Virus genome (UHGV): UHGV-1570564
Length of the DNA stretch: 24,254 nucleotides
Strand: one strand, 5' to 3'
Source of the DNA: a virus
Shown here: positions 1-24,254 of the stretch, piece after piece
How the letters are laid out: every line of letters starts with the position of its first letter
Position numbering within the stretch: position 1 is the first letter of the stretch
Translations under genes and position numbers: made by a program
The notes under the pieces: model-generated
Seen by the model: only the letters and a program-made list of their open reading frames with translations
What the model was told of the DNA's origin: nothing
Databases searched by the model: none

Positions 1-536
1 GTATCAACACGGTTCAGCAATACCCGATACTTTTTCCAGGCTTCCAGCAACGAGGTTTCTTCCTCCGTTGCAATTTCCAGATCTGCAGCATCCTGAAGCG
101 GCGCAATATGCTCACTGGCTACCTGCATCAGGTTGTTTTTTGTTTCTTCCGCCTCCCGGATCCGGAACAGTTTTTCTGCTTCCGTATCCTTCACCCAGGC
201 TGTGCCGTTCCACTTCTGAAACTCCCCTTCCGGCGATAACCAGGTAACATTTTCCGGTAACGGACCGAGTTCAGAAATAAATAACTCGTCCCCTGACGCT
301 ACGTCATAAACCGTTTTACCCCGATGGTCTTCAACGAGATGCCACGATGCCTCATCACTGTTGAAAACAGCCACAAAGCCAGCAGGAATATCTGGTGGTG
401 CAATATCGGTACTGTTTGCTGGCAGACCTGTATGAGGCGGAATATATGCGTAACCTTCACCAATAAATTCATTAGTTCCGGCCAGCAGATTATAAATTTT
501 TATGGTCCGTGCTTGTTCACTCATTCTGAATGCCAT
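1..536 (-). CDS. tfa: Tail fibre assembly protein (Tfa / gpG-like), 5' portion only; 3' end lies beyond the window start
   Basis: Minus-strand ORF with ATG at 536..534, open to position 1. Translation begins [54 protein letters not shown], which I recognise as the conserved N-terminus of enterobacterial prophage Tfa proteins. Start overlaps the tail fibre stop as TAATG. Confidence 0.8.
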
Positions 537-3433
537 TATGCAAGCCTCACAATATAATTAAATGCGATGTTTTTAACGGTGTTTTCCGCGTTACCAGCAG
601 CGTTAACGGTGATGGTGTGTCCATGTGAACCAATCGCAACGGAGTGCGTATGCGCACCAATACCTACAGTATGTGCATGTGCGCCAGAACTTGCTGCAGT
701 ACCAGACAGCGAGTGGGTATGAGCACCTGCTGACTGTGTCTGAATACGTTGATAATACGATCTATAGGAAGAAGTCTCCGGGCTTACTTGATACTGTGAA
801 TTCTGGACATAAGTGAACCCACCGCCATCATAAAATGCTAACGCAGAACCGCCGCCTCCTGGCCAACGAATACCATTACCATGAGTATGAACACCGGCAG
901 ACCCCGTAGAGCCACTCAGCCTGTGCGTATGCGCCCCGGTGTTATTCGTGGATTTAGTACCGTAATCAAACGACGATGTGGTTTTCGTACCCAAATCCGT
1001 ACTGGATGCGCTGGCACTGTGGGTGTGCGATTTAATGCCATCCTGTTCCTGAGACAATACGGCCCGACCACTGGCGGGTTTGCCCTTGATTGTCCAGCCG
1101 CGCATATCTGGAATAACACCAGAAGGATAGGCAATAGCCAGTTTCGGATATGCTGCCTTATCAAACGTCTGCCCCTGCATGATTGCATAACCTGCAGGTG
1201 GCGTATCTGATGGCCACGGCAGCGGAACACCTGGCGGAAACGCTTCAATATTTGCCGAGCCGTCAAATTTTACGCCGTTAATTGTCCTTGCCGTTTTCAG
1301 CTTTGTTGCTGTAGCAGCATTGCCGGATAGTTCGCCTGAAAGACCACCGCTGAATGTCTGTTTCGCCATCCATGTCTGAGCTTCGTCGATAATTGGCACA
1401 CGTCTTGTCGTAATCGTGCGGCTTCCCGGATTTCCTGAAATGCGAACCATAAAAAAGCGGTAATTCGCTTTACTTACAGTGCTGCGCCATACATGCATTG
1501 AGCGCCCCGTACCGGAATCATCACTCGGACCAACTGCGATGTTTATCAGGTTGCCATCAATGACGCCCCAGTCCATACCGTCGGGAATATTGGTCATATT
1601 ATCCAGCCGAACGGTTATCAGACTGCCCGGCACAAAATCGTAGGTCTGCCAGTCCAGGCTGGTGAGTTTTGCTACTGCGCCACCGATACCCAGATTCAGG
1701 GGAAGTGAATAAGATGTGTAAACTTCCCGCCATTCGCTCCATGAGCTGCCGGTAAAAACGCGCTCAAACGTGCGGCCTTTAAGGGTTGTACCTGTTCCGG
1801 CAGTTGTATAACGCTGCCATACATTAACACCATCAAACCGCCTCAACACTTCCAGAATGCCGAGTACAGTCACGCCGTTTCCGTCCAGTACTGGACCGTT
1901 GGTCGCTTTACCTGTAACGCTGTAAATACCTGGTGAGGTTACATCATTCAAATCACCTTCGTAATAACGACTCTCTGACTGATGACCGACTCTTAACCAC
2001 GGTTCCCACTGCGGATTTGATGCATCCCAGCTTGCCGCAAGACAGCGGACATACATATTTCCACGGCGAGTGGTATAACGTTGCGTTCTTCCATAATTTC
2101 CGCCTTCGAGGATCTCAAGCATCCCCTGAGCAAAGCCGCCTTCCTCTGGATAATTGCGTTCATATGAAGCTATAGCTGAGCTACTGTTACGCCATAAACC
2201 AAGATGCTCGGCGGCTCCAAGCGTATTCAGGTCTATAGTCGTACTCAAAGGGCGGGTAGCAGATTGAGTGTGACGCCATACGCCCCACGGACCATCAGTG
2301 CCATTCCACTTATTGGCGAGTTTACGCATGTATACATTGCCGTCTCTCGTGGTAAAGCGTTGCGTACCTGCAAAATGGCCGGCAGCAAAAACCTCAAGCA
2401 CACCGACAGCATTATCTTCCGGGAAATTTTTCTCCAGTGTTGCGTTGGTGGATGTTGCTTTAGACCAGATACCTGAATAAGCCTTAACAGGACCAAACGT
2501 ATTCAGATCAGCATCAAGCGGCATTTCGCCATTGTTTTTCATAAACGTCAGGCTGGTAACGCCAACATTGTCCAGAAAAGCTGATTTATCCTGGATATCT
2601 GCACCGTTCTGATTTTTCGCCAGACGTGAATTTGCGTTGTCATTTGCTGCCTTGACCGCTTTTGGCGTTGCCGCCTGCGTTTCAGACGTACTGTTAGTGG
2701 CACTACTGAGCTGAACTATCCCTTTTTGTGCCGTGGTGGCATTCTGGGCGGTATATTTTCCGTCAGCCAGGTCATATGCAGCCTTAACAGCCTTAGGCGT
2801 CGCTGCGAGCTTTTCAGACGTGCTATTGGTGGCATTACTGAGTTGAACAATGCCTTTTGATGTTAAAGTTGCATCAGGATGATTACGTGATTGCTCATGT
2901 TTTACAATAGCTTGCTTAAGCCGCTTTGCTGAAACAGCCAGGGAATCATCTGTACCTGCATCAATTTCTTGTTCATTAGCAAATCTTGCTACTCCAACAA
3001 CAGTTTCGGTTGCGGGAGGGTTAATAAACTCAACATCACCAAATGTAATGTTTTTAGTATCAAGATTTTTAATTGCTATATCACTTGATATTAAAGCAAT
3101 TGTAGAAGATACTTTATTTATTATTACTTGTTCTTGCGAGTATACAGCAAACAATGTTCCTTTATTTGTATACAAACCTATTGTATGGACAACATACTCA
3201 TCTTTACTATCATCCTTCGCAGTTACATGAATGGTATCAGGAGAAACGACTTTGCCTCCTATTGTGGTAAGTCGCTTTATTTCATCTGTTATTTTTGTTT
3301 GTGTGGTTGATGTGGCATAATATCTACTACCTAAACCAACAGAAACGATCTCAACTTTATTTGTTCCAGTCTTGTTGGCATTAACCAGCGCCTTACGCCC
3401 GGCGTCAGTCATCGTAAATAATAATTTACTCAC
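536..3433 (-). CDS. Tail fibre protein (965 aa), P2 gpH-like N-terminal anchor fused to a lambdoid Stf-like shaft and tip
   Basis: N-terminus [19 protein letters not shown] and the [10 protein letters not shown] motif followed by duplicated KGIVQLS(N/S)[17 protein letters not shown] repeats resemble P2 gpH. C-terminus has seven HxH motifs and ends [18 protein letters not shown], typical of enterobacterial side tail fibres. Sits after baseplate genes and before tfa. Confidence 0.85.
539..1021 (-). repeat. Coding repeats for the His-x-His rich C-terminal tip of the tail fibre
   Basis: Seven HTH/HAH/HGH motifs in the last ~160 aa; the corresponding DNA shows recurring gtgcgtatgcgc / gtgcatgtgcgc / gtgggtgtgcga type segments. 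Confidence 0.5.
2645..2857 (-). repeat. Two direct copies of a ~27-aa tail fibre repeat ([24 protein letters not shown]), about 130 nt apart
   Basis: Repeat copies at aa 193-219 and 237-263 of the tail fibre; the DNA copies are visibly similar (ttcagacgt(g/a)ct(a/g)tt(g/a)gtggca(t/c)tactgag(t/c)tgaac). Confidence 0.7.
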
Positions 3434-3463
3434 GCTTAATTCCTTGGATTAACAAATCGCAAA

Positions 3464-4045
3464 TTAGCACTCACCAATTAATCGTACATAAGACACAGGC
3501 TGGAAAGCACCGACAATACCAACACCACCTGAAACATTGGTTGCTTGCGAAAATGTAAATAGTGTTCTTGCCGACTTTGCACTCTTGATACTTCTTAACG
3601 TATCCTCCAACATCTCTTTCGAAGGAACAGCACCATCAAAAGAGTTAATCGAAGCAACAATTGAGGCTGTATATGGTTCGCCAGGTGGTGATGTTTCAAA
3701 CCATTCTGTTATGTTTACCTCTCCACCCAAGCTATTTACTACATCTTCAACCGCTGCCCTTGTACCCTTTATTCGCTTTGTTCGTATTATTGATTTAAAA
3801 ACAGAACGCTTTAACAATACAGGCCAACTATCCCTCCATGTATCAGCATTCCATTGCCAAGCTAAATGATCGAGAACAACTGAGTCCAGGTTATCAACAA
3901 CGCTATATATTTCTGTCTTATATATTAAATTGTTAATTGCTTGTAGTTCATCATCAATAGCTTTCGACATAGCTATCACGTTGGGATCGCTAGCTAAGTT
4001 AGGAGGTAAAACATCCAACAAGCTAACATTAAAGATATCAGCCAT
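3464..4045 (-). CDS. Tail/baseplate protein, P2 gpI-like (193 aa)
   Basis: Size and position between the J-like gene and the tail fibre gene, start overlapping the J-like gene end; assignment is mainly by synteny. Confidence 0.55.
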   Translation of the reverse strand: MADIFNVSLLDVLPPNLASDPNVIAMSKAIDDELQAINNLIYKTEIYSVVDNLDSVVLDHLAWQWNADTWRDSWPVLLKRSVFKSIIRTKRIKGTRAAVEDVVNSLGGEVNITEWFETSPPGEPYTASIVASINSFDGAVPSKEMLEDTLRSIKSAKSARTLFTFSQATNVSGGVGIVGAFQPVSYVRLIGEC

Positions 4046-5162
4046 CCTCTAACCCCGCATACTGGCAATTTATATTTCTCTCTCTGGCGACCTGTGTCTC
4101 TCCAATCACAGTAAAAACAGGACTTGATATTTCTAATCTTTTAGCCCCAGCATTTTTTAAACGTTGAATAATTTCATCTGGATTTATATCTCTTCCCATA
4201 ACCGAACGTTGCCATTGTTTATACTCATCAATAGCTTTCTCAACCTCACTTTGAATTAAAGTTGTTCTGTTTTTGTCCGATGAGTTAATCCAGTATTTAA
4301 TTATTATATCGTATTCAATGCTCTCTGGTTTCTTAACAAGAACTTTATCTGTGAATGGTCGAATATTAGTTGCAGAGAGAACGCTATTTATCTGCTCTAA
4401 TAGTTCATTAGAAGGTATATCTCCGTTCTCTAACAAAGAACGGATTTCTACAATTCCGGGCGATGGTGTATATACATTCACATCTTTTATATTCTGATTG
4501 GCTGTTCTTGTCCAATATTTATAAGAATCCTCCGGCCCTGCTGTAGACAGTTTTTCCGGCGACAGTTTTATTCTTTCAGCATAATTATCATCTGACTCCG
4601 TATCAGCACCAGAATTAGATGTTGTTACATTCCTTACGCTGGAAACATACGGCAACGGAGTCACCAACTCATTTATTTGCCCTGGTAAAAAGCCATTCCC
4701 AGATAAACCAGGTATAACAGCATATCCTGAGACTGTACCAACTGTTTTCCCAGCAGGTATTTCCAACAAAATATCTGTTTGGAAAATAACACCATTTCCA
4801 GTTGAAACTTGAGTGCCAGCAGGTATTGTATATATCCCCGATAATTTTGTTGACAGATTAAACTCAAATGTAGTCAAGGCAGATTGAGCTTCCAGCCTAG
4901 GCGTATCCGTCAGATAGCCTATATGGTCGAGATATTCACCTTCACCATATGTAAGAAGGTTTTGTTTTGCAGAAAAATCGATAGCTTTTCTTTGCTGTAT
5001 AATAATCTCACACAATGATAAGATGAATAATCTACGTGGATCAGCAGGTGCTAATGTTTCACCTGTTATACTCTCAAAAGCCCTGATTGAACGAGTTGTT
5101 ATATCAGTCGGGTTAGAATCTGCGAAAGTAATATCTGGCAAACCACCACGCGGCAACGTCAT
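4038..5162 (-). CDS. Baseplate J-like protein (374 aa)
   Basis: Size and position immediately downstream of the W-like gene with ATGA-type overlap; conserved W-J-I-fibre order of P2/Mu-type baseplates. Confidence 0.7.
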   Translation of the reverse strand: MTLPRGGLPDITFADSNPTDITTRSIRAFESITGETLAPADPRRLFILSLCEIIIQQRKAIDFSAKQNLLTYGEGEYLDHIGYLTDTPRLEAQSALTTFEFNLSTKLSGIYTIPAGTQVSTGNGVIFQTDILLEIPAGKTVGTVSGYAVIPGLSGNGFLPGQINELVTPLPYVSSVRNVTTSNSGADTESDDNYAERIKLSPEKLSTAGPEDSYKYWTRTANQNIKDVNVYTPSPGIVEIRSLLENGDIPSNELLEQINSVLSATNIRPFTDKVLVKKPESIEYDIIIKYWINSSDKNRTTLIQSEVEKAIDEYKQWQRSVMGRDINPDEIIQRLKNAGAKRLEISSPVFTVIGETQVARERNINCQYAGLEDG

Positions 5163-5479
5163 TCTCTAACTCCTATCACAAGTTTTGGCCTAATAAAACC
5201 ATCAGAAACGTCCGTTCTTTCAAAAGTAACAGAATGGATAATCGCTCTAGGCTCAAACTCACTAATTTTTTGAATTATTTCTCGTGTTGCTGTAGCAATA
5301 AAAATTGGACTAGGGCTATCAACAAGACTTGAATTAATTCCTAATTTTCTGGCATATGGTACAGTGCCAATTTGAGTATTAATAATAGTAGAGACATTTT
5401 GCAAAACTTCTTCTACAACTGTTTTGGGCGACCAATCAATCGAGTAAGAAGGTGATGATATGGTAAACGTATTATTCAT
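5159..5479 (-). CDS. Baseplate assembly protein W (gp25-like, 106 aa)
   Basis: Small protein with a TQIGTVPYARKLG segment and an EPRAIIHSV motif consistent with the gp25/GPW family; located between spike and J genes. Confidence 0.65.
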   Translation of the reverse strand: MNNTFTISSPSYSIDWSPKTVVEEVLQNVSTIINTQIGTVPYARKLGINSSLVDSPSPIFIATATREIIQKISEFEPRAIIHSVTFERTDVSDGFIRPKLVIGVRE

Positions 5480-5943
5480 AATAATTTACCTAACGCACTT
5501 CTAGTTTTTGACTCTATATTGCCAGCAATATCAACTAATGCTTCTTTCAGAGAGGTCTGTCCGACTTCCTGTAATTTAATGCCGACGATAATCACTCGTG
5601 GATTCCCAGTTGGACCGAAATAAGTCCATGATTCCTCTATATCTGTAATTATAAAATTACCAAAATACTGAATACCAATTACAACAGGATTTACTTCCTG
5701 AATTGATTGCATTGTCCTAAGTAATGAAAGCGCAGCCAATGGAATAATGCCAAGTGTTGTATCCAACCGCATATTAAAACTAACTTCATCCAGATCTGGA
5801 CCTATATCCTCCAGAACAGGTTTAAGCCCAATAACATCATGGCGCGCTACACGACGCTTTGACGTCCTTTTAAAATTGTTGAACGTATTCACCACTATTG
5901 ATGAGGCAACAAAAGGCATTGTACCAAGCATACCCACAATCAT
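5476..5943 (-). CDS. Hypothetical protein (155 aa) inserted between spike V and W in the baseplate operon
   Basis: ORF translationally coupled on both sides (overlaps at 5940-5943 and 5476-5479); hydrophobic N-terminus MIVGMLGTMPFVASSIVV; no motif I can assign. Confidence 0.5.
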   Translation of the reverse strand: MIVGMLGTMPFVASSIVVNTFNNFKRTSKRRVARHDVIGLKPVLEDIGPDLDEVSFNMRLDTTLGIIPLAALSLLRTMQSIQEVNPVVIGIQYFGNFIITDIEESWTYFGPTGNPRVIIVGIKLQEVGQTSLKEALVDIAGNIESKTRSALGKLL

Positions 5944-6560
5944 GCCTGAGCCTCCGTTGTCGGAGCGTATTCCCCCTGAGCTGTGTGATGGTGGCCTTTA
6001 GATTTAATCCCATCAACATCTATATCACCACCAACAACCTTAACATTCCCAGAAATTGTAGCTGCAACACCTCCAGCAGAAGATCCTTTCATTCCACCTT
6101 TGAAGGTTAGTAATCCTTCAACTGTAGCATTTCCGGTAATGATGGTTTCTGGAGCATCAATAGTTACGGTTCCTGTAGCCTTAATGGTTACATCTCCGAC
6201 AGCATCAACAAGGAGTAAATTAGATTCTCTGTCTATCTCAATACGAGTTCCGTTATTAAATCTAATGACGCGTTTATTAACAGTATTAGATGGCGGCTTC
6301 TGTGTTTCATCATAAAAACTACCAAGAATAAAACCTTGTTGCGGCCCCGCGGGATGAAAGATACACAAAACTTGCTCACCAATATCTGGCATCCAGTAAT
6401 CAGCATTCTTATCTGTATTTTTCACAATAACTGATAACTTTGCCGAAGTGACGTTATCCTGATCATCGAAAGTAACTCTTGCTGTAACATCACCATCATC
6501 AATATCAGAAACAACGCCAACTCTTATAGTCTGACGTAATAATGTTTCTAAATCATTCAT
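5940..6560 (-). CDS. Baseplate spike / assembly protein V (gp5-like, 206 aa)
   Basis: N-terminal OB-fold-like region followed by a Gly/Val/Thr-rich beta-repeat stretch (VGDVTIKATGTVTIDAPETIITGNATVEG...ISGNVKVVGGDIDVDG) typical of phage central spikes; position after the gpD-like hub. Confidence 0.7.
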   Translation of the reverse strand: MNDLETLLRQTIRVGVVSDIDDGDVTARVTFDDQDNVTSAKLSVIVKNTDKNADYWMPDIGEQVLCIFHPAGPQQGFILGSFYDETQKPPSNTVNKRVIRFNNGTRIEIDRESNLLLVDAVGDVTIKATGTVTIDAPETIITGNATVEGLLTFKGGMKGSSAGGVAATISGNVKVVGGDIDVDGIKSKGHHHTAQGEYAPTTEAQA

Positions 6561-6562
6561 AA

Positions 6563-7564
6563 TTAATACCCATTAATTACTCTTCGGACATCAATCGAGG
6601 TGGTATAACCACTAGTCCCAATTGAATGCACAGCTTTCGATATAAGATATTTTCCAGAAAATGAACCGAATCCCTCCAGATTTATAGTTACACCAGCTAC
6701 CAATCTGGTGTCTCCAACCAATACTAAAGATCCGGTATTTTGATATCTATTTTTAAGCCGCAAAGCAGCCTTTGCCTTACGTTTTGCTTCATCTAAATTA
6801 GCTACCAGTTTTCTTATCTTAAGATTCGACCCTTCTTCTACGGATGGATCTACCCAAGTATACGAAAGCGACTTTCTTTTTTTAGGTACGCGATATTTGC
6901 ACGTGCAACTTTTATACAAATCTGTAGATTGTGTGCTAAAGCTATATCTGATTATCTCATCAATACCTAACGTAAGCGTAGCGATAGGATCTTTTTGCTC
7001 AAACATCTCTTGAGCAAATATTATTAATTGGCTATCAGTGACCTTTAACGACAACCCTTCATCCTGGCAAAGTCGATGGAGAAATTTTAAATCGCTTTCC
7101 TCCATTTGATCTTCACGCGCATAATATGGATTACTATCACCATCAATAAGAAACAACAGTTCAAGGTTAGCTAATTTAGCTATAGAAGTTGCTATATCTT
7201 TAAGAGTTGTTTTTTCCCATGCATTACTTTTTAAATCACGTCTAATGCCTGATGAAACAGGAACAGAAACAGCAGTTACCTCAACCACAGAAGGTGGTCC
7301 AGAGCAAGTTATGCCATCTACCTGGAATTTCCCGCACTCAAGGACGATTTGATTTATAGGCTTAAAGCTCAAATCAATAAAATCACCCTTTTTAGGTGTC
7401 CAGTCTCCAGACCATTTCCCATCATCATTTTTTAATATAATAGAAATATCATCGACCTGACCATCTTCATTATCTGTATAAGACATTGACAAAACATCAG
7501 GTGACATATGAGCGGTAATATTTACATTCTGATATATAACATCAAAAAGCGTTTTACGTAACAC
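6563..7564 (-). CDS. gpD-like tail protein / baseplate hub (333 aa)
   Basis: Size and position after tape measure and the LysM gpX-like gene, as in P2 (T-X/U-D) and Mu (gp44). Confidence 0.65.
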   Translation of the reverse strand: MLRKTLFDVIYQNVNITAHMSPDVLSMSYTDNEDGQVDDISIILKNDDGKWSGDWTPKKGDFIDLSFKPINQIVLECGKFQVDGITCSGPPSVVEVTAVSVPVSSGIRRDLKSNAWEKTTLKDIATSIAKLANLELLFLIDGDSNPYYAREDQMEESDLKFLHRLCQDEGLSLKVTDSQLIIFAQEMFEQKDPIATLTLGIDEIIRYSFSTQSTDLYKSCTCKYRVPKKRKSLSYTWVDPSVEEGSNLKIRKLVANLDEAKRKAKAALRLKNRYQNTGSLVLVGDTRLVAGVTINLEGFGSFSGKYLISKAVHSIGTSGYTTSIDVRRVINGY

Positions 7565-7772
7565 TATTGCGTCTCCACGGAGGAAAATTGTTTACTGATA
7601 TTGGCATAACCGGAGCATCAGGAACTTTAAGAATAATTCCCGCAGAAAAAAGCACCGTAAAGCGGTGCTCAGTATTAGCATCAATAAGAAGATAAGACAG
7701 GTACTCATTACCATACAACTTTAAAGCGATACTATCCCATGAGTCCCCTTGAACCGTTCTATAATCATCCAA
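7554..7772 (-). CDS. LysM-domain tail protein, P2 gpX-like (72 aa)
   Basis: YRTVQGDSWDSIALKLYGNEY...ILKVPD matches the LysM pattern; small size and position directly after the tape measure gene. Confidence 0.65.
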   Translation of the reverse strand: MDDYRTVQGDSWDSIALKLYGNEYLSYLLIDANTEHRFTVLFSAGIILKVPDAPVMPISVNNFPPWRRNSVT

Positions 7773-10557
7773 AACTTAATCTCCGTTGTTGGAACATATG
7801 AGCACTCAATTTCTTCTCAAAATCAGAATATCCCGCATCTAATGCTCTTTTAGCTGCCGCCTCAGTTTCCTTTGGTGAACCAGCCGGAAGATTGATTACA
7901 GGTGAATAGGTTATTCCACCAGTCACAGCGTTAACGTTCTGGCGAGGTCCAGAAGTCCCGGCGGCAGATATCCCGTGAGGTGATAAATTTGATTGCCCGA
8001 ACTTGCTTGCTATTGCATTCTGTAAGCTGTTATTCCTGCTAACACCTGATGCCAGAGTAGTCATTATTGCACCACCTGACTTTGTTAGCTGTGAGAATGG
8101 ACCTTTTTTCGCGTCAGAGAACGGTAAATACTCACGTACAGAAGAAAAAACGCCTTTCACTTCATTAATTAAAGCATTTGCTTTTGATTTTATCCCAGTG
8201 ATTAACGTCTCAATTATTTTTGCGCCTGACTCACTCCAGTTTATTCCAGATAAATAAGTCGTTACAGATTGGAATGCTCTTATAAAGAGTCCAACTGGTG
8301 AAAAACGCATAAAAACAGATACCAGTGTATCTATGATTTTCTTTCCTGTTTCGCTCCAGTTAATGCCAGAAAGGTAATTTGTTGTAATTTTAAATGCTTT
8401 AATTAAGAACGGAAGCGGAGACATCCATTTAAAAGCACTAATTAATGTACTGTAAATTCTTACACCTGCCGAACTCCAGTTTATGTTGGAAAGATAATCC
8501 CATGCTTTACCAAACATAGATATAATCCATCCATTGAGGTCAAAGTTTAAGATAAAGTTTTTTATAGCCTCAAATGATTTAACTGTATATTCCTTAACAG
8601 AAGGCCAAACTCTGACAGCATAATCTCTGATCTTATCCCAATTCTGATAGAGCAATATTCCTGCGGCAACCAGCGCAGATATAGCCATCTGAATCCACCC
8701 GAAGGGTGTTAGCTTTGTCGCTACAGATAAAGCCAGCATAGCTACCCTACACGCTATAACCACACTTTTCATGGTTAGAAACGCACCTGCCGCCATCACT
8801 ATCTGAGACACAAAATTGGGGTTGTTAGCTACAAATTCACTAATTTTTGTAATCAGCGGAACCAAAACACTAAGCGCGGCATTCAAAGCAGGTTGCAAGG
8901 CCTGACCAAAACTTAATGATGCATTGCTAGCCTGAATACGTAATTGTTTCAATCGCTCCGCATTATCTTTCGTTATGTTGGCAAAATCGCGGTCAATAAC
9001 AGCACTTCCAGCTCCAAGAGATGTTGCTTTGATTCTCTGGTATTCCTTCCAGTTTTGAATCATCGGACGAACAAAGTTCTGAACCTGCATATCGCCAAAT
9101 AGTTCACCAAGTAACTTCTGATCTCCGTTCTTAGTCATTTTCATGACAGAATGCATTGCAGCTTCGAATGGATTCTTCCCTTTTTTCTGCGCTGTTGTAA
9201 CAATTTTATATAAATCTACACCGAAATTTTTCTTTGCTTTTTTTAGTGTTTCAGGGGAAAGTATTTTTGCCAAAAAGTTGTTCATATTATTAGCAGCCTC
9301 ATCCGAAGTTGCAGCCCCCTTGCGAGCTATCTGCAAAGCTGCACCCATCGTCGCGGCTGCTTCTTTACCTCCCATTTTTAATGCCTGGAACTGAGCACCA
9401 AGCACAGGAAGATTTTTGGCCATATCTTTAAATTCAAAGTTCCCCTCTTTCCCTGCCTGAACCAGAATCCCCATTGCAGACTTCATTTGAGATGGATCAA
9501 TCTTCAATGAGTCACTTAATGTAAATGATGCTTTCGAGACATCGAGGATATCAGAGCCAGTAGCTGTAGCTGTTCGCCCAATAGTTAGTAGATTCGCCTG
9601 AGCCTCTTTATAATCCTGCCCAGCAGCGACGAGAAAACCCTGAGCGGCCTGAATATCAGATGCAAACTGGTTGGTAGCCGTTCCGGTAACAAGCATCGCC
9701 TGCCCCATCGCCTGAACTTCTTCCGGCTTCATATCTGCCGTAAGACCAATCATTTTGTTTTCACGATTGAAATTTGCTGCATTGTTAGCAGCAGCAAATG
9801 CACCAGCCGCTACAGCACCAGTTTGTAATCCTGACCTTACAAGTTGACTCTTTGCCTCACCAAGATGCTCTCGCTTCAATTCACGCTGCCTTTCCAACGC
9901 GCGGTTTAACTCCTCCTGAGCACGTTTTACTGCAAGAACATTTTTCCGTGCTTCAGCCAACGCATTTTTATAGCTGTTAATTTTATCAATACGTTGTTTT
10001 TCTAATGCCCGGTTAAGTTCCTCCTGCTGTTTTTTCACTTGCTGAACATTTGCTCTGGCTAAAGCCAAAGCCGTTCTGTAGCGGTTAACCTGCTCAACGC
10101 TACGGGCCTGAGCCTCACGATTACGATCAATGCTGGCTTTAAGCTCTTTCTCTCTTGAGGCCAAAGCTCTGGCAGATGTATCAGCTCCCTGATAGGCAGA
10201 CTTTAAAGCGGCCAGTTCTTCACGCTGAGAACGTAGTGATGCTCGTAAATTCGATGAATGTGTTTTTGCCTTCTCAAAGTCACGAAGCATCGCTCTGGTT
10301 GGATTGGCCGTGTTTTTTATTTGCTTCTGTAACTCTTCAACGCGAGCGGCAGCTTTATGATATTCGAGGGCAGTCTGTCCAACCTTTACTTTTACAGATT
10401 GTAGCTTTTGAATTTCCCCATGTTCTTTCGTTAATCCAGCAAGCTCGGCATTTAATTTAGCAACAGCCTGATTAGCTGTAGTAAAACTTTTGGGGAGAGA
10501 GGCGGCAACTTTGCCGCCAATTTCAAAAGCCAGCTTAAAGTTCTTATTGCTGGCCAT
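7765..10557 (-). CDS. Tail tape measure protein (930 aa)
   Basis: Largest tail ORF, downstream of the chaperone pair; N-terminal coiled-coil repeats, central Ala/Gly-rich region, hydrophobic segments and C-terminal tandem repeats. Confidence 0.85.
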   Translation of the reverse strand: MASNKNFKLAFEIGGKVAASLPKSFTTANQAVAKLNAELAGLTKEHGEIQKLQSVKVKVGQTALEYHKAAARVEELQKQIKNTANPTRAMLRDFEKAKTHSSNLRASLRSQREELAALKSAYQGADTSARALASREKELKASIDRNREAQARSVEQVNRYRTALALARANVQQVKKQQEELNRALEKQRIDKINSYKNALAEARKNVLAVKRAQEELNRALERQRELKREHLGEAKSQLVRSGLQTGAVAAGAFAAANNAANFNRENKMIGLTADMKPEEVQAMGQAMLVTGTATNQFASDIQAAQGFLVAAGQDYKEAQANLLTIGRTATATGSDILDVSKASFTLSDSLKIDPSQMKSAMGILVQAGKEGNFEFKDMAKNLPVLGAQFQALKMGGKEAAATMGAALQIARKGAATSDEAANNMNNFLAKILSPETLKKAKKNFGVDLYKIVTTAQKKGKNPFEAAMHSVMKMTKNGDQKLLGELFGDMQVQNFVRPMIQNWKEYQRIKATSLGAGSAVIDRDFANITKDNAERLKQLRIQASNASLSFGQALQPALNAALSVLVPLITKISEFVANNPNFVSQIVMAAGAFLTMKSVVIACRVAMLALSVATKLTPFGWIQMAISALVAAGILLYQNWDKIRDYAVRVWPSVKEYTVKSFEAIKNFILNFDLNGWIISMFGKAWDYLSNINWSSAGVRIYSTLISAFKWMSPLPFLIKAFKITTNYLSGINWSETGKKIIDTLVSVFMRFSPVGLFIRAFQSVTTYLSGINWSESGAKIIETLITGIKSKANALINEVKGVFSSVREYLPFSDAKKGPFSQLTKSGGAIMTTLASGVSRNNSLQNAIASKFGQSNLSPHGISAAGTSGPRQNVNAVTGGITYSPVINLPAGSPKETEAAAKRALDAGYSDFEKKLSAHMFQQRRLSFG
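8158..8508 (-). repeat. Three tandem degenerate ~40-aa repeats in the tape measure C-terminal region (YLSGINWSE(T/S)G.KII(D/E)TL...)
   Basis: Protein-level repeats at about aa 684-800, mirrored in the DNA (cactccagtttattccagataaataagtcgttac / gctccagttaatgccagaaaggtaatttgttgt / gaactccagtttatgttggaaagataatccc). Confidence 0.55.
9880..10077 (-). repeat. Duplicated coiled-coil unit in the tape measure N-terminal region (..KKQQEELNRALEKQR.. / ..KRAQEELNRALERQR..)
   Basis: Two similar ~30-aa units at aa 161-226; the DNA shows the matching duplicated stretch (gttaa(c/g)t(c/t)cctcctg...). Confidence 0.5.
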
Positions 10558-10562
10558 TAGTA

Positions 10563-10745
10563 TTAATCCTCATTAAACACGTCAATCCATGCGACGATTC
10601 GCCTCAACCGAAGCGAAAGCCAGTAGGATATAGGTGTTGATTGAGATGATTGAGATAGAGAACTCGCGGCCCTCATTATTTGCTTATCAATAGGTTTTTG
10701 CTCATCAAAACCTACGAGAGCAAAAAATTCTGTACCTTTTGACAA
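10563..10745 (-). CDS. Frameshift extension of the tail assembly chaperone (lambda GT / P2 E+E' analogue), expressed only as a -1 frameshift fusion
   Basis: ORF in the -1 frame relative to 10712..10993, overlapping its 3' end; after a slip at T_TTT_TTG the reading continues ...FFALVGFDEQKPIDKQ.. to a stop 5 nt before the tape measure start. Confidence 0.55.
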   Translation of the reverse strand: MSKGTEFFALVGFDEQKPIDKQIMRAASSLSQSSQSTPISYWLSLRLRRIVAWIDVFNED

Positions 10746-10993
10746 ACTTTAACAAAGTCTTTCGCTGGTAATCCATTCAGATACTCTATTGGACGACCAA
10801 TACAGCGAGCAGCCAAGGCTGCATGGACTTTATTATCAAGTGATGTTTGAACTGAAACATGCCCTTGAGATTGCAGTAAGTCCGATACCTCTAAAATATC
10901 ACTGCCTTTTAGGTTGTCTAAATCAAGGTTGAGTTCAGTCACTGGCTCAAAGTCTTCAAAACGATATTCTTTACTTAATTTAACGGTTTCCAT
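10712..10993 (-). CDS. Tail assembly chaperone, short in-frame product (93 aa; lambda gpG / P2 gpE analogue)
   Basis: Small acidic ORF between tail tube and tape measure genes; ends ...QKVQNFLLS with the slippery heptamer just before its stop. Confidence 0.7.
   Translation of the reverse strand: METVKLSKEYRFEDFEPVTELNLDLDNLKGSDILEVSDLLQSQGHVSVQTSLDNKVHAALAARCIGRPIEYLNGLPAKDFVKVCQKVQNFLLS
10721..10727 (-). other. Putative -1 programmed ribosomal frameshift slippery heptamer T_TTT_TTG
   Basis: Plus strand reads caaaaaa at 10721-10727, so the minus strand reads TTTTTTG. Zero-frame codons CAG AAT TTT TTG CTC TCG TAG; -1 frame continues GCT CTC GTA GGT... Confidence 0.6.
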
Positions 10994-11002
10994 TTTTTCA
11001 CC

Positions 11003-11524
11003 TTATAAACCTAAATCATCACGAACAGTTTTTAATATATCTTCGCCATCAAAGATACAAATAAAGTTCAACTTATCAATTTCTAAGACTTCTTTCCCAT
11101 CAATAAATAATTTGATATAGAGAACTTCGAATTCATTTTCTGAATCAGTGGCCTTTGCTACCTGTAGCGAACCTAAATCCAGTTTTTTAGGGTTTAGCTT
11201 CATTGAAGCCCGAATAGGAACCGTTTTATATTTTCCTGTTCCTGCATCATAAACCTGCTGGCTACCGCGAAAATCTACCTGATGCGATGAGGATAGAAAT
11301 AATTTTGTACCAGCAGAGGTCAGAGTTCGCCATTTAAGAGAGACAGTCATTGGTTTGAAATGCCCCAGCGTTCCGCTCTCAAGCTCTCCAGCGATACCTG
11401 CACCACTAACAGTTTCTGTCATCATCTCAATTGATGGCAGCTTTGCGTCAGCAACACCGATAATACGGTTTCCTTCACCGTATACTGTAAAGTTAATAAG
11501 TCTCTCAGGAATTTGATTGCTCAA
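11003..11524 (-). CDS. Tail tube protein (P2 FII-like, 173 aa)
   Basis: Size and position immediately downstream of the sheath gene and upstream of the chaperone pair. Confidence 0.75.
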   Translation of the reverse strand: MSNQIPERLINFTVYGEGNRIIGVADAKLPSIEMMTETVSGAGIAGELESGTLGHFKPMTVSLKWRTLTSAGTKLFLSSSHQVDFRGSQQVYDAGTGKYKTVPIRASMKLNPKKLDLGSLQVAKATDSENEFEVLYIKLFIDGKEVLEIDKLNFICIFDGEDILKTVRDDLGL

Positions 11525-11540
11525 AGCAACCTCCTATTAT

Positions 11541-13004
11541 TTATTCAGAAAACAAGTTCAGCAGATAATCAGGATTATATTCCATGACGAACTCTATATC
11601 TCTGGCAGGTGAGAATGGTGTCATTTTCACATGGAATTTAACAATCCCGTCCATCAATGACGTAATCGTGTTTTCAGACTGATCAAAGGTAACAACACCA
11701 CCTGCAATATCCTGATTACCAGTGAGGCCGTTAAGCCAAATATTCGCACTAGTAACAATCGATTCAATTAATCGACGGTTTGCAGGATTGTCTATTTTTG
11801 ACCAATGCGAAAGAATTAACGTATTACCCACCCAGTTAAACATACGTCGGCAAACACGAAATGCGTCTTTGGGGTCTGTAGATGTTGGATAAATAGCATT
11901 ACGGTTTCCCCATGATTTCCAACCATCAAAATTAAGGCTTGTTACAATCCCCTGTCCATTTAAGTAGTTTGCCTGGCTAATGTTAAGCCATACCTCACTG
12001 CCATCTTTACGTACAGCACCGTCCATCTGTAGTTTTATATTTGACGGAGAACGTGATGGAATATCACCATACTGACTATCCAGCAAGCATGTTGCTGCCG
12101 CTAAATGGGTTGAGTGATGGTAAATATTGTCACCAAGTTTCACCATCGGCCAGCACACTGTCTGGTTAGCTGCCATATGATTATTGTTCTGCTTCCATTC
12201 AGGAACAGCAGAATAATCACTGATAGTAGATTTATCAGTCGGCGCATCGGTGATAGCTTCTGCTTTGAACAATTCACTAATCAGCGCAGCTTTAGCCGCC
12301 ATTAGCTGGCCAACTTCACTATCAGAACTAAATCCAGGCGCAATCACTTGTCCTGGAACTAGTTTGAAGCGGGGATAAACATCCGACAGTAACTCAAGCC
12401 CCGTATTCGCTTTAGTGTTGGAATCCACGCCACCAATAATATCGTTTTTAGTTACAGCCCCGGGATCAAGATACGTATAACTAACCTTAAGAGTGGCGTC
12501 TTTTTCAGTAACTTTTCCTCCGCTAATAGCGGTAATGACCGTATAGCCATTATCATCCAGCGCCAGTACATAATCTGTATCAACCGTTAACCCTGGAGAA
12601 TCACCATCTGCTTTTTTCACAACAACAGATTTATATAAGACACCATCGTTAGAGAGCGTACCTTTCCCGCCAGAAAGTTTTACTACCTCATCAGTTACGT
12701 CTTTCTTATGCTTTGCTGGATCAAGCACATTGATAAATACAACTGGCGCAACACCATATATTCCAAATGCGACTTTAATTACTTCGCTTAAAGTATATTT
12801 CTCGAAGTTTGTGCTATATCCTATTTTAGATACGGCCTCTGCGTATGTATAAGCAATGATAGGTTTATTTACCGCTGAGGCTGGATCTTCTAACTGATTA
12901 ACAGGAGCTGTACCAAATGCGACAATCAACCCAGCACTAACTTGTACTGGAGGAGTTATAGATGTAGCCAGCTCAGATATATAAATACCGTGGCGATATC
13001 CCAT
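11541..13004 (-). CDS. Contractile tail sheath protein (P2 FI-like, 487 aa)
   Basis: N-terminus MGYRHGIYISELATSITPPVQVSAGLIVAFGTAPV matches the conserved sheath N-terminal pattern (..YHHGV.V.E....); size and position fit. Confidence 0.85.
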   Translation of the reverse strand: MGYRHGIYISELATSITPPVQVSAGLIVAFGTAPVNQLEDPASAVNKPIIAYTYAEAVSKIGYSTNFEKYTLSEVIKVAFGIYGVAPVVFINVLDPAKHKKDVTDEVVKLSGGKGTLSNDGVLYKSVVVKKADGDSPGLTVDTDYVLALDDNGYTVITAISGGKVTEKDATLKVSYTYLDPGAVTKNDIIGGVDSNTKANTGLELLSDVYPRFKLVPGQVIAPGFSSDSEVGQLMAAKAALISELFKAEAITDAPTDKSTISDYSAVPEWKQNNNHMAANQTVCWPMVKLGDNIYHHSTHLAAATCLLDSQYGDIPSRSPSNIKLQMDGAVRKDGSEVWLNISQANYLNGQGIVTSLNFDGWKSWGNRNAIYPTSTDPKDAFRVCRRMFNWVGNTLILSHWSKIDNPANRRLIESIVTSANIWLNGLTGNQDIAGGVVTFDQSENTITSLMDGIVKFHVKMTPFSPARDIEFVMEYNPDYLLNLFSE

Positions 13005-13294
13005 TATTTAATCTCCATGATAGAAGAAGAAACTCTAGAGTACATTACATACTCGACACTGGTTTTATCAGAAAGTCTTTTTTCTGCATCTGAAAAATCA
13101 CTGGTTGCCACAAACAAACACTTTGCACCAGGAATATGTGATATTAATTTTTCACACTCTGGAGATAAGCCATTCTTAAATAGTTTATGCTTCAAAATTG
13201 AGAGTTGAGGGATTGTTGGCCCTATATATACAAATGTTTGAGCAACATCTTCCTTCTTTTCTATATCTTCTTTACTACTTTTCTTATTAGCCAT
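13004..13294 (-). CDS. Hypothetical protein (96 aa), Lys/Glu-rich N-terminus, directly upstream of the sheath gene
   Basis: ORF with start/stop overlap to the sheath gene; AT-rich; no motif I can assign. Confidence 0.4.
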   Translation of the reverse strand: MANKKSSKEDIEKKEDVAQTFVYIGPTIPQLSILKHKLFKNGLSPECEKLISHIPGAKCLFVATSDFSDAEKRLSDKTSVEYVMYSRVSSSIMEIK

Positions 13295-13780
13295 TTAGAT
13301 AAACTCCTGAGACTGAATATTCTGAGGCTTTAATACTAGCCACGTTCCAGTTGCTTCCGTTATCCAATATGGATATGGTTGATCATCAAACATTCGCCAT
13401 CTGATATCACCCTGAAAGAGAAATTTCTCTTCAAGTAAAGGCTTCTCCTGAAAATGAAACATCATCCTTTCAAGAAGAGCCATTACCCATTCATATCCAG
13501 TATGGTCCTCACAAAAACCACCTAGAAGAAACTTAACCTTAACTTCATCCGTTTCAGGCTGCATTCCTCCTTCCGTGGGCCTGATAATCACATGAGGAAA
13601 TTCTGGCGGTTTATCTGGAGATGGTTGTGATTTAGGAGGCAAGTACCCTTTAAATATTGTTGGAACAAACAATTTAATATCGCTGTCTGTTTCATCATAA
13701 GGAGGCCCCTGCACTAATAAATCATGGAAAACCTCATGTTCCAACCGATTTTTTATTGCATCTATCAAAAGATTAATCAA
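13295..13780 (-). CDS. Hypothetical protein (161 aa), possible neck/tail completion protein
   Basis: Position between the head-tail connector ORF and the tail sheath gene; translationally coupled (overlap 13777-13780). Function by synteny only. Confidence 0.4.
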   Translation of the reverse strand: MINLLIDAIKNRLEHEVFHDLLVQGPPYDETDSDIKLFVPTIFKGYLPPKSQPSPDKPPEFPHVIIRPTEGGMQPETDEVKVKFLLGGFCEDHTGYEWVMALLERMMFHFQEKPLLEEKFLFQGDIRWRMFDDQPYPYWITEATGTWLVLKPQNIQSQEFI

Positions 13781-14121
13781 ATCGGCATTCCTCTGTTAGT
13801 ATTAACAGTGAGAGTTATTTCCAATACACCAACATTATCTGATACTTCATCAACAATATAATTTTTACCGTTGATTTTCATTGACTGGTCTTTGACAGGG
13901 AGAACAGGAAAATCTTTTCTTGAAACAAATAATATTATTTGCCCCTGATTTATTCCCTCTGCAAACTCAGCATATGAGCGTTTATTCCGCTCATGAATAA
14001 GGTCTGTATCAATAACGGCAAGGATATCCTTGCCGTCTATGTTATATGTATCGGCAAACTCTTTTTCATTGAGGAATATTGCAGAAATATCTTGCGCTAT
14101 AACCTCTTTGAAGGAGTTCAT
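13777..14121 (-). CDS. Putative head-tail joining / head closure protein (114 aa, lambda FII-like placement)
   Basis: Size and position downstream of the capsid gene; C-terminal NGKNYIVDEVSDNVGVLEITL pattern loosely resembles head-tail adaptor proteins. Confidence 0.45.
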   Translation of the reverse strand: MNSFKEVIAQDISAIFLNEKEFADTYNIDGKDILAVIDTDLIHERNKRSYAEFAEGINQGQIILFVSRKDFPVLPVKDQSMKINGKNYIVDEVSDNVGVLEITLTVNTNRGMPI

Positions 14122-14513
14122 TACTTCTTATTACCTTTTTTTTGCGTTGATTTTTTCGCATTACTGGTATCAGAAGTAGCTACAGATTCAGATGAATCAT
14201 CAGCAACCATTTCCTCATTGCCGCCATCATCCTCAAACTCAACCTCGAATACACAGCTACCCGCCTCCGTTCGCGTAATCAACCCCGCGTCCACAGCATC
14301 ATTAACAGCAGATGCGTATCCATGCTCAAAAGCTAACTTAGCAGCATCATAGCCCCCAGCCGATGCCAAATCACCATCCTCTTCGGTGGCAATAGCATGT
14401 CCTGACGCAATCAGTTCGGCAATTCTGGAGTTATCCATTAGCCCATTAAGCAAACGGCCCGCTTTTAGCGAGCCGTGGCTTATCGTATCAATGTTTTTAA
14501 TCAGTCTGGCCAT
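14121..14513 (-). CDS. Hypothetical acidic protein (130 aa) immediately downstream of the major capsid gene
   Basis: ORF abutting the capsid gene (capsid stop 14514, this start 14513); acidic C-terminal half (EVEFEDDGGNEEMVADDSSE) and Lys-rich tail. Placement corresponds to lambda FI but I see no convincing sequence match. Confidence 0.4.
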   Translation of the reverse strand: MARLIKNIDTISHGSLKAGRLLNGLMDNSRIAELIASGHAIATEEDGDLASAGGYDAAKLAFEHGYASAVNDAVDAGLITRTEAGSCVFEVEFEDDGGNEEMVADDSSESVATSDTSNAKKSTQKKGNKK

Positions 14514-15557
14514 TTAAACCACCTTAGCCACCAGATAGGCATCAGCCACACCAGGATTAGGCAGTGGAGATGACTTCATGGCAACATAACGGCCAGCCGG
14601 CTTACGAGTTACCCAGGTGTCTGGAACTCGTGGTGACTCAACAATCGTTAGAGTCTTTTCGGCGTCATCTACAAGCTCTACAGCACCATACAGCATCGTT
14701 CCTCGACCAGGAGAGCCAAAGAGGATCTTATCTTCCGGTACTAATGGTTCAGGTTTTCCTGTTTTATCATTGCGAATAAGTTCGTCGTAACCATAAAAAT
14801 CGACACCTTCAAGATTGCCATAATGAGTTACGCCTTCTTCTAACTCTTTAGGCTCAATATACCCAAGCTCTTTTCGGCGATTATCAAGATATTTAGTTAC
14901 TGCTTCATTTTTAACGAAGGCATCAACAACTTTTGCGCCCATTACGGCAACACGAGGTGTAAAACCTGAAGTTAGTGATACCCGACGTTTCCAGTTGCGA
15001 ACATTGACTAACGGATCTGATTTTGCTGCACTCCATAAATCATCACCTGTCAGTTCAAGATATGGTTTATCTCCTTCCTCTTCAGGCCAAAAATAAACTG
15101 TGTCATCCACTCCTTCACCAACAATATCAACCTGCCCCGTAAACAAGACTTGTGCACACATCCATTCTTCACGGCGGTTAACCATTTCATCAAGCTCAAG
15201 CAAATCTTTACCTAATTGCTCGGCGGCTCGTTCTGCTGGCGATTTTGCGTTGTAAATATTCTCACCCGGAAGCCTGTTTAAAAGCAGCTCGGCTGTTGTT
15301 ACCAAATCAGGTGCAACAAGTGGTGGCTCCAGAGTTCTCGTTACAAAGCCGCGTCGCTCAACGGTTTTTGAGCCAAAACCTTTACCAACAAACGGAGCCA
15401 TAGTACGGCCACCGCGAACAAAATCCAGATCAACTTTCTTTGTATTAAAGGTCTGAACACCAGGAAAAAAGGTACGAAGAAGAAAACGACGAGCCTTGAA
15501 ATTCTGAATAACAGGCTCAAGCATCGTACGTCGTTCAAAAATATCAATATTCGGCAT
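14514..15557 (-). CDS. Major capsid protein, lambda gpE family (347 aa)
   Basis: Size and position after protease and decoration genes in a lambda-ordered head module; N-terminal region has the character of gpE-type capsid proteins. Confidence 0.8.
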   Translation of the reverse strand: MPNIDIFERRTMLEPVIQNFKARRFLLRTFFPGVQTFNTKKVDLDFVRGGRTMAPFVGKGFGSKTVERRGFVTRTLEPPLVAPDLVTTAELLLNRLPGENIYNAKSPAERAAEQLGKDLLELDEMVNRREEWMCAQVLFTGQVDIVGEGVDDTVYFWPEEEGDKPYLELTGDDLWSAAKSDPLVNVRNWKRRVSLTSGFTPRVAVMGAKVVDAFVKNEAVTKYLDNRRKELGYIEPKELEEGVTHYGNLEGVDFYGYDELIRNDKTGKPEPLVPEDKILFGSPGRGTMLYGAVELVDDAEKTLTIVESPRVPDTWVTRKPAGRYVAMKSSPLPNPGVADAYLVAKVV

Positions 15558-15577
15558 AAAAATACGACCTCTTTATA

Positions 15578-15961
15578 TTATGCAGATGGATTTTGTTGTG
15601 CGGTATTAAGGAATATTCCAACCTTCCGGCAAGCCAGATATACATCGGCAACTTTTGCTGATTCAGGAAGGATAACCGCATGTGCATTGAACATTCCGGT
15701 CAGCCATGCTGTTCCGACTTGCGCTGAATCAGTCGCATCAATATTGTGTTGAGCGATACAATACGGTTCTTTTGCCTCCCCTTCACCAGAGAGATTTATT
15801 GGCGCCACAGTGACAACATTTGTTGTCTGATCAATACTGACAAAAGCAAGTAACTCACCCCGTTTTACTTTACCGCTGGCAAGTTTAATACTTGTTGGAA
15901 TTGCTGGCATACCACCAGAAATAATCAGATTATCTGGTTCAAATGAAAAAGACTCTCGCAT
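15578..15961 (-). CDS. Putative head decoration protein (127 aa, lambda gpD-like placement)
   Basis: Small ORF between protease/scaffold and major capsid genes; only weak pattern resemblance to gpD. Confidence 0.45.
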   Translation of the reverse strand: MRESFSFEPDNLIISGGMPAIPTSIKLASGKVKRGELLAFVSIDQTTNVVTVAPINLSGEGEAKEPYCIAQHNIDATDSAQVGTAWLTGMFNAHAVILPESAKVADVYLACRKVGIFLNTAQQNPSA

Positions 15962-15970
15962 AAACTCACC

Positions 15971-17059
15971 TTAATTTTTATCGCGGTTTTTAAATACTGA
16001 CCCAATAACATTTTTTACTGCTTCAGCCTGTTTGTTGCCGTTGTTTTCTGGTTGATTAACATCAACTGAATCATTCACCTCACTTGCGTCTTCTTGCCGT
16101 TGATTAAGAAAGTTTTTGTTACGCGCTCGCTCTGCATTCATAATTTCCAAAGCAAGTTCAGCCGCAGAAACTCCTGTTTTGAATTTTGCATTCTTAACCA
16201 GGTCGTCATGACCAGGAATCACGCTATTCTCGATTGTTTCAATGCGCTCGCGTTCTGATTTAACGCCCTCGTCTTTACCAGCATTAAAAACCTGATTGTA
16301 TAATTCTGGATATTTATTTTTTAATTCATCAAGAGTCACAATATCGTCCTCATTTTGTTCATTTGATTCAGTAGATAACTCATTTTTATTTTGCGGCAAC
16401 TTTGCGAGTGAATCAGGTAATTTTGAAAACCTTGATGCTTCAAAAGTTATTCCATTAAGCGAAAGCATCCCTTCCTTTATAGAAGCGGATAAGCGTATTG
16501 GTTTTTCAACTTCGTCAGCAAATCCAAGCTCTACAGCCTCTTCTGCATTTAGCCATGTTTCCTGATCCATTAGTTCAATTAATTTATCCTCAGAAAGCCC
16601 TGTTTTCTCCTTATATGCAGATAAAATACTATTGCGTATCTTATCCATCATCTCAGCAATATCACGCAATTCATCCGCATCGCCAGCAGCAAATGTCCAC
16701 GGATTATGGATCATCATCATAGCATTAGATGGGATAATAGTTTTATCACCCGCCATTGCAATAATAGTTGCAGCCGATGCAGCAATCCCGTCGATATAAA
16801 CCGTAATATTCGCCTTATGACGCTTTAATGATGAAAGAATAGCTTGAGCAGTAAAAACAGAACCACCATAACTATTAATTTTTACGTTGATAGTATTTGA
16901 TGAAATATCCTTTAATTTATTAACTATGTCAGAAGAAGAAACCTCATCAAATTCACCAATATACCCGTAAATTAAAAGTTCAGCCGGAGAGTCATCTTCA
17001 CCCGTGCTATTTTTTATTTCCCACCAATTAGGCATCATCAGTCTCCATATTTTGTTCAT
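15971..17059 (-). CDS. Prohead maturation protease, ClpP-like, with C-terminal scaffold-like extension (362 aa)
   Basis: SYGGSVFTAQAIL...YIDGIAASAATIIAMAG...MMMIHNPW resembles the ClpP/S14-type phage head protease core; charged C-terminal tail; overlaps the portal gene 3' end. Confidence 0.75.
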   Translation of the reverse strand: MNKIWRLMMPNWWEIKNSTGEDDSPAELLIYGYIGEFDEVSSSDIVNKLKDISSNTINVKINSYGGSVFTAQAILSSLKRHKANITVYIDGIAASAATIIAMAGDKTIIPSNAMMMIHNPWTFAAGDADELRDIAEMMDKIRNSILSAYKEKTGLSEDKLIELMDQETWLNAEEAVELGFADEVEKPIRLSASIKEGMLSLNGITFEASRFSKLPDSLAKLPQNKNELSTESNEQNEDDIVTLDELKNKYPELYNQVFNAGKDEGVKSERERIETIENSVIPGHDDLVKNAKFKTGVSAAELALEIMNAERARNKNFLNQRQEDASEVNDSVDVNQPENNGNKQAEAVKNVIGSVFKNRDKN

Positions 17060-18602
17060 TTACCTCAGAAACAGGAGGTGTAATAAGCCCCAACTCACGG
17101 CGAGCATTCTCTTCTCTGCCACAGATTTGTGCGGTTTCTTCCCAGTTAAGACCTGACATTTCAGCCGCTTCTTTTTCACGGGTAGAGAATGTTTCCTCAA
17201 CACGCAGTTTTGCAGCTTTGACTTCTTTAAGGGGATCTAATTGGCCTTGTGATGGGCCATACCATTGAGCGCCACTCCATGCAGCGCGATATTCAGGCCC
17301 ATAAAAAAAACCAGGGGCAATAACACGACCTTTAGCAACGGCTTCGGCCAACCATTCCTCATAGATCGGTTGGCAAAATGACTGAACCATCCAGTCACGT
17401 CGCATACGGAACATTTTCCAGGCTTCAAGTAATGCGGCCCTGCTTGCGCTATAACTTGCTGTAAAATGCTTTACCAAGAGTTCGTAAGGGAGTTCTAAAG
17501 CAGCCCCAATTTGACGGCATATGGCGACAACAAAACCATCAAATGCCGTATTTGGTCGCCCGGGATTTGCTGTATCTATCGACTCACCTTCACCCAAACT
17601 TACTATGGAGCCATTCCCCATTTCTTGGGTGTTATCATCATGGTTATCGATCTGCTCGTACTGAGGGATACCCGATTCACCGACTGGCCCATCAGGAGCG
17701 TCTGTTTTAATAAAGACAGTAAACATCCCTGACACAACCGCAGCAACCAATTCAGCATCGGTGTATCGTCCTAACTGCTTCAATGCTTCAATTACAGGAG
17801 CAAGGACAGGAACGCCACGGCGTTGCCCAGGCCTTTCAAAATCCTGCATGACATGCAGAATATTTCTTCTTCCTGTTTTACTCCCATATGCGGGAATACG
17901 TTCCCACTTGCGGGTTACAAAACCAGAAGTCCCGGCTGGGTGATGTTTTGCAACCCAGTACGCCACAGGCTCGCTAAATTCACCAACCTCTACGCCACCG
18001 TAAAGATTTGGTATAAAACGATCCTCTGGATTGCAAACACGATCACCTTCAATTAAATAGACGCACAAATCATATATAACACCCTTACGCTTAATAACTG
18101 GTAGCGCAGCAAATATATCGCCAGATGTTAACGCAGATATTTGGACCAATGATTGCAATTGTCCAAAAGTACACATTCTTGATGCATCACAATTTGGAGA
18201 ATCAGCCCATAATCTAAACTCACGCTCAACATGCTTTTCCCATGCTCGCGCTTCTTCCTGCGTCATCCCCAAGAAATCGGCATCAATGTTCGCATTTAGT
18301 TTTAAACCGGAACCAACAACGTTTGTCCTGATAGTTTTTATTGCGCCAACAGATAGCGGGTTTCCCATGAAGAGATCACGAGAACGCTCACGCAATTTAT
18401 CTATATTTTTAACAATATCATCATCAGGAGAACCAGCTTTACTAAACCAACCCCTTAATGATTTTTTATGAGTGCTTGCACCATGACGTGAATATCCAAG
18501 GTTATTAATACCTTCAAGTGCTTCTAACCGTTTTCTTGCCAAAGCTCGATTTAATGCCCTCTGAGGTGAAAACGGCGCAATAACTCGATCAAGAATATTC
18601 AT
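17028..18602 (-). CDS. Portal protein, lambda gpB family (524 aa)
   Basis: Size and position after large terminase and gpW-like genes in the lambda order A-W-B-C-D-E; acidic C-terminus. Confidence 0.8.
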   Translation of the reverse strand: MNILDRVIAPFSPQRALNRALARKRLEALEGINNLGYSRHGASTHKKSLRGWFSKAGSPDDDIVKNIDKLRERSRDLFMGNPLSVGAIKTIRTNVVGSGLKLNANIDADFLGMTQEEARAWEKHVEREFRLWADSPNCDASRMCTFGQLQSLVQISALTSGDIFAALPVIKRKGVIYDLCVYLIEGDRVCNPEDRFIPNLYGGVEVGEFSEPVAYWVAKHHPAGTSGFVTRKWERIPAYGSKTGRRNILHVMQDFERPGQRRGVPVLAPVIEALKQLGRYTDAELVAAVVSGMFTVFIKTDAPDGPVGESGIPQYEQIDNHDDNTQEMGNGSIVSLGEGESIDTANPGRPNTAFDGFVVAICRQIGAALELPYELLVKHFTASYSASRAALLEAWKMFRMRRDWMVQSFCQPIYEEWLAEAVAKGRVIAPGFFYGPEYRAAWSGAQWYGPSQGQLDPLKEVKAAKLRVEETFSTREKEAAEMSGLNWEETAQICGREENARRELGLITPPVSEVNEQNMETDDA

Positions 18603-18838
18603 AAATCTCTTATCACCACTCGTTTAATTCGTGGGCCTCGGCGTACACCTGCTGATAATCTTTCTACTTCATTACGCCAGTAATCCATCTCTTTTCTGAC
18701 TTCTGATAAATCCGCACGAGTTAACTGCCGCGTACCAAATTTATATGACTGACCGCCAATAGCAATAGCGCGATATGCTTCCCGCCAGACAGATAACATC
18801 TCTCTGGCTTCAGTCAGAGAAAATGCTTCATTGTTCAT
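18599..18838 (-). CDS. gpW-like head-tail joining protein (79 aa)
   Basis: Small ORF between terminase and portal; pattern ..L.EAREML......GGQSY.FGTR.LTRADL.EV..E...W..EVERL....RRGP parallels lambda gpW including the conserved RRGP near the C-terminus. Confidence 0.65.
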   Translation of the reverse strand: MNNEAFSLTEAREMLSVWREAYRAIAIGGQSYKFGTRQLTRADLSEVRKEMDYWRNEVERLSAGVRRGPRIKRVVIRDL

Positions 18839-18849
18839 TTATATTTCCT

Positions 18850-20706
18850 CTATATGGTTACGCCTTTACTTATAACTCTACGGCGTCTTCTACGTATACC
18901 TGACGAGTTCTGCACATACACATTACCTCGCATTTCCTGTTCGGCAAGCCAGTTAAAATTAGGGTTCAGAATTTCCATCGCGGCAGTTGCATAGTTACGG
19001 CAATCAAGAGGCTCGTTACGCTCGTAGACTTTCACCCACTTTTCTTTTGTCTGCCCATTTTTATATTCAAATATTTTTTTCTCTGATAATAATCCTTTAA
19101 AGTATTCGGTATCATATCCTCTGTCAGAATCTAATGGGAAATGCATATAACCAGGACCAGGATCATGTAGTTTAATTCTTGCCATGATGGTCCCTTTACC
19201 ATCATCAACCCCCAAATTAAACAACATAGCACCCACACGGTTATTATTACTTGGCTTTCCTATAAATGGTAAACCTACCCCACCACGCCCCCTGATAGAG
19301 TATATTCGCCTTGATTCTCTCGGCTTAGTAAAGCGATATACCTCTGTCGTAAAATGCCCACCAGAGTCAATACAAACGGAAGAAATCTGTAATTTTCGAC
19401 CGTCACGGAATGACCAGCTACGGAGTAAGTATTCATCAAGTTGTTTCCAGACAACATCTTGTGCGGGATCACCTGGGAATATTTTATATTCTATCCCCCA
19501 TGACTCCTTACCTTTTCCCCAACCGACCAATTCACAAACTAAATACGTGTCCTGTACGTCAACACCAGCACTTAACAATAAAACATCATCTGGTAAAAAC
19601 TCTTCAAACCTTATTCTGCGTTGCAACAAGTATTCAGGATCGATATCGTCTTTAGCATCCTCTTTCCATGGCTCACCCAGCTTAAGGTTAATAAACTCCA
19701 TTAATCCATTTTTATCGCGGTTTCTGGTTGCTTCCGTAAATTCTTCAACCAGCTCTGACAATGCAACCCACGGGGAGTAAAGACTGTTAATATGAAAACC
19801 AACAATACCTTTAACTCCAGTATGTTCAGCTATCCATACCCCCTTCGCCAACCAATCAACGTCTGGTTTACCAGATCCGCGCATAATCCCGCCGCACTCA
19901 CAGCACTCATATCTGGCCGTTTCCGGTAACGCCTCACCTGAATCGCTCTTATCCCATCTGACTTGCGACCATTTCATCACCTGCATGGTGCCACAACATG
20001 GGCAAGGAACATGGTAGTAACGCTGATCGGAGAGCTTAAACCACTTGTGGATTTTGCTTGTTTCCTCCAAAACAGGAGTAGAAACAAAAACTTTCTTACG
20101 ATTATGAAAGTTGGTAGTACGCTGAATACCTAGTTTTAGTGGGTCGCCCTCCTGCGTCACACCGTAACGATCAATCTCATCAGCTAACAGTATTCGAATT
20201 GGCCTGGATGCAAGACCTGCTGGGGAATTAGCACCAACAAGTGCTATATATCCACCAGCGTAATGCTTCATACGTATAGTCGTGCTGGACTTTTTGGCTG
20301 CACCGCGCCCCTCTTTCCCTTCATGCAGCTTGTGTTTCAAACCAGGGGAATATTTGAACGTCGGATCAATACGCTCTTTTGAAAAAGCCTCAGCCGCCTC
20401 TACCGTTGGATAAATCATCAACTGAGGAGATGGCTCCTGATCTGCAAAGTAACCCATAACATTTAGCTGTAATTCGGATTTACCAATTTGCGAGCTACAT
20501 TGCATCACTACTGTTTCTGTATCAGCGTCACCAATAACATCCATTGGTTCACGCAAATATGGCACTCGGCTTGTACGCCACGGCCCTGGCTCTGGAGACG
20601 TTCCCGGCGCTACATGACGATACTTATCAGCCCATTCGGAAACAGTTAGCCGTGATTTAGGGCGAAGCGCACGGAAAAAAGCGGTGCTCCATACTGTTTC
20701 GCCCAT
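18850..20706 (-). CDS. Terminase large subunit, lambda GpA type (618 aa)
   Basis: Size and N-terminus (..RLTVSEWADKYR..) consistent with GpA-family terminases; followed by gpW-like and lambda-family portal genes. Confidence 0.85.
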   Translation of the reverse strand: MGETVWSTAFFRALRPKSRLTVSEWADKYRHVAPGTSPEPGPWRTSRVPYLREPMDVIGDADTETVVMQCSSQIGKSELQLNVMGYFADQEPSPQLMIYPTVEAAEAFSKERIDPTFKYSPGLKHKLHEGKEGRGAAKKSSTTIRMKHYAGGYIALVGANSPAGLASRPIRILLADEIDRYGVTQEGDPLKLGIQRTTNFHNRKKVFVSTPVLEETSKIHKWFKLSDQRYYHVPCPCCGTMQVMKWSQVRWDKSDSGEALPETARYECCECGGIMRGSGKPDVDWLAKGVWIAEHTGVKGIVGFHINSLYSPWVALSELVEEFTEATRNRDKNGLMEFINLKLGEPWKEDAKDDIDPEYLLQRRIRFEEFLPDDVLLLSAGVDVQDTYLVCELVGWGKGKESWGIEYKIFPGDPAQDVVWKQLDEYLLRSWSFRDGRKLQISSVCIDSGGHFTTEVYRFTKPRESRRIYSIRGRGGVGLPFIGKPSNNNRVGAMLFNLGVDDGKGTIMARIKLHDPGPGYMHFPLDSDRGYDTEYFKGLLSEKKIFEYKNGQTKEKWVKVYERNEPLDCRNYATAAMEILNPNFNWLAEQEMRGNVYVQNSSGIRRRRRRVISKGVTI

Positions 20707-20711
20707 GAGGT

Positions 20712-21263
20712 TTATTCTTCCTGCTTAATAAATCGGGATTCCTGGAGCGCCTGAAGCGCAAAATTAATCTCGTCTTCAATAATGCGCTCGATCTCCCTGG
20801 CTGTTTTGCCTTCACAACGGGGAGCTGCTCTTGGAGCAATACTAAATAAGCGGCTACGCAATTCATTAGCTGCCAGAAATGCATCATCCCTGACCGCATC
20901 TTTAGCGATGAGAGAGCCTTCCTTTTCTTCAAATTCAAGGCGTTTCAGCTTTGCCTGATAAATTTTTTCTGCGGTCTTAGCCTTGTTGAATTGCACCGCA
21001 ACACCGGAAGTACCACCAGCTAATCCGGCATCATCAGCGGGTAACTCTGGTTGTTCCGAAGATATCCCATGCCCTCTTTTTCCATTTTCAGCAGATACCT
21101 CACGACCAACCTGTCGGCTCGCTTCATAAGCCGCACTGGCTTTATCAAAATCCAGCTTGCCGCTTTTCAGCACTGGAATGCGACCGGAACGACAGAGCTT
21201 CGTAACCATTGCCGGAGAAATACCTTTCCGGCGGGCAAACTCTGACTTACTGACGATGGCCAT
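20712..21263 (-). CDS. Terminase small subunit, Nu1-like with N-terminal helix-turn-helix
   Basis: MAIVSKSEFARRKGISPAMVTKLCRSGRIPVLKSGK parallels the lambda Nu1 N-terminus. Preferred start is ATG 21263..21261, overlapping the ParB-like stop as TAATG; the ORF track start at 21272 is a TTG. Confidence 0.7.
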   Translation of the reverse strand: MAIVSKSEFARRKGISPAMVTKLCRSGRIPVLKSGKLDFDKASAAYEASRQVGREVSAENGKRGHGISSEQPELPADDAGLAGGTSGVAVQFNKAKTAEKIYQAKLKRLEFEEKEGSLIAKDAVRDDAFLAANELRSRLFSIAPRAAPRCEGKTAREIERIIEDEINFALQALQESRFIKQEE

Positions 21264-21853
21264 TACTTGCAACCATTAGCAAGATACTGAACAAATCCCT
21301 CATGCGTTTCATGCGCGTCGTGGTACTGACGATAAACATCCAGCAACAATGCAATTTCCATATCCGTCGCGGGAATACGTTCTTTATCAATAGCCAGGTA
21401 CTTAATTTGAACAACAGGGGAAGAATTATCGTCTTCTTCCTGCGGCTGTTCATCGCTTAACATTTCGTCAAGCTCTGCATCATTAAACCCAAGCAGATCA
21501 ATATCAAAATCATCATCCATTAACTCTTTGACTTCTTCGGCCAGAAGCTGCATATCCCAGCCAGCATTTAAGGCCAGCTTGTTATCTGCAATCCTGTAAG
21601 CCTTCTTCTGTTTTTCAGAAAGGTTACTCAACCGAATCGCCGGAACTTTATCCATTTCCAGAATTTCGGCTGCTGCAAGCCGCCCATGCCCCGCAATCAG
21701 TTCATTCTTTTCATCGATCAGCACAGGATTAGTGAAACCGAACTCACGGATACTGTTCACCAACTGTTCAACTTGCTCATCTGAATGAGTCCGTGAATTT
21801 TTGGCATATCTGAGCAACTTACCGACTGGTAAATATTCGATTTTTAGAGCCAT
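21263..21853 (-). CDS. ParB-like nuclease-domain (ParB/Srx fold) protein, standalone, 196 aa
   Basis: NSRTHSDEQVEQLVNSIREFGFTNPVLIDEKNELIAGHGRLAAAEILEMDKVPA matches the ParB N-terminal domain signature (..GHGRL.AA..); acidic C-terminal half; stop overlaps the small terminase start. Confidence 0.75.
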   Translation of the reverse strand: MALKIEYLPVGKLLRYAKNSRTHSDEQVEQLVNSIREFGFTNPVLIDEKNELIAGHGRLAAAEILEMDKVPAIRLSNLSEKQKKAYRIADNKLALNAGWDMQLLAEEVKELMDDDFDIDLLGFNDAELDEMLSDEQPQEEDDNSSPVVQIKYLAIDKERIPATDMEIALLLDVYRQYHDAHETHEGFVQYLANGCK

Positions 21854-22409
21854 TTTTTAACCGCCATAACACAACAGGTTAAAGAAAACTGTTTAACTTA
21901 TTGATACTAAAAGAGAAAAATGACGATCTTTTTACTCATAAAAAATCACACAAACCAGCATAATTATCTGATTTTATTAAGTTTTTATAAGTAAAAAGGA
22001 TCTTGCGATGGTGTTTTGGTTAAAAGATTGGATGTATTTGCATGATTTATAACGATTTTTATCAGAACAACATCACATTGGTTAAAGATCTGCGCGTATC
22101 TTGATGATCTAAAAGAAAATTTTCCACTTTCTTCTTACCAGCACAAATACAGAAAAAATCACGTTTTCCCGATATTTTTCAATGAGATGAGTAAATTTCT
22201 TTTACCGCAACTTTTAACCTAACTTTTTTCACGTTTAGCTAGCCGAATATCGGGGTTCGAATGACCCGCATCCAACGCTTTTGGCCAGAAGGACCCAATT
22301 CTGCCGGACGATGAAACGATGCTCGTGCTCCCCCACAGACAGCCAGCGAGCGACGCTACAGAACACAGTGAATACACCCTGCATAACAACACCATCAACC
22401 ACACGATGA
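21854..22409 (-). promoter_or_regulatory. AT-rich non-coding region upstream of the ParB-terminase-head-tail operon; candidate late promoter and/or packaging (cos) region
   Basis: About 550 bp with no convincing ORF. Repeated motifs: GGTTAAAGA-like at 21877-21885, 22018-22027, 22080-22088; AAAAAATCAC at 21940-21949 and 22153-22162; four GATC sites between 21925 and 22109. No specific -35/-10 pair could be assigned with confidence. Confidence 0.35.
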
Positions 22410-23129
22410 TTAACGAGAGAACGTCTTAGAAAGGATGTCATCAATAGCCTTTGTGACTTCATCAGCAAACGCATCCTCACCAGCACGCAGCGCCACGCCA
22501 TGCCAATCAAGACGCTGCGAATAGTTAGGTTGCTGGATGAACGTAAGGATCAACGTAGGACGCCGCCCAACGCGCTGCCAGACGCCTGGTTGAAGCGGGT
22601 TACTTGTACCAGGTCGAACAACAAAAAACTCCGTAGGCTTGCCCTGACGGCGATTTTGATGCGCATCTCGCTGAACTCTTAGGCCAGATAAGACCTGCTG
22701 TAATTGCCCCCGCGAAATATTCCCGTATTTGTCCAGCTTTGCGCCGGGACCAGGAGCAAGCTGCCAGCCGTTAGGCAAATATCCACCAGCCCTTAGCGCC
22801 CCTTCTGAGCGTTTGTACTGTCGTTGGCCGCCTTCGATTTGCGGAGTCAACGTTACAGGGGCTGGCGTTCCACCCCATTCACGAGCATACACAATGGCTG
22901 TAGGATCACTCTTCTTTGCGGCCAAAACGTAAGTAGAGTTCTGAATCCACGGCGTGGGCCTGTCAAATACCCGATTAATTTCATTCTTAATCGCAGCCTG
23001 AGAAGCCTTTGCCGTTCTGGTTGCCGCAAGCGCCATTGCGAACGGCAATTCGCGTTCTTCAAGGCGCTGGAGTTGTCGTTGAATATCCTGAGAAGAAAAA
23101 TCCATCTTTATCTCAATTCTGTCAGCCAC
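22410..23129 (-). CDS. Hypothetical protein (239 aa), Arg/Gln/Gly-rich, no cysteine; downstream partner of the methyltransferase-fold gene
   Basis: ORF with GTG start at 23129..23127 preceded by AGGAGG (23140..23135) at 5-nt spacing, 16 nt after the upstream gene's stop; no recognisable catalytic or structural motif. Confidence 0.5.
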   Translation of the reverse strand: MADRIEIKMDFSSQDIQRQLQRLEERELPFAMALAATRTAKASQAAIKNEINRVFDRPTPWIQNSTYVLAAKKSDPTAIVYAREWGGTPAPVTLTPQIEGGQRQYKRSEGALRAGGYLPNGWQLAPGPGAKLDKYGNISRGQLQQVLSGLRVQRDAHQNRRQGKPTEFFVVRPGTSNPLQPGVWQRVGRRPTLILTFIQQPNYSQRLDWHGVALRAGEDAFADEVTKAIDDILSKTFSR

Positions 23130-23145
23130 CAGCGCCTCCTACACA

Positions 23146-24219
23146 CTACTTAATCAACGGCCGGAAAGCCGCCAGCACATCATCAGATCGTCCGATTGTT
23201 GAACCACCAGGCAACGGCAACTCAAACTCAAAACGAACAGCTTTCTCCAGACTCGCCCAACTAAGGGAATCATCGTTAATGACGTGCAAATACCAGCTCT
23301 TACAGTTGAATATTGACCGCTTAATCCTGAAACCATGTACACGACACAACTGCTTCACTTCCTCATCAGAGTGAAACTTCTGGTAAAACCAGTGCCCCTT
23401 CCGGTACAACGCGGTAAAACCGTCATGATCAATAAAATAAAGCCGGCTTTTGGAACTCGCCGCTTGTGTTTGCTTCAGGACTGTTTCCAGTTCTCCACGG
23501 CTACGGCCAGAAAAGAATATTGACCCACCAGCTTTACACAGGCCTTTCAGAACCGTCAGAACGGACCATTCAGCCTCGACACTATCGACCGAGTTCAAAA
23601 CGCTATCGCAAATCACGTAGTCGTAACGCCCTCGCGTTTTTAAGTCGTCCACCAGCGTATCAATCATCCGGTTTGTTGCGGCCCTATCCAGAGTGTTTCC
23701 AGCGCCCTTACGGCGGAAAAGCTCGAGATCATGCAGGTTATATCCCTTTGCCCTGAGCATTCGCGCGTAGTCTCCCTGCCCCGAACCAAAATCAATTCCT
23801 CTTGGCGTCTTGGCAATGATCGGGAGGATCAACGACTCATACAGATTTGATTTCAGGCTGCCACCATTACGCAACCGCATAAGCTGCGCATACGTCTGGA
23901 TGTATGTTGTTTTCTCCAGATGAGAATACTCAAATACACCATAAGTTTTATTCAGATAACTTTGGTATTTTTCCTTCTCAACATCAGGGATCACAAACAC
24001 CGTTAGCGGTGTGCGCGTCATTTTCGCTGCTAATGCATACTGAGCACAGTGAATAACCTCACCAGACTGAGTAGCAACACAACCACCCCACGGACCATAC
24101 TTGATAACCAGTTCCGCTATGTTCTTTCGAACATATGCCATTTTCGCGCGCATATTGCCTGAGATCTGGCTTGCCGATACCTGAACAAAACCATGCTTAT
24201 GAAGCAATACATTCAACAT
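23146..24219 (-). CDS. Class I SAM-dependent methyltransferase-fold protein with ~135-aa N-terminal extension (357 aa); substrate unknown
   Basis: Motif I-like GIDFGSGQGDYARML, acidic residue in ..GYNLHDLELF.., and YDYVICDSVL / GGSIFFSG segments typical of Rossmann-fold methyltransferases. No (D/N/S)PP(Y/F/W) or PCQ/ENV motifs of canonical DNA methyltransferases. Confidence 0.6.
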   Translation of the reverse strand: MLNVLLHKHGFVQVSASQISGNMRAKMAYVRKNIAELVIKYGPWGGCVATQSGEVIHCAQYALAAKMTRTPLTVFVIPDVEKEKYQSYLNKTYGVFEYSHLEKTTYIQTYAQLMRLRNGGSLKSNLYESLILPIIAKTPRGIDFGSGQGDYARMLRAKGYNLHDLELFRRKGAGNTLDRAATNRMIDTLVDDLKTRGRYDYVICDSVLNSVDSVEAEWSVLTVLKGLCKAGGSIFFSGRSRGELETVLKQTQAASSKSRLYFIDHDGFTALYRKGHWFYQKFHSDEEVKQLCRVHGFRIKRSIFNCKSWYLHVINDDSLSWASLEKAVRFEFELPLPGGSTIGRSDDVLAAFRPLIK

Positions 24220-24254
24220 CAGCGTGGCTGATCACCTTTCGGGCTTTTCAAGCC

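Follow-up and report, generated by a model that had tools for sequence, protein, structure and literature searches.

Mosaic tail fibres have belonged to textbook knowledge since the early 1990s. Sandmeier in 1994 and Haggard-Ljungquist et al. in 1992 are said to have put forward a motif-shuffling model, and Tetart, Desplats and Krisch reportedly described motif-mediated adhesin swapping in T-even phages in 1998. Fibre N-termini anchor to the baseplate and the distal parts are functionally swappable (PMC6116203). Lambda recombines with prophage stf-tfa through relaxed homologous recombination (PMC3945230).

Here we describe the tail fibre encoded on a stretch of 24,254 nt (hereafter the window), which is the structural module of a low-GC E. 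coli phage-plasmid of ~47–49 kb. The carrier has a lambda-type head module, and the fibre sits in a contractile-tail baseplate context. We find that the fibre gene is a mosaic, horizontally exchanged gene: its segments differ in their relatives and in composition, and its joints lie at shared motifs. Judged by sequence relationships, at least three sources have contributed, namely the phage-plasmid backbone (aa 1–220), a P2-like fibre (aa 235–701) and a lambdoid fibre (aa 702–965 together with tfa), the latter two probably taken from E. coli prophages. The mosaicism is well documented in the present case but not novel, and it changes no concept. A literature search found no description of the fibre locus of this phage-plasmid family.

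The fibre gene, its anchor and its composition break

The gene lies at 536–3433 on the minus strand, exactly as originally predicted, and forms an uninterrupted reading frame of 965 codons plus stop encoding a 965-aa tail fibre. It starts with GTG, and an AAGGA Shine-Dalgarno sequence is found 7 nt upstream. Genes for gpJ-like and gpI-like baseplate proteins, identified by Pfam, are located immediately upstream: the gpI-like protein (3464–4045, minus strand; Tail_P2_I, E = 1.8e-26) is the presumed docking partner of the fibre anchor, and the neighbouring gene carries Baseplate_J (E = 6e-54). At the other end, the ATG of the tail-fibre assembly chaperone gene tfa (1–536, minus strand) overlaps the TAA stop of the fibre gene; tfa is cut by the window edge, leaving its 5′ 178 codons, and its product matches PHROG 105 'tail fiber assembly' (E = 5.6e-91). 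The fibre protein itself contains two copies of Phage_fiber_2 (PF03406, E = 4.5e-41) and a Pfam match to Collar (PF07484, E = 3.5e-10). An NCBIfam search of the fibre and Tfa gave no match to either.

The resident N-terminal baseplate-anchor module spans aa 1–173 (2915–3433, minus strand) and comprises a globular domain (~aa 8–132) followed by a gp12/gp34-like fibre repeat, in line with a PDB profile search that matched the T4 gp12/gp34 repeats. Within its own phage-plasmid family the anchor is 99% identical at the amino-acid level, compared with just 40–47% for Burkholderia and Stenotrophomonas P2-like fibres, where alignments stop at aa 170–176. PHROG tail-fibre N-termini match positions 1–176 (E = 1e-47 to 1e-61), and anchor homologues diverge after SAKRLK (aa 173), just before the HEQSR motif. 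Most proteins found by homology to the anchor were partial or ~300 aa long, and in them the domain is paired with different C-termini. More distant homologues of the domain carry PF12571 (N-terminal tail-collar fibre domain); this family scores below threshold in the window protein (16.7 bits against a cutoff of 23, E = 0.0075). The AF2 model of the anchor has a pLDDT of 85–96 over residues 1–125. Searching with it, Foldseek gave a chain of the Haloferax HFTV1 tail as its sole significant match and no tie to a solved P2 or pyocin baseplate. A scan of genome contigs with the anchor domain yielded no confirmed locus. We infer that the anchor fixes the fibre to gpI/gpJ, which would give it a baseplate-docking role.

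Sliding GC is 0.30–0.40 over 2900–3433 and 0.47–0.55 over 536–2800, so the distal remainder is indeed of higher GC (~45–53% had been predicted from the letters). For the first ~180 codons the predicted value of ~30% proved too low, the anchor having an overall GC of 0.36, while low GC as such was correctly called. Their likeness in composition to the baseplate genes was also borne out: GC3 is 0.23 in the anchor, 0.29 in gpI and 0.27 in gpJ, with resident genes ranging from 0.20 to 0.38. Using GC3, which resolves a change point to ~20 codons, we place the break at codon 197 (window 2842); its 2-LLR support interval covers codons 189–207 (2812–2866, minus strand). GC3 rises here from 0.21 upstream to 0.44 downstream. 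The log-likelihood ratio for the change point was 19.6 compared to a maximum of 9.3 among 500 permutations; the step thus exceeds all of them and contradicts a uniform composition. By segment, GC3 is 0.28 in the HEQSR motif plus the first fibre repeat, 0.51 in the second repeat, 0.45 in the P2-like part, 0.42 in the tip and 0.44 in tfa.

Such a step might in principle arise with no horizontal transfer, from amino-acid content or codon selection within one native gene, and fibre shafts are indeed rich in Gly, Ala, Ser and Thr, which leads to higher GC at codon positions 1 and 2. However, the step is largest at third positions, and since the shift is found there it is not an amino-acid-composition effect. 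In addition, the distal parts are 93–98% DNA-identical to P2-like or lambdoid prophages whereas the anchor has no such relatives, and relatives sharing the backbone at 98–99% identity carry unrelated distal fibres. A purely compositional explanation is ruled out by GC3 together with these segment-specific DNA homologies, and we assign it a negligible probability.

The break falls at the start of the first Phage_fiber_2 repeat, 10–20 codons distal to the HEQSR motif with which it had been expected to coincide; the motif itself is written in low-GC3 codons. Two relatives with entirely different distal fibres (L002 and L005) have their change point likewise, at codon 198. Because relatives with other distal fibres break at the same codon, the composition break is a family-wide module boundary and not the scar of the latest graft in the window element. 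The support interval does not exactly match either the deep domain boundary (aa 173–178) or the graft joint of the lineage (aa 220–235).

The graft joint and the P2-like middle section

The HEQSR motif (aa 179–188; 2870–2899, minus strand) is the first element that the fibre has in common with P2/186-type H fibres. Two Phage_fiber_2 repeats follow. Repeat 1 (~aa 192–221; 2771–2858, minus strand) belongs to the family backbone and is ~89–93% identical to that of L005, and repeat 2 (~aa 236–265; 2639–2726, minus strand) is a P2-type allele, beyond which homology to relatives with invertible fibres ceases. Together they form a direct repeat (D1) of 88 nt, 80% identical and 132 nt apart.

Between the two repeats, at 2730–2774 (minus strand), homology switches from the phage-plasmid backbone to P2-like prophage H, marking the graft joint of the window lineage. 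Identity to L002 and L005 falls from ~93% to ~81% at 2773 and is absent beyond 2639. The 93% identity to P2-like H starts at 2730, a position taken from BLAST HSPs, the alignment of the single P2 repeat to repeat 1 being less informative. Again, the P2-like block of pDETEC34 starts at a position equivalent to the window joint. Near-identity of family plasmids to the window ends in clusters, at 2639–2650 for most plasmids, at 2784–2796 by megablast, at 1292 and at 138. For pMB9880_3, alignment puts the end of near-identity at ~2836–2860 where megablast had put it at 2784–2796. We conclude that aa 1–220 are resident backbone.

The original prediction was that a lambdoid side-tail-fibre distal part had been joined to the resident anchor in a single graft exactly at HEQSR (2880–2900). 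When the N- and C-terminal parts are compared separately they do find different best-hit lineages, PHROG families likewise differ from segment to segment, and the idea of a graft onto a resident anchor stands; the location does not. Several observations would fit a joint at the motif: P2 H, 186 K and Salmonella P2-like fibres share DNA homology with the window from 2899–2908 on, with none upstream of 2908; anchor homologues diverge after aa 173; the terminus of the protein is lambdoid; and the composition break lies within 30–60 nt. Homology to lambda and P1-type fibres, for its part, starts at 2858–2866. Yet only 1 of 17 third positions in the HEQSR region (aa 174–190) is G or C, i.e. its codons are of the resident style, and ~93–98% identity to relatives with other distal fibres continues through the motif to 2774–2860. 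Moreover, the break is common to the whole family, the stretch after the joint is P2-like rather than lambdoid, and the distal part is itself composite. A single graft at HEQSR is thus contradicted by breakpoint mapping and we regard it as improbable.

The P2-like H middle section (aa 266–701; 1331–2638, minus strand) is 93% identical in nucleotide sequence to the P2-like phage NC_070906 and to a chromosomal P2-like prophage; counted from aa 235, the match to P2-like prophage fibre H is likewise 93%. At the protein level P2-like H can be aligned with the window fibre from HEQSR on, and the two are near-identical over aa 266–719. The section contains three tandem knob-like repeats of ~90 aa (1700–2518), 36–41% identical to one another, and then a further domain. 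A PDB sequence search with the knob-like repeats did not pick up the R-type pyocin fibre. The lambdoid character that had been ascribed to the whole distal part therefore holds for aa 702–965 and tfa and fails for aa 235–701.

An invertible segment resembling that of Mu G, accompanied by a Hin-like recombinase and gix-like inverted repeats, is found in most relatives. After the same anchor, their layout is a fibre constant part, Sv and tfa, an inverted Sv' and tfa', the gix-like repeats and the recombinase gene. This raises the possibility that the joint arose from site-specific recombination by a fibre DNA invertase of the Gin/Cin/Hin/Min type, the composition break being the Sc/Sv boundary of a host-range switch, and stf gene exchange driven by invertase has been proposed (PMC3945230, citing Sandmeier 1994). 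However, the crossover sites of L002 and L005 are at codons ~440–457, ~240 codons distal to the break, and a search of the whole window for the gix-like site at up to 3 mismatches found no match. The mapped joints instead lie inside shared homology (repeats, linker and His box), and the closest complete relatives (L004 and L007) are without the invertase. We rejected the Sc/Sv boundary on the lack of a gix-like site in the window and the far distal position of the relatives' sites, and consider an invertase origin of the joint very improbable.

The same two closest relatives also lack the inverted Sv'/tfa' set, and 32 nt of the invertase gene are left. In pDETEC34, a block of 3.54 kb that is 95.5% identical to a chromosomal P2-like prophage stands where other relatives have the invertible segment, and backbone sequence picks up again within the final ~32 nt of the invertase gene. 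The P2-like prophage has the gene order gpI-H-tfa-acetyltransferase. From these alignments, both the invertase and the invertible segment of the closest complete relatives appear to have given way to a P2-type cassette of 3.5 kb. Because the window ends inside tfa, only relatives show where the replaced block ends on the left. Relatives with a backbone 98–99% identical to the window carry unrelated distal fibres, and at least three fibre architectures are found on this one backbone.

The distal tip and the stepwise exchange

The conserved GNAATATKL linker (aa 704–720; 1274–1329, minus strand) marks the switch between P2-type H and a lambdoid Stf tip: identity to a P2-like sequence (L003) stops at 1278 and identity to a lambdoid one (L008) starts at 1329. 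The tip (aa 702–965; 539–1329, minus strand) is of the lambda Stf/T4 gp37 type, with a collar domain and a needle bearing seven HxH motifs that are putatively iron-binding, and it matches PDB 2XGF, the T4 gp37 tip, over aa 716–965 (E = 2.4e-79). It is 98.2–98.8% identical in nucleotide sequence to the stf of a lambdoid prophage ordered gpJ-lom-stf-tfa. Similarly, tfa is 98% identical to lambdoid tfa and just 84% to the tfa of the closest plasmids. Folded with Tfa, this tip would bind a receptor on the host surface and set host range.

Counts of informative sites per 50 nt place a crossover at the second His box (GAHTH; 923–950, minus strand). To the right of this interval the sequence follows the pDETEC34/P2-prophage type, and to the left the lambdoid type. 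None of the searched records has the fibre combination across this joint, which is unique to the window; it represents a new recombinant or else a join made during assembly. The window terminates in a repeat at each end (tfa at the left, an IS200/IS605 end at the right), suggesting a short-read contig, and a near-identical block of ~350 nt (950–1300) is common to the plasmid type and the chromosomal lambdoid prophage. The joint at 925–950 could therefore be an assembly join via this block, in which case assembly fused a plasmid contig with a lambdoid prophage of the chromosome, the tip and tfa of lambdoid type are an artefact and the true fibre is of the pDETEC34 type. Against this, the reading frame is kept across the join, which sits at a known recombination motif, like exchange is common in natural fibres (e.g. 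P2-like phages with this tip), and the window matches the plasmid type throughout the shared block as a true recombinant would. We hold an artefact to be unlikely.

Drawing on the composition break, the mapped homology switches, the domain identities and the differing architectures of relatives, all directly observed, we consider it very probable that the window encodes a modular, trimeric, myovirus-type phage-plasmid fibre in which distal parts were exchanged onto a resident anchor in at least two steps. The first ~190 residues would be the element's own baseplate-docking module and everything distal an exchangeable host-recognition part, whose proximal limit, common to the whole family, would be the composition break. 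Distal parts would be swapped by homologous recombination at short conserved linkers of enterobacterial phage fibres, here HEQSR with the two Phage_fiber_2 repeats, the GNAATATKL linker and the His boxes of the needle tip. In the first step, a P2-like prophage cassette (distal H and tfa, with the acetyltransferase in complete relatives) may have replaced the invertible segment and invertase, with its joint between the two repeats at 2730–2774. In the second, the needle tip and tfa may have been exchanged for lambdoid stf-tfa, with a crossover at the His box at ~925–950. Homologous recombination as the mechanism and the order of the transfers are what the joints suggest, and their direction is suggested by distribution, composition and the invertase remnant.

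More tentatively, and with the balance of probability against it, HEQSR and the double Phage_fiber_2 repeat may be a maintained 'universal adaptor' with which the low-GC phage-plasmid family could capture, time and again, entire host-range cassettes from P2-like, P1-like and lambdoid phages of whatever host it currently has. The fibre may also stack two complete receptor-binding modules, a gp37-type needle and the P2-type knobs together with the domain distal to them. If so, the two stacked modules could confer dual receptor specificity once the ancestral invertase switch had been lost.

Comparison with known fibre systems

The locus offers a coordinate-level natural example of how a temperate element retargets: the docking module is kept, and receptor-binding modules change places at a small number of conserved linkers, in this case from one kind of element to another (phage-plasmids, P2-like prophages and lambdoid prophages). 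For engineering fibres or tailocins, the joints at aa ~190–265, at aa ~704–720 and at the His boxes offer practical places of fusion. That a fixed cassette took over from an invertible host-range switch adds a small, concrete piece to the natural history of phage-plasmids.

Among known systems, P2 gpH with its chaperone gpG (Peduoviridae), taken together with P2-like prophage variants that have Stf-type tips, has the same gene order, gpJ-gpI-fibre-tfa, and the same succession of an N-terminal attachment domain, a HEQSR(R/N)HPDA motif and Phage_fiber_2 repeats. The likeness to P2-like prophages extends to the whole distal cassette of the closest relatives and to aa 235–701 of the window fibre, at the identities given above. 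In contrast, the N-terminal domain of the window fibre is only remotely related to that of P2 gpH, with PF12571 below threshold and no nucleotide homology upstream of 2908; P2-like donors have one fibre repeat where the window has two; and the fibre is carried by a low-GC phage-plasmid that has a lambda-type head module, not by a P2-like phage.

The C-terminal 250 aa, with collar and seven-HxH needle and a Tfa-type chaperone encoded directly downstream, resemble lambda Stf-Tfa and the T4 gp37 tip. This likeness is confined to the last 27% of the protein, window 1–1329 alone matching lambdoid stf-tfa. Unlike lambda Stf, the fibre has a P2-type anchor at its N-terminus and serves a contractile-tail baseplate, not a siphovirus tail tip.

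The invertible systems of Mu G (S/U, S'/U', Gin), P1 C (Cin) and p15B Min resemble what most members of the phage-plasmid family carry after the same anchor, and the fibre repeats of the window family are shared with Mu S (PDB 5YVQ) and P1 S. The window differs from these switches in having no crossover site, and its host range is, as far as its sequence indicates, fixed rather than phase-variable.

Motif-mediated adhesin swapping in the T-even phages is a parallel in kind. There too, homology switches at short conserved motifs, including the His box of a gp37-type tip, and at repeats common to unrelated phages. We see no difference in principle between the two, and the window fibre is a further natural case of motif-mediated swapping, here in a phage-plasmid.

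The tail fibre gene and its composition break

The predicted tail fibre gene (536..3433, minus strand) is a real, uninterrupted ORF of 965 codons, whose GTG start is preceded at a distance of 7 nt by the ribosome-binding site AAGGA. The annotated start varies among relatives, PGAP picking ATG (window 3412) in some records and GTG (window 3433) in others; a Shine-Dalgarno sequence precedes only the GTG. Directly upstream are gpI-like (Tail_P2_I, E 1.8e-26) and gpJ-like (Baseplate_J, E 6e-54) baseplate genes, and downstream is the tail-fibre assembly chaperone gene (tfa), whose ATG overlaps the fibre TAA stop and which runs past the left window edge. Pfam matches to the fibre are two Phage_fiber_2 domains (E 4.5e-41) and a Collar domain. 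Late structural genes make up what remains of the window, coding for a lambda-type head (terminase gpA, portal, ClpP-like protease, capsid E) together with a P2-type contractile tail; an ORF in this late module, at 21263-21853 and adjoining the terminase genes, carries a ParB N-terminal domain. Positions 138-24200 share 99.1-99.6% identity with a plasmid family of E. coli whose members are ~47-49 kb long, non-mobilizable and equipped with repA, indicating that the window is part of a phage-plasmid.

Exact calculation bears out the predicted composition break, with GC of 0.30-0.40 over 2900-3433 versus 0.47-0.55 over 536-2800. GC at third codon positions (GC3) has a change point at codon 197 (window 2842; 2-log-likelihood-ratio support interval codons 189-207, window 2812-2866), being 0.21 upstream and 0.44 downstream, and the log-likelihood ratio of 19.6 compares with a maximum of 9.3 in 500 permutations. 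Because the step sits in third positions, an amino-acid effect is excluded as its source. GC3 of the N-terminal anchor module (2915-3433) is 0.23, which fits among the resident genes (0.20-0.38).

The original prediction set the break at the 10-residue HEQSR motif (aa 179-188, window 2870-2899). This motif is indeed close, and DNA homology to P2 H, 186 K and Salmonella P2-like fibres starts exactly there (2899-2908); however, it lies on the low-GC3 side, with G/C at 1 of 17 third positions over aa 174-190, and therefore the break is 10-20 codons distal to it, where fibre repeat 1 begins. Homology to lambda Stf and P1 S starts with this repeat, at 2858-2866. Anchor homologues can be aligned through SAKRLK (aa 173) and diverge completely after it. 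Nor is the break the scar of the latest graft in this element: an E. fergusonii plasmid (L005) and Yersinia phage vB_YpM_44 (L002), both with unrelated distal fibres, have the same GC3 change point (codon 198) with a similar log-likelihood ratio. The break is therefore family-wide and bounds the exchangeable region on its proximal side.

Segment relationships and joints

Searched apart, the N- and C-terminal parts have different best-match lineages, the anchor matching its own family and the distal part P2-like and lambdoid fibres; the four fibre segments fall into different PHROG families. For aa 1-200 the best matches are two induced E. coli phages (99% aa), followed by 49-kb Yersinia phages of the same family (93-94%), beyond which there are only P2-like fibres of Burkholderia, Stenotrophomonas and Halomonas (40-47%), in alignments that stop at aa 170-176. 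In the AF2 model of the anchor, residues 1-125 form a globular domain predicted with confidence (pLDDT 85-96), and a fibre-like region comes after it; the model matches only one known structure significantly, a chain from the Haloferax HFTV1 tail. The C-terminal stretch of the anchor matches T4 gp12/gp34 fibre repeats.

The distal part had been called lambdoid. This holds for aa 702-965 and tfa (window 1329-1, minus strand), which are 98.2-98.8% identical in nucleotides to the stf-tfa region of chromosomal lambdoid prophages in the context gpJ-lom-stf-tfa, but aa 235-719 (window 2730-1278, minus strand) are P2-like, sharing 93% nucleotide identity with P2-like phages and prophages. The tip carries seven HxH motifs and matches the T4 gp37 tip of known structure (2XGF; E 2.4e-79).

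The distal part thus came from elsewhere, as proposed, but the joint of this lineage is not at the HEQSR motif. Identity to L005 and L002 is ~93% to aa 220, ~81% over aa 221-260 and nil past 2639, and the 93% P2-like identity begins at 2730, which places the joint at 2730-2774, within the linker that separates two direct repeats of 88 nt (2771-2858 and 2639-2726; 80% identical, 132 nt apart). Near-identity of the family plasmids to the window stops at a few discrete positions: 2639-2650 for most of the family, 2784-2796 by megablast for some plasmids (~2836-2860 in direct alignment to pMB9880_3), 1292 for one plasmid, and 138 for the window's own lineage.

Homology switches again at the conserved 17-residue GNAATATKL linker (aa 704-720, window 1274-1329), where identity to a P2-like locus stops at 1278 and identity to the lambdoid prophage starts at 1329, and once more at the second His box (~925-950). 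To the right of this last site the window differs from plasmid pDETEC34 at 0-1 positions per 50 nt; to the left it differs at 0-1 from the lambdoid prophage and at ~20 from pDETEC34. This exact combination was absent from all searched records, and at 950-1300 the window shares a nearly identical stretch of ~350 nt with lambdoid prophages; the 925-950 joint could therefore be an assembly join and not a new recombinant. The window ends are of the pattern typical of short-read contigs: the left edge lies inside tfa, a multi-copy gene, and the last 58 nt (24197-24254) are 98% identical to one end of an IS200/IS605-family element, and resemblance to the family plasmids ceases at 24200. With both ends in repeats, the window may well be a whole short-read contig. 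The original finding is unaffected by this doubt, being corroborated by many complete plasmids, and the original interpretation is broadly right, if imprecise on joint and donors.

At the right end of the window GC climbs to 0.48-0.51 (22000-24219; ORFs 22410-23129 and 23146-24219, minus strand). The 357-aa ORF here, which matches a methyltransferase domain (E 6.8e-08), stands out with a GC3 of 0.51 versus ~0.3 in its neighbours, and may be another acquired gene.

Alternative architectures of the fibre locus

After the same anchor, the typical family member has a Mu G-like invertible switch comprising fibre, tfa, a tfa' and Sv' in inverted orientation, inverted repeats resembling gix (AACCTCGGTTTACAGGAA type) and, beside repA, a Hin-like recombinase. 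Crossover sites in these relatives are at codons ~440-457, ~240 codons distal to the break; a search of the window for their gix-like site, allowing up to 3 mismatches, found none. The closest complete relative, pDETEC34, has in place of the entire invertible segment a 3.54-kb block containing distal H, tfa and a serine acetyltransferase gene, after which the backbone picks up again within the final ~32 nt of the invertase gene. This block shares 95.5% identity with a chromosomal P2-like prophage, which holds the same cassette in the native order gpI-H-tfa-acetyltransferase. A third architecture is that of pMB9880_3, which combines two fibre proteins with a small ORF and tfa and lacks an invertase; its anchor allele is that of the window (98.4%) up to ~2836-2860. 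At least three architectures (L005 2349-7356; L002 5001-10096; pMB9880_3 2903-7138; L007, a close complete plasmid relative, 3977-7949) on an otherwise 98-99% identical backbone argue that the fibre locus is a recombination hot spot.

The family has two anchor alleles (window 2915-3433), 98-99% identical among the window, pDETEC34 and pMB9880_3 lineages and ~93% in the invertible-fibre lineage, whereas the backbone outside the anchor (3464-24200) is ~98.5% identical to that lineage, suggesting that the 'constant' anchor may also be exchanged, or may be evolving faster. The serine acetyltransferase ('transferase') gene is outside the window and convergent with tfa (L001 283-846, L004 19-564, L006 3272-3817, L007 3977-4522). 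It accompanies the P2-type fibre cassette in chromosomal P2-like prophages and phage-plasmids alike, and may represent a moron that modifies the surface and is linked to the host-range module. One family plasmid (NZ_CP040921.1, 40369-43605) has an IS2 insertion inside the region matching the fibre and gpI genes.

Segment-specific homologies, composition, joints within shared motifs, alternative architectures and the invertase remnant are established by the data. Fibre N-termini attach to the baseplate and distal parts are functionally swappable (PMC6116203), and lambda recombines with prophage stf-tfa regions (PMC3945230). Here, homologous (relaxed) recombination at conserved linkers would have brought cassettes into the phage-plasmid, the probable donors being host-adapted P2-like and lambdoid prophages. 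The first ~190 residues would dock the fibre trimer to gpI/gpJ, and the gp37/Stf-type needle, folded with Tfa, would bind the receptor and set host range.

Comparison with known fibre systems

It is classical knowledge that P2, P1, Mu, lambda and T-even phages exchange fibre segments at conserved motifs; such horizontal exchange was reportedly described by Haggard-Ljungquist (1992), Sandmeier (1992 and 1994) and Tetart (1998). The present fibre is a well-resolved further example of this known kind of exchange. Its position, motifs and chaperone are those of a P2 gpH-type fibre, and while its tip is of the lambda Stf / T4 gp37 type, the fibre as a whole is not a lambda Stf. Lacking the crossover sites, the window fibre is probably not part of an invertible switch such as its relatives carry. 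In function it would resemble a fibre of the P2 gpH type that bears a lambda Stf / T4 gp37-type tip.

Follow-up and report, generated by a model that had tools for sequence, protein, structure and literature searches.

How a head encoded in the lambda order comes to be joined to a contractile tail is the question raised by a viral stretch of 24,254 nucleotides (UHGV virus genome UHGV-1570564; hereafter, the window). The original prediction placed a lambda-type head and packaging module beside a P2-like tail, and held that four small ORFs at the junction, here called J130, J114, J161 and J96 after their lengths in amino acids, must adapt a lambda connector to that tail. The gene order and coordinates were correct, with every ORF on the minus strand exactly where predicted (Table 1).

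Table 1. Head, neck and tail genes of the window
Feature	Coordinates	Strand	Basis
Small terminase subunit	20712..21272	-	phrog_57, 7e-42; sits in Nu1 position
Large terminase, lambda GpA type	18850..20706	-	GpA_ATPase, ~1e-76 to 7e-76; GpA_nuclease, 1e-84
Small head-tail adaptor, gpW position	18599..18838	-	DUF6148, 7e-16; phrog_118 head-tail adaptor, 7e-29
Portal, lambda family	17028..18602	-	Phage_portal_2, 7e-101
ClpP-type head maturation protease	15971..17059	-	CLP_protease, 2e-32; phrog_94, 6e-81
Head decoration protein	15578..15961	-	phrog_49 head decoration, 3.6e-25
Major capsid protein, lambda gpE family	14514..15557	-	Phage_cap_E, 1.5e-55
J130, small acidic protein in lambda Fi slot	14121..14513	-	phrog_5541, full length, 8.5e-79
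J114, putative head-closure / head-tail joining protein (lambda gpFII-like, Hc1)	13777..14121	-	phrog_2551, 3e-45; phrog_82 'head closure Hc1', 3.6e-5
J161, predicted tail terminator (fold as gpU, Tc1, gp15)	13295..13780	-	Predicted structure
J96, small conserved protein	13004..13294	-	Between terminator and sheath; phrog_4089
Tail sheath	11541..13004	-	phrog_23 tail sheath, 2.8e-96; pyocin R2 sheath PA0622, ~5e-15 (5.3e-15)
Tail tube, P2 FII family	11003..11524	-	Phage_tube FII, 5e-44
Tail assembly chaperone pair, programmed -1 frameshift site	10563..10993	-	Phage_TAC_7; phrog_3140
Tape measure and P2-family baseplate genes X, D, V, U, W/gp25, J, I	3464..10557	-	PhageMin_Tail, Phage_tail_X, Phage_GPD, Phage_base_V, Phage_P2_GpU, GPW_gp25, Baseplate_J, Tail_P2_I

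To establish the identity of the element, we compared the head-neck-tail region with deposited genomes. It was 99.9-100% identical at the nucleotide level to Escherichia phages and to E. coli plasmids of ~47-49 kb. Escherichia phage vB_EcoM-613R2 matched it at 99.9%, and Yersinia phages vB_YpM_39/41/44 at 98.5%. All four junction ORFs recurred, at 98.5-100% nucleotide identity, in vB_EcoM-613R2 and vB_EcoM-473R2, in the three Yersinia phages and in ~60-70 E. coli plasmids of 47-49 kb (e.g. NZ_CP032259.1 and NZ_LR130559.1), and the phage and plasmid records of the vB_EcoM-613R2 type showed no relevant difference from the window. The element occurs in 72 complete E. coli genomes, and 76 of its 77 places there are plasmids. 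The full plasmid encodes RepA, ParA and lysis genes, and near-identical genomes are on deposit as phages whose stated host is Yersinia pestis EV76-CN. These records label the four junction ORFs as hypothetical, apart from an 'ATP-binding sugar transporter' in one record. The head-neck-tail module thus belongs to an E. coli phage-plasmid that had already been sequenced, and does not represent a new chimera. Very probably, it comprises the ordinary structural genes of a known temperate myovirus, which exists as a circular plasmid of ~47-49 kb in E. coli and relatives, and forms a long-standing, co-evolving block rather than a recent fusion.

In the head module, the proposed lambda order was borne out by the GpA terminase, the lambda-family portal and the gpE capsid, whereas the labels 'Nu1-like' and 'gpW' proved to be positional only. 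The small terminase had no Pfam Nu1 match and reached only E=0.41 against lambda Nu1 in BLASTP; the small adaptor showed neither BLASTP similarity to lambda gpW nor a Pfam gpW signal. The ClpP-like and decoration-like labels also held, but by Pfam the two proteins do not belong to the lambda gpC and gpD families. The window protease is of the ClpP type, unlike lambda gpC with its S49 peptidase annotation, and scored below the Pfam cut-off for Peptidase_S49; the decoration protein reached 19.5 bits against Pfam HDPD, under the 29.1-bit cut-off.

The tube and baseplate genes belong to P2 families, as predicted. By contrast, the sheath matched no Pfam sheath model even at E<=10, and the tail genes run in the order sheath-tube-chaperone-tape measure-X-D-V-U-W-J-I-fibre, with the fibre gene at the downstream end, which differs from the tail gene order of P2. 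The head also is not of the P2 type. In the chaperone region, an in-phase slippery sequence, T TTT TTG, at 10727-10721 leads into a 60-aa ORF.

We then examined the four junction ORFs. All are preceded by Shine-Dalgarno-like sequences, and their stops and starts abut or overlap, indicating that they are real genes. None had an above-threshold Pfam match, and to that extent they lack a clear family signature, as had been claimed; however, all four matched PHROG families over their full length (5541, 2551, 2581 and 4089). The order of J114, J161 and J96 is kept in ~40 related loci, whereas J130 occurs only in the enterobacterial ones.

J114 showed a weak BLASTP match to lambda FII (30% over 66 aa, E=0.004) and aligned with it in hhalign at E=0.0014 over 64 columns, with a probability of only 17%. 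Against Pfam Phage_attach it scored 15.8 bits (E=0.021), short of the gathering cut-off of 26 bits, and a profile search of PDB sequences gave no match. The gene follows the capsid gene and the Fi slot and precedes Ne1/Tc1, and the gene at this position in Faecalibacterium phage FP_Epona carries the PHROG-2551 label and an Hc1 annotation. Four sub-threshold signals, weak but convergent, suggest that J114 is a lambda FII-like/Hc1 head-closure protein.

For J161, the predicted model (pLDDT 74.6, moderate confidence) adopted the terminator fold of lambda gpU, SPP1 gp17 (Tc1) and T4 gp15, and several recent cryo-EM myovirus neck entries ranked among its structural matches in the PDB library. Its gene is flanked by the head-completion genes on one side and the tube and sheath genes on the other, as in all relatives. 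No curated terminator family in Pfam matched J161, hhalign against lambda gpU was negative, and Pvc16_N-type caps gave only E=0.1. Taken together, the modelled fold and the gene position indicate that J161 is probably the tail terminator. [quoted passage not shown] Of the four proteins thought to be novel adaptors, two thus appear to be usual components of a Type-1 neck, one for head closure (FII-like) and one for tail termination, and the claim that all four must adapt the connector to the tail was not sustained.

If the neck is built like those of lambda, SPP1 and solved myoviruses, the lambda-family portal would bind the small adaptor encoded at the gpW position, and J114 would plug and extend this connector. 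On the separately assembled tail, a J161 ring would cap tube and sheath and offer a docking face to the FII-like ring. No special adaptor would be needed in such a neck, because the interface between FII-like protein and terminator is the same in siphoviruses and myoviruses. Type-1 necks are common to both groups, gain or loss of the sheath is common, and a myovirus with a gpW-like adaptor and bona fide Hc1 and Tc1 is already on record (Lopes et al. 2014, PMC4362835).

Set against lambda (Nu1-A-W-B-C-D-E-Fi-FII-Z-U-V), the window shares the GpA terminase, the portal family, the gpE capsid and probably the FII-like protein, as well as a small adaptor gene between terminase and portal and a small variable gene after E. 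It differs in having a sheath gene and the 96-aa gene between terminator and tube, in a tube of the P2 FII family instead of gpV, and in a small terminase, adaptor and J130 that have no detectable similarity to Nu1, gpW and Fi. Compared with the Virfam 'Type 1 neck' (adaptor, Hc1, Ne1, Tc1), the window has an Hc1-like gene and a predicted Tc1, in the canonical order, ahead of sheath and tube. What Virfam does not describe is the additional conserved gene that the window lineage has between Tc1 and sheath; FP_Epona, annotated Ad1/Hc1/Ne1/Tc1, likewise has a J96-family gene in this place, ahead of its sheath gene.

A natural head swap between two related loci (L035 and L036) revealed how these genes are inherited. 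Between the two, the large terminase is only 25% and the portal 22% identical, and the capsid and protease have no match, whereas J114, J161 and J96 were inherited with the tail (J96 at 72% identity). Therefore, the module boundary lies just upstream of the FII-like gene, and J96 belongs to the tail module.

J130 lies on the other side of this boundary, directly after the capsid stop codon. Although its length (130 aa) is close to that of lambda Fi (132 aa), neither J130 nor five of its homologues had a Pfam match, whereas lambda Fi matches Packaging_FI at 5e-59, and BLASTP between J130 and lambda Fi was negative; membership of Packaging_FI was accordingly ruled out. Only 38 relatives were found, and every named one is enterobacterial. 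Conservation is confined to residues 1-45 and 60-95, followed by a variable acidic/Ser-rich stretch ending in a basic tail (residues 96-130 are low-complexity). The X29-type Vibrio phages carry an unrelated Rho_N-domain protein in the same slot, with no profile link to J130. J130 is thus clade-restricted, and the variable slot it occupies is inherited with the head. Going only by position and co-inheritance, it is most likely a lineage-specific or dispensable accessory on the head and packaging side.

The curiosities that remain are the 96-aa family and a neck that lacks gpZ. J96 (phrog_4089/17039; 197 representative clusters) has no Pfam family. It lies between terminator and sheath in every informative locus, and its stop codon overlaps the start of the sheath gene. 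The structure predicted for it, a confident model (pLDDT 78), has no structural neighbour among the solved phage parts in the PDB library. From its position and co-inheritance only, J96 would most likely work where terminator and sheath meet, at the proximal end of the tail, serving as a structural collar or an assembly factor. A bolder reading is that J96, and possibly J130, are undescribed structural neck parts (a collar or sheath-capping subunit), which would add layers to the neck beyond the canonical adaptor, head-closure and terminator rings. The strict placement, the overlapping reading frames, the co-inheritance with the tail, the size of the family and the unmatched fold are consistent with such a role. 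On the other hand, the library that we searched included many recent cryo-EM myovirus necks and none contained anything like J96; an equally fitting role for a protein this small, with a disordered, Lys-rich N-terminus, would be that of a chaperone or regulator; and J130 is clade-restricted and partly low-complexity. We therefore regard this reading as possible but rather unlikely.

Relatives carry a true Pfam Minor_tail_Z gene (1e-12 to 1e-18) between the FII-like and terminator genes, and therefore follow the lambda order E-Fi slot-FII-Z-terminator through the neck. In the window and in the whole plasmid, by contrast, neither tblastn nor an HMM search of all six frames detected gpZ/Ne1, indicating that the window clade has lost gpZ. 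Nearly all Type-1 necks have gpZ/Ne1 (Lopes et al. 2014, PMC4362835), which is also part of the Virfam definition, so the neck of this clade is not fully canonical. The loss might be read as decay, with the module a defective prophage remnant or tailocin-like gene set, and lambda Z mutants do yield particles of low infectivity (PMC4362835). However, the head, packaging, tail and lysis genes are complete, intact and tightly packed, and the Z-less arrangement is kept with intact ORFs across clades ~15-35% apart in protein sequence (L011 and others). Together with the deposition of near-identical genomes as phages with a named host, these observations make decay very unlikely. It is conceivable, though rather unlikely, that the J96 family is an undescribed new-fold component at the terminator-sheath junction of a widespread Type-1-neck myovirus lineage and that the enterobacterial phage-plasmid clade shows that the neck works without gpZ/Ne1. 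If so, another protein has perhaps taken over the role of gpZ/Ne1 in this clade.

Finally, we asked how far the head-tail combination extends beyond the closest relatives. About 35 viral loci had this head-neck-tail order, with head and tail diverging in parallel, as did Vibrio phages X29, phi 2, Rostov 7 and vB_VpaM_XM1 and Paenibacillus phage Lily; FP_Epona and metagenomic contigs have the neck and tail order in common. Identity across the block was 84-91% in enterobacterial relatives and 47-66% in X29. The four Vibrio phages (proposed 'Weiviridae', PMC11432961) share the gene order all the way from the ParB-like nuclease and the terminase to the baseplate, with 43% identity for J114, 35-39% for J161, 32-33% for J96 and 50-54% for the sheath. 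Unlike the window, they have a gpZ homologue, placed between the FII-like gene and the terminator gene. Their genomes are recorded as linear and include an integrase; vB_VpaM_XM1 is a TEM-confirmed myovirus described as strongly lytic (PMC11432961). Because the block co-diverges as a unit across distant hosts, the combination of a lambda-type head with a contractile tail is ancient and standard. One lineage thus carries the whole arrangement as its norm, which largely matches what the original prediction had named as evidence against itself, although this lineage is poorly described at the protein level and functional assignments cover only two of the four ORFs.

The families named in that prediction, a lambda-type head and a P2-type tube and baseplate, were correct, but the chimera drawn from them was not supported. 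A recent recombination between a lambdoid siphovirus head and a P2-like tail, with the four small ORFs as newly recruited adaptors, would fit the mixed families, the head swapping that does occur in this group and the two junction ORFs without known family or fold, but it is extremely improbable and already largely refuted: head and tail identities drop in parallel among relatives (84-91% down to 31-49%), phages of Proteobacteria and Firmicutes (Lily) have the full combination and FP_Epona its neck and tail part, J114 and J161 appear to be standard neck parts inherited, like J96, with the tail, J130 is missing from most relatives, and GC content is 0.36-0.45 on either side, with no step from the capsid gene to the sheath gene.

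All head, packaging and tail genes of the window lie on the minus strand, in the order and at the positions that the original prediction had assigned to them (table below). Its labels Nu1-like and gpW hold for the positions of two small genes, whose products showed no detectable resemblance to the lambda proteins of those names: the small terminase matched phrog_57, and the 79-aa product of the gene that separates terminase from portal matched DUF6148/phrog_118 'head-tail adaptor'. The protease is of the ClpP type, whereas that of lambda is of the S49 type. The four small junction ORFs between capsid and sheath genes, named J130, J114, J161 and J96 after the lengths of their products, are tightly packed and have ribosome-binding sites, with stops and starts abutting or overlapping.

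Features of the window and gpZ-related features of related loci
Feature	Position	Strand	Assignment or remark
ParB N-terminal-domain protein with methyltransferase domain	23146-24219	-	second, larger ParB-type protein
239-aa protein	22410-23129	-	phrog_1924 'minor tail protein', 2.8e-97
ParB-like nuclease	21263-21853	-	directly upstream of small terminase
Large terminase, GpA-type		-	Pfam/PHROG
Portal, lambda-family		-	Pfam/PHROG
Protease, ClpP-type		-	Pfam/PHROG
Decoration protein		-	PHROG only; Pfam HDPD below cut-off
Capsid protein, gpE-family		-	Pfam/PHROG
J130	14121-14513	-	slot ORF, most likely head or packaging side
J114	13777-14121	-	most likely FII-like head-closure protein
J161	13295-13780	-	tail terminator
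J96	13004-13294	-	most likely proximal tail end
Sheath, downstream of the four small ORFs		-	phrog_23; related to pyocin R2 sheath
Tube, P2 FII-family, next after sheath		-
Assembly chaperone, after tube	10563-10993	-	contains in-phase -1 slippery site
Slippery heptamer T TTT TTG	10721-10727	-	inside chaperone gene
Tape measure protein, then P2-family X, D, V, U, W, J, I baseplate genes		-
Tail fibre	536-3433		Phage_fiber_2 repeats and collar domain
gpZ homologue, related locus L003	9165-9734
gpZ homologue, related locus L035	6206-6763
gpZ homologue, related locus L044	2959-3531
Apparent gpZ-terminator fusion, metagenome-assembled contig L047	573-1607		344 aa; artefact

This arrangement had been read as a special chimera, in which four novel adaptors were needed to join the head to the tail. 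That reading is not supported; the combination is standard in a sequenced and partly imaged lineage. The full order (terminase, adaptor, portal, ClpP, decoration, capsid E, small slot ORF, FII-like protein, ~187-aa protein, terminator, J96, sheath and tube) is common to about 35 viral contigs, the Vibrio phages X29 and vB_VpaM_XM1, and Paenibacillus phage Lily, and several metagenomic contigs show the same order for the parts they cover. In Faecalibacterium phage FP_Epona, it is shared from the slot ORF onward, and the capsid and protease arrangement before it differs. A scan of genome contigs returned a single distant locus only. vB_VpaM_XM1 is a myovirus, as confirmed by TEM (PMC11432961). 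The ~187-aa protein is a true homologue of lambda gpZ (Pfam Minor_tail_Z, 1e-12 to 1e-18), indicating that the lambda order E-Fi-FII-Z-U runs on through the neck; relative to this order, the sheath and J96 are additions. Identities of head and tail proteins to those of the window drop together across relatives, as seen for locus L011 (TerL 88%, portal 86%, capsid 84%, sheath 84% and tube 91%) and for X29 (63%, 66%, 47%, 54% and 57%, respectively), which argues against a recent fusion. The interface between head and tail is likewise not a special one: it is the Type-1 neck common to siphoviruses and myoviruses (PMC4362835).

J161 is the tail terminator. Its terminator fold was obtained by structure prediction; the C-terminus, which was poorly modelled, ends in a conserved acidic-hydrophobic tip. 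J114 is most likely the FII-like head-closure protein, as judged from weak but concordant sequence matches: 15.8 bits to Pfam Phage_attach, the lambda FII family (threshold, 26 bits); 3.6e-5 to phrog_82 'head closure Hc1'; and 30% identity to lambda FII over 66 residues in BLASTP (pairwise E=0.004). In hhalign, the family profile of J114 matched lambda FII over the same C-terminal region (E=0.0014), and the FP_Epona gene at this position carries the same PHROG label as J114 and is annotated Hc1.

The boundary between head and tail modules was revealed by comparison of two related loci, L035 and L036. On the tail side, identity was 93% for the sheath, 88% for the tube, 85% for the terminator, 83% for gpZ, 72% for J96 and 55% for the FII-like protein. 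By contrast, identity dropped to 25% for the large terminase and 22% for the portal, and the protease, capsid and slot ORF had no match. Because the head genes are diverged or unmatched while neck and tail remain similar, the exchange point can be placed immediately ahead of the FII-like gene, and the pair constitutes a natural head swap. The FII-like protein, gpZ, the terminator and J96 move with the tail; the slot ORF goes along with the head. Of the tail-side proteins, the FII-like one has diverged most, in keeping with its need to match the head.

Judged by position and co-inheritance, the most likely site of action of the remaining two junction proteins is the head or packaging side for J130 and the proximal tail end for J96. 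In every informative context, the J96 gene is flanked immediately by the terminator gene on one side and the sheath gene on the other; for structure prediction, a deep alignment of its family was built from a representative search. The start of J130 directly follows the capsid stop codon, and J130 is similar in position and size range to lambda Fi (132 aa). It is not a member of Packaging_FI, and its identity as a diverged Fi or an X29-type slot protein was rejected on the negative outcomes of BLASTP, Pfam and hhalign. We found 38 relatives of J130, and all of the named ones are enterobacterial. J130 has two conserved segments (residues 1-45 and 60-95), after which come a variable region that is acidic and rich in Ser/Thr and, finally, a basic tail. 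PDB profile matches to Fae and Avd were taken as noise, since they map to its region of biased composition. In relatives, the slot is filled by small proteins that are unrelated to J130 and carry DUF7210 and/or Rho_N domains, and L036 encodes a cement protein immediately upstream of its FII-like gene.

The window's enterobacterial clade differs from its distant relatives in lacking gpZ. In every distant relative, a gpZ homologue (Minor_tail_Z) is encoded between the FII-like and terminator genes, whereas in the window these two genes overlap by 4 nt (13777-13780), and neither tblastn nor a six-frame HMM search detected a homologue in the window or the whole 49.9-kb plasmid. No displaced gpZ was found elsewhere on the plasmid: PHROG and Pfam scans of its ten largest hypothetical proteins returned only phrog_1924 'minor tail protein', the meaning of which is unclear. 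The apparent fusion in L047 is an assembly artefact, its sequence being interrupted by X residues at a scaffold gap. According to Lopes et al. (PMC4362835), nearly all Type-1 necks contain gpZ (Ne1), which matters for infectivity; the clade thus departs from the Type-1 canon, yet near-identical genomes are deposited as phages.

Beyond the gene identities, conservation, terminator fold, module boundary and gpZ absence shown here, we infer assembly steps by analogy with lambda, SPP1 and solved necks of myoviruses (PMC4362835). The portal, the small adaptor and an FII-like ring would complete the head; a terminator ring would cap the tube and sheath and dock onto the FII-like ring; and the C-terminus of the terminator may reach into the sheath, as in phage XM1. 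The neck structure of this last phage (7KJK) serves as a mechanistic analogy only. It was considered as a solved relative and rejected, as it belongs to a different Vibrio phage 'XM1' (portal, 412 aa; tape measure, 479 aa; host, V. rotiferianus), and PDB sequence searches with the vB_VpaM_XM1 terminator and the window's sheath did not match it.

The element is a phage-plasmid. A full plasmid copy (NZ_CP032259.1) encodes RepA, ParA, a toxin-antitoxin pair (RelE/ParE) and lysis genes. The same copy carries regulators, three ParB/Srx-domain proteins and tRNA-Ile. Circular plasmids of 47-49 kb that are 98-100% identical to the region occur in 72 of 5,426 complete E. coli genomes. Among phages, the region shares 99.9% identity with Escherichia phage vB_EcoM-613R2 and 98.5% with Yersinia phages vB_YpM_39/41/44; near-identical genomes are deposited as phages with Yersinia pestis EV76-CN as the named host. 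The element is absent from the ten curated phage-plasmid types of tyPPing, and membership of the pSLy3 group was rejected, this being an SSU5-type siphovirus group of 85-134 kb. We found no literature specific to the Yersinia phages or the plasmid type.

The chimera claim as made matters little: textbook phage biology includes head-tail mosaicism and a neck interface that siphoviruses have in common with myoviruses, and the exact sequence is already in public databases. Of more use are the functional labels tail terminator, FII-like head-closure protein and chaperone frameshift, which can be added to genes left as hypothetical in about 70 plasmid records of E. coli, together with L035/L036 as a clean natural example of a head/tail exchange site. 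Two further points of modest note are the conserved 96-aa protein encoded beside the sheath gene and the gpZ-less neck.

The slippery heptamer of the chaperone gene is canonical and lies nine nucleotides (three codons) ahead of the chaperone stop. The -1 frame runs on into a 60-aa ORF, an arrangement resembling lambda G/GT and P2 E/E+E'. GC content rises from about 0.38 to 0.48-0.51 across the tail-fibre gene (window 1-3000 versus 3001-9000), which suggests that the fibre was acquired separately from the remaining tail module. The 239-aa protein, encoded upstream of the ParB-like nuclease and small terminase genes, matched no Pfam family. Its 'tail' label is doubtful, because its homologues in Pseudomonas and alphaproteobacterial siphophages are encoded at genome ends beside the terminase. 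The larger ParB-type gene lies further upstream, and the arrangement of ParB-like nuclease and small terminase is kept in Vibrio phages X29 and vB_VpaM_XM1.

Follow-up and report, generated by a model that had tools for sequence, protein, structure and literature searches.

A ParB/Srx-family gene between a putative lambda-type cos site and the terminase genes of an Escherichia coli phage-plasmid

The gene that directly precedes the small terminase gene in the analysed window, a stretch of viral DNA of 24,254 nucleotides, encodes an intact 196-residue protein of the ParB/Srx family, and a putative lambda-type cos site is located upstream of it. In this phage, which lives as a plasmid and would have a cos of the lambda type, the gene would be the first to follow the left cohesive end, and the late operon would be read from the ParB-like gene directly into the genes of the small and large terminases. 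The gene is of an intact, common and already annotated kind and is ordinary as a finding, with a modest question on its role attached. The phage-plasmid lineage for which the analysis provides a corrected map is widespread in clinical E. coli, being present in 72 of 5426 complete genomes. The map shows the predicted position of cos, identifies which genes come first and last on the virion chromosome, and corrects the domain structure of the ParB-like protein.

Phage-plasmid carrying the ParB-like gene

The minus strand of the 24-kb window contains a complete myovirus morphogenesis block, all genes of which are on the same strand. They encode the tail fibre, baseplate, tape measure, tube, sheath, and head proteins, a ClpP-type protease, a portal protein of the lambda family, and the large terminase of the GpA type. 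The 1.7 kb around the ParB-like gene are 99–100% identical to plasmids of ~47 kb, which were found in 72 of the 5426 complete E. coli genomes, and 74 of the 75 matching places in E. coli are located on plasmids. Equally close matches occur in sequenced virions, namely those of Yersinia phages vB_YpM_39/41/44 and Escherichia phage vB_EcoM-613R2. On the full plasmid pSCU-204-5, the same structural block is accompanied by genes for RepA and a small ParA, the latter followed by an 81-aa gene, by lysis genes, and by a toxin-antitoxin pair. The element is therefore a phage-plasmid of ~47 kb, of the myovirus type, from E. coli and its relatives. The phage-plasmids of the pSLy3/SSU5 group are a different, larger element.

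Plasmid pSCU-204-5 contains three ParB_N genes, a gene for an MT-A70 methyltransferase, and a ParB-methyltransferase fusion, all within 6 kb. The fusion and a second standalone ParB paralogue are located just upstream of the gene for the 196-residue protein, on the other side of cos. ParA is encoded ~16 kb away from the 196-residue ParB-like protein in the full plasmid, and the 81-aa gene downstream of ParA is its own. The genes and the gene junction of the window that are discussed here are:

18850..20706, minus strand: large terminase of the lambda GpA type (GpA_ATPase 7e-76, GpA_nuclease 1e-84)
20712..21263, minus strand: small terminase (TerS), 183 aa, with an N-terminal helix-turn-helix-like segment (PHROG 57, 1.4e-41)
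21261..21265, minus strand: TAATG, in which the stop codon of the ParB-like gene overlaps the TerS start codon by one base (read from the sequence)
21263..21853, minus strand: coding sequence of the ParB/Srx-family protein, 196 aa, with an ATG start, stop codon included (identical to RefSeq WP_001185429.1)
22410..23129, minus strand: gene for a 239-aa PHROG 1924 protein, the last gene before cos, syntenic in all close relatives
23146..24254, minus strand: ParB_N + Methyltransf_23 fusion, 457 aa, C-terminal part (PHROG 5475), cut by the end of the window

Identity and integrity of the ParB-like gene

The RefSeq name of WP_001185429.1 is 'ParB/Srx family N-terminal domain-containing protein', and several records name the protein 'chromosome (plasmid) partitioning protein'. 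The gene had been assigned to the ParB/Srx family in a sequence-only reading, in which the motif LIAGHGRLAAA (residues 51–61 of the 196-residue protein) was recognized, and profile searches bear out this identity. Residues 15–86 match Pfam PF02195 ParB_N with 33.7 bits, above the gathering cut-off of 26.3 (E = 3.8e-8), and residues 1–195 match positions 5–210 of the 217 positions of the profile of PHROG 620, 'ParB-like partition protein' (E = 4.6e-75). ParB_N is the sole Pfam match of the protein, which contains no methyltransferase domain. The protein has the alpha+beta fold of the ParB/Srx family with its conserved arginine loop (GxxR).

The possibility that the gene is a pseudogene, which was considered in the sequence-only reading, is ruled out. 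The open reading frame is intact, the identical protein is encoded on at least 1000 contigs, and dN/dS is ~0.05 in a comparison with an 86% identical relative, for which dS is near saturation. Split copies of the ParB-like gene were found in two of 49 viral loci, one with a +1 change in a homopolymer and one with a 10-nt duplication containing an N; both look like sequencing or assembly artefacts.

Junction with the terminase genes

The stop codon of the ParB-like gene and the start codon of the Nu1-like small terminase gene have one base in common, as had been proposed. The minus strand at the junction reads ...GGT TGC AAG TAA TGG CCA TC, with TAA at 21265..21263 and ATG at 21263..21261. No strong Shine-Dalgarno sequence is present at the junction before the ATG of TerS. 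The distance between the two genes stays tight in relatives, ranging from -4 to +12 nt. The gene of the GpA-type large terminase begins 5 nt after the small terminase gene on the same strand, and the proposed membership of the ParB-like gene in a packaging operon stands. A promoter consensus scan identified no site in the spacer between cos and the ParB-like gene, and two weak sites within the ParB-like open reading frame, fewer than expected from shuffled sequences.

Putative cos site upstream of the ParB-like gene

It had been predicted that cos lies either inside the coding sequence of the ParB-like protein or upstream of it. The analysis points to the upstream position, with the putative cosN 402 bp upstream of the ATG. 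The features of the region are:

22290..22296, minus strand: GGGTCCT, the same heptamer as lambda 48473-48479, at -30..-24 from the nick (alignment with lambda)
22255..22266, minus strand: putative cosN cohesive end 5'-GGTCATTCGAAC-3', 12 nt, with the top-strand nick between 22267 and 22266
21855..22219, no strand assigned: cosB-like AT-rich region with all 5 GGTTAAA of the window and 6 of its 10 GGTWAAAR, in both orientations
21928-21998, no strand assigned: conserved 31-nt imperfect inverted repeat within the cosB-like region

The placement of cosN is based on the heptamer at the lambda spacing, on the ends of phage records and contigs, and on the most conserved intergenic block. The junction was aligned with the ends of lambda itself (NC_001416). 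The heptamer GGGTCCT at lambda 48473-48479, which we take to be lambda cosQ, is positioned at -30..-24 from the top-strand nick in lambda, the window, YpM_41, XM1, and X29. The five sequences also have in common the nick context CG/GG, with the nick at the slash, and a related sequence after the 12-nt end. It has been described that cosQ is a highly conserved 7-bp site and that CG is a conserved flank of the nicks (Feiss et al., PMC4669245).

The three Yersinia phage records all start at window position 22266 on the minus strand and read GGTCATTCGAACCCCG... from there. The linear record of Vibrio phage vB_VpaM_XM1, the work of a different sequencing group, starts at the homologous base (GGTGCTCGCGACCCCG...) and repeats the same 12 nt at its terminus (...GAGCGGGTGCTCGCGAC+A). 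The presence of the 12 nt at both ends of the XM1 record is the pattern expected from a filled-in cohesive end. The first base of the metagenomic viral contig L086 is the homologous one as well. In all, the homologous position coincides with the beginning or end of phage records or contigs from three independent sets; the record of Vibrio phage X29 is cut 11 nt further along.

The spacer upstream of the ParB-like gene is 556 bp long and contains the putative cosN. In relatives with 79–86% identical proteins the spacer is strongly diverged, except for a block from ~22300 to 22205, the core of which, GCGGGTCATTCGAACCC, is invariant in those relatives. Relatives have repeats at the same place, with GGTTAACAAA present ten times in L082 and GTTAACA five to six times in the Vibrio phages. 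The layout of the repeats between cosN and the start of the ParB-like gene resembles that of lambda cosB, and the region may be called cosB-like by this analogy. The order of the elements would be cosQ (22296..22290), cosN (22266..22255), the repeats, and the genes of the ParB-like protein, TerS, and the large terminase (TerL), with the ParB-like gene starting 414 bp and TerS 1004 bp from the end. Thus, the comparisons of sequences and record ends argue for a lambda-type cos ~400 bp upstream of the ParB-like gene, with a predicted overhang length of 12 nt. A description of cos for this lineage was not found in the literature, and the paper on XM1 does not discuss the ends. No RNA family reaches the gathering threshold in the spacer between cos and the ParB-like gene. 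The search for RNA families in the whole window returned a sole match, IS009 at 1-193.

Distribution and conservation of the ParB module

A tblastn search identified the module in 513 phage records. An exhaustive HMMER search, which covered 1.84 billion cluster representatives, identified 35,735 matches at E ≤ 1e-3, 17,950 at E ≤ 1e-10, and 1,701 at E ≤ 1e-30. Most of the best 150 of the 35,735 matches, which are representatives of clusters at 50% identity, are standalone proteins of 170–270 aa. Therefore, the unfused state is the norm among close relatives, and the sequence-only view that such domains are usually fused to a methyltransferase, which made the gene of the window appear unusual, does not hold.

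The annotated genomes of Vibrio phages XM1 and X29 have the gene order ParB-like, TerS, GpA-type TerL, gpW-like, portal, and ClpP, and a looser version of it is found in Rhodobacter phage RcOceanus. All relatives of the window TerS down to 39% identity have a gene with the ParB module directly upstream; in L086 the slot is occupied by a ParB_N+N6_N4_Mtase fusion. In at least 18 of the 25 more distant viral loci sampled, a large terminase is encoded within ~4.5 kb downstream. The downstream terminase is of the GpA type in ten of the 25, and terminases of other families were found in eight of the ten others tested. The profile of the distant TerS was too divergent for the locus scan. The ParB module is followed by terminases of four Pfam families (GpA, TerL_ATPase/TerL_nuclease, Terminase_3, and Terminase_6), and therefore its synteny with terminase genes is independent of the terminase class. 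In locus L038, the ParB protein is coupled to a C5 methyltransferase.

The sequence identities of residues 1–135 of the ParB-like protein, TerS, and TerL to their counterparts are 62, 43, and 65% in XM1, 68, 40, and 62% in L086, and 56, 26, and 38% in L027. By this measure, the N-terminal module is about as conserved as the large terminase, and its conservation far exceeds that of the small terminase.

Predicted structure of the ParB-like protein

The structure of the protein has been predicted with AlphaFold2 from an alignment of 18 sequences, with a mean pLDDT of 86.9. The model calculated from the single sequence had a pLDDT of 44.6 and was unusable. The diversity of the alignment was drawn from the search of cluster representatives; two of three large homologue searches contributed little, as their results were filled with E. 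coli sequences of 99% identity. The protein is divided into three parts:

21449..21853, minus strand: residues 1–135, ParB/Srx N-terminal module with a helical extension (model and alignment)
21413..21448, minus strand: residues 136–147, acidic linker of low model confidence (pLDDT below 50 for residues 138–147)
21266..21412, minus strand: residues 148–196, small C-terminal domain (beta-hairpin 151–162, helices 164–181 and 187–192)

The acidic stretch of residues 138–147, which had been read as an acidic tail, is instead a linker before a conserved C-terminal mini-domain with a pLDDT of ~87–95 (residues 151–192). The mini-domain is kept in ~13 cluster representatives and in the standalone paralogue from the same plasmid, which is 207 aa long. 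Other lineages have different small tails with other beta/alpha arrangements, or zinc ribbons, in its place. A Pfam search with the C-terminal 53–105 aa returned no match at E up to 10. The beta-alpha-alpha pattern of the mini-domain was considered as a ribbon-helix-helix, which is a guess only, since two fold searches gave no assignable match.

Structure searches with the model return Noc, CTP-bound ParB, KorB, PadC, the N-terminal part of ParB from pNOB8 (pNOB8 ParB-N), sulfiredoxin, and the serine kinases SerK and SbnI. In the alignment to ParB and Noc, the motif GERRxRA corresponds to G55-H56-G57-R58-L-A-A and the 'EN' pair to D90-N91. Residues N19, R21, H23, G55, H56, G57, R58, D90, N91, and E107 are invariant in an alignment of 13 sequences; in the alignment of 18 sequences R21 and G55 are nearly invariant instead. 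Judged from these residues, a nucleotide-type pocket appears to be kept, although without the canonical CTP motif. One of the three arginines of GERRxRA is retained in the GHGRLAA of the ParB-like protein, and because the other two are missing, binding of CTP of the kind known from ParB is not assured.

Possible functions of the ParB-like protein

It is tentatively proposed that the ParB-like protein is a late-expressed nucleotide-binding factor that acts on replicated phage DNA during its maturation or packaging. The proposal is derived from the enzyme-like conservation of the N-terminal module, its interchangeability with methyltransferase fusions, and the tight coupling of the gene to TerS. 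The protein would be a methyltransferase-less member of the very large clade of phage proteins annotated with a 'ParB-like nuclease domain'. It would consist of a ParB/Srx module with nucleotide-pocket-like residues (N19/R21, GHGR, and D90-N91), the acidic linker, and the mini-domain. It may nick DNA weakly or serve as a DNA-binding module gated by NTP, at the same time and place as the DNA methyltransferases that are fused to the module in sister phages. ParB/Srx domains have been described variously as NTPases and as DNases (PMC5512222), and a prophage ParB-methyltransferase fusion encoded among terminase genes has non-specific nicking activity (PMC3592412). For proteins with the ParB fold, the nuclease activity that has been described is weak and lacks specificity. 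A functional study of the ParB-like protein, of its close homologues, or of the family beside terminase genes was not found in the literature. It may be that the gene lies beside the terminase genes simply because they are expressed together late, as is the case for many accessory genes.

The protein could also be an anti-restriction or anti-defence factor, which guards progeny or incoming phage DNA or attacks the DNA of the host or of rivals. It might do so alone or together with the nearby methyltransferases, and it might be carried in the virion. Such a function would be in agreement with the finding that sister phages have, at the corresponding position, the same module fused to N6_N4 DNA methyltransferases, with the coupling to a C5 methyltransferase in L038, and with the three ParB_N genes, MT-A70 methyltransferase, and ParB-methyltransferase fusion clustered on the plasmid. 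Furthermore, the PADLOC model MTase_II matches the N-terminal module at 2e-40, and Iyer et al. suggest conflict roles for phage ParB domains (PMC5512222). However, the 196-residue protein lacks a methyltransferase domain of its own, and it has no similarity to DdrB of phage P1, the prototype of injected ParB domains (best BLASTP E = 0.43 against the N-terminal ParB domain of DdrB). In addition, phages of unrelated hosts have a strongly conserved N-terminal module, and such conservation is unusual for a protein engaged in an arms race. Although less likely than the late factor proposed above, an anti-restriction role is a serious alternative.

The tight and conserved juxtaposition to TerS, the position of the ParB-like gene as the first after cos, and the conserved cluster of repeats between cosN and the gene would be expected of an obligatory co-nuclease or assembly factor of the terminase at cos. 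Such a factor, possibly binding the GGTTAA repeats, would do the work of the HNH endonuclease in HK97-like phages or of IHF at lambda cosB, and in other cos phages the corresponding place in the genome is taken by HNH nickases (PMC3592412). However, the same ParB module precedes enzymes of the Terminase_3, Terminase_6, and Terminase_1 types, and L086 keeps GTTAAC repeats even though a methyltransferase replaces the small C-terminal domain. The GpA-type terminase of lambda nicks both strands itself, and lambda has no ParB-like gene. Because other terminase families are associated with the module and lambda needs no such gene, an obligatory role of the ParB-like protein at cos, as co-nuclease or assembly factor, is distinctly unlikely. 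The module accompanies both cos-type and other terminase families, which speaks against a role confined to cos cleavage without pointing to an alternative one. The ParB-like protein is probably not the cos-recognition subunit, because TerS has its own helix-turn-helix and because the repeats persist in L086 in the absence of the small C-terminal domain. The small terminase and the GGTTAA repeats fit the role of cos recognition.

The protein might be a miniature clamp of the ParB type, in which the mini-domain mediates dimerization and the N-terminal modules engage each other in a nucleotide-dependent manner to close the dimer, and which loads at the GGTTAA repeats beside cosN and marks or organizes the DNA for the terminase. 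If this improbable arrangement were true, the packaging of virus DNA would include a centromere-like step, and the methyltransferase-fused relatives would use the same loading to methylate DNA during packaging. It is very improbable that the protein is a centromere-binding partition protein or a KorB/VirB-like regulator of the plasmid prophage, even though the element is a plasmid, several records name the protein as a partitioning protein, and its fold matches those of ParB, KorB, and Noc. The score of the protein against TIGR00180, the model of partition ParB, is 40.1 bits, below the cut-off of 58.45, and neither a helix-turn-helix nor a C-terminal dimerization domain of the ParB type is recognized in the 196-residue model. 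ParA is encoded ~16 kb away with a small partner gene of its own, whereas the ParB-like gene is positioned in the late structural operon. Moreover, the module also occurs in lytic-looking and in non-plasmid phages, always beside terminase genes.

The question of what the module does extends beyond this lineage. The module has at least 17,950 representatives (E ≤ 1e-10), is located before four terminase families, and is as conserved as the large terminase, and its role represents a small general gap in phage biology.

Comparison with known systems

The N-terminal ParB/Srx fold of the protein is shared with the CTP-dependent clamps ParB, Noc, and KorB. The arginine of box I, the second arginine of GERR, and the E-N pair of the clamps correspond to R21, R58, and D90-N91. 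In contrast to the clamps, the protein has no recognized ParB-type helix-turn-helix, it contains GHGRLAA in place of GERRxRA, and its gene is apart from that of ParA.

Fusions of ParB_N to N6_N4 methyltransferases, such as the ParB-methyltransferase of the prophage of B. cereus ATCC 10987, have an orthologous N-terminal module with up to 68% identity over residues 1–135. In L086, whose packaging module is orthologous to that of the window, the gene immediately before TerS is such a fusion. By contrast, the protein from the window has ~50 residues of an unrelated small domain in place of the methyltransferase.

The HNH endonucleases of the HK97 gp74 type are likewise encoded by small accessory genes with a nuclease-type annotation beside cos and the terminase genes; however, their fold is unrelated to that of the ParB-like protein. 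A requirement for cos cleavage is known of HNH proteins, such as HK97 gp74, but not of ParB-like proteins.

The putative cos of the window resembles that of lambda in the GGGTCCT at -30..-24, the CG/GG nick, the predicted 12-nt end, and the presence of repeats between cosN and the first gene. In both, the large terminase is of the GpA type and the small subunit carries a helix-turn-helix. Unlike in lambda, where Nu1 starts 191 bp from the end, the ParB-like gene is interposed in the window and TerS starts at 1004 bp. The repeat region of ~365 bp with at least six GGTWAAAR sites is also unlike that of lambda.

The closest known counterparts are proteins of PHROG 620, which include gp1 of RcOceanus and the products of the first genes of X29, phi 2, and vB_VpaM_XM1. 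These proteins of ~200 aa have the same full-length match to the profile, and their genes occupy the same place at the head of a module of TerS, GpA-type TerL, gpW, portal, and ClpP. The N-terminal modules of the XM1 and X29 proteins are 62% identical to that of the 196-residue protein. The C-terminal mini-domain varies among the PHROG 620 lineages, and a beta-hairpin followed by two helices is the form found in the protein of the window.

ParB genes flanking the predicted cos site

Ahead of a gene in which ParB_N and methyltransferase domains are fused, the complete plasmid encodes another standalone ParB-like protein, a paralogue of 207 residues. The 207-residue protein is 48% identical over its full length to the 196-residue ParB protein encoded upstream of TerS, including the C-terminal mini-domain formed by a β-hairpin and two helices. 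The stop codon of the paralogue shares one base with the following start codon, as in the 196-residue ParB gene. The presence of the fusion and of the second paralogue means that the phage-plasmid has three ParB_N genes, which flank the inferred cos site.

23146-24254, minus strand: ParB_N + Methyltransf_23 fusion, 457 aa, PHROG 5475, interrupted by the window end
35601-37597 of the full-plasmid locus L002: 207-aa paralogue and ParB_N + Methyltransf_23 fusion
22410-23129, minus strand: PHROG 1924 'minor tail protein', 239 aa

No other gene separates the PHROG 1924 gene from the predicted cos site, which makes it the last gene on the right-hand side of the virion DNA. Its synteny is kept in all close relatives, and weak homologues of its product occupy the matching place at two distant loci (L027 and L033).

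Two copies of the ParB gene in viral contigs are interrupted.

L025, 5001-5595: interrupted ParB copy
L024, 3461-4062: interrupted ParB copy

One copy is broken by an A8-to-A9 homopolymer change and the other by a 10-nt duplication containing N; both look like artefacts of sequencing or assembly rather than gene decay.

The cosB-like region contains an inverted repeat with GATC sites inside it.

21928-21998: imperfect inverted repeat, 31 nt, 77% complementary, 9-nt spacer

The arms of the repeat, GTAAAAAGATC and GATCCTTTTTAC, are kept in the 80% relatives, and the repeat could serve as a site for bending or for binding.

Tail-fibre region and TerL–portal gap

The GC content of the distal tail-fibre region (window 1-2800) is about 50%, whereas that of the adjoining baseplate and tail genes (2800-9200) is 35–42%, a difference suggestive of mosaicism through exchange of a host-range module. 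In Yersinia phage relatives, a Hin-type invertase is encoded near this region. An Rfam match is positioned at the extreme start of the window, downstream of the tail-fibre genes.

1-193, minus strand: RF02111 'IS009', 212.7 bits (gathering score 117)

The gap between TerL and portal holds a small gene, below the threshold of at least 90 aa used for listing open reading frames.

18603-18849: DUF6148 in RefSeq, 'head-tail adaptor' (gpW-like) in Vibrio phages

Predicted cos architecture in Vibrio phages

As judged from sequence, the same predicted cos architecture is also present in a group of Vibrio phages for which the name 'Weiviridae' has been proposed; the description of that group makes no mention of it. 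A cosN-like end and GTTAAC-type repeats are common to Vibrio phages XM1 and X29 and the metagenome contig L086. The heptamer GGGTCCT is located at -30 in XM1 and X29; the sequence of L086 begins at the nick and covers only what lies downstream of that position. The XM1 record has a terminal redundancy of 12 nt together with one extra A.

What the first reader, a model, noticed from the sequence alone, without database searches (positions are those of the whole stretch)
21854..22409. 550-bp AT-rich non-coding region with repeated short motifs and a GATC cluster upstream of the late operon
This is the only sizeable non-coding stretch in the window. It contains three GGTTAAAGA-like copies (21877, 22018, 22080), two AAAAAATCAC copies (21940, 22153) and four GATC sites within about 185 bp. 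Such repeats are what one expects for binding sites of a late activator, of the small terminase (cosB-like), or for Dam-sensitive regulation. The last ~190 bp (22219-22409) is GC-richer and may belong to the upstream cassette as its 3' UTR or terminator.
Basis: seen in the sequence. Interest (0 to 1): 0.45.

Follow-up and report, generated by a model that had tools for sequence, protein, structure and literature searches.

The report
Lambda-type cos site of a phage-plasmid
The non-coding stretch is the cohesive-end (cos) packaging site of a ~48 kb E. coli phage-plasmid, built like phage lambda's cos: a termination signal, a staggered cut site giving 12-nt sticky ends, and an AT-rich arm of repeated protein-binding motifs. 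It is an ordinary, well-understood kind of element that had simply not been annotated here.

Summary
In detail: 21854-22409 is the intergenic gap upstream (minus strand) of a ParB-like gene, TerS and a gpA-type TerL, and the motifs and GATC sites are where stated. The region is a lambda-type cos site. On the minus strand, GGGTCCT (22296-22290) lies at -30 to -24 from a CG|GG junction, exactly as cosQ does in the lambda record. GenBank records of near-identical Yersinia phages open at 22267|22266 (vB_YpM_39, vB_YpM_41) or 12 nt further on (vB_YpM_44). Homologous Vibrio phages X29 (ends reported as physical), XM1 and R19R, and two metagenomic contigs, end at the same place. The cohesive end is therefore GGTCATTCGAAC (22266-22255). 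The cosQ-cosN core is essentially invariant in 12 relatives. The AT-rich 21854-22254 part sits where cosB would. It carries about eight GGTWAAAAG-type sites in both orientations and a conserved IHF-like site, and these are better conserved than their surroundings (0.86 against 0.53). Three of the four GATC are extensions of motif copies and only two are conserved. A viable phage lacks 22040-22129. The GC-richer end is cosQ/cosN, not a 3' UTR. No promoter, terminator, RNA family or origin was found. This is a new member of a known kind, of low interest.

The parts
22290..22296 (-). cosQ-like heptamer GGGTCCT (packaging-termination signal)
   Evidence: It lies at -30 to -24 from the nick, the same sequence and spacing as in the lambda record NC_001416. 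It is invariant in 12 relatives and in Vibrio phages X29 and XM1. Feiss et al. 2015 (PMC4669245) describe the 7-bp cosQ as highly conserved.
22255..22266 (-). cosN: 12-nt cohesive-end sequence GGTCATTCGAAC. Nicks are inferred at 22267|22266 (minus strand) and 22254|22255 (plus strand).
   Evidence: Yersinia phage records vB_YpM_39 and vB_YpM_41 end ...GGATGCG and start GGTCATTCGAAC. vB_YpM_44 ends ...GCGGGTCATTCGAAC and starts CCCGATG. The termini of X29, XM1, R19R and of contigs L106 and L108 are homologous. The X29 ends are reported as physical ends (PMC5690320).
22223..22254 (-). Conserved spacer between cosN and the first repeat (CCCGATATTCGGCTAGCTAAACG...), in the position of lambda's I2 segment
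   Evidence: The block is 0.79 identical to the Salmonella-type lineage. TTCG.CTAGCTA is shared with the Vibrio phages, and TTTCGCTA lies at the same offset in lambda.
22211..22219 (-). Repeat F1, GGTTAAAAG (forward with respect to the late genes)
   Evidence: Identical in all 12 relatives. The first GTTAACAC copy of X29 and XM1 occupies the same position.
22198..22206 (-). Repeat F2, GGTAAAAGA
   Evidence: Conserved as GGTAAAAAG in the Salmonella-type lineage.
22131..22139 (-). Repeat F3, GGTAAGAAG (GGTAAAAAG in most relatives)
22080..22088 (+).
   Evidence: TTTAACC is conserved across lineages, but the site lies in the 90-bp segment deleted in viable phage vB_YpM_44, so it is dispensable.
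22018..22027 (+).
   Evidence: Partly conserved (0.72).
21990..22002 (+). Repeat R3, AGTAAAAAG, followed by GATC at 21999
   Evidence: GATCCTTTTTA is conserved in 11 of 12 relatives.
21961..21973 (-). IHF-like site AATCAGATAATTA (WATCARNNNNTTR) with an A/T-rich tract on its 5' side
   Evidence: The consensus positions are kept while the N positions vary between lineages (ATAA, ATGA, ACAA, TCAA, TCGA). IHF binding itself was not tested.
21925..21936 (-). Repeat F4, AGTAAAAAG, followed by GATC at 21925
   Evidence: GGTAAAAAGAT is conserved; the GATC is kept in 10 of 12 relatives.
21877..21885 (+).
   Evidence: Conserved as GGTAAAAGA in the Salmonella-type lineage (0.90).
22040..22129 (.). Segment dispensable for phage viability (natural 90-bp deletion in Yersinia phage vB_YpM_44)
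   Evidence: Alignment. The deletion removes R1 and the GATC sites at 22087 and 22106.
22297..22409 (-). Variable spacer between the stop codon of the 239-aa gene and cosQ
   Evidence: Only 0.35 identical between lineages, with indels. No terminator is predicted.
21263..21853 (-). ParB-like (ParB_N) gene, the first gene after cos
   Evidence: Pfam PF02195 and phrog_620. The same position, between cos and TerS, is seen in X29, XM1 and R19R.
20712..21272 (-). Small terminase (TerS) with an N-terminal Cox/excisionase-type HTH; the presumed cosB binder
   Evidence: phrog_57 at E=7e-42. 43% identical to X29 TerS. Phage_Cox, HTH_17 and P2 Cox (4LHF) hits fall on residues about 3-39.
18850..20706 (-). 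Large terminase, lambda gpA family (ATPase plus endonuclease); the presumed cosN nickase
   Evidence: PF05876 at 7e-76 and PF20454 at 1e-84.

Best explanation
The region is the cos (cohesive-end) DNA-packaging site of a ~48 kb myovirus-type phage-plasmid, organised like phage lambda's cosQ-cosN-cosB.

Read on the minus strand, which is the direction of the late genes, the order is:
1. cosQ, GGGTCCT (22296-22290).
2. 23 bp of spacer.
3. cosN, where the gpA-family large terminase makes two nicks 12 bp apart: 22267|22266 on the minus strand and 22254|22255 on the plus strand. This leaves the cohesive end GGTCATTCGAAC.
4. A conserved spacer.
5. An unusually long (~370 bp) AT-rich cosB-like arm (22219-21877) with about eight GGTWAAAAG-type sites in both orientations and an IHF-like bending site.

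Proposed mechanism. On concatemers made after induction, the small terminase (20712-21272, N-terminal HTH) binds the repeats. Bending by IHF and/or A-tracts folds the arm, which places TerL on cosN. DNA is then packaged starting from the cosB side, towards decreasing window coordinates. The next cosQ-cosN is needed to cut and terminate.

Shown here: the sequence homology and spacing relative to lambda; the coincidence with the record and virion ends of near-identical and homologous phages; the 12-nt offset; and the conservation pattern.

Inferred: which protein binds the repeats; the role of IHF; the 5' polarity of the overhang; and the direction of packaging.

Late transcription most likely reads through the site from upstream, as in lambda.
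For: 1. Context. The gap is followed by ParB-like, TerS (phrog_57, 7e-42), gpA-type TerL, a head-tail adaptor and a lambda-type portal.
2. Match to lambda. Anchored on the nick, the window has GGGTCCT at -30 to -24 and CG|GG at the cut, exactly as in lambda NC_001416. The Salmonella plasmids, X29 and XM1 do too. Gapless identity to lambda over -40 to +45 is 30/85 against 21.1+-4 in shuffles (P=0.017); for XM1 it is 42/85.
3. Termini. Yersinia phages vB_YpM_39 and vB_YpM_41, 97-98% identical to the window here, open at 22267|22266, and vB_YpM_44 opens exactly 12 nt later. X29, XM1 and R19R end at the homologous place, 10-12 nt apart, and XM1 carries the 12-mer at both ends. The X29 paper states that its ends are physical, seen as steep coverage drop-offs. 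IMG/VR contigs L106 and L108 start at the same GGT.
4. Conservation. Identity to the Salmonella-type lineage is 0.99 in the 12-mer, 0.92 in 22267-22298, 0.35 upstream of cosQ and 0.44-0.70 in the AT-rich arm. The core is invariant in 12 relatives apart from a 1-nt C-run deletion just after the 12-mer in one Salmonella plasmid.
5. Repeats. GGTTAAA occurs 5 times here and 0 times in the other 23.7 kb of the window, and 5 of 15 copies in the whole 48.5 kb plasmid lie here. Sites are 0.86 identical against 0.53 outside them. In X29, 5 of the 9 forward GTTAACAS sites in 41.6 kb lie in the 120 nt after the end.
6. Architecture. R sites in both orientations plus an IHF site is the published lambda cosB design (PMC4669245).
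7. Other candidates. The plasmid's repA and parA lie about 15-24 kb away.
Against: - No experiment or raw-read analysis was available for this exact element. The ends are inferred from GenBank record boundaries, and the Yersinia records are labelled circular.
- The cohesive-end sequence shares only 3 of 12 bases with lambda's. The base pair after the 12-mer is CC, not the conserved CG.
- TerS has no detectable sequence similarity to lambda Nu1 (E=0.41).
- Unbiased repeat statistics are not significant in this AT-rich DNA. My list of eight sites was partly drawn up while looking at the alignment.
- A viable phage lacks 90 bp of the arm, including one repeat, so not all sites are needed.
- A ParB-like gene lies between the arm and TerS. 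Its product, rather than TerS, might bind the repeats.
Confidence: 0.88

Rival explanations
1. The GGTWAAAAG array is bound not by TerS but by the ParB-like protein encoded immediately downstream. It would be a parS-like loading or nucleation site acting in packaging, cos protection or cos cleavage, with TerS recognising only the cosN-proximal part. The cos assignment itself stands under this reading.
For: The ParB-like gene is always the first gene after cos in the E. coli, Salmonella and Vibrio relatives. 18 of 80 IMG/VR contigs with a homologue end 13-313 nt upstream of it. Its C-terminal third diverges between lineages that have different repeats.
Against: The protein has only a ParB_N domain and no recognisable HTH. 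TerS does have an N-terminal HTH, like other cos-binding small terminases. Only 29 of 160 homologue loci show a gpA-type TerL nearby. No binding data exist.
Confidence: 0.2
2. The AT-rich part is, or also contains, the late promoter with binding sites for a late activator that drives the head-and-tail operon.
For: It lies directly upstream of a >20 kb co-oriented late operon. It is AT-rich and has repeated motifs.
Against: No sigma-70-like promoter was found on either strand, against 2.1 expected. In the Vibrio relatives the equivalent space is only 140 bp and is filled by the repeat array. All genes upstream, from the lysis cassette on, are co-oriented with no predicted terminator, so read-through as in lambda suffices. 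Activator-dependent promoters would escape the scan, so this reading is not excluded, and it is compatible with cos.
Confidence: 0.12
3. The GATC cluster makes the region a Dam-methylation-sensitive switch, controlling packaging or transcription by hemimethylation.
For: Four GATC in 185 bp against 0.9 expected (P=0.005). Two of them (21925, 21999) are conserved across lineages. The element encodes adenine methyltransferases.
Against: Three of the four GATC are the 3' extension of repeat copies (GGTTAAAGATC, GTAAAAAGGATC, GTAAAAAGATC). GATC 22087 is mutated in vB_YpM_39, GATC 22106 is mutated in vB_YpM_41, and both are deleted in vB_YpM_44 and absent from the Salmonella-type lineage.
Confidence: 0.07
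4. The region is a replication origin (plasmid or lytic) or the plasmid's partition centromere: an AT-rich stretch with iteron-like repeats, GATC sites and an IHF site.
For: Its composition and repeat content resemble iteron origins, and the element is a plasmid in 71 of 72 E. coli genomes.
Against: repA, with its adjacent non-coding gap, and parA lie about 23 and 15 kb away in the full plasmid. The repeat array travels with the packaging module into Vibrio phages that have a different, O/DnaC-type replication module. Its position directly next to cosN is conserved.
Confidence: 0.04
5. The region encodes a small RNA or a small protein.
For: ORFs of 61 and 91 aa overlap 22219-22510 on the minus strand.
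Against: No Rfam family matches at E<=1 and there is no tRNA. The ORFs have no Pfam hits, span cosN, and lie in a stretch with indels and 0.35 identity between lineages.
Confidence: 0.02

Closest known systems
Phage lambda cos (cosQ-cosN-cosB; terminase gpNu1/gpA)
   Same: - The same GGGTCCT heptamer at -30 to -24 from the nick, and the same CG|GG at the first nick.
- A 12-nt stagger.
- A similar TTTCG.CTA element just after the overhang.
- A downstream arm with repeats in both orientations and an IHF-type site.
- A gpA-family TerL, and lambda-type portal, protease, decoration and capsid gene order (PMC4669245).
   Different: - The cohesive end shares only 3 of 12 bases with lambda's, and CC rather than CG follows it.
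- The cosB-like arm is about 370 bp with about 8 sites, against 120 bp with 3 R sites in lambda.
- TerS is not detectably related to Nu1.
- An extra ParB-like gene lies between cosB and TerS.
- The tail module is P2/Mu-like and contractile.
- The element is maintained as a plasmid.
Termini of Vibrio phages X29, phi 2, vB_VpaM_XM1, R19R and Rostov 7 (proposed family 'Weiviridae', PMC11432961)
   Same: Homologous cosQ, nick position, spacer (CCCCG..TTCG.CTAGCTA) and gene order ParB-like, TerS, TerL. Identities are about 49-50% for ParB-like, 43% for TerS and 63-65% for TerL. X29's ends are documented as physical.
   Different: The overhang is GGTGCTCGCGAC. The repeat is GTTAACAC/G, in five direct copies within about 90 bp, and the whole arm is only 140 bp. 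These phages have integrases and an O/DnaC-type replication module rather than repA/parA.
Phage-plasmid N15 cos (lambda-like ends, 'simple' cosB)
   Same: Both are phage-plasmids that package from a lambda-type cosQ-cosN with a gpA-family terminase (PMC4669245).
   Different: N15's cohesive end differs from lambda's at only 2 of 12 positions, and its cosB has a single critical TerS site (PMC4669245). Here the end is highly divergent and the arm is long and multi-site. N15 is a linear plasmid and a siphovirus (my own knowledge). I did not compare N15 sequence directly.

Membership tests
lambda-type cos site (cosQ-cosN-cosB) | Lies next to the terminase genes of a phage with a gpA-family large terminase | tested here: met
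   TerL matches PF05876 at 7e-76 and PF20454 at 1e-84. TerS matches phrog_57 at 7e-42. The portal matches PF05136.
lambda-type cos site (cosQ-cosN-cosB) | The ends of virion DNA map to the site | tested here: met
   This is indirect evidence. The record ends of vB_YpM_39, vB_YpM_41 and vB_YpM_44 (97-98% identical here), and those of homologous X29, XM1 and R19R and contigs L106 and L108, all fall at 22267|22266 or 10-12 nt after it. X29's ends are stated to be physical. No raw reads were examined for this element.
lambda-type cos site (cosQ-cosN-cosB) | 7-bp cosQ (GGGTCCT) upstream of cosN at a fixed distance | tested here: met
   Identical heptamer and identical -30 to -24 spacing as in NC_001416. 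Invariant in 12 relatives.
lambda-type cos site (cosQ-cosN-cosB) | 12-nt stagger between the nicks | tested here: met
   Exactly 12 nt separate the start of the vB_YpM_44 record from the starts of vB_YpM_39 and vB_YpM_41. XM1 carries a 12-nt terminal duplication.
lambda-type cos site (cosQ-cosN-cosB) | The overhang is 5'-protruding | not testable with these tools
   It is only suggested, by XM1's record carrying the 12-mer at both ends plus a stray A, as end-repair of a 5' overhang would leave.
lambda-type cos site (cosQ-cosN-cosB) | Conserved CG dinucleotides flanking both nick positions (PMC4669245) | tested here: inconclusive
   The left flank is CG|GG, as in lambda. The right flank is AC|CC instead of CT|CG.
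lambda-type cos site (cosQ-cosN-cosB) | cosB: several TerS-binding repeats in both orientations with an IHF site between them | tested here: inconclusive
   The sequence features are present and preferentially conserved. Protein binding cannot be tested here, and unbiased repeat statistics are not significant.
'lambda-like phages' in the sense of Feiss et al. [quoted passage not shown] | Cohesive-end sequence similar to GGGCGGCGACCT | tested here: not met
   GGTCATTCGAAC shares 3 of 12 positions with it, and 3 of 6 in the left half that is under selection.
'lambda-like phages' in the sense of Feiss et al. [quoted passage not shown] | Small terminase of the Nu1 family | tested here: not met
   BLASTP against lambda Nu1 gives E=0.41. 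No Phage_Nu1 Pfam hit. An N-terminal HTH of Cox/excisionase type is present.
Iteron-type plasmid origin or parS centromere | Adjacent to, or functionally paired with, the plasmid's Rep or ParA/ParB genes | tested here: not met
   In the full plasmid NZ_CP009073.1, repA is at 13069-14049 and parA at 21388-22041, while this region is at 37250-37806.

The most novel reading that the evidence does not exclude
The ParB-like protein encoded between the repeat arm and TerS is a third, so far unrecognised component of a widespread class of cos packaging systems. It would load on the GGTWAAAAG (or, in Vibrio phages, GTTAACAC) array as ParB loads on parS, and would organise, protect or help cleave cos. 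The long AT-rich arm would then be a hybrid of a centromere-like site and cosB.
Probability: 0.15. Interest if true: 0.6.

Novelty: new member of a known kind. Interest (0 to 1): 0.25.

Why it matters
It gives this common phage-plasmid family an exact genome start, a packaging mechanism (cos, not headful) and a cohesive-end sequence. The family is present in about 1.3% of complete E. coli genomes, including the reference strain ATCC 25922, and in Salmonella, Klebsiella and Escherichia relatives. It has also been isolated as Yersinia-infecting phages.

- A cos packager is a poor generalised transducer but can mobilise any replicon that carries its cos. That bears on how these elements spread genes.
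- The site could be used for cosmid-like vectors or for detecting induced particles.
- It extends the lambda cosQ-cosN design, with identical spacing, to phages whose cohesive ends and small terminases are otherwise unrelated to lambda's.

Tried and rejected
- Degenerate ~200-bp tandem duplication, suggested by repeat spacings of 202-215 bp. The local alignment score was 25 against 18.7+-2.6 in shuffles (maximum 35), so I rejected it.
- RNA genes. Rfam at E<=1 and ARAGORN found nothing.
- Promoters and terminators. No promoter was found. The one terminator-like hit lies outside the gap, on the plus strand inside a gene.
- Small ORFs in the gap have no family hits and are not conserved.
- Plasmid origin or centromere. 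The rep and par genes are far away.
- I first guessed the element belonged to the pSLy3 phage-plasmid group. The literature places pSLy3 in the SSU5 supergroup, whose persistent tail genes are described as siphovirus-like, so I dropped the idea without a sequence comparison.
- Unbiased over-representation tests for the repeat were not significant in this AT-rich DNA. I therefore rest the case for the repeats on conservation and on the Vibrio analogue.
- TerS against lambda Nu1 and against the PDB as a single sequence gave nothing. A profile gave only weak HTH matches.
- A perfect IHF consensus at 21894-21906 is not conserved in the Salmonella-type lineage, so I gave it little weight. The conserved site at 21961-21973 fits only the looser WATCAR consensus.
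- A 14-nt overhang with symmetric CG flanks was considered. No record boundary supports it.
- A-tract phasing is only weak, with autocorrelation peaks of 0.17, 0.06 and 0.10-0.11 at lags 11, 21 and 31-32.
- No paper was found on the Yersinia phages or on a packaging role for ParB-like proteins.
Full report
**What is in the window.** All large ORFs lie on the minus strand. The finding, 21854-22409, is the gap between a 239-aa ORF (22410-23129; no Pfam hit; phrog_1924) and a run of packaging and head genes read towards lower coordinates. These are a 196-aa ParB_N protein (21263-21853), a 186-aa small terminase (20712-21272; phrog_57, E=7e-42), a lambda gpA-family large terminase (18850-20706), a head-tail adaptor and a lambda-type portal. 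The gap has 0.37 GC overall and 0.30 in 21854-22254, against about 0.45-0.52 in the flanks.

**What the element is.** The same 556 bp occurs at 96-100% identity in 72 of 5,426 complete E. coli genomes. In 71 of them it lies on plasmids of about 47-50 kb, including the plasmid of ATCC 25922. It also occurs in plasmids of E. fergusonii, E. albertii and Klebsiella aerogenes, and at about 70-75% identity in Salmonella plasmids. It is found in Escherichia phage vB_EcoM-613R2 and in Yersinia phages vB_YpM_39, vB_YpM_41 and vB_YpM_44. The element is therefore a phage-plasmid. In the complete plasmid NZ_CP009073.1, repA (13069-14049) and parA (21388-22041) are far from this region (37250-37806). All genes from the lysis cassette through this gap into the head and tail genes point the same way.

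**Checking the observation.**
- GGTTAAAGA at 21877 and 22080, and GGTTAAAAGA at 22018.
- AAAAAATCAC at 21940 and 22153.
- GATC at 21925, 21999, 22087 and 22106.

GGTTAAA also occurs inverted at 21856 and 22213. With local dinucleotide shuffles, GGTTAAA (5 against 0.14 expected; none in the other 23.7 kb of the window) and GATC (4 against 0.9, P=0.005) are enriched. These words were picked after looking, however. Family-wise tests are not significant, because AT-rich shuffles produce equally frequent poly-A words: the maximum exact 7-mer count has P=0.2, and the maximum 8-mer count with one mismatch is 9 against 10.6+-3.5. The case for the repeats therefore rests on conservation, described below. 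A suspected 200-bp duplication was rejected.

**The key result: DNA ends.**
- The circular GenBank records of vB_YpM_41 and vB_YpM_39 end ...GGATGCG and start GGTCATTCGAACCCCGATG. This corresponds to a break at window 22267|22266 on the minus strand.
- vB_YpM_44 ends ...GGATGCGGGTCATTCGAAC and starts CCCGATG, exactly 12 nt further on.
- A TerL search found Vibrio phages (X29, phi 2, XM1, R19R, PVP-XSN, Rostov 7) with 63-65% identical TerL and the same gene order ParB-like, TerS, TerL. Their linear records begin 140-153 bp upstream of the ParB-like gene.
- Their termini align with the window:

| Record | Ends with | Starts with |
|---|---|---|
| X29 | ...GAGCGGGTGCTCGCGA | CCCCGG... |
| R19R | ...GGTGCTCGCG | ACCCCG... 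|
| XM1 | GGTGCTCGCGAC, then a stray A | GGTGCTCGCGACCCCG |

The XM1 pattern is what end-repair of a 5' overhang would leave.
- Two unrelated IMG/VR contigs, L106 and L108, also begin at the homologous GGT.

**Comparison with lambda.** I fetched lambda's own record rather than rely on memory:
- lambda: ...ACGGGTCCTTTCCGGTGATCCGACAGGTTACG|GGGCGGCGACCTCGCGGGTTTTCGCTA
- window, minus strand: ...TTGGGTCCTTCTGGCCAAAAGCGTTGGATGCG|GGTCATTCGAACCCCGATATTCGGCTA

GGGTCCT lies at -30 to -24 from the nick in lambda, the window, the Salmonella plasmids, X29 and XM1, and the cut is CG|GG in all of them. Feiss et al. (PMC4669245) describe cos as cosQ plus cosN plus cosB. In their account the 7-bp cosQ is highly conserved and needed for termination, and CG flanks the nicks. 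The ends are 12-nt 5' extensions, and cosB contains TerS-binding R sites in both orientations with an IHF site between R3 and R2. Over -40 to +45, lambda and the window share 30/85 positions without gaps, against 21.1+-4 in shuffles (P=0.017); lambda and XM1 share 42/85.

In window coordinates:
- cosQ = 22290-22296.
- Cohesive end = 22255-22266.
- Nicks at 22267|22266 (minus strand) and 22254|22255 (plus strand).

**Conservation.** I aligned the E. coli/Yersinia lineage with six Salmonella-type copies whose ParB-like protein is 79-82% identical (L008, L009, L094-L097). Identity by segment:

| Segment | Identity |
|---|---|
| 12-mer | 0.99 |
| 22267-22298 | 0.92 |
| 22197-22254 | 0.79 |
| AT-rich arm | 0.44-0.70 |
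| Upstream of cosQ | 0.35 |

The cosQ-cosN core is invariant in 12 sequences apart from a 1-nt C-run deletion just after the 12-mer in one Salmonella plasmid.

**The AT-rich arm.** Read on the minus strand, it carries GGTWAAAAG-type sites in this order:
- F1 22219-22211, F2 22206-22198 and F3 22139-22131, in the forward orientation.
- R1 22080-22088, R2 22018-22027 and R3 21990-21998, inverted.
- F4 21936-21928, forward.
- R4 21877-21885, inverted.

Positions inside these sites and the IHF-like site are 0.86 identical to the Salmonella-type lineage, against 0.53 outside them.

An IHF-like AATCAGATAATTA (21973-21961) keeps its consensus positions while the N positions vary. In X29, 5 of the 9 forward GTTAACAS sites in 41.6 kb lie in the 120 nt after the end. 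So a repeat array downstream of cosN is a shared feature of this group, while its sequence differs along with the TerS N-terminus, which is only about 40% identical in the HTH region. TerS has an N-terminal Cox/excisionase-type HTH, like other cos-binding small terminases, but shows no detectable similarity to lambda Nu1.

**GATC and the other motif.** Three of the four GATC are the 3' extension of repeat copies: GGTTAAAGATC, GTAAAAAGGATC and GTAAAAAGATC. GATC 21999 and 21925 are kept in 11 and 10 of 12 sequences. GATC 22087 is mutated in vB_YpM_39 and GATC 22106 in vB_YpM_41, and both are absent from the Salmonella-type lineage. vB_YpM_44, a viable phage, lacks 22040-22129 altogether, which removes R1 and both of those GATC. 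The AAAAAATCAC pair is not conserved. A dedicated Dam switch is therefore unlikely, although methylation of the two conserved sites could modulate binding.

**Alternatives.**
- No Rfam family, tRNA, sigma-70-type promoter or terminator was found in the gap, and the small ORFs are not conserved.
- A late promoter that depends on an activator cannot be excluded. It is not needed, however, because upstream genes are co-oriented, as in lambda, where late transcripts cross cos.
- An origin or centromere is unlikely, given where repA and parA lie and given that the array travels with the packaging module into phages with a different replication module.
- The open question is who binds the repeats: TerS, which I favour, or the ParB-like protein that always sits between the arm and TerS. 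Homologues of that protein often lie at the very start of viral contigs (18 of 80). Only 29 of 160 homologue loci show a gpA-type TerL nearby, and I found no literature on a packaging role.

**Verdict.** The region is a lambda-type cos site. Of its interpretations, the cosB-like one is right for the AT-rich part, and the "3' UTR/terminator" reading of the GC-richer part is wrong, because that part is cosQ plus cosN.

By Feiss's narrow definition this is not a "lambda-like" phage: the cohesive end shares 3 of 12 bases with lambda's, there is no Nu1, and CC rather than CG follows the overhang. But it works like lambda's cos and shares cosQ, the spacing, the 12-nt stagger and the gpA terminase. 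It is a new member of a known kind and of modest interest. Its main value is practical, for annotation and for understanding how this common phage-plasmid packages and could mobilise DNA.

Noticed in passing
whole window; L004 (NZ_CP009073.1): The window comes from a ~48 kb myovirus-type phage-plasmid with repA, parA, a RelE/ParE toxin-antitoxin pair, lambda-like head genes and P2/Mu-like tail genes. It is found as a plasmid in 71 of 5,426 complete E. coli genomes, including ATCC 25922. It also occurs in E. fergusonii, E. albertii, Klebsiella aerogenes and Salmonella, and has been isolated as Yersinia pestis-infecting phages vB_YpM_39, vB_YpM_41 and vB_YpM_44. It is not the pSLy3/SSU5 group.
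   Followed up: partly
window 21263-21853 (-); loci L098-L169: A ParB_N-only protein is the first gene after cos in the E. coli, Salmonella and Vibrio relatives. 18 of 80 IMG/VR contigs encoding a homologue end 13-313 nt upstream of it, and two of them (L106, L108) start at the homologous GGT of cosN. A gpA-type TerL is seen in only 29 of 160 homologue loci. The protein's role in packaging, if any, is unknown.
   Followed up: partly
window 22040-22129: Yersinia phage vB_YpM_44 carries a natural 90-bp deletion inside the AT-rich arm. It removes one repeat copy and two GATC sites, and shortens the arm by about 8.6 helical turns, yet the phage was isolated as viable.
   Followed up: yes
L013 (Vibrio phage X29) 40574-40604: A second tight cluster of GTTAACA sites in both orientations lies in an intergenic gap about 1 kb before X29's right end. 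It uses the same core as the five cos-proximal repeats. It may be another binding site for the same protein, or an unrelated operator.
   Followed up: no
window 22410-24254 (-); L004 34517-37249: Directly upstream of cos lies a three-gene cassette: a ParB/Srx-domain protein, a ParB_N-methyltransferase fusion (457 aa in the relatives; cut by the window end), and a 239-aa protein of phrog_1924, annotated 'minor tail protein', which looks doubtful. The element thus carries three ParB_N-domain proteins around cos.
   Followed up: no
window 22297-22409; L008, L009: The spacer between the stop codon of the 239-aa gene and cosQ differs between lineages (0.35 identity, with indels). The Salmonella-type copies have a GC hairpin, CGCCGCGTGTGCGGCG, without a T-run there, and the E. 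coli-type copies do not.
   Followed up: no
L007 and L010 (PP580404.1, Vibrio phage XM1): The deposited XM1 record carries the 12-nt cohesive-end sequence at both ends, followed by a non-templated A at the right end. This is probably an end-repair and A-tailing artefact, which would make the record 13 nt too long.
   Followed up: partly
L004 10150-12887: In the ATCC 25922 plasmid, two opposed tail-fibre-assembly genes, a truncated tail-fibre gene and a 'recombinase family protein' lie next to each other. This layout is typical of an invertible host-range segment. It lies just beyond the low-coordinate end of the window.
   Followed up: no

Follow-up and report, generated by a model that had tools for sequence, protein, structure and literature searches.

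Two neighbouring genes on the minus strand of a phage-derived sequence raise the question of whether they form one functional unit. The stretch of DNA analysed here (the window, 24,254 nt) had been described in a first-pass annotation, which took the two genes for a GC-rich accessory cassette made of a methyltransferase-fold protein and a partner of no known type. The genes are called A and B below, in the order of transcription, and their coordinates and those of the neighbouring features are listed in Table 1. With a probability of roughly 70%, genes A and B are two functionally unrelated late genes, namely, a truncated ParB-methyltransferase fusion (gene A) and a gpZ-like tail completion gene (gene B).

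Table 1. Features of the window around genes A and B
Feature	Position	Strand	Details
Gene A, open reading frame	23146-24219	minus	357 aa; ATG start at 24219
3' part of ParB_N + Methyltransf_23 fusion gene	23146-24200	minus	codons ~105-457; middle and class I SAM methyltransferase domains kept
IS200/IS605-family tnpA fragment	24197-24254	plus	last ~35 nt of tnpA and downstream hairpin
Spacer between genes A and B	23130-23145	minus	16 nt; holds AGGAGG (23140-23135), ribosome-binding site of gene B, as read from the sequence
Gene B	22410-23129	minus	239 aa; GTG start; followed by the AT-rich gap and then the packaging genes
AT-rich noncoding gap	21854-22409		556 nt; 36.9% GC; between gene B and the ParB-TerS-TerL genes
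Stand-alone ParB/Srx-fold protein	21263-21853	minus	196 aa; PF02195, E 3.8e-8; phrog_620, E 4.6e-75
terS	20712-21272	minus	phrog_57, terminase small subunit
terL, GpA type	18850-20706	minus	PF05876 and PF20454

The arrangement of the two genes was as first described. Both open reading frames are co-oriented, and the TAG stop of gene A (23148-23146), the AGGAGG motif and the GTG start of gene B (23129-23127) were read directly on either side of and within the spacer. The 720-nt coding sequence of gene B is annotated identically in relatives. Cotranscription, which had been regarded as almost certain, is plausible to probable. The minus strand has no terminator-like site between or inside the genes, the sole terminator-like site of a consensus scan being on the opposite strand, and the scan found no promoter-like site in the gene region.

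The GC enrichment of the region was present but smaller than the claimed 50 to 55%. At 49.3%, the GC content of the region exceeds that of the window (42.6%) and that of the adjacent gap (36.9%), and only 6.7% of equally long (1810-nt) segments reached it. The overall GC contents of TerS (48%) and of a tail fibre gene (47%) are near that of the two genes. The codon composition of both genes did differ from that of the head and tail genes, in agreement with the first description: GC3 was 0.47 for gene B and 0.52 for gene A, while the head, tail and terminase genes ranged from 0.28 to 0.40. The shared higher GC3 suggests that the late-region block with genes A and B has another history than the head and tail genes, which would be ordinary phage mosaicism.

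The source of the window is an element of ~48 kb found in E. coli and Yersinia. Positions 138 to 24200 share 98 to 99% identity with Escherichia phage vB_EcoM-613R2, and Yersinia phages vB_YpM_39, vB_YpM_41 and vB_YpM_44 are largely identical to the window. A 555-nt query from the methyltransferase gene matched around 150 complete E. coli records, nearly all of them plasmids of 47 to 50 kb and one of them in ATCC 25922, indicating that the element is a phage-plasmid. Its head is lambda-like, with a GpA terminase, a ClpP-type protease and gpD-like and gpE-like proteins, and its tail is contractile (myovirus), with a tube protein and baseplate proteins identified. Experiments would be easy to set up, since this phage-plasmid is frequent among clinical E. 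coli and the reference strain ATCC 25922 carries it. The left end of the window (1-2714) is mosaic. Bases 1 to 200 have 99% identity to the tail fibre assembly genes of lambdoid phages, and bases 1278 to 2714 encode the C-terminal part of a 965-aa tail fibre with ~93% identity to the tail fibre gene of phage P2. The GC content of the latter segment (~50%) is above that of the rest of the tail module.

The complete plasmid NZ_CP032259 gives the gene order of the intact element. In the direction of transcription, two holin genes, a GH108 lysin gene, tRNA-Ile, an MT-A70 methylase gene and four small genes are followed by the genes for a ParB protein (207 aa), the ParB_N-methyltransferase (457 aa) and the gene B product (239 aa). 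A gap of ~560 nt then separates gene B from the genes for another ParB protein (196 aa), TerS, TerL, DUF6148 and the portal protein. Three ParB/Srx-fold proteins are encoded in a row around gene B in the phage-plasmid (207 aa, the 457-aa fusion and 196 aa; positions 7199-7822 and 5826-7199 of relative L085 for the first two), and the MT-A70 methylase is encoded further upstream of them. The 196-aa ParB gene overlaps the start of terS by 10 nt (TTG start at 21272), which suggests that it is translationally coupled with the small terminase.

Neither protein had been thought to look structural. For gene B, the evidence from its family points the other way. The full length of gene B was matched by phrog_1924, annotated as "minor tail protein" (E 2.5e-97). 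The homologues retrieved with tblastn came from Pseudomonas phages F10, MD8, LESphi2/3 and JBD68 and from Ralstonia, Sinorhizobium and roseophages, and they are annotated as "minor tail protein," "minor tail protein Z" or "tail completion protein"; the MD8 phage paper does not mention the homologue. The gene B protein alone had no match in Pfam (E ≤ 1), NCBIfam, PADLOC or PDB sequences (E ≤ 10), and NCBIfam gave no usable match for either protein. Among 45 members of the gene B family, 10 matched PF06763 (Minor_tail_Z), with a best E value of 1.3e-4. When the family was aligned with lambda gpZ by hhalign, a collinear N-terminal match was obtained with a probability of 50% and an E value of 1.6e-4.

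The AF2 model of the gene B product, built with 45 homologues, was confident (pLDDT 87.8). It consists of a 42-residue N-terminal helix (residues 13-54), a beta-rich middle and a 30-residue C-terminal helix (residues 209-238), and this layout agrees with the tail completion fold, in which a long bent N-terminal helix is followed by a loop or beta region and a long C-terminal helix. The best structural match of the model was gp51 of phage 80alpha (PDB 9mu2, chain P; 109 residues). [quoted passage not shown] By analogy with 80alpha gp51, the gene B product would be present as a single copy in the neck lumen, and its apical domain would cap the DNA end, yielding an infectious particle.

On the predicted fold and the weak profile signals, and with the gene position speaking against it, a tail completion protein of the gpZ type is the preferred reading of gene B, which would count among the late-operon genes for morphogenesis and packaging. 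Neither of the two neck-region proteins compared with it (114 aa and 161 aa) showed any similarity, and the phage may have no other tail completion protein. On sequence and fold evidence, this reading would place PHROG 1924, which is encoded last before cos, among the tail completion proteins of the gpZ type.

The genomic position of gene B was surveyed at 80 IMG/VR loci with homologues of 33 to 44% identity; the counts refer to the loci that could be evaluated for each feature. In 57 of 63 loci, a GpA-type terL on the same strand started within 2.5 kb downstream of gene B; usually, terS lay between the two and the portal gene beyond. In the window, gene B is likewise syntenic with the terS-terL packaging module (18850-21272). 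The upstream neighbours varied and included holins (11/77 loci), replication proteins, N6_N4 methylases (3 loci), Q and Rz. In records such as those of phages F10, MD8, JBD68, R4C and RcRhea, the homologue of gene B closes the record, immediately ahead of cos and terS; F10, MD8 and JBD68 are cos-type relatives with linear records. In the window and at these 57 loci, gene B precedes terS-terL and is not located between the genes for head-tail joining and those for the tail terminator or the major tail protein. The records of vB_YpM_39, vB_YpM_41 and vB_YpM_44 start and end in the gap downstream of gene B, at ~22254 to 22266. This gap, which holds several short inverted repeats, is probably the cos or genome-end region.

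The main rival reading of gene B follows from this position. Instead of being a virion tail completion protein, the gene B product could be a packaging accessory with a gp10-like fold that acts at cos or with the terminase, for example by binding the right DNA end or aiding cos cleavage. Tail completion genes are not typically found where gene B lies, directly upstream of terS and a GpA-type terL and at the end of cos-type linear genomes. Such a place would suit a packaging role, and HNH endonucleases are similarly placed by the cos and terminase genes of other phages (PMC3592412). The closest structural match, however, is a bona fide tail completion protein, the family includes Minor_tail_Z matches in Pfam, and the profile searches found no nuclease or DNA-binding family for gene B. 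The packaging accessory is thus an unlikely alternative; since gpZ itself has been proposed to bind a DNA end, the two readings also overlap in part.

In this lineage and in distant relatives, gene B is found at the far end of the late region, before cos and terS, and not within the tail module. The relocation of a gpZ-like gene to the side of cos might point to a tail completion protein able to recognize the specific cos end.

The neighbourhoods also bear on a role of gene B in lysis, as a novel endolysin or a spanin-like protein. Holin families are encoded directly upstream of gene B in the 11 loci mentioned above, and in a distant siphovirus-like relative (L003, 9666-10744), the homologue of gene B shares a 4-nt overlap with the stop of a Phage_holin_3_5 gene and is followed by terS, bridging the lysis and packaging blocks. 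This candidate was rejected as extremely improbable: the element has its own holin/GH108 cassette, and the fold of gene B is that of a tail completion protein.

Gene A has the methyltransferase fold attributed to it. A class I SAM methyltransferase domain with a GxGxG SAM-binding motif is present at the C terminus, PF13489 (Methyltransf_23) was matched with an E value of 6.8e-8, and structure comparison agreed. The gene is not intact, as had been assumed. Its homology to the 457-aa gene of all relatives ends at position 24200, at residue ~105, where the DNA homology to every relative breaks. Accordingly placed are the match to phrog_5475 (E 2.4e-199), which covers profile positions 106 to 457 of 458, and the BLASTP alignment, in which gene A residues 5 to 357 correspond to residues 105 to 457 of the 457-aa vB_EcoM-613R2 protein with 98% identity. 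The ParB_N domain (PF02195), present in the 457-aa relatives, was absent from the gene A open reading frame in the Pfam search.

DNA unrelated to the phage gene provides the first ~6 codons of gene A, including the ATG at 24219. The final ~55 nt of the window have 98.3% identity to the 3' ends of IS200/IS605 tnpA genes on IncI2 and other plasmids. Since the ATG lies in this IS200/IS605-matching DNA beyond the homology break, 24219 is not the native start. The first match for the window end had been the "major intergenic region" of the filamentous phage If1, which also contains ~51 nt of it; a filamentous-phage origin was superseded by the better-supported match to tnpA 3' ends. The join to the phage gene falls within the tnpA coding region and not at an IS terminus, suggesting that the terminal segment is an IS remnant, a mini-element, or the result of an adjacent deletion or of a join made in assembly. 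Searches of IMG/VR, the GTDB representative genomes and complete E. coli genomes gave no second instance of the methyltransferase/IS junction. With ~55 nt seen past this point, the truncation might instead reflect a misassembly at a repeat.

As it stands, gene A would be the remnant of a fusion of a ParB-CTPase fold with a class I SAM methyltransferase, cut at about codon 105 by IS200/IS605-derived DNA. With its ParB domain lost or separated, it is probably a nonfunctional pseudogene. No stand-alone ParB gene is present upstream of gene A in the window, its expected position being beyond the IS junction and outside the window; the same position holds a stand-alone ParB in three relatives (L001, L002 and L085).

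The proposal that genes A and B are a functional pair was then confronted with the neighbourhoods of both families, that of the methyltransferase having been surveyed at 78 IMG/VR loci, again counted as evaluable loci. Of 74 gene B loci, 2 had a methyltransferase gene directly upstream; of 76 methyltransferase loci, 5 had gene B directly downstream, all of them close relatives. The conserved partners differ: gene B is accompanied by terS, terL and the portal gene, and the methyltransferase gene is accompanied by a stand-alone ParB gene. These results do not uphold the functional pair. A two-gene accessory cassette for DNA or RNA modification, defence or counter-defence, acquired together, would account for the 16-nt spacing, the shared raised GC3 and the adjacency of the genes in all close relatives, down to ~69% identity (L086-L091), and the methyltransferase fold that it calls for is real. 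Against it, linkage is absent outside one lineage, each gene has a different conserved partner, the fold of gene B is structural, and only gene B is intact here, gene A being truncated. This cassette is very improbable.

The interpretation as moron or defence cargo was not borne out either. In PADLOC, gene B had no match, and only the ParB domain of the methyltransferase was recognized, as MTase_II, along with a chance-level match to Csx1 (E 0.017). Of the features expected of a moron, a deviating composition was found. No promoter-like or terminator-like sites bound the genes, the methyltransferase segment is present in the ~150 related E. coli records, and distant phages retain gene B together with the packaging module. 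The pair had also been said to match no system known to the annotator; gene A belongs to the PHROG 5475 fusion family and gene B to the PHROG 1924 minor tail family. With a structural gene and a broken gene in its place, the locus holds no defence or counter-defence candidate, and a false lead is removed.

The full-length relatives of gene A (PHROG 5475) are 457 aa long, with PF02195 (ParB_N) followed by PF13489 (Methyltransf_23). The combination of a ParB-CTPase fold with Methyltransf_23 has been described as a phage-enriched architecture (Kaljevic et al. 2025; PMC12704722). The fusion family is large and strongly conserved, with 45 to 89% identity from Enterobacterales to Bradyrhizobium. The motif "RFNQLHNGTD" and the SAM motif I "IDFGSGQGDY" are (nearly) invariant in the family, and the ParB box "AGHQRT" is invariant. 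The AF2 model of the full-length fusion was confident (pLDDT 93), and the nearest structures of its methyltransferase domain were small-molecule and tRNA methyltransferases. No profile or structural match to the catalytic domain of a DNA methyltransferase (N6_N4 PF01555, Dam or C5) was found. In the model, residues ~105 to 200 (equivalent to window positions 23600 to 23900) repeat the strand-helix pattern of the N-terminal ParB fold (residues 1-90). This hints at a second, degenerate ParB/Srx-like domain between the ParB and methyltransferase domains; hhalign detected no sequence similarity between residues 105 to 200 and the N-terminal ParB domain.

A stand-alone ParB gene was directly upstream of the fusion gene in 62 of 65 evaluable loci. 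A GpA-type TerL was encoded within 3 kb downstream in 16 of 57 loci, and in most other loci the largest downstream open reading frame encoded Terminase_6, TerL_ATPase/nuclease, Terminase_3 or a portal protein. What is conserved is therefore the pair of ParB and ParB_N-methyltransferase ahead of the packaging genes; the terminase genes that directly follow it represent at least four families. Phage ParB homologues are known to activate a neighbouring DNA-modifying dioxygenase on double-stranded DNA (PMC13229309). Late in infection, the intact pair would most likely methylate nucleic acid of the phage, the ParB folds serving as an NTP-dependent module that targets the methyltransferase to DNA or activates it. 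It is possible, although rather doubtful, that ParB and the ParB_N-SAM methyltransferase, which is of a non-DNA type, constitute a packaging-coupled nucleic-acid modification system with a noncanonical chemistry or an unusual target; the ParB folds would then serve to load the enzyme onto DNA or to activate it there. Only a disrupted copy is present in the window, which is a poor place to study this pair. The combination of a ParB partner and a prepackaging context in very different phages is useful for testing the function of the family.

Compared with the known tail completion proteins, the gene B product is long, with 239 aa versus 192 for lambda gpZ (PF06763) and 109 for 80alpha gp51. Its gene is located just before cos and terS, whereas the genes of the HK97 gp10/SPP1 gp16.1 class lie between the head-tail joining and tail terminator genes. 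The gene B protein alone remains below every Pfam threshold.

The full-length relatives of gene A have exactly the architecture of the fusion described by Kaljevic et al. (PMC12704722), whereas the copy in the window is without the ParB domain. The ParB_N + N6_N4 fusions (PHROG 498; PADLOC MTase_II, PDLC03229) are similar in that their N-terminal ParB part is matched by the stand-alone ParB proteins of the element; they differ in the catalytic domain, which in the present family is not PF01555. In the ParB-dependent phage thymine dioxygenases (5mYOX with a ParB activator; PMC13229309), a stand-alone phage ParB is likewise encoded beside a nucleic-acid-modifying enzyme, and terminase genes often occur in the same contigs. 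The 5mYOX enzyme is an Fe/2OG dioxygenase, in contrast to the SAM methyltransferase found here, which carries its own ParB domain. By this comparison, 5mYOX with its ParB would be the closest functional analogy to the pair of ParB and ParB-methyltransferase.

Follow-up and report, generated by a model that had tools for sequence, protein, structure and literature searches.

The window analysed here (the whole stretch, 24,254 nt) is the late-gene half of an E. coli phage-plasmid of about 47-49 kb. The ORF listing gives a minus-strand frame of 357 aa at 23146-24219, which is the subject of this work. This frame, its parts and its neighbours are listed below; window residues are counted along the 357-aa frame.

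18850-20706, minus strand: large terminase subunit, GpA type (phrog_15, 1e-258; GpA_ATPase/GpA_nuclease; RefSeq annotation)
20712-21272, minus strand: small terminase subunit (phrog_57, 7.4e-42; RefSeq annotation)
21263-21853, minus strand: stand-alone ParB/Srx protein of 196 aa, PHROG 620 (ParB_N, 3.8e-8; phrog_620, 4.6e-75)
22410-23129, minus strand: downstream neighbour of 239 aa, PHROG 1924 ('minor tail protein'), with no Pfam match
23146-24200, minus strand: 3' part of a phage ParB-ParB'-methyltransferase gene, codons 107/108-457 and the stop (DNA identity, PHROG 5475)
23149-23325, minus strand: window residues 299-357, a C-terminal extension peculiar to this methyltransferase family (additional strands and helices in the AlphaFold2 model; invariant columns)
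23326-23829, minus strand: window residues 131-298, the core of the class I SAM-dependent methyltransferase (Methyltransf_23)
23590-23625, minus strand: strand beta4 and motif IV position YDYVICDSVLNS, window residues 199-210, without a DPPY-type motif or PCQ (regex; D305, V307, N309 and S310 invariant in alignment A2)
23773-23793, minus strand: SAM-binding motif I DFGSGQG, window residues 143-149 (regex; D243, F244, G245 and G247 invariant in 64 sequences)
23830-23949, minus strand: conserved linker/lid, window residues 91-130, with the block YGVF.Y.H.E...Q..AQ..R (invariant A2 columns)
23950-24198, minus strand: second, degenerate ParB/Srx-fold domain, window residues 8-90 (108-190 of the full-length protein), without the GxxR P-motif
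24200-24254, no strand assigned: IS200/IS605 terminal fragment (tnpA-proximal end) with a subterminal hairpin (100% match to L004)

The IS200/IS605 junction

The frame is a truncated member of a catalogued and otherwise uncharacterised family, PHROG 5475, whose profile it matches (E 2.4e-199) at positions 106-457 of 458 only. Its protein is 99% identical over 99% of the frame to the 457-aa protein P0001, and the native gene in phage-plasmid and phage records has 1374 nt (457 aa) and is annotated as a 'ParB N-terminal domain-containing protein'. The DNA is 100% identical to that of the phage-plasmid pSCU-204-5 (L001 9147-10201) as far as position 24200, within codon 7 of the frame, and diverges abruptly beyond it. 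The stretch 24200-24254 is a 100% match to an IS200/IS605-family element in pMCR_W2-5 (L004 2504-2558); position 24200 is assigned to both the phage and the IS part, since both sources match there. This element, formed by tnpA and tnpB, is known from mcr-1 plasmids, and the 55 nt of it present in the window correspond to a segment that overlaps tnpA at its 3' end.

The native gene is broken in codon 107, so that window residues 8-357 are native residues 108-457 and window residue n is residue n+100 of the full-length protein. The ATG at 24219-24217 and codons 1-7 (MLNVLLH) are IS-derived. Since phage identity stops in codon 7 and the IS match lies beyond it, the frame is chimeric and 5'-truncated. 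The native protein does not start from the ATG at 24219: it opens with a ParB-CTPase domain of about 107 residues, which the window copy has lost to a deletion and in whose place IS-derived sequence now stands. The window copy begins at family position 106-108 and is without this domain and its GxxR P-motif. What remains shows no sequence decay with respect to intact copies, which indicates a recent deletion; by the same token it is only the anatomy of the variant that speaks for a loss of function.

Only an exact-protein look-up recovered the chimeric protein, from two contigs of ENA metagenomes, in both of which it had been predicted as a gene. One of these contigs stops 35 nt 5' of the ATG, exactly as the window does, and the 55 nt of IS sequence common to both suggests that assembly broke off at a repeat. 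On the 39.5-kb scaffold L091, blastn gave the order of a small-ParB gene cut after codon 149 of 207, a 116-nt IS end and the methyltransferase gene from codon 107. The 116-nt remnant, 55 nt of which lie in the window, is the terminus of the element (L004 2616-2501; 1831 nt for the whole element) and folds as ssDNA into strong hairpins (z -5.3). About 497 nt of phage DNA are missing, and the partner gene upstream, which encodes the small ParB, has also lost its 3' third. The loss of this DNA and the presence of an IS end only argue for a deletion with an IS-end remnant and not for a simple insertion. Simple IS200/IS605 insertion was discarded: there is no complete two-ended element, the breakpoint falls within the element, and some of the phage DNA has gone. 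Scaffold L091 also contains an exact repeat of 377 nt (1-377 and 7644-8020), made of the 5' part of the small-ParB gene and the IS end; the first copy leads into a complete 1831-nt IS and the second into the truncated methyltransferase gene. This may reflect a true duplication, or else the route that the assembler took through the repeated sequence.

It is very improbable that the frame encodes an entire methyltransferase standing by itself, its N-terminal domain being of a new kind. The frame has an ATG, runs to a stop, is undecayed in its DNA and, as described above, was predicted as a gene in both metagenome assemblies; against this, the ATG and 7 codons come from the IS, and the PHROG profile and about 200 family clusters have some 105 extra N-terminal residues. 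Furthermore, no sigma-70-like promoter was found upstream of the chimeric gene in L091, and neither 5,426 complete E. coli genomes nor PLSDB, the GTDB species representatives or IMG/VR contain the junction.

Domains of the intact protein

In the window frame Pfam finds Methyltransf_23 (PF13489) at residues 131-298 (E 6.8e-8, score above gathering) and weak further matches to Methyltransf_12/11. A regex scan places motif I, DFGSGQG, at residues 143-149 and YDYVICD at residues 199-205, and gives zero occurrences of (D/N/S)PP(Y/F/W/H), PCQ, ENV and the PP dipeptide in the window protein; the first of these patterns occurs in 0 of 64 family members. N6_N4_Mtase, MT-A70 and DNA_methylase are unmatched at E<=1 in the window frame and in the intact protein, neither of which matches PF01555, PF02384 or PF05063, and PF00145 (C5 type) is not matched by the window frame. 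A canonical DNA methyltransferase is thus ruled out by motif scans, Pfam and fold searches, and judged from its sequence the predicted enzyme is neither a canonical N6/N4 amino-methyltransferase nor a C5 methyltransferase. The earlier note on this DNA, which had described a frame with SAM-binding motif I and without N6/N4 or C5 catalytic motifs, is borne out by these scans, and the 64 relatives are alike in this respect. It had named two findings that would speak against it, a Dam/Dcm-like motif and a closely identical, characterised methyltransferase of the host with rRNA, tRNA or a small molecule as substrate; both were looked for and neither was found. The YDYVICD segment is present as it reported, but its label as 'post-II' was wrong. 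The segment is strand beta4 entering the motif IV position D205-S-V-L-N-S, which corresponds to D305/N309/S310 of the full-length protein and is invariant in alignment A2.

A canonical adenine or cytosine DNA methyltransferase whose catalytic motif has diverged or been circularly permuted is likewise a highly unlikely reading. Some records do label ParB-methyltransferase fusions as DNA methyltransferases, and MTase_II of PADLOC matches the protein; this match is limited to the ParB part (residues 10-73), and both the family-wide lack of the (D/N/S)PP(Y/F/W/H) pattern and the Pfam results given above oppose the idea. An assignment to defence or anti-defence was also rejected, as PADLOC reaches only the ParB module of MTase_II and NCBIfam gives ParB/Noc matches only, all below threshold.

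The residues kept invariant in the methyltransferase comprise DFG.G, E266, D305/V307/N309/S310, R339, F362/D364 and G375/W377/F378/Q380/H383, and the invariance of the SAM-binding and beta4 motifs argues that the methyltransferase is under selection. E331 and F332 of the C-terminal extension (E431 and F432 of the full-length protein) are conserved as well. The nearest relatives in sequence and fold are small-molecule and tRNA class I methyltransferases, namely UbiG (4kdr), ToxA-like (5ufm), cg3271 (3h2b), Trm9 (5cm2), METTL6 (8p7b) and PH0226 (1ve3), with identities of 11-20% only, and the top fold matches are all small-molecule, tRNA or cap methyltransferases. With respect to these class I enzymes the family adds a C-terminal beta-hairpin and helical extension and the conserved linker. 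Among these small-molecule and tRNA enzymes no single subfamily stands out, and for this reason a substrate cannot be transferred from them. A search of 1.84 billion representatives brought up no more than 427 proteins at E<=1e-3, and at E<=1e-30 there were 199 clusters. Almost every full-length match aligns to the query from its own residue 105-130, which indicates that the N-terminal ParB is constant across the family; the methyltransferase forms a compact, separate lineage with this constant domain in front of it.

Pfam resolves the full-length protein into ParB_N (residues 7-68) and Methyltransf_23 (residues 231-398), and a 64-sequence profile reaches Spo0J/ParB (1.7e-8) via the first domain and UbiG (6.7e-7) via the methyltransferase domain. 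The first domain is nearest in sequence to the DNA-clamping Spo0J and Noc, and its invariant motifs are YNPR, KP, AGHQR (the GxxR P-motif) and DE..FNQ.HN.TD. By Pfam the full-length protein has neither an HTH nor any other DNA-binding domain that could be recognised.

About 130-140 residues precede the Rossmann core in the window frame. In the AlphaFold2 model of the full-length protein (pLDDT 94.3, pTM 0.90) the strand-helix-strand-strand-helix-strand-helix order of residues 2-89 is repeated in residues 110-189, and window residues 8-90 fit the ParB/Srx fold in a fold search, with no Pfam match to ParB_N in this segment. As to the two ParB-like halves being duplicates, BLASTP gave nothing and hhalign a probability of 0.5%, the fold search being the sole support. 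PadC (6ryk), sulfiredoxin (6ky4/1yzs), SerK (5x0b) and SbnI (5ujd), members of the superfamily that do not function as clamps, share 4-13% identity with the second domain. This domain has HCAQY in place of GHQR and no GxxR phosphate-binding motif, and nucleotide binding there is therefore doubtful. Given the repeated fold order, the N-terminal extension of about 135 residues that the earlier note had pointed out is indeed there, not as an unnamed novelty of a complete protein but as a second, degenerate ParB/Srx domain followed by a conserved linker. Y193, G194, Y198, Q208, A211, Q212 and R215 of the linker are invariant in A2, and its YGVF.Y.H.E...Q..AQ..R block is also kept in relatives at 31-36% identity. 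The intact product is thus formed by a ParB-CTPase-fold domain carrying AGHQR, a degenerate ParB/Srx-fold domain and a divergent class I SAM methyltransferase. ParB/Srx folds include enzymes such as SerK, SbnI and sulfiredoxin, and consequently a role of the ParB domain as a switch is not certain.

Gene neighbourhood and distribution

The region is carried by 150 of 5,426 complete E. coli genomes, almost always on plasmids, and is also found in Yersinia phages vB_YpM_39/41/44 and Escherichia phage vB_EcoM-613R2. In the E. coli phage-plasmid the order is a small ParB (207 aa), the ParB-ParB'-methyltransferase, the 239-aa protein, an AT-rich gap, a small ParB (196 aa), the small terminase and the large terminase. 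Both small ParBs belong to PHROG 620 and are homologous to the ParB module of PHROG 498 / MTase_II; the 196-aa protein matches the N-terminal region of the phrog_498 'DNA methyltransferase' (3.9e-52) and that of PADLOC MTase_II (2e-40).

The two small ParB/Srx paralogs lie at window 21263-21853 and L001 10520-11143, both on the minus strand, so that four ParB-fold domains fall within 4 kb of the phage-plasmid, and one of the small paralogs overlaps the start of the small terminase. The gap between the 239-aa and the 196-aa ParB genes (window 21854-22409) is a non-coding, AT-rich stretch of 556 nt located 5' of the packaging genes, and could hold a late promoter or a packaging-related site.

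The context was surveyed in 80 IMG/VR viral loci, 65 of them with enough flank. An upstream ORF abuts the gene in the same direction in 57 of the 65, and among the non-redundant upstream ORFs 27 of 42 have ParB_N and 3 of 42 encode another full-length ParB-ParB'-methyltransferase, a paralog in which every motif is preserved. The downstream genes encode large terminases of at least four Pfam types, small terminases and portals. The gene order is kept in Bacteroides phage BS-TP3 (35% identity) and in a metagenome phage (L007), and a Bradyrhizobium prophage retains the ParB neighbour. Canonical DNA methyltransferases are also encoded in BS-TP3 and BtpYZU02, and pSCU-204-5 has a canonical MT-A70 adenine methyltransferase (L001 13130-13723) about 3 kb upstream of the locus.

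In L086 (3036-5764) and at the equivalent place in L087-L090, two tandem full-length paralogs, 62-70% identical and with all motifs kept, take the place of the pair of small ParB and ParB-methyltransferase, which hints at a ParB-mediated dimer as the working unit. Directly 3' of the gene for the ParB-ParB'-methyltransferase, 17 of the 26 loci sampled encode a protein of about 135-155 aa (alignment A6; L007 2210-2644, L005 8419-8883, L023 1610-2041 and 14 more). It keeps W, H, C, Y, C, N, H, C, R and N invariant, with the motifs HCARCL, YLCGVS, NN.H and TCRNFQFG, and gave nothing in PHROGs, in the PDB or among the Pfam matches listed. This Cys/His-rich protein of about 145 aa, which is absent from the E. 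coli phage-plasmid, may be a third component of the cassette.

Record names such as 'nuclease' and 'ParB family chromosome partitioning protein', together with phage-plasmids as hosts, would suit a plasmid-partition ParB or 'ParB-like nuclease' in which the methyltransferase fold is incidental. We consider this very unlikely. The protein lacks an HTH and a C-terminal dimerisation domain; no ParA is adjacent, nor was one seen in the neighbourhoods inspected or among the matches listed for the viral loci. Integrated prophages and non-plasmid phages from several phyla carry the family too, and its SAM-binding and beta4 motifs are invariant. Partition as such is ruled out by the absence of ParA and of an HTH.

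Proposed function

The fusion of ParB-CTPase with Methyltransf_23 (PF13489) has been described as phage-enriched, a 'predicted DNA methyltransferase' perhaps acting in anti-defence, with no substrate given (Kaljevic et al., PNAS 2025, PMC12704722). In the same work a bacterial ParB-SAM-methyltransferase fusion binds ATP, and further nucleotide derivatives may be used by such ParB fusions; the main text of that paper, searched by term, nowhere mentions a tandem or second ParB domain. This survey aside, no functional study of PHROG 5475 or the ParB-methyltransferase family was found in the literature. PHROG 5475 and the ParB-CTPase+PF13489 fusions are intact relatives with the same Pfam architecture and phage/prophage enrichment, from which the window copy differs by the loss of its ParB-CTPase domain. 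To this picture the present analysis adds the cryptic second ParB/Srx domain, the small-ParB partner and the terminase-proximal position.

Two other systems offer a comparison. The phage ParB-N6_N4 fusions (PF02195+PF01555; PHROG 498; MTase_II) also join an N-terminal ParB to a SAM methyltransferase, are phage-borne and often lie near packaging genes, whereas the methyltransferase here belongs to another class I lineage, has no DPPY-type motif IV and follows a tandem second ParB-fold domain. A phage ParB without a DNA-binding domain activates a thymine dioxygenase on dsDNA, and ParB and terminase genes are often found together with the DNA-modification genes of phages (O'Toole et al., PNAS 2026, PMC13229309). 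That pair, 5mYOX176/ParB176, resembles ours in that a ParB homolog without a DNA-binding domain works with a DNA-modifying enzyme; it differs in being an Fe/2OG dioxygenase with a separate ParB, whereas here the enzyme is a methyltransferase and ParB is both fused and separate. No dioxygenase was seen among the neighbourhood matches listed.

We propose that in the intact system the ParB domain, which by analogy would bind an NTP, may serve as a nucleotide-gated module that targets or activates the methyltransferase. This module probably pairs with the small ParB encoded just upstream, or with the full-length paralog in some phages, and would set the methyltransferase on its substrate late in infection, before packaging. 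With the switch domain and an intact partner both missing, the window copy is probably inactive; inactive or unregulated is its most likely state. We are highly confident of the anatomical part of this proposal, that is, the identity of the gene, its truncation, the IS scar and the architecture. Taken jointly with the mechanism, as a truncated, IS-scarred gene of a three-module ParB-methyltransferase acting as a nucleotide-gated late modifier, the reading is reasonably likely.

The substrate is a more tentative matter. The ParB fusion, a partner ParB of the type fused to DNA methyltransferases and the place upstream of the terminase together make the context favour DNA or packaging over free small-molecule metabolism. 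Phage DNA, or something bound to it, is the likeliest candidate, which we hold at somewhat under even confidence; a mark on phage DNA would be non-canonical, other than N6-A, N4-C or C5-C methylation. The earlier note had suggested a substrate outside standard adenine or cytosine methylation, a small molecule among them; the first part agrees with our results, and the context leads away from free small-molecule metabolism. The position beside the terminase may also be a mere boundary between early and late modules.

Several observations count against DNA. The same phages already encode canonical DNA methyltransferases, no canonical DNA-methyltransferase motif is present anywhere in the family, and the fold matches belong to small-molecule, tRNA and cap enzymes. 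These same points, and the lack of an HTH in the protein, would suit a methyltransferase acting on a non-DNA substrate, either a ParB-held nucleotide or a signal derived from it, RNA (tRNA or another kind), or a protein of the phage or its host, with ParB as a ligand-binding or regulatory domain. The closest counterparts in fold and sequence are UbiG, the ToxA-like N-methyltransferases, Trm9, METTL6, the cap N7-methyltransferases and the dTDP-sugar C-methyltransferases, and the ATP binding of related fusions, with their possible use of other nucleotide derivatives (PMC12704722), fits it as well. We consider this reading, which in essence carries the idea of the earlier note over to the intact family, less likely than not but nearly as likely as the one with phage DNA. 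Against it, the small ParB to which the gene is tightly linked across phyla is of the kind fused to real DNA methyltransferases, packaging genes are tightly linked too, the N-terminal domain is closest to the DNA-clamping Spo0J and Noc, and metabolic or RNA-related genes are not conserved nearby among the matches listed.

The result for the window is mainly corrective, as the 'odd methyltransferase' is a broken copy of a catalogued phage protein, and the deletion variant, judged from its anatomy, would represent a natural knockout circulating among the phage-plasmids of gut E. coli. The intact family offers a well-defined target, with a cryptic second ParB fold, a ParB partner or tandem paralog and a packaging-adjacent place that is conserved between Proteobacteria and Bacteroidota. 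Should the enzyme act on DNA, it would bring new chemistry to phage DNA modification and extend the theme of ParB activating DNA-modifying enzymes. As a more speculative proposal, to which we give a low probability, the family would be a nucleotide-gated tandem-ParB methyltransferase working with the small ParB, and often with the protein of about 145 aa, either to place a new DNA mark other than N6, N4 or C5 methylation before packaging or to methylate a nucleotide-type molecule held in the ParB fold. If true, either activity would define an enzyme class new to phage modification or counter-defence.

Two minor features were observed away from the gene. A tRNA at L001 14031-14106 of pSCU-204-5, likewise some 3 kb upstream of the locus, is given as Ile in RefSeq and as Met in the Yersinia phage record. 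At the left edge of the window, in the tail-fibre assembly region, positions 1-137 have no match in reference phage-plasmids, and positions 1-193 on the minus strand match Rfam IS009 (RF02111) with 212.7 bits against a gathering threshold of 117.
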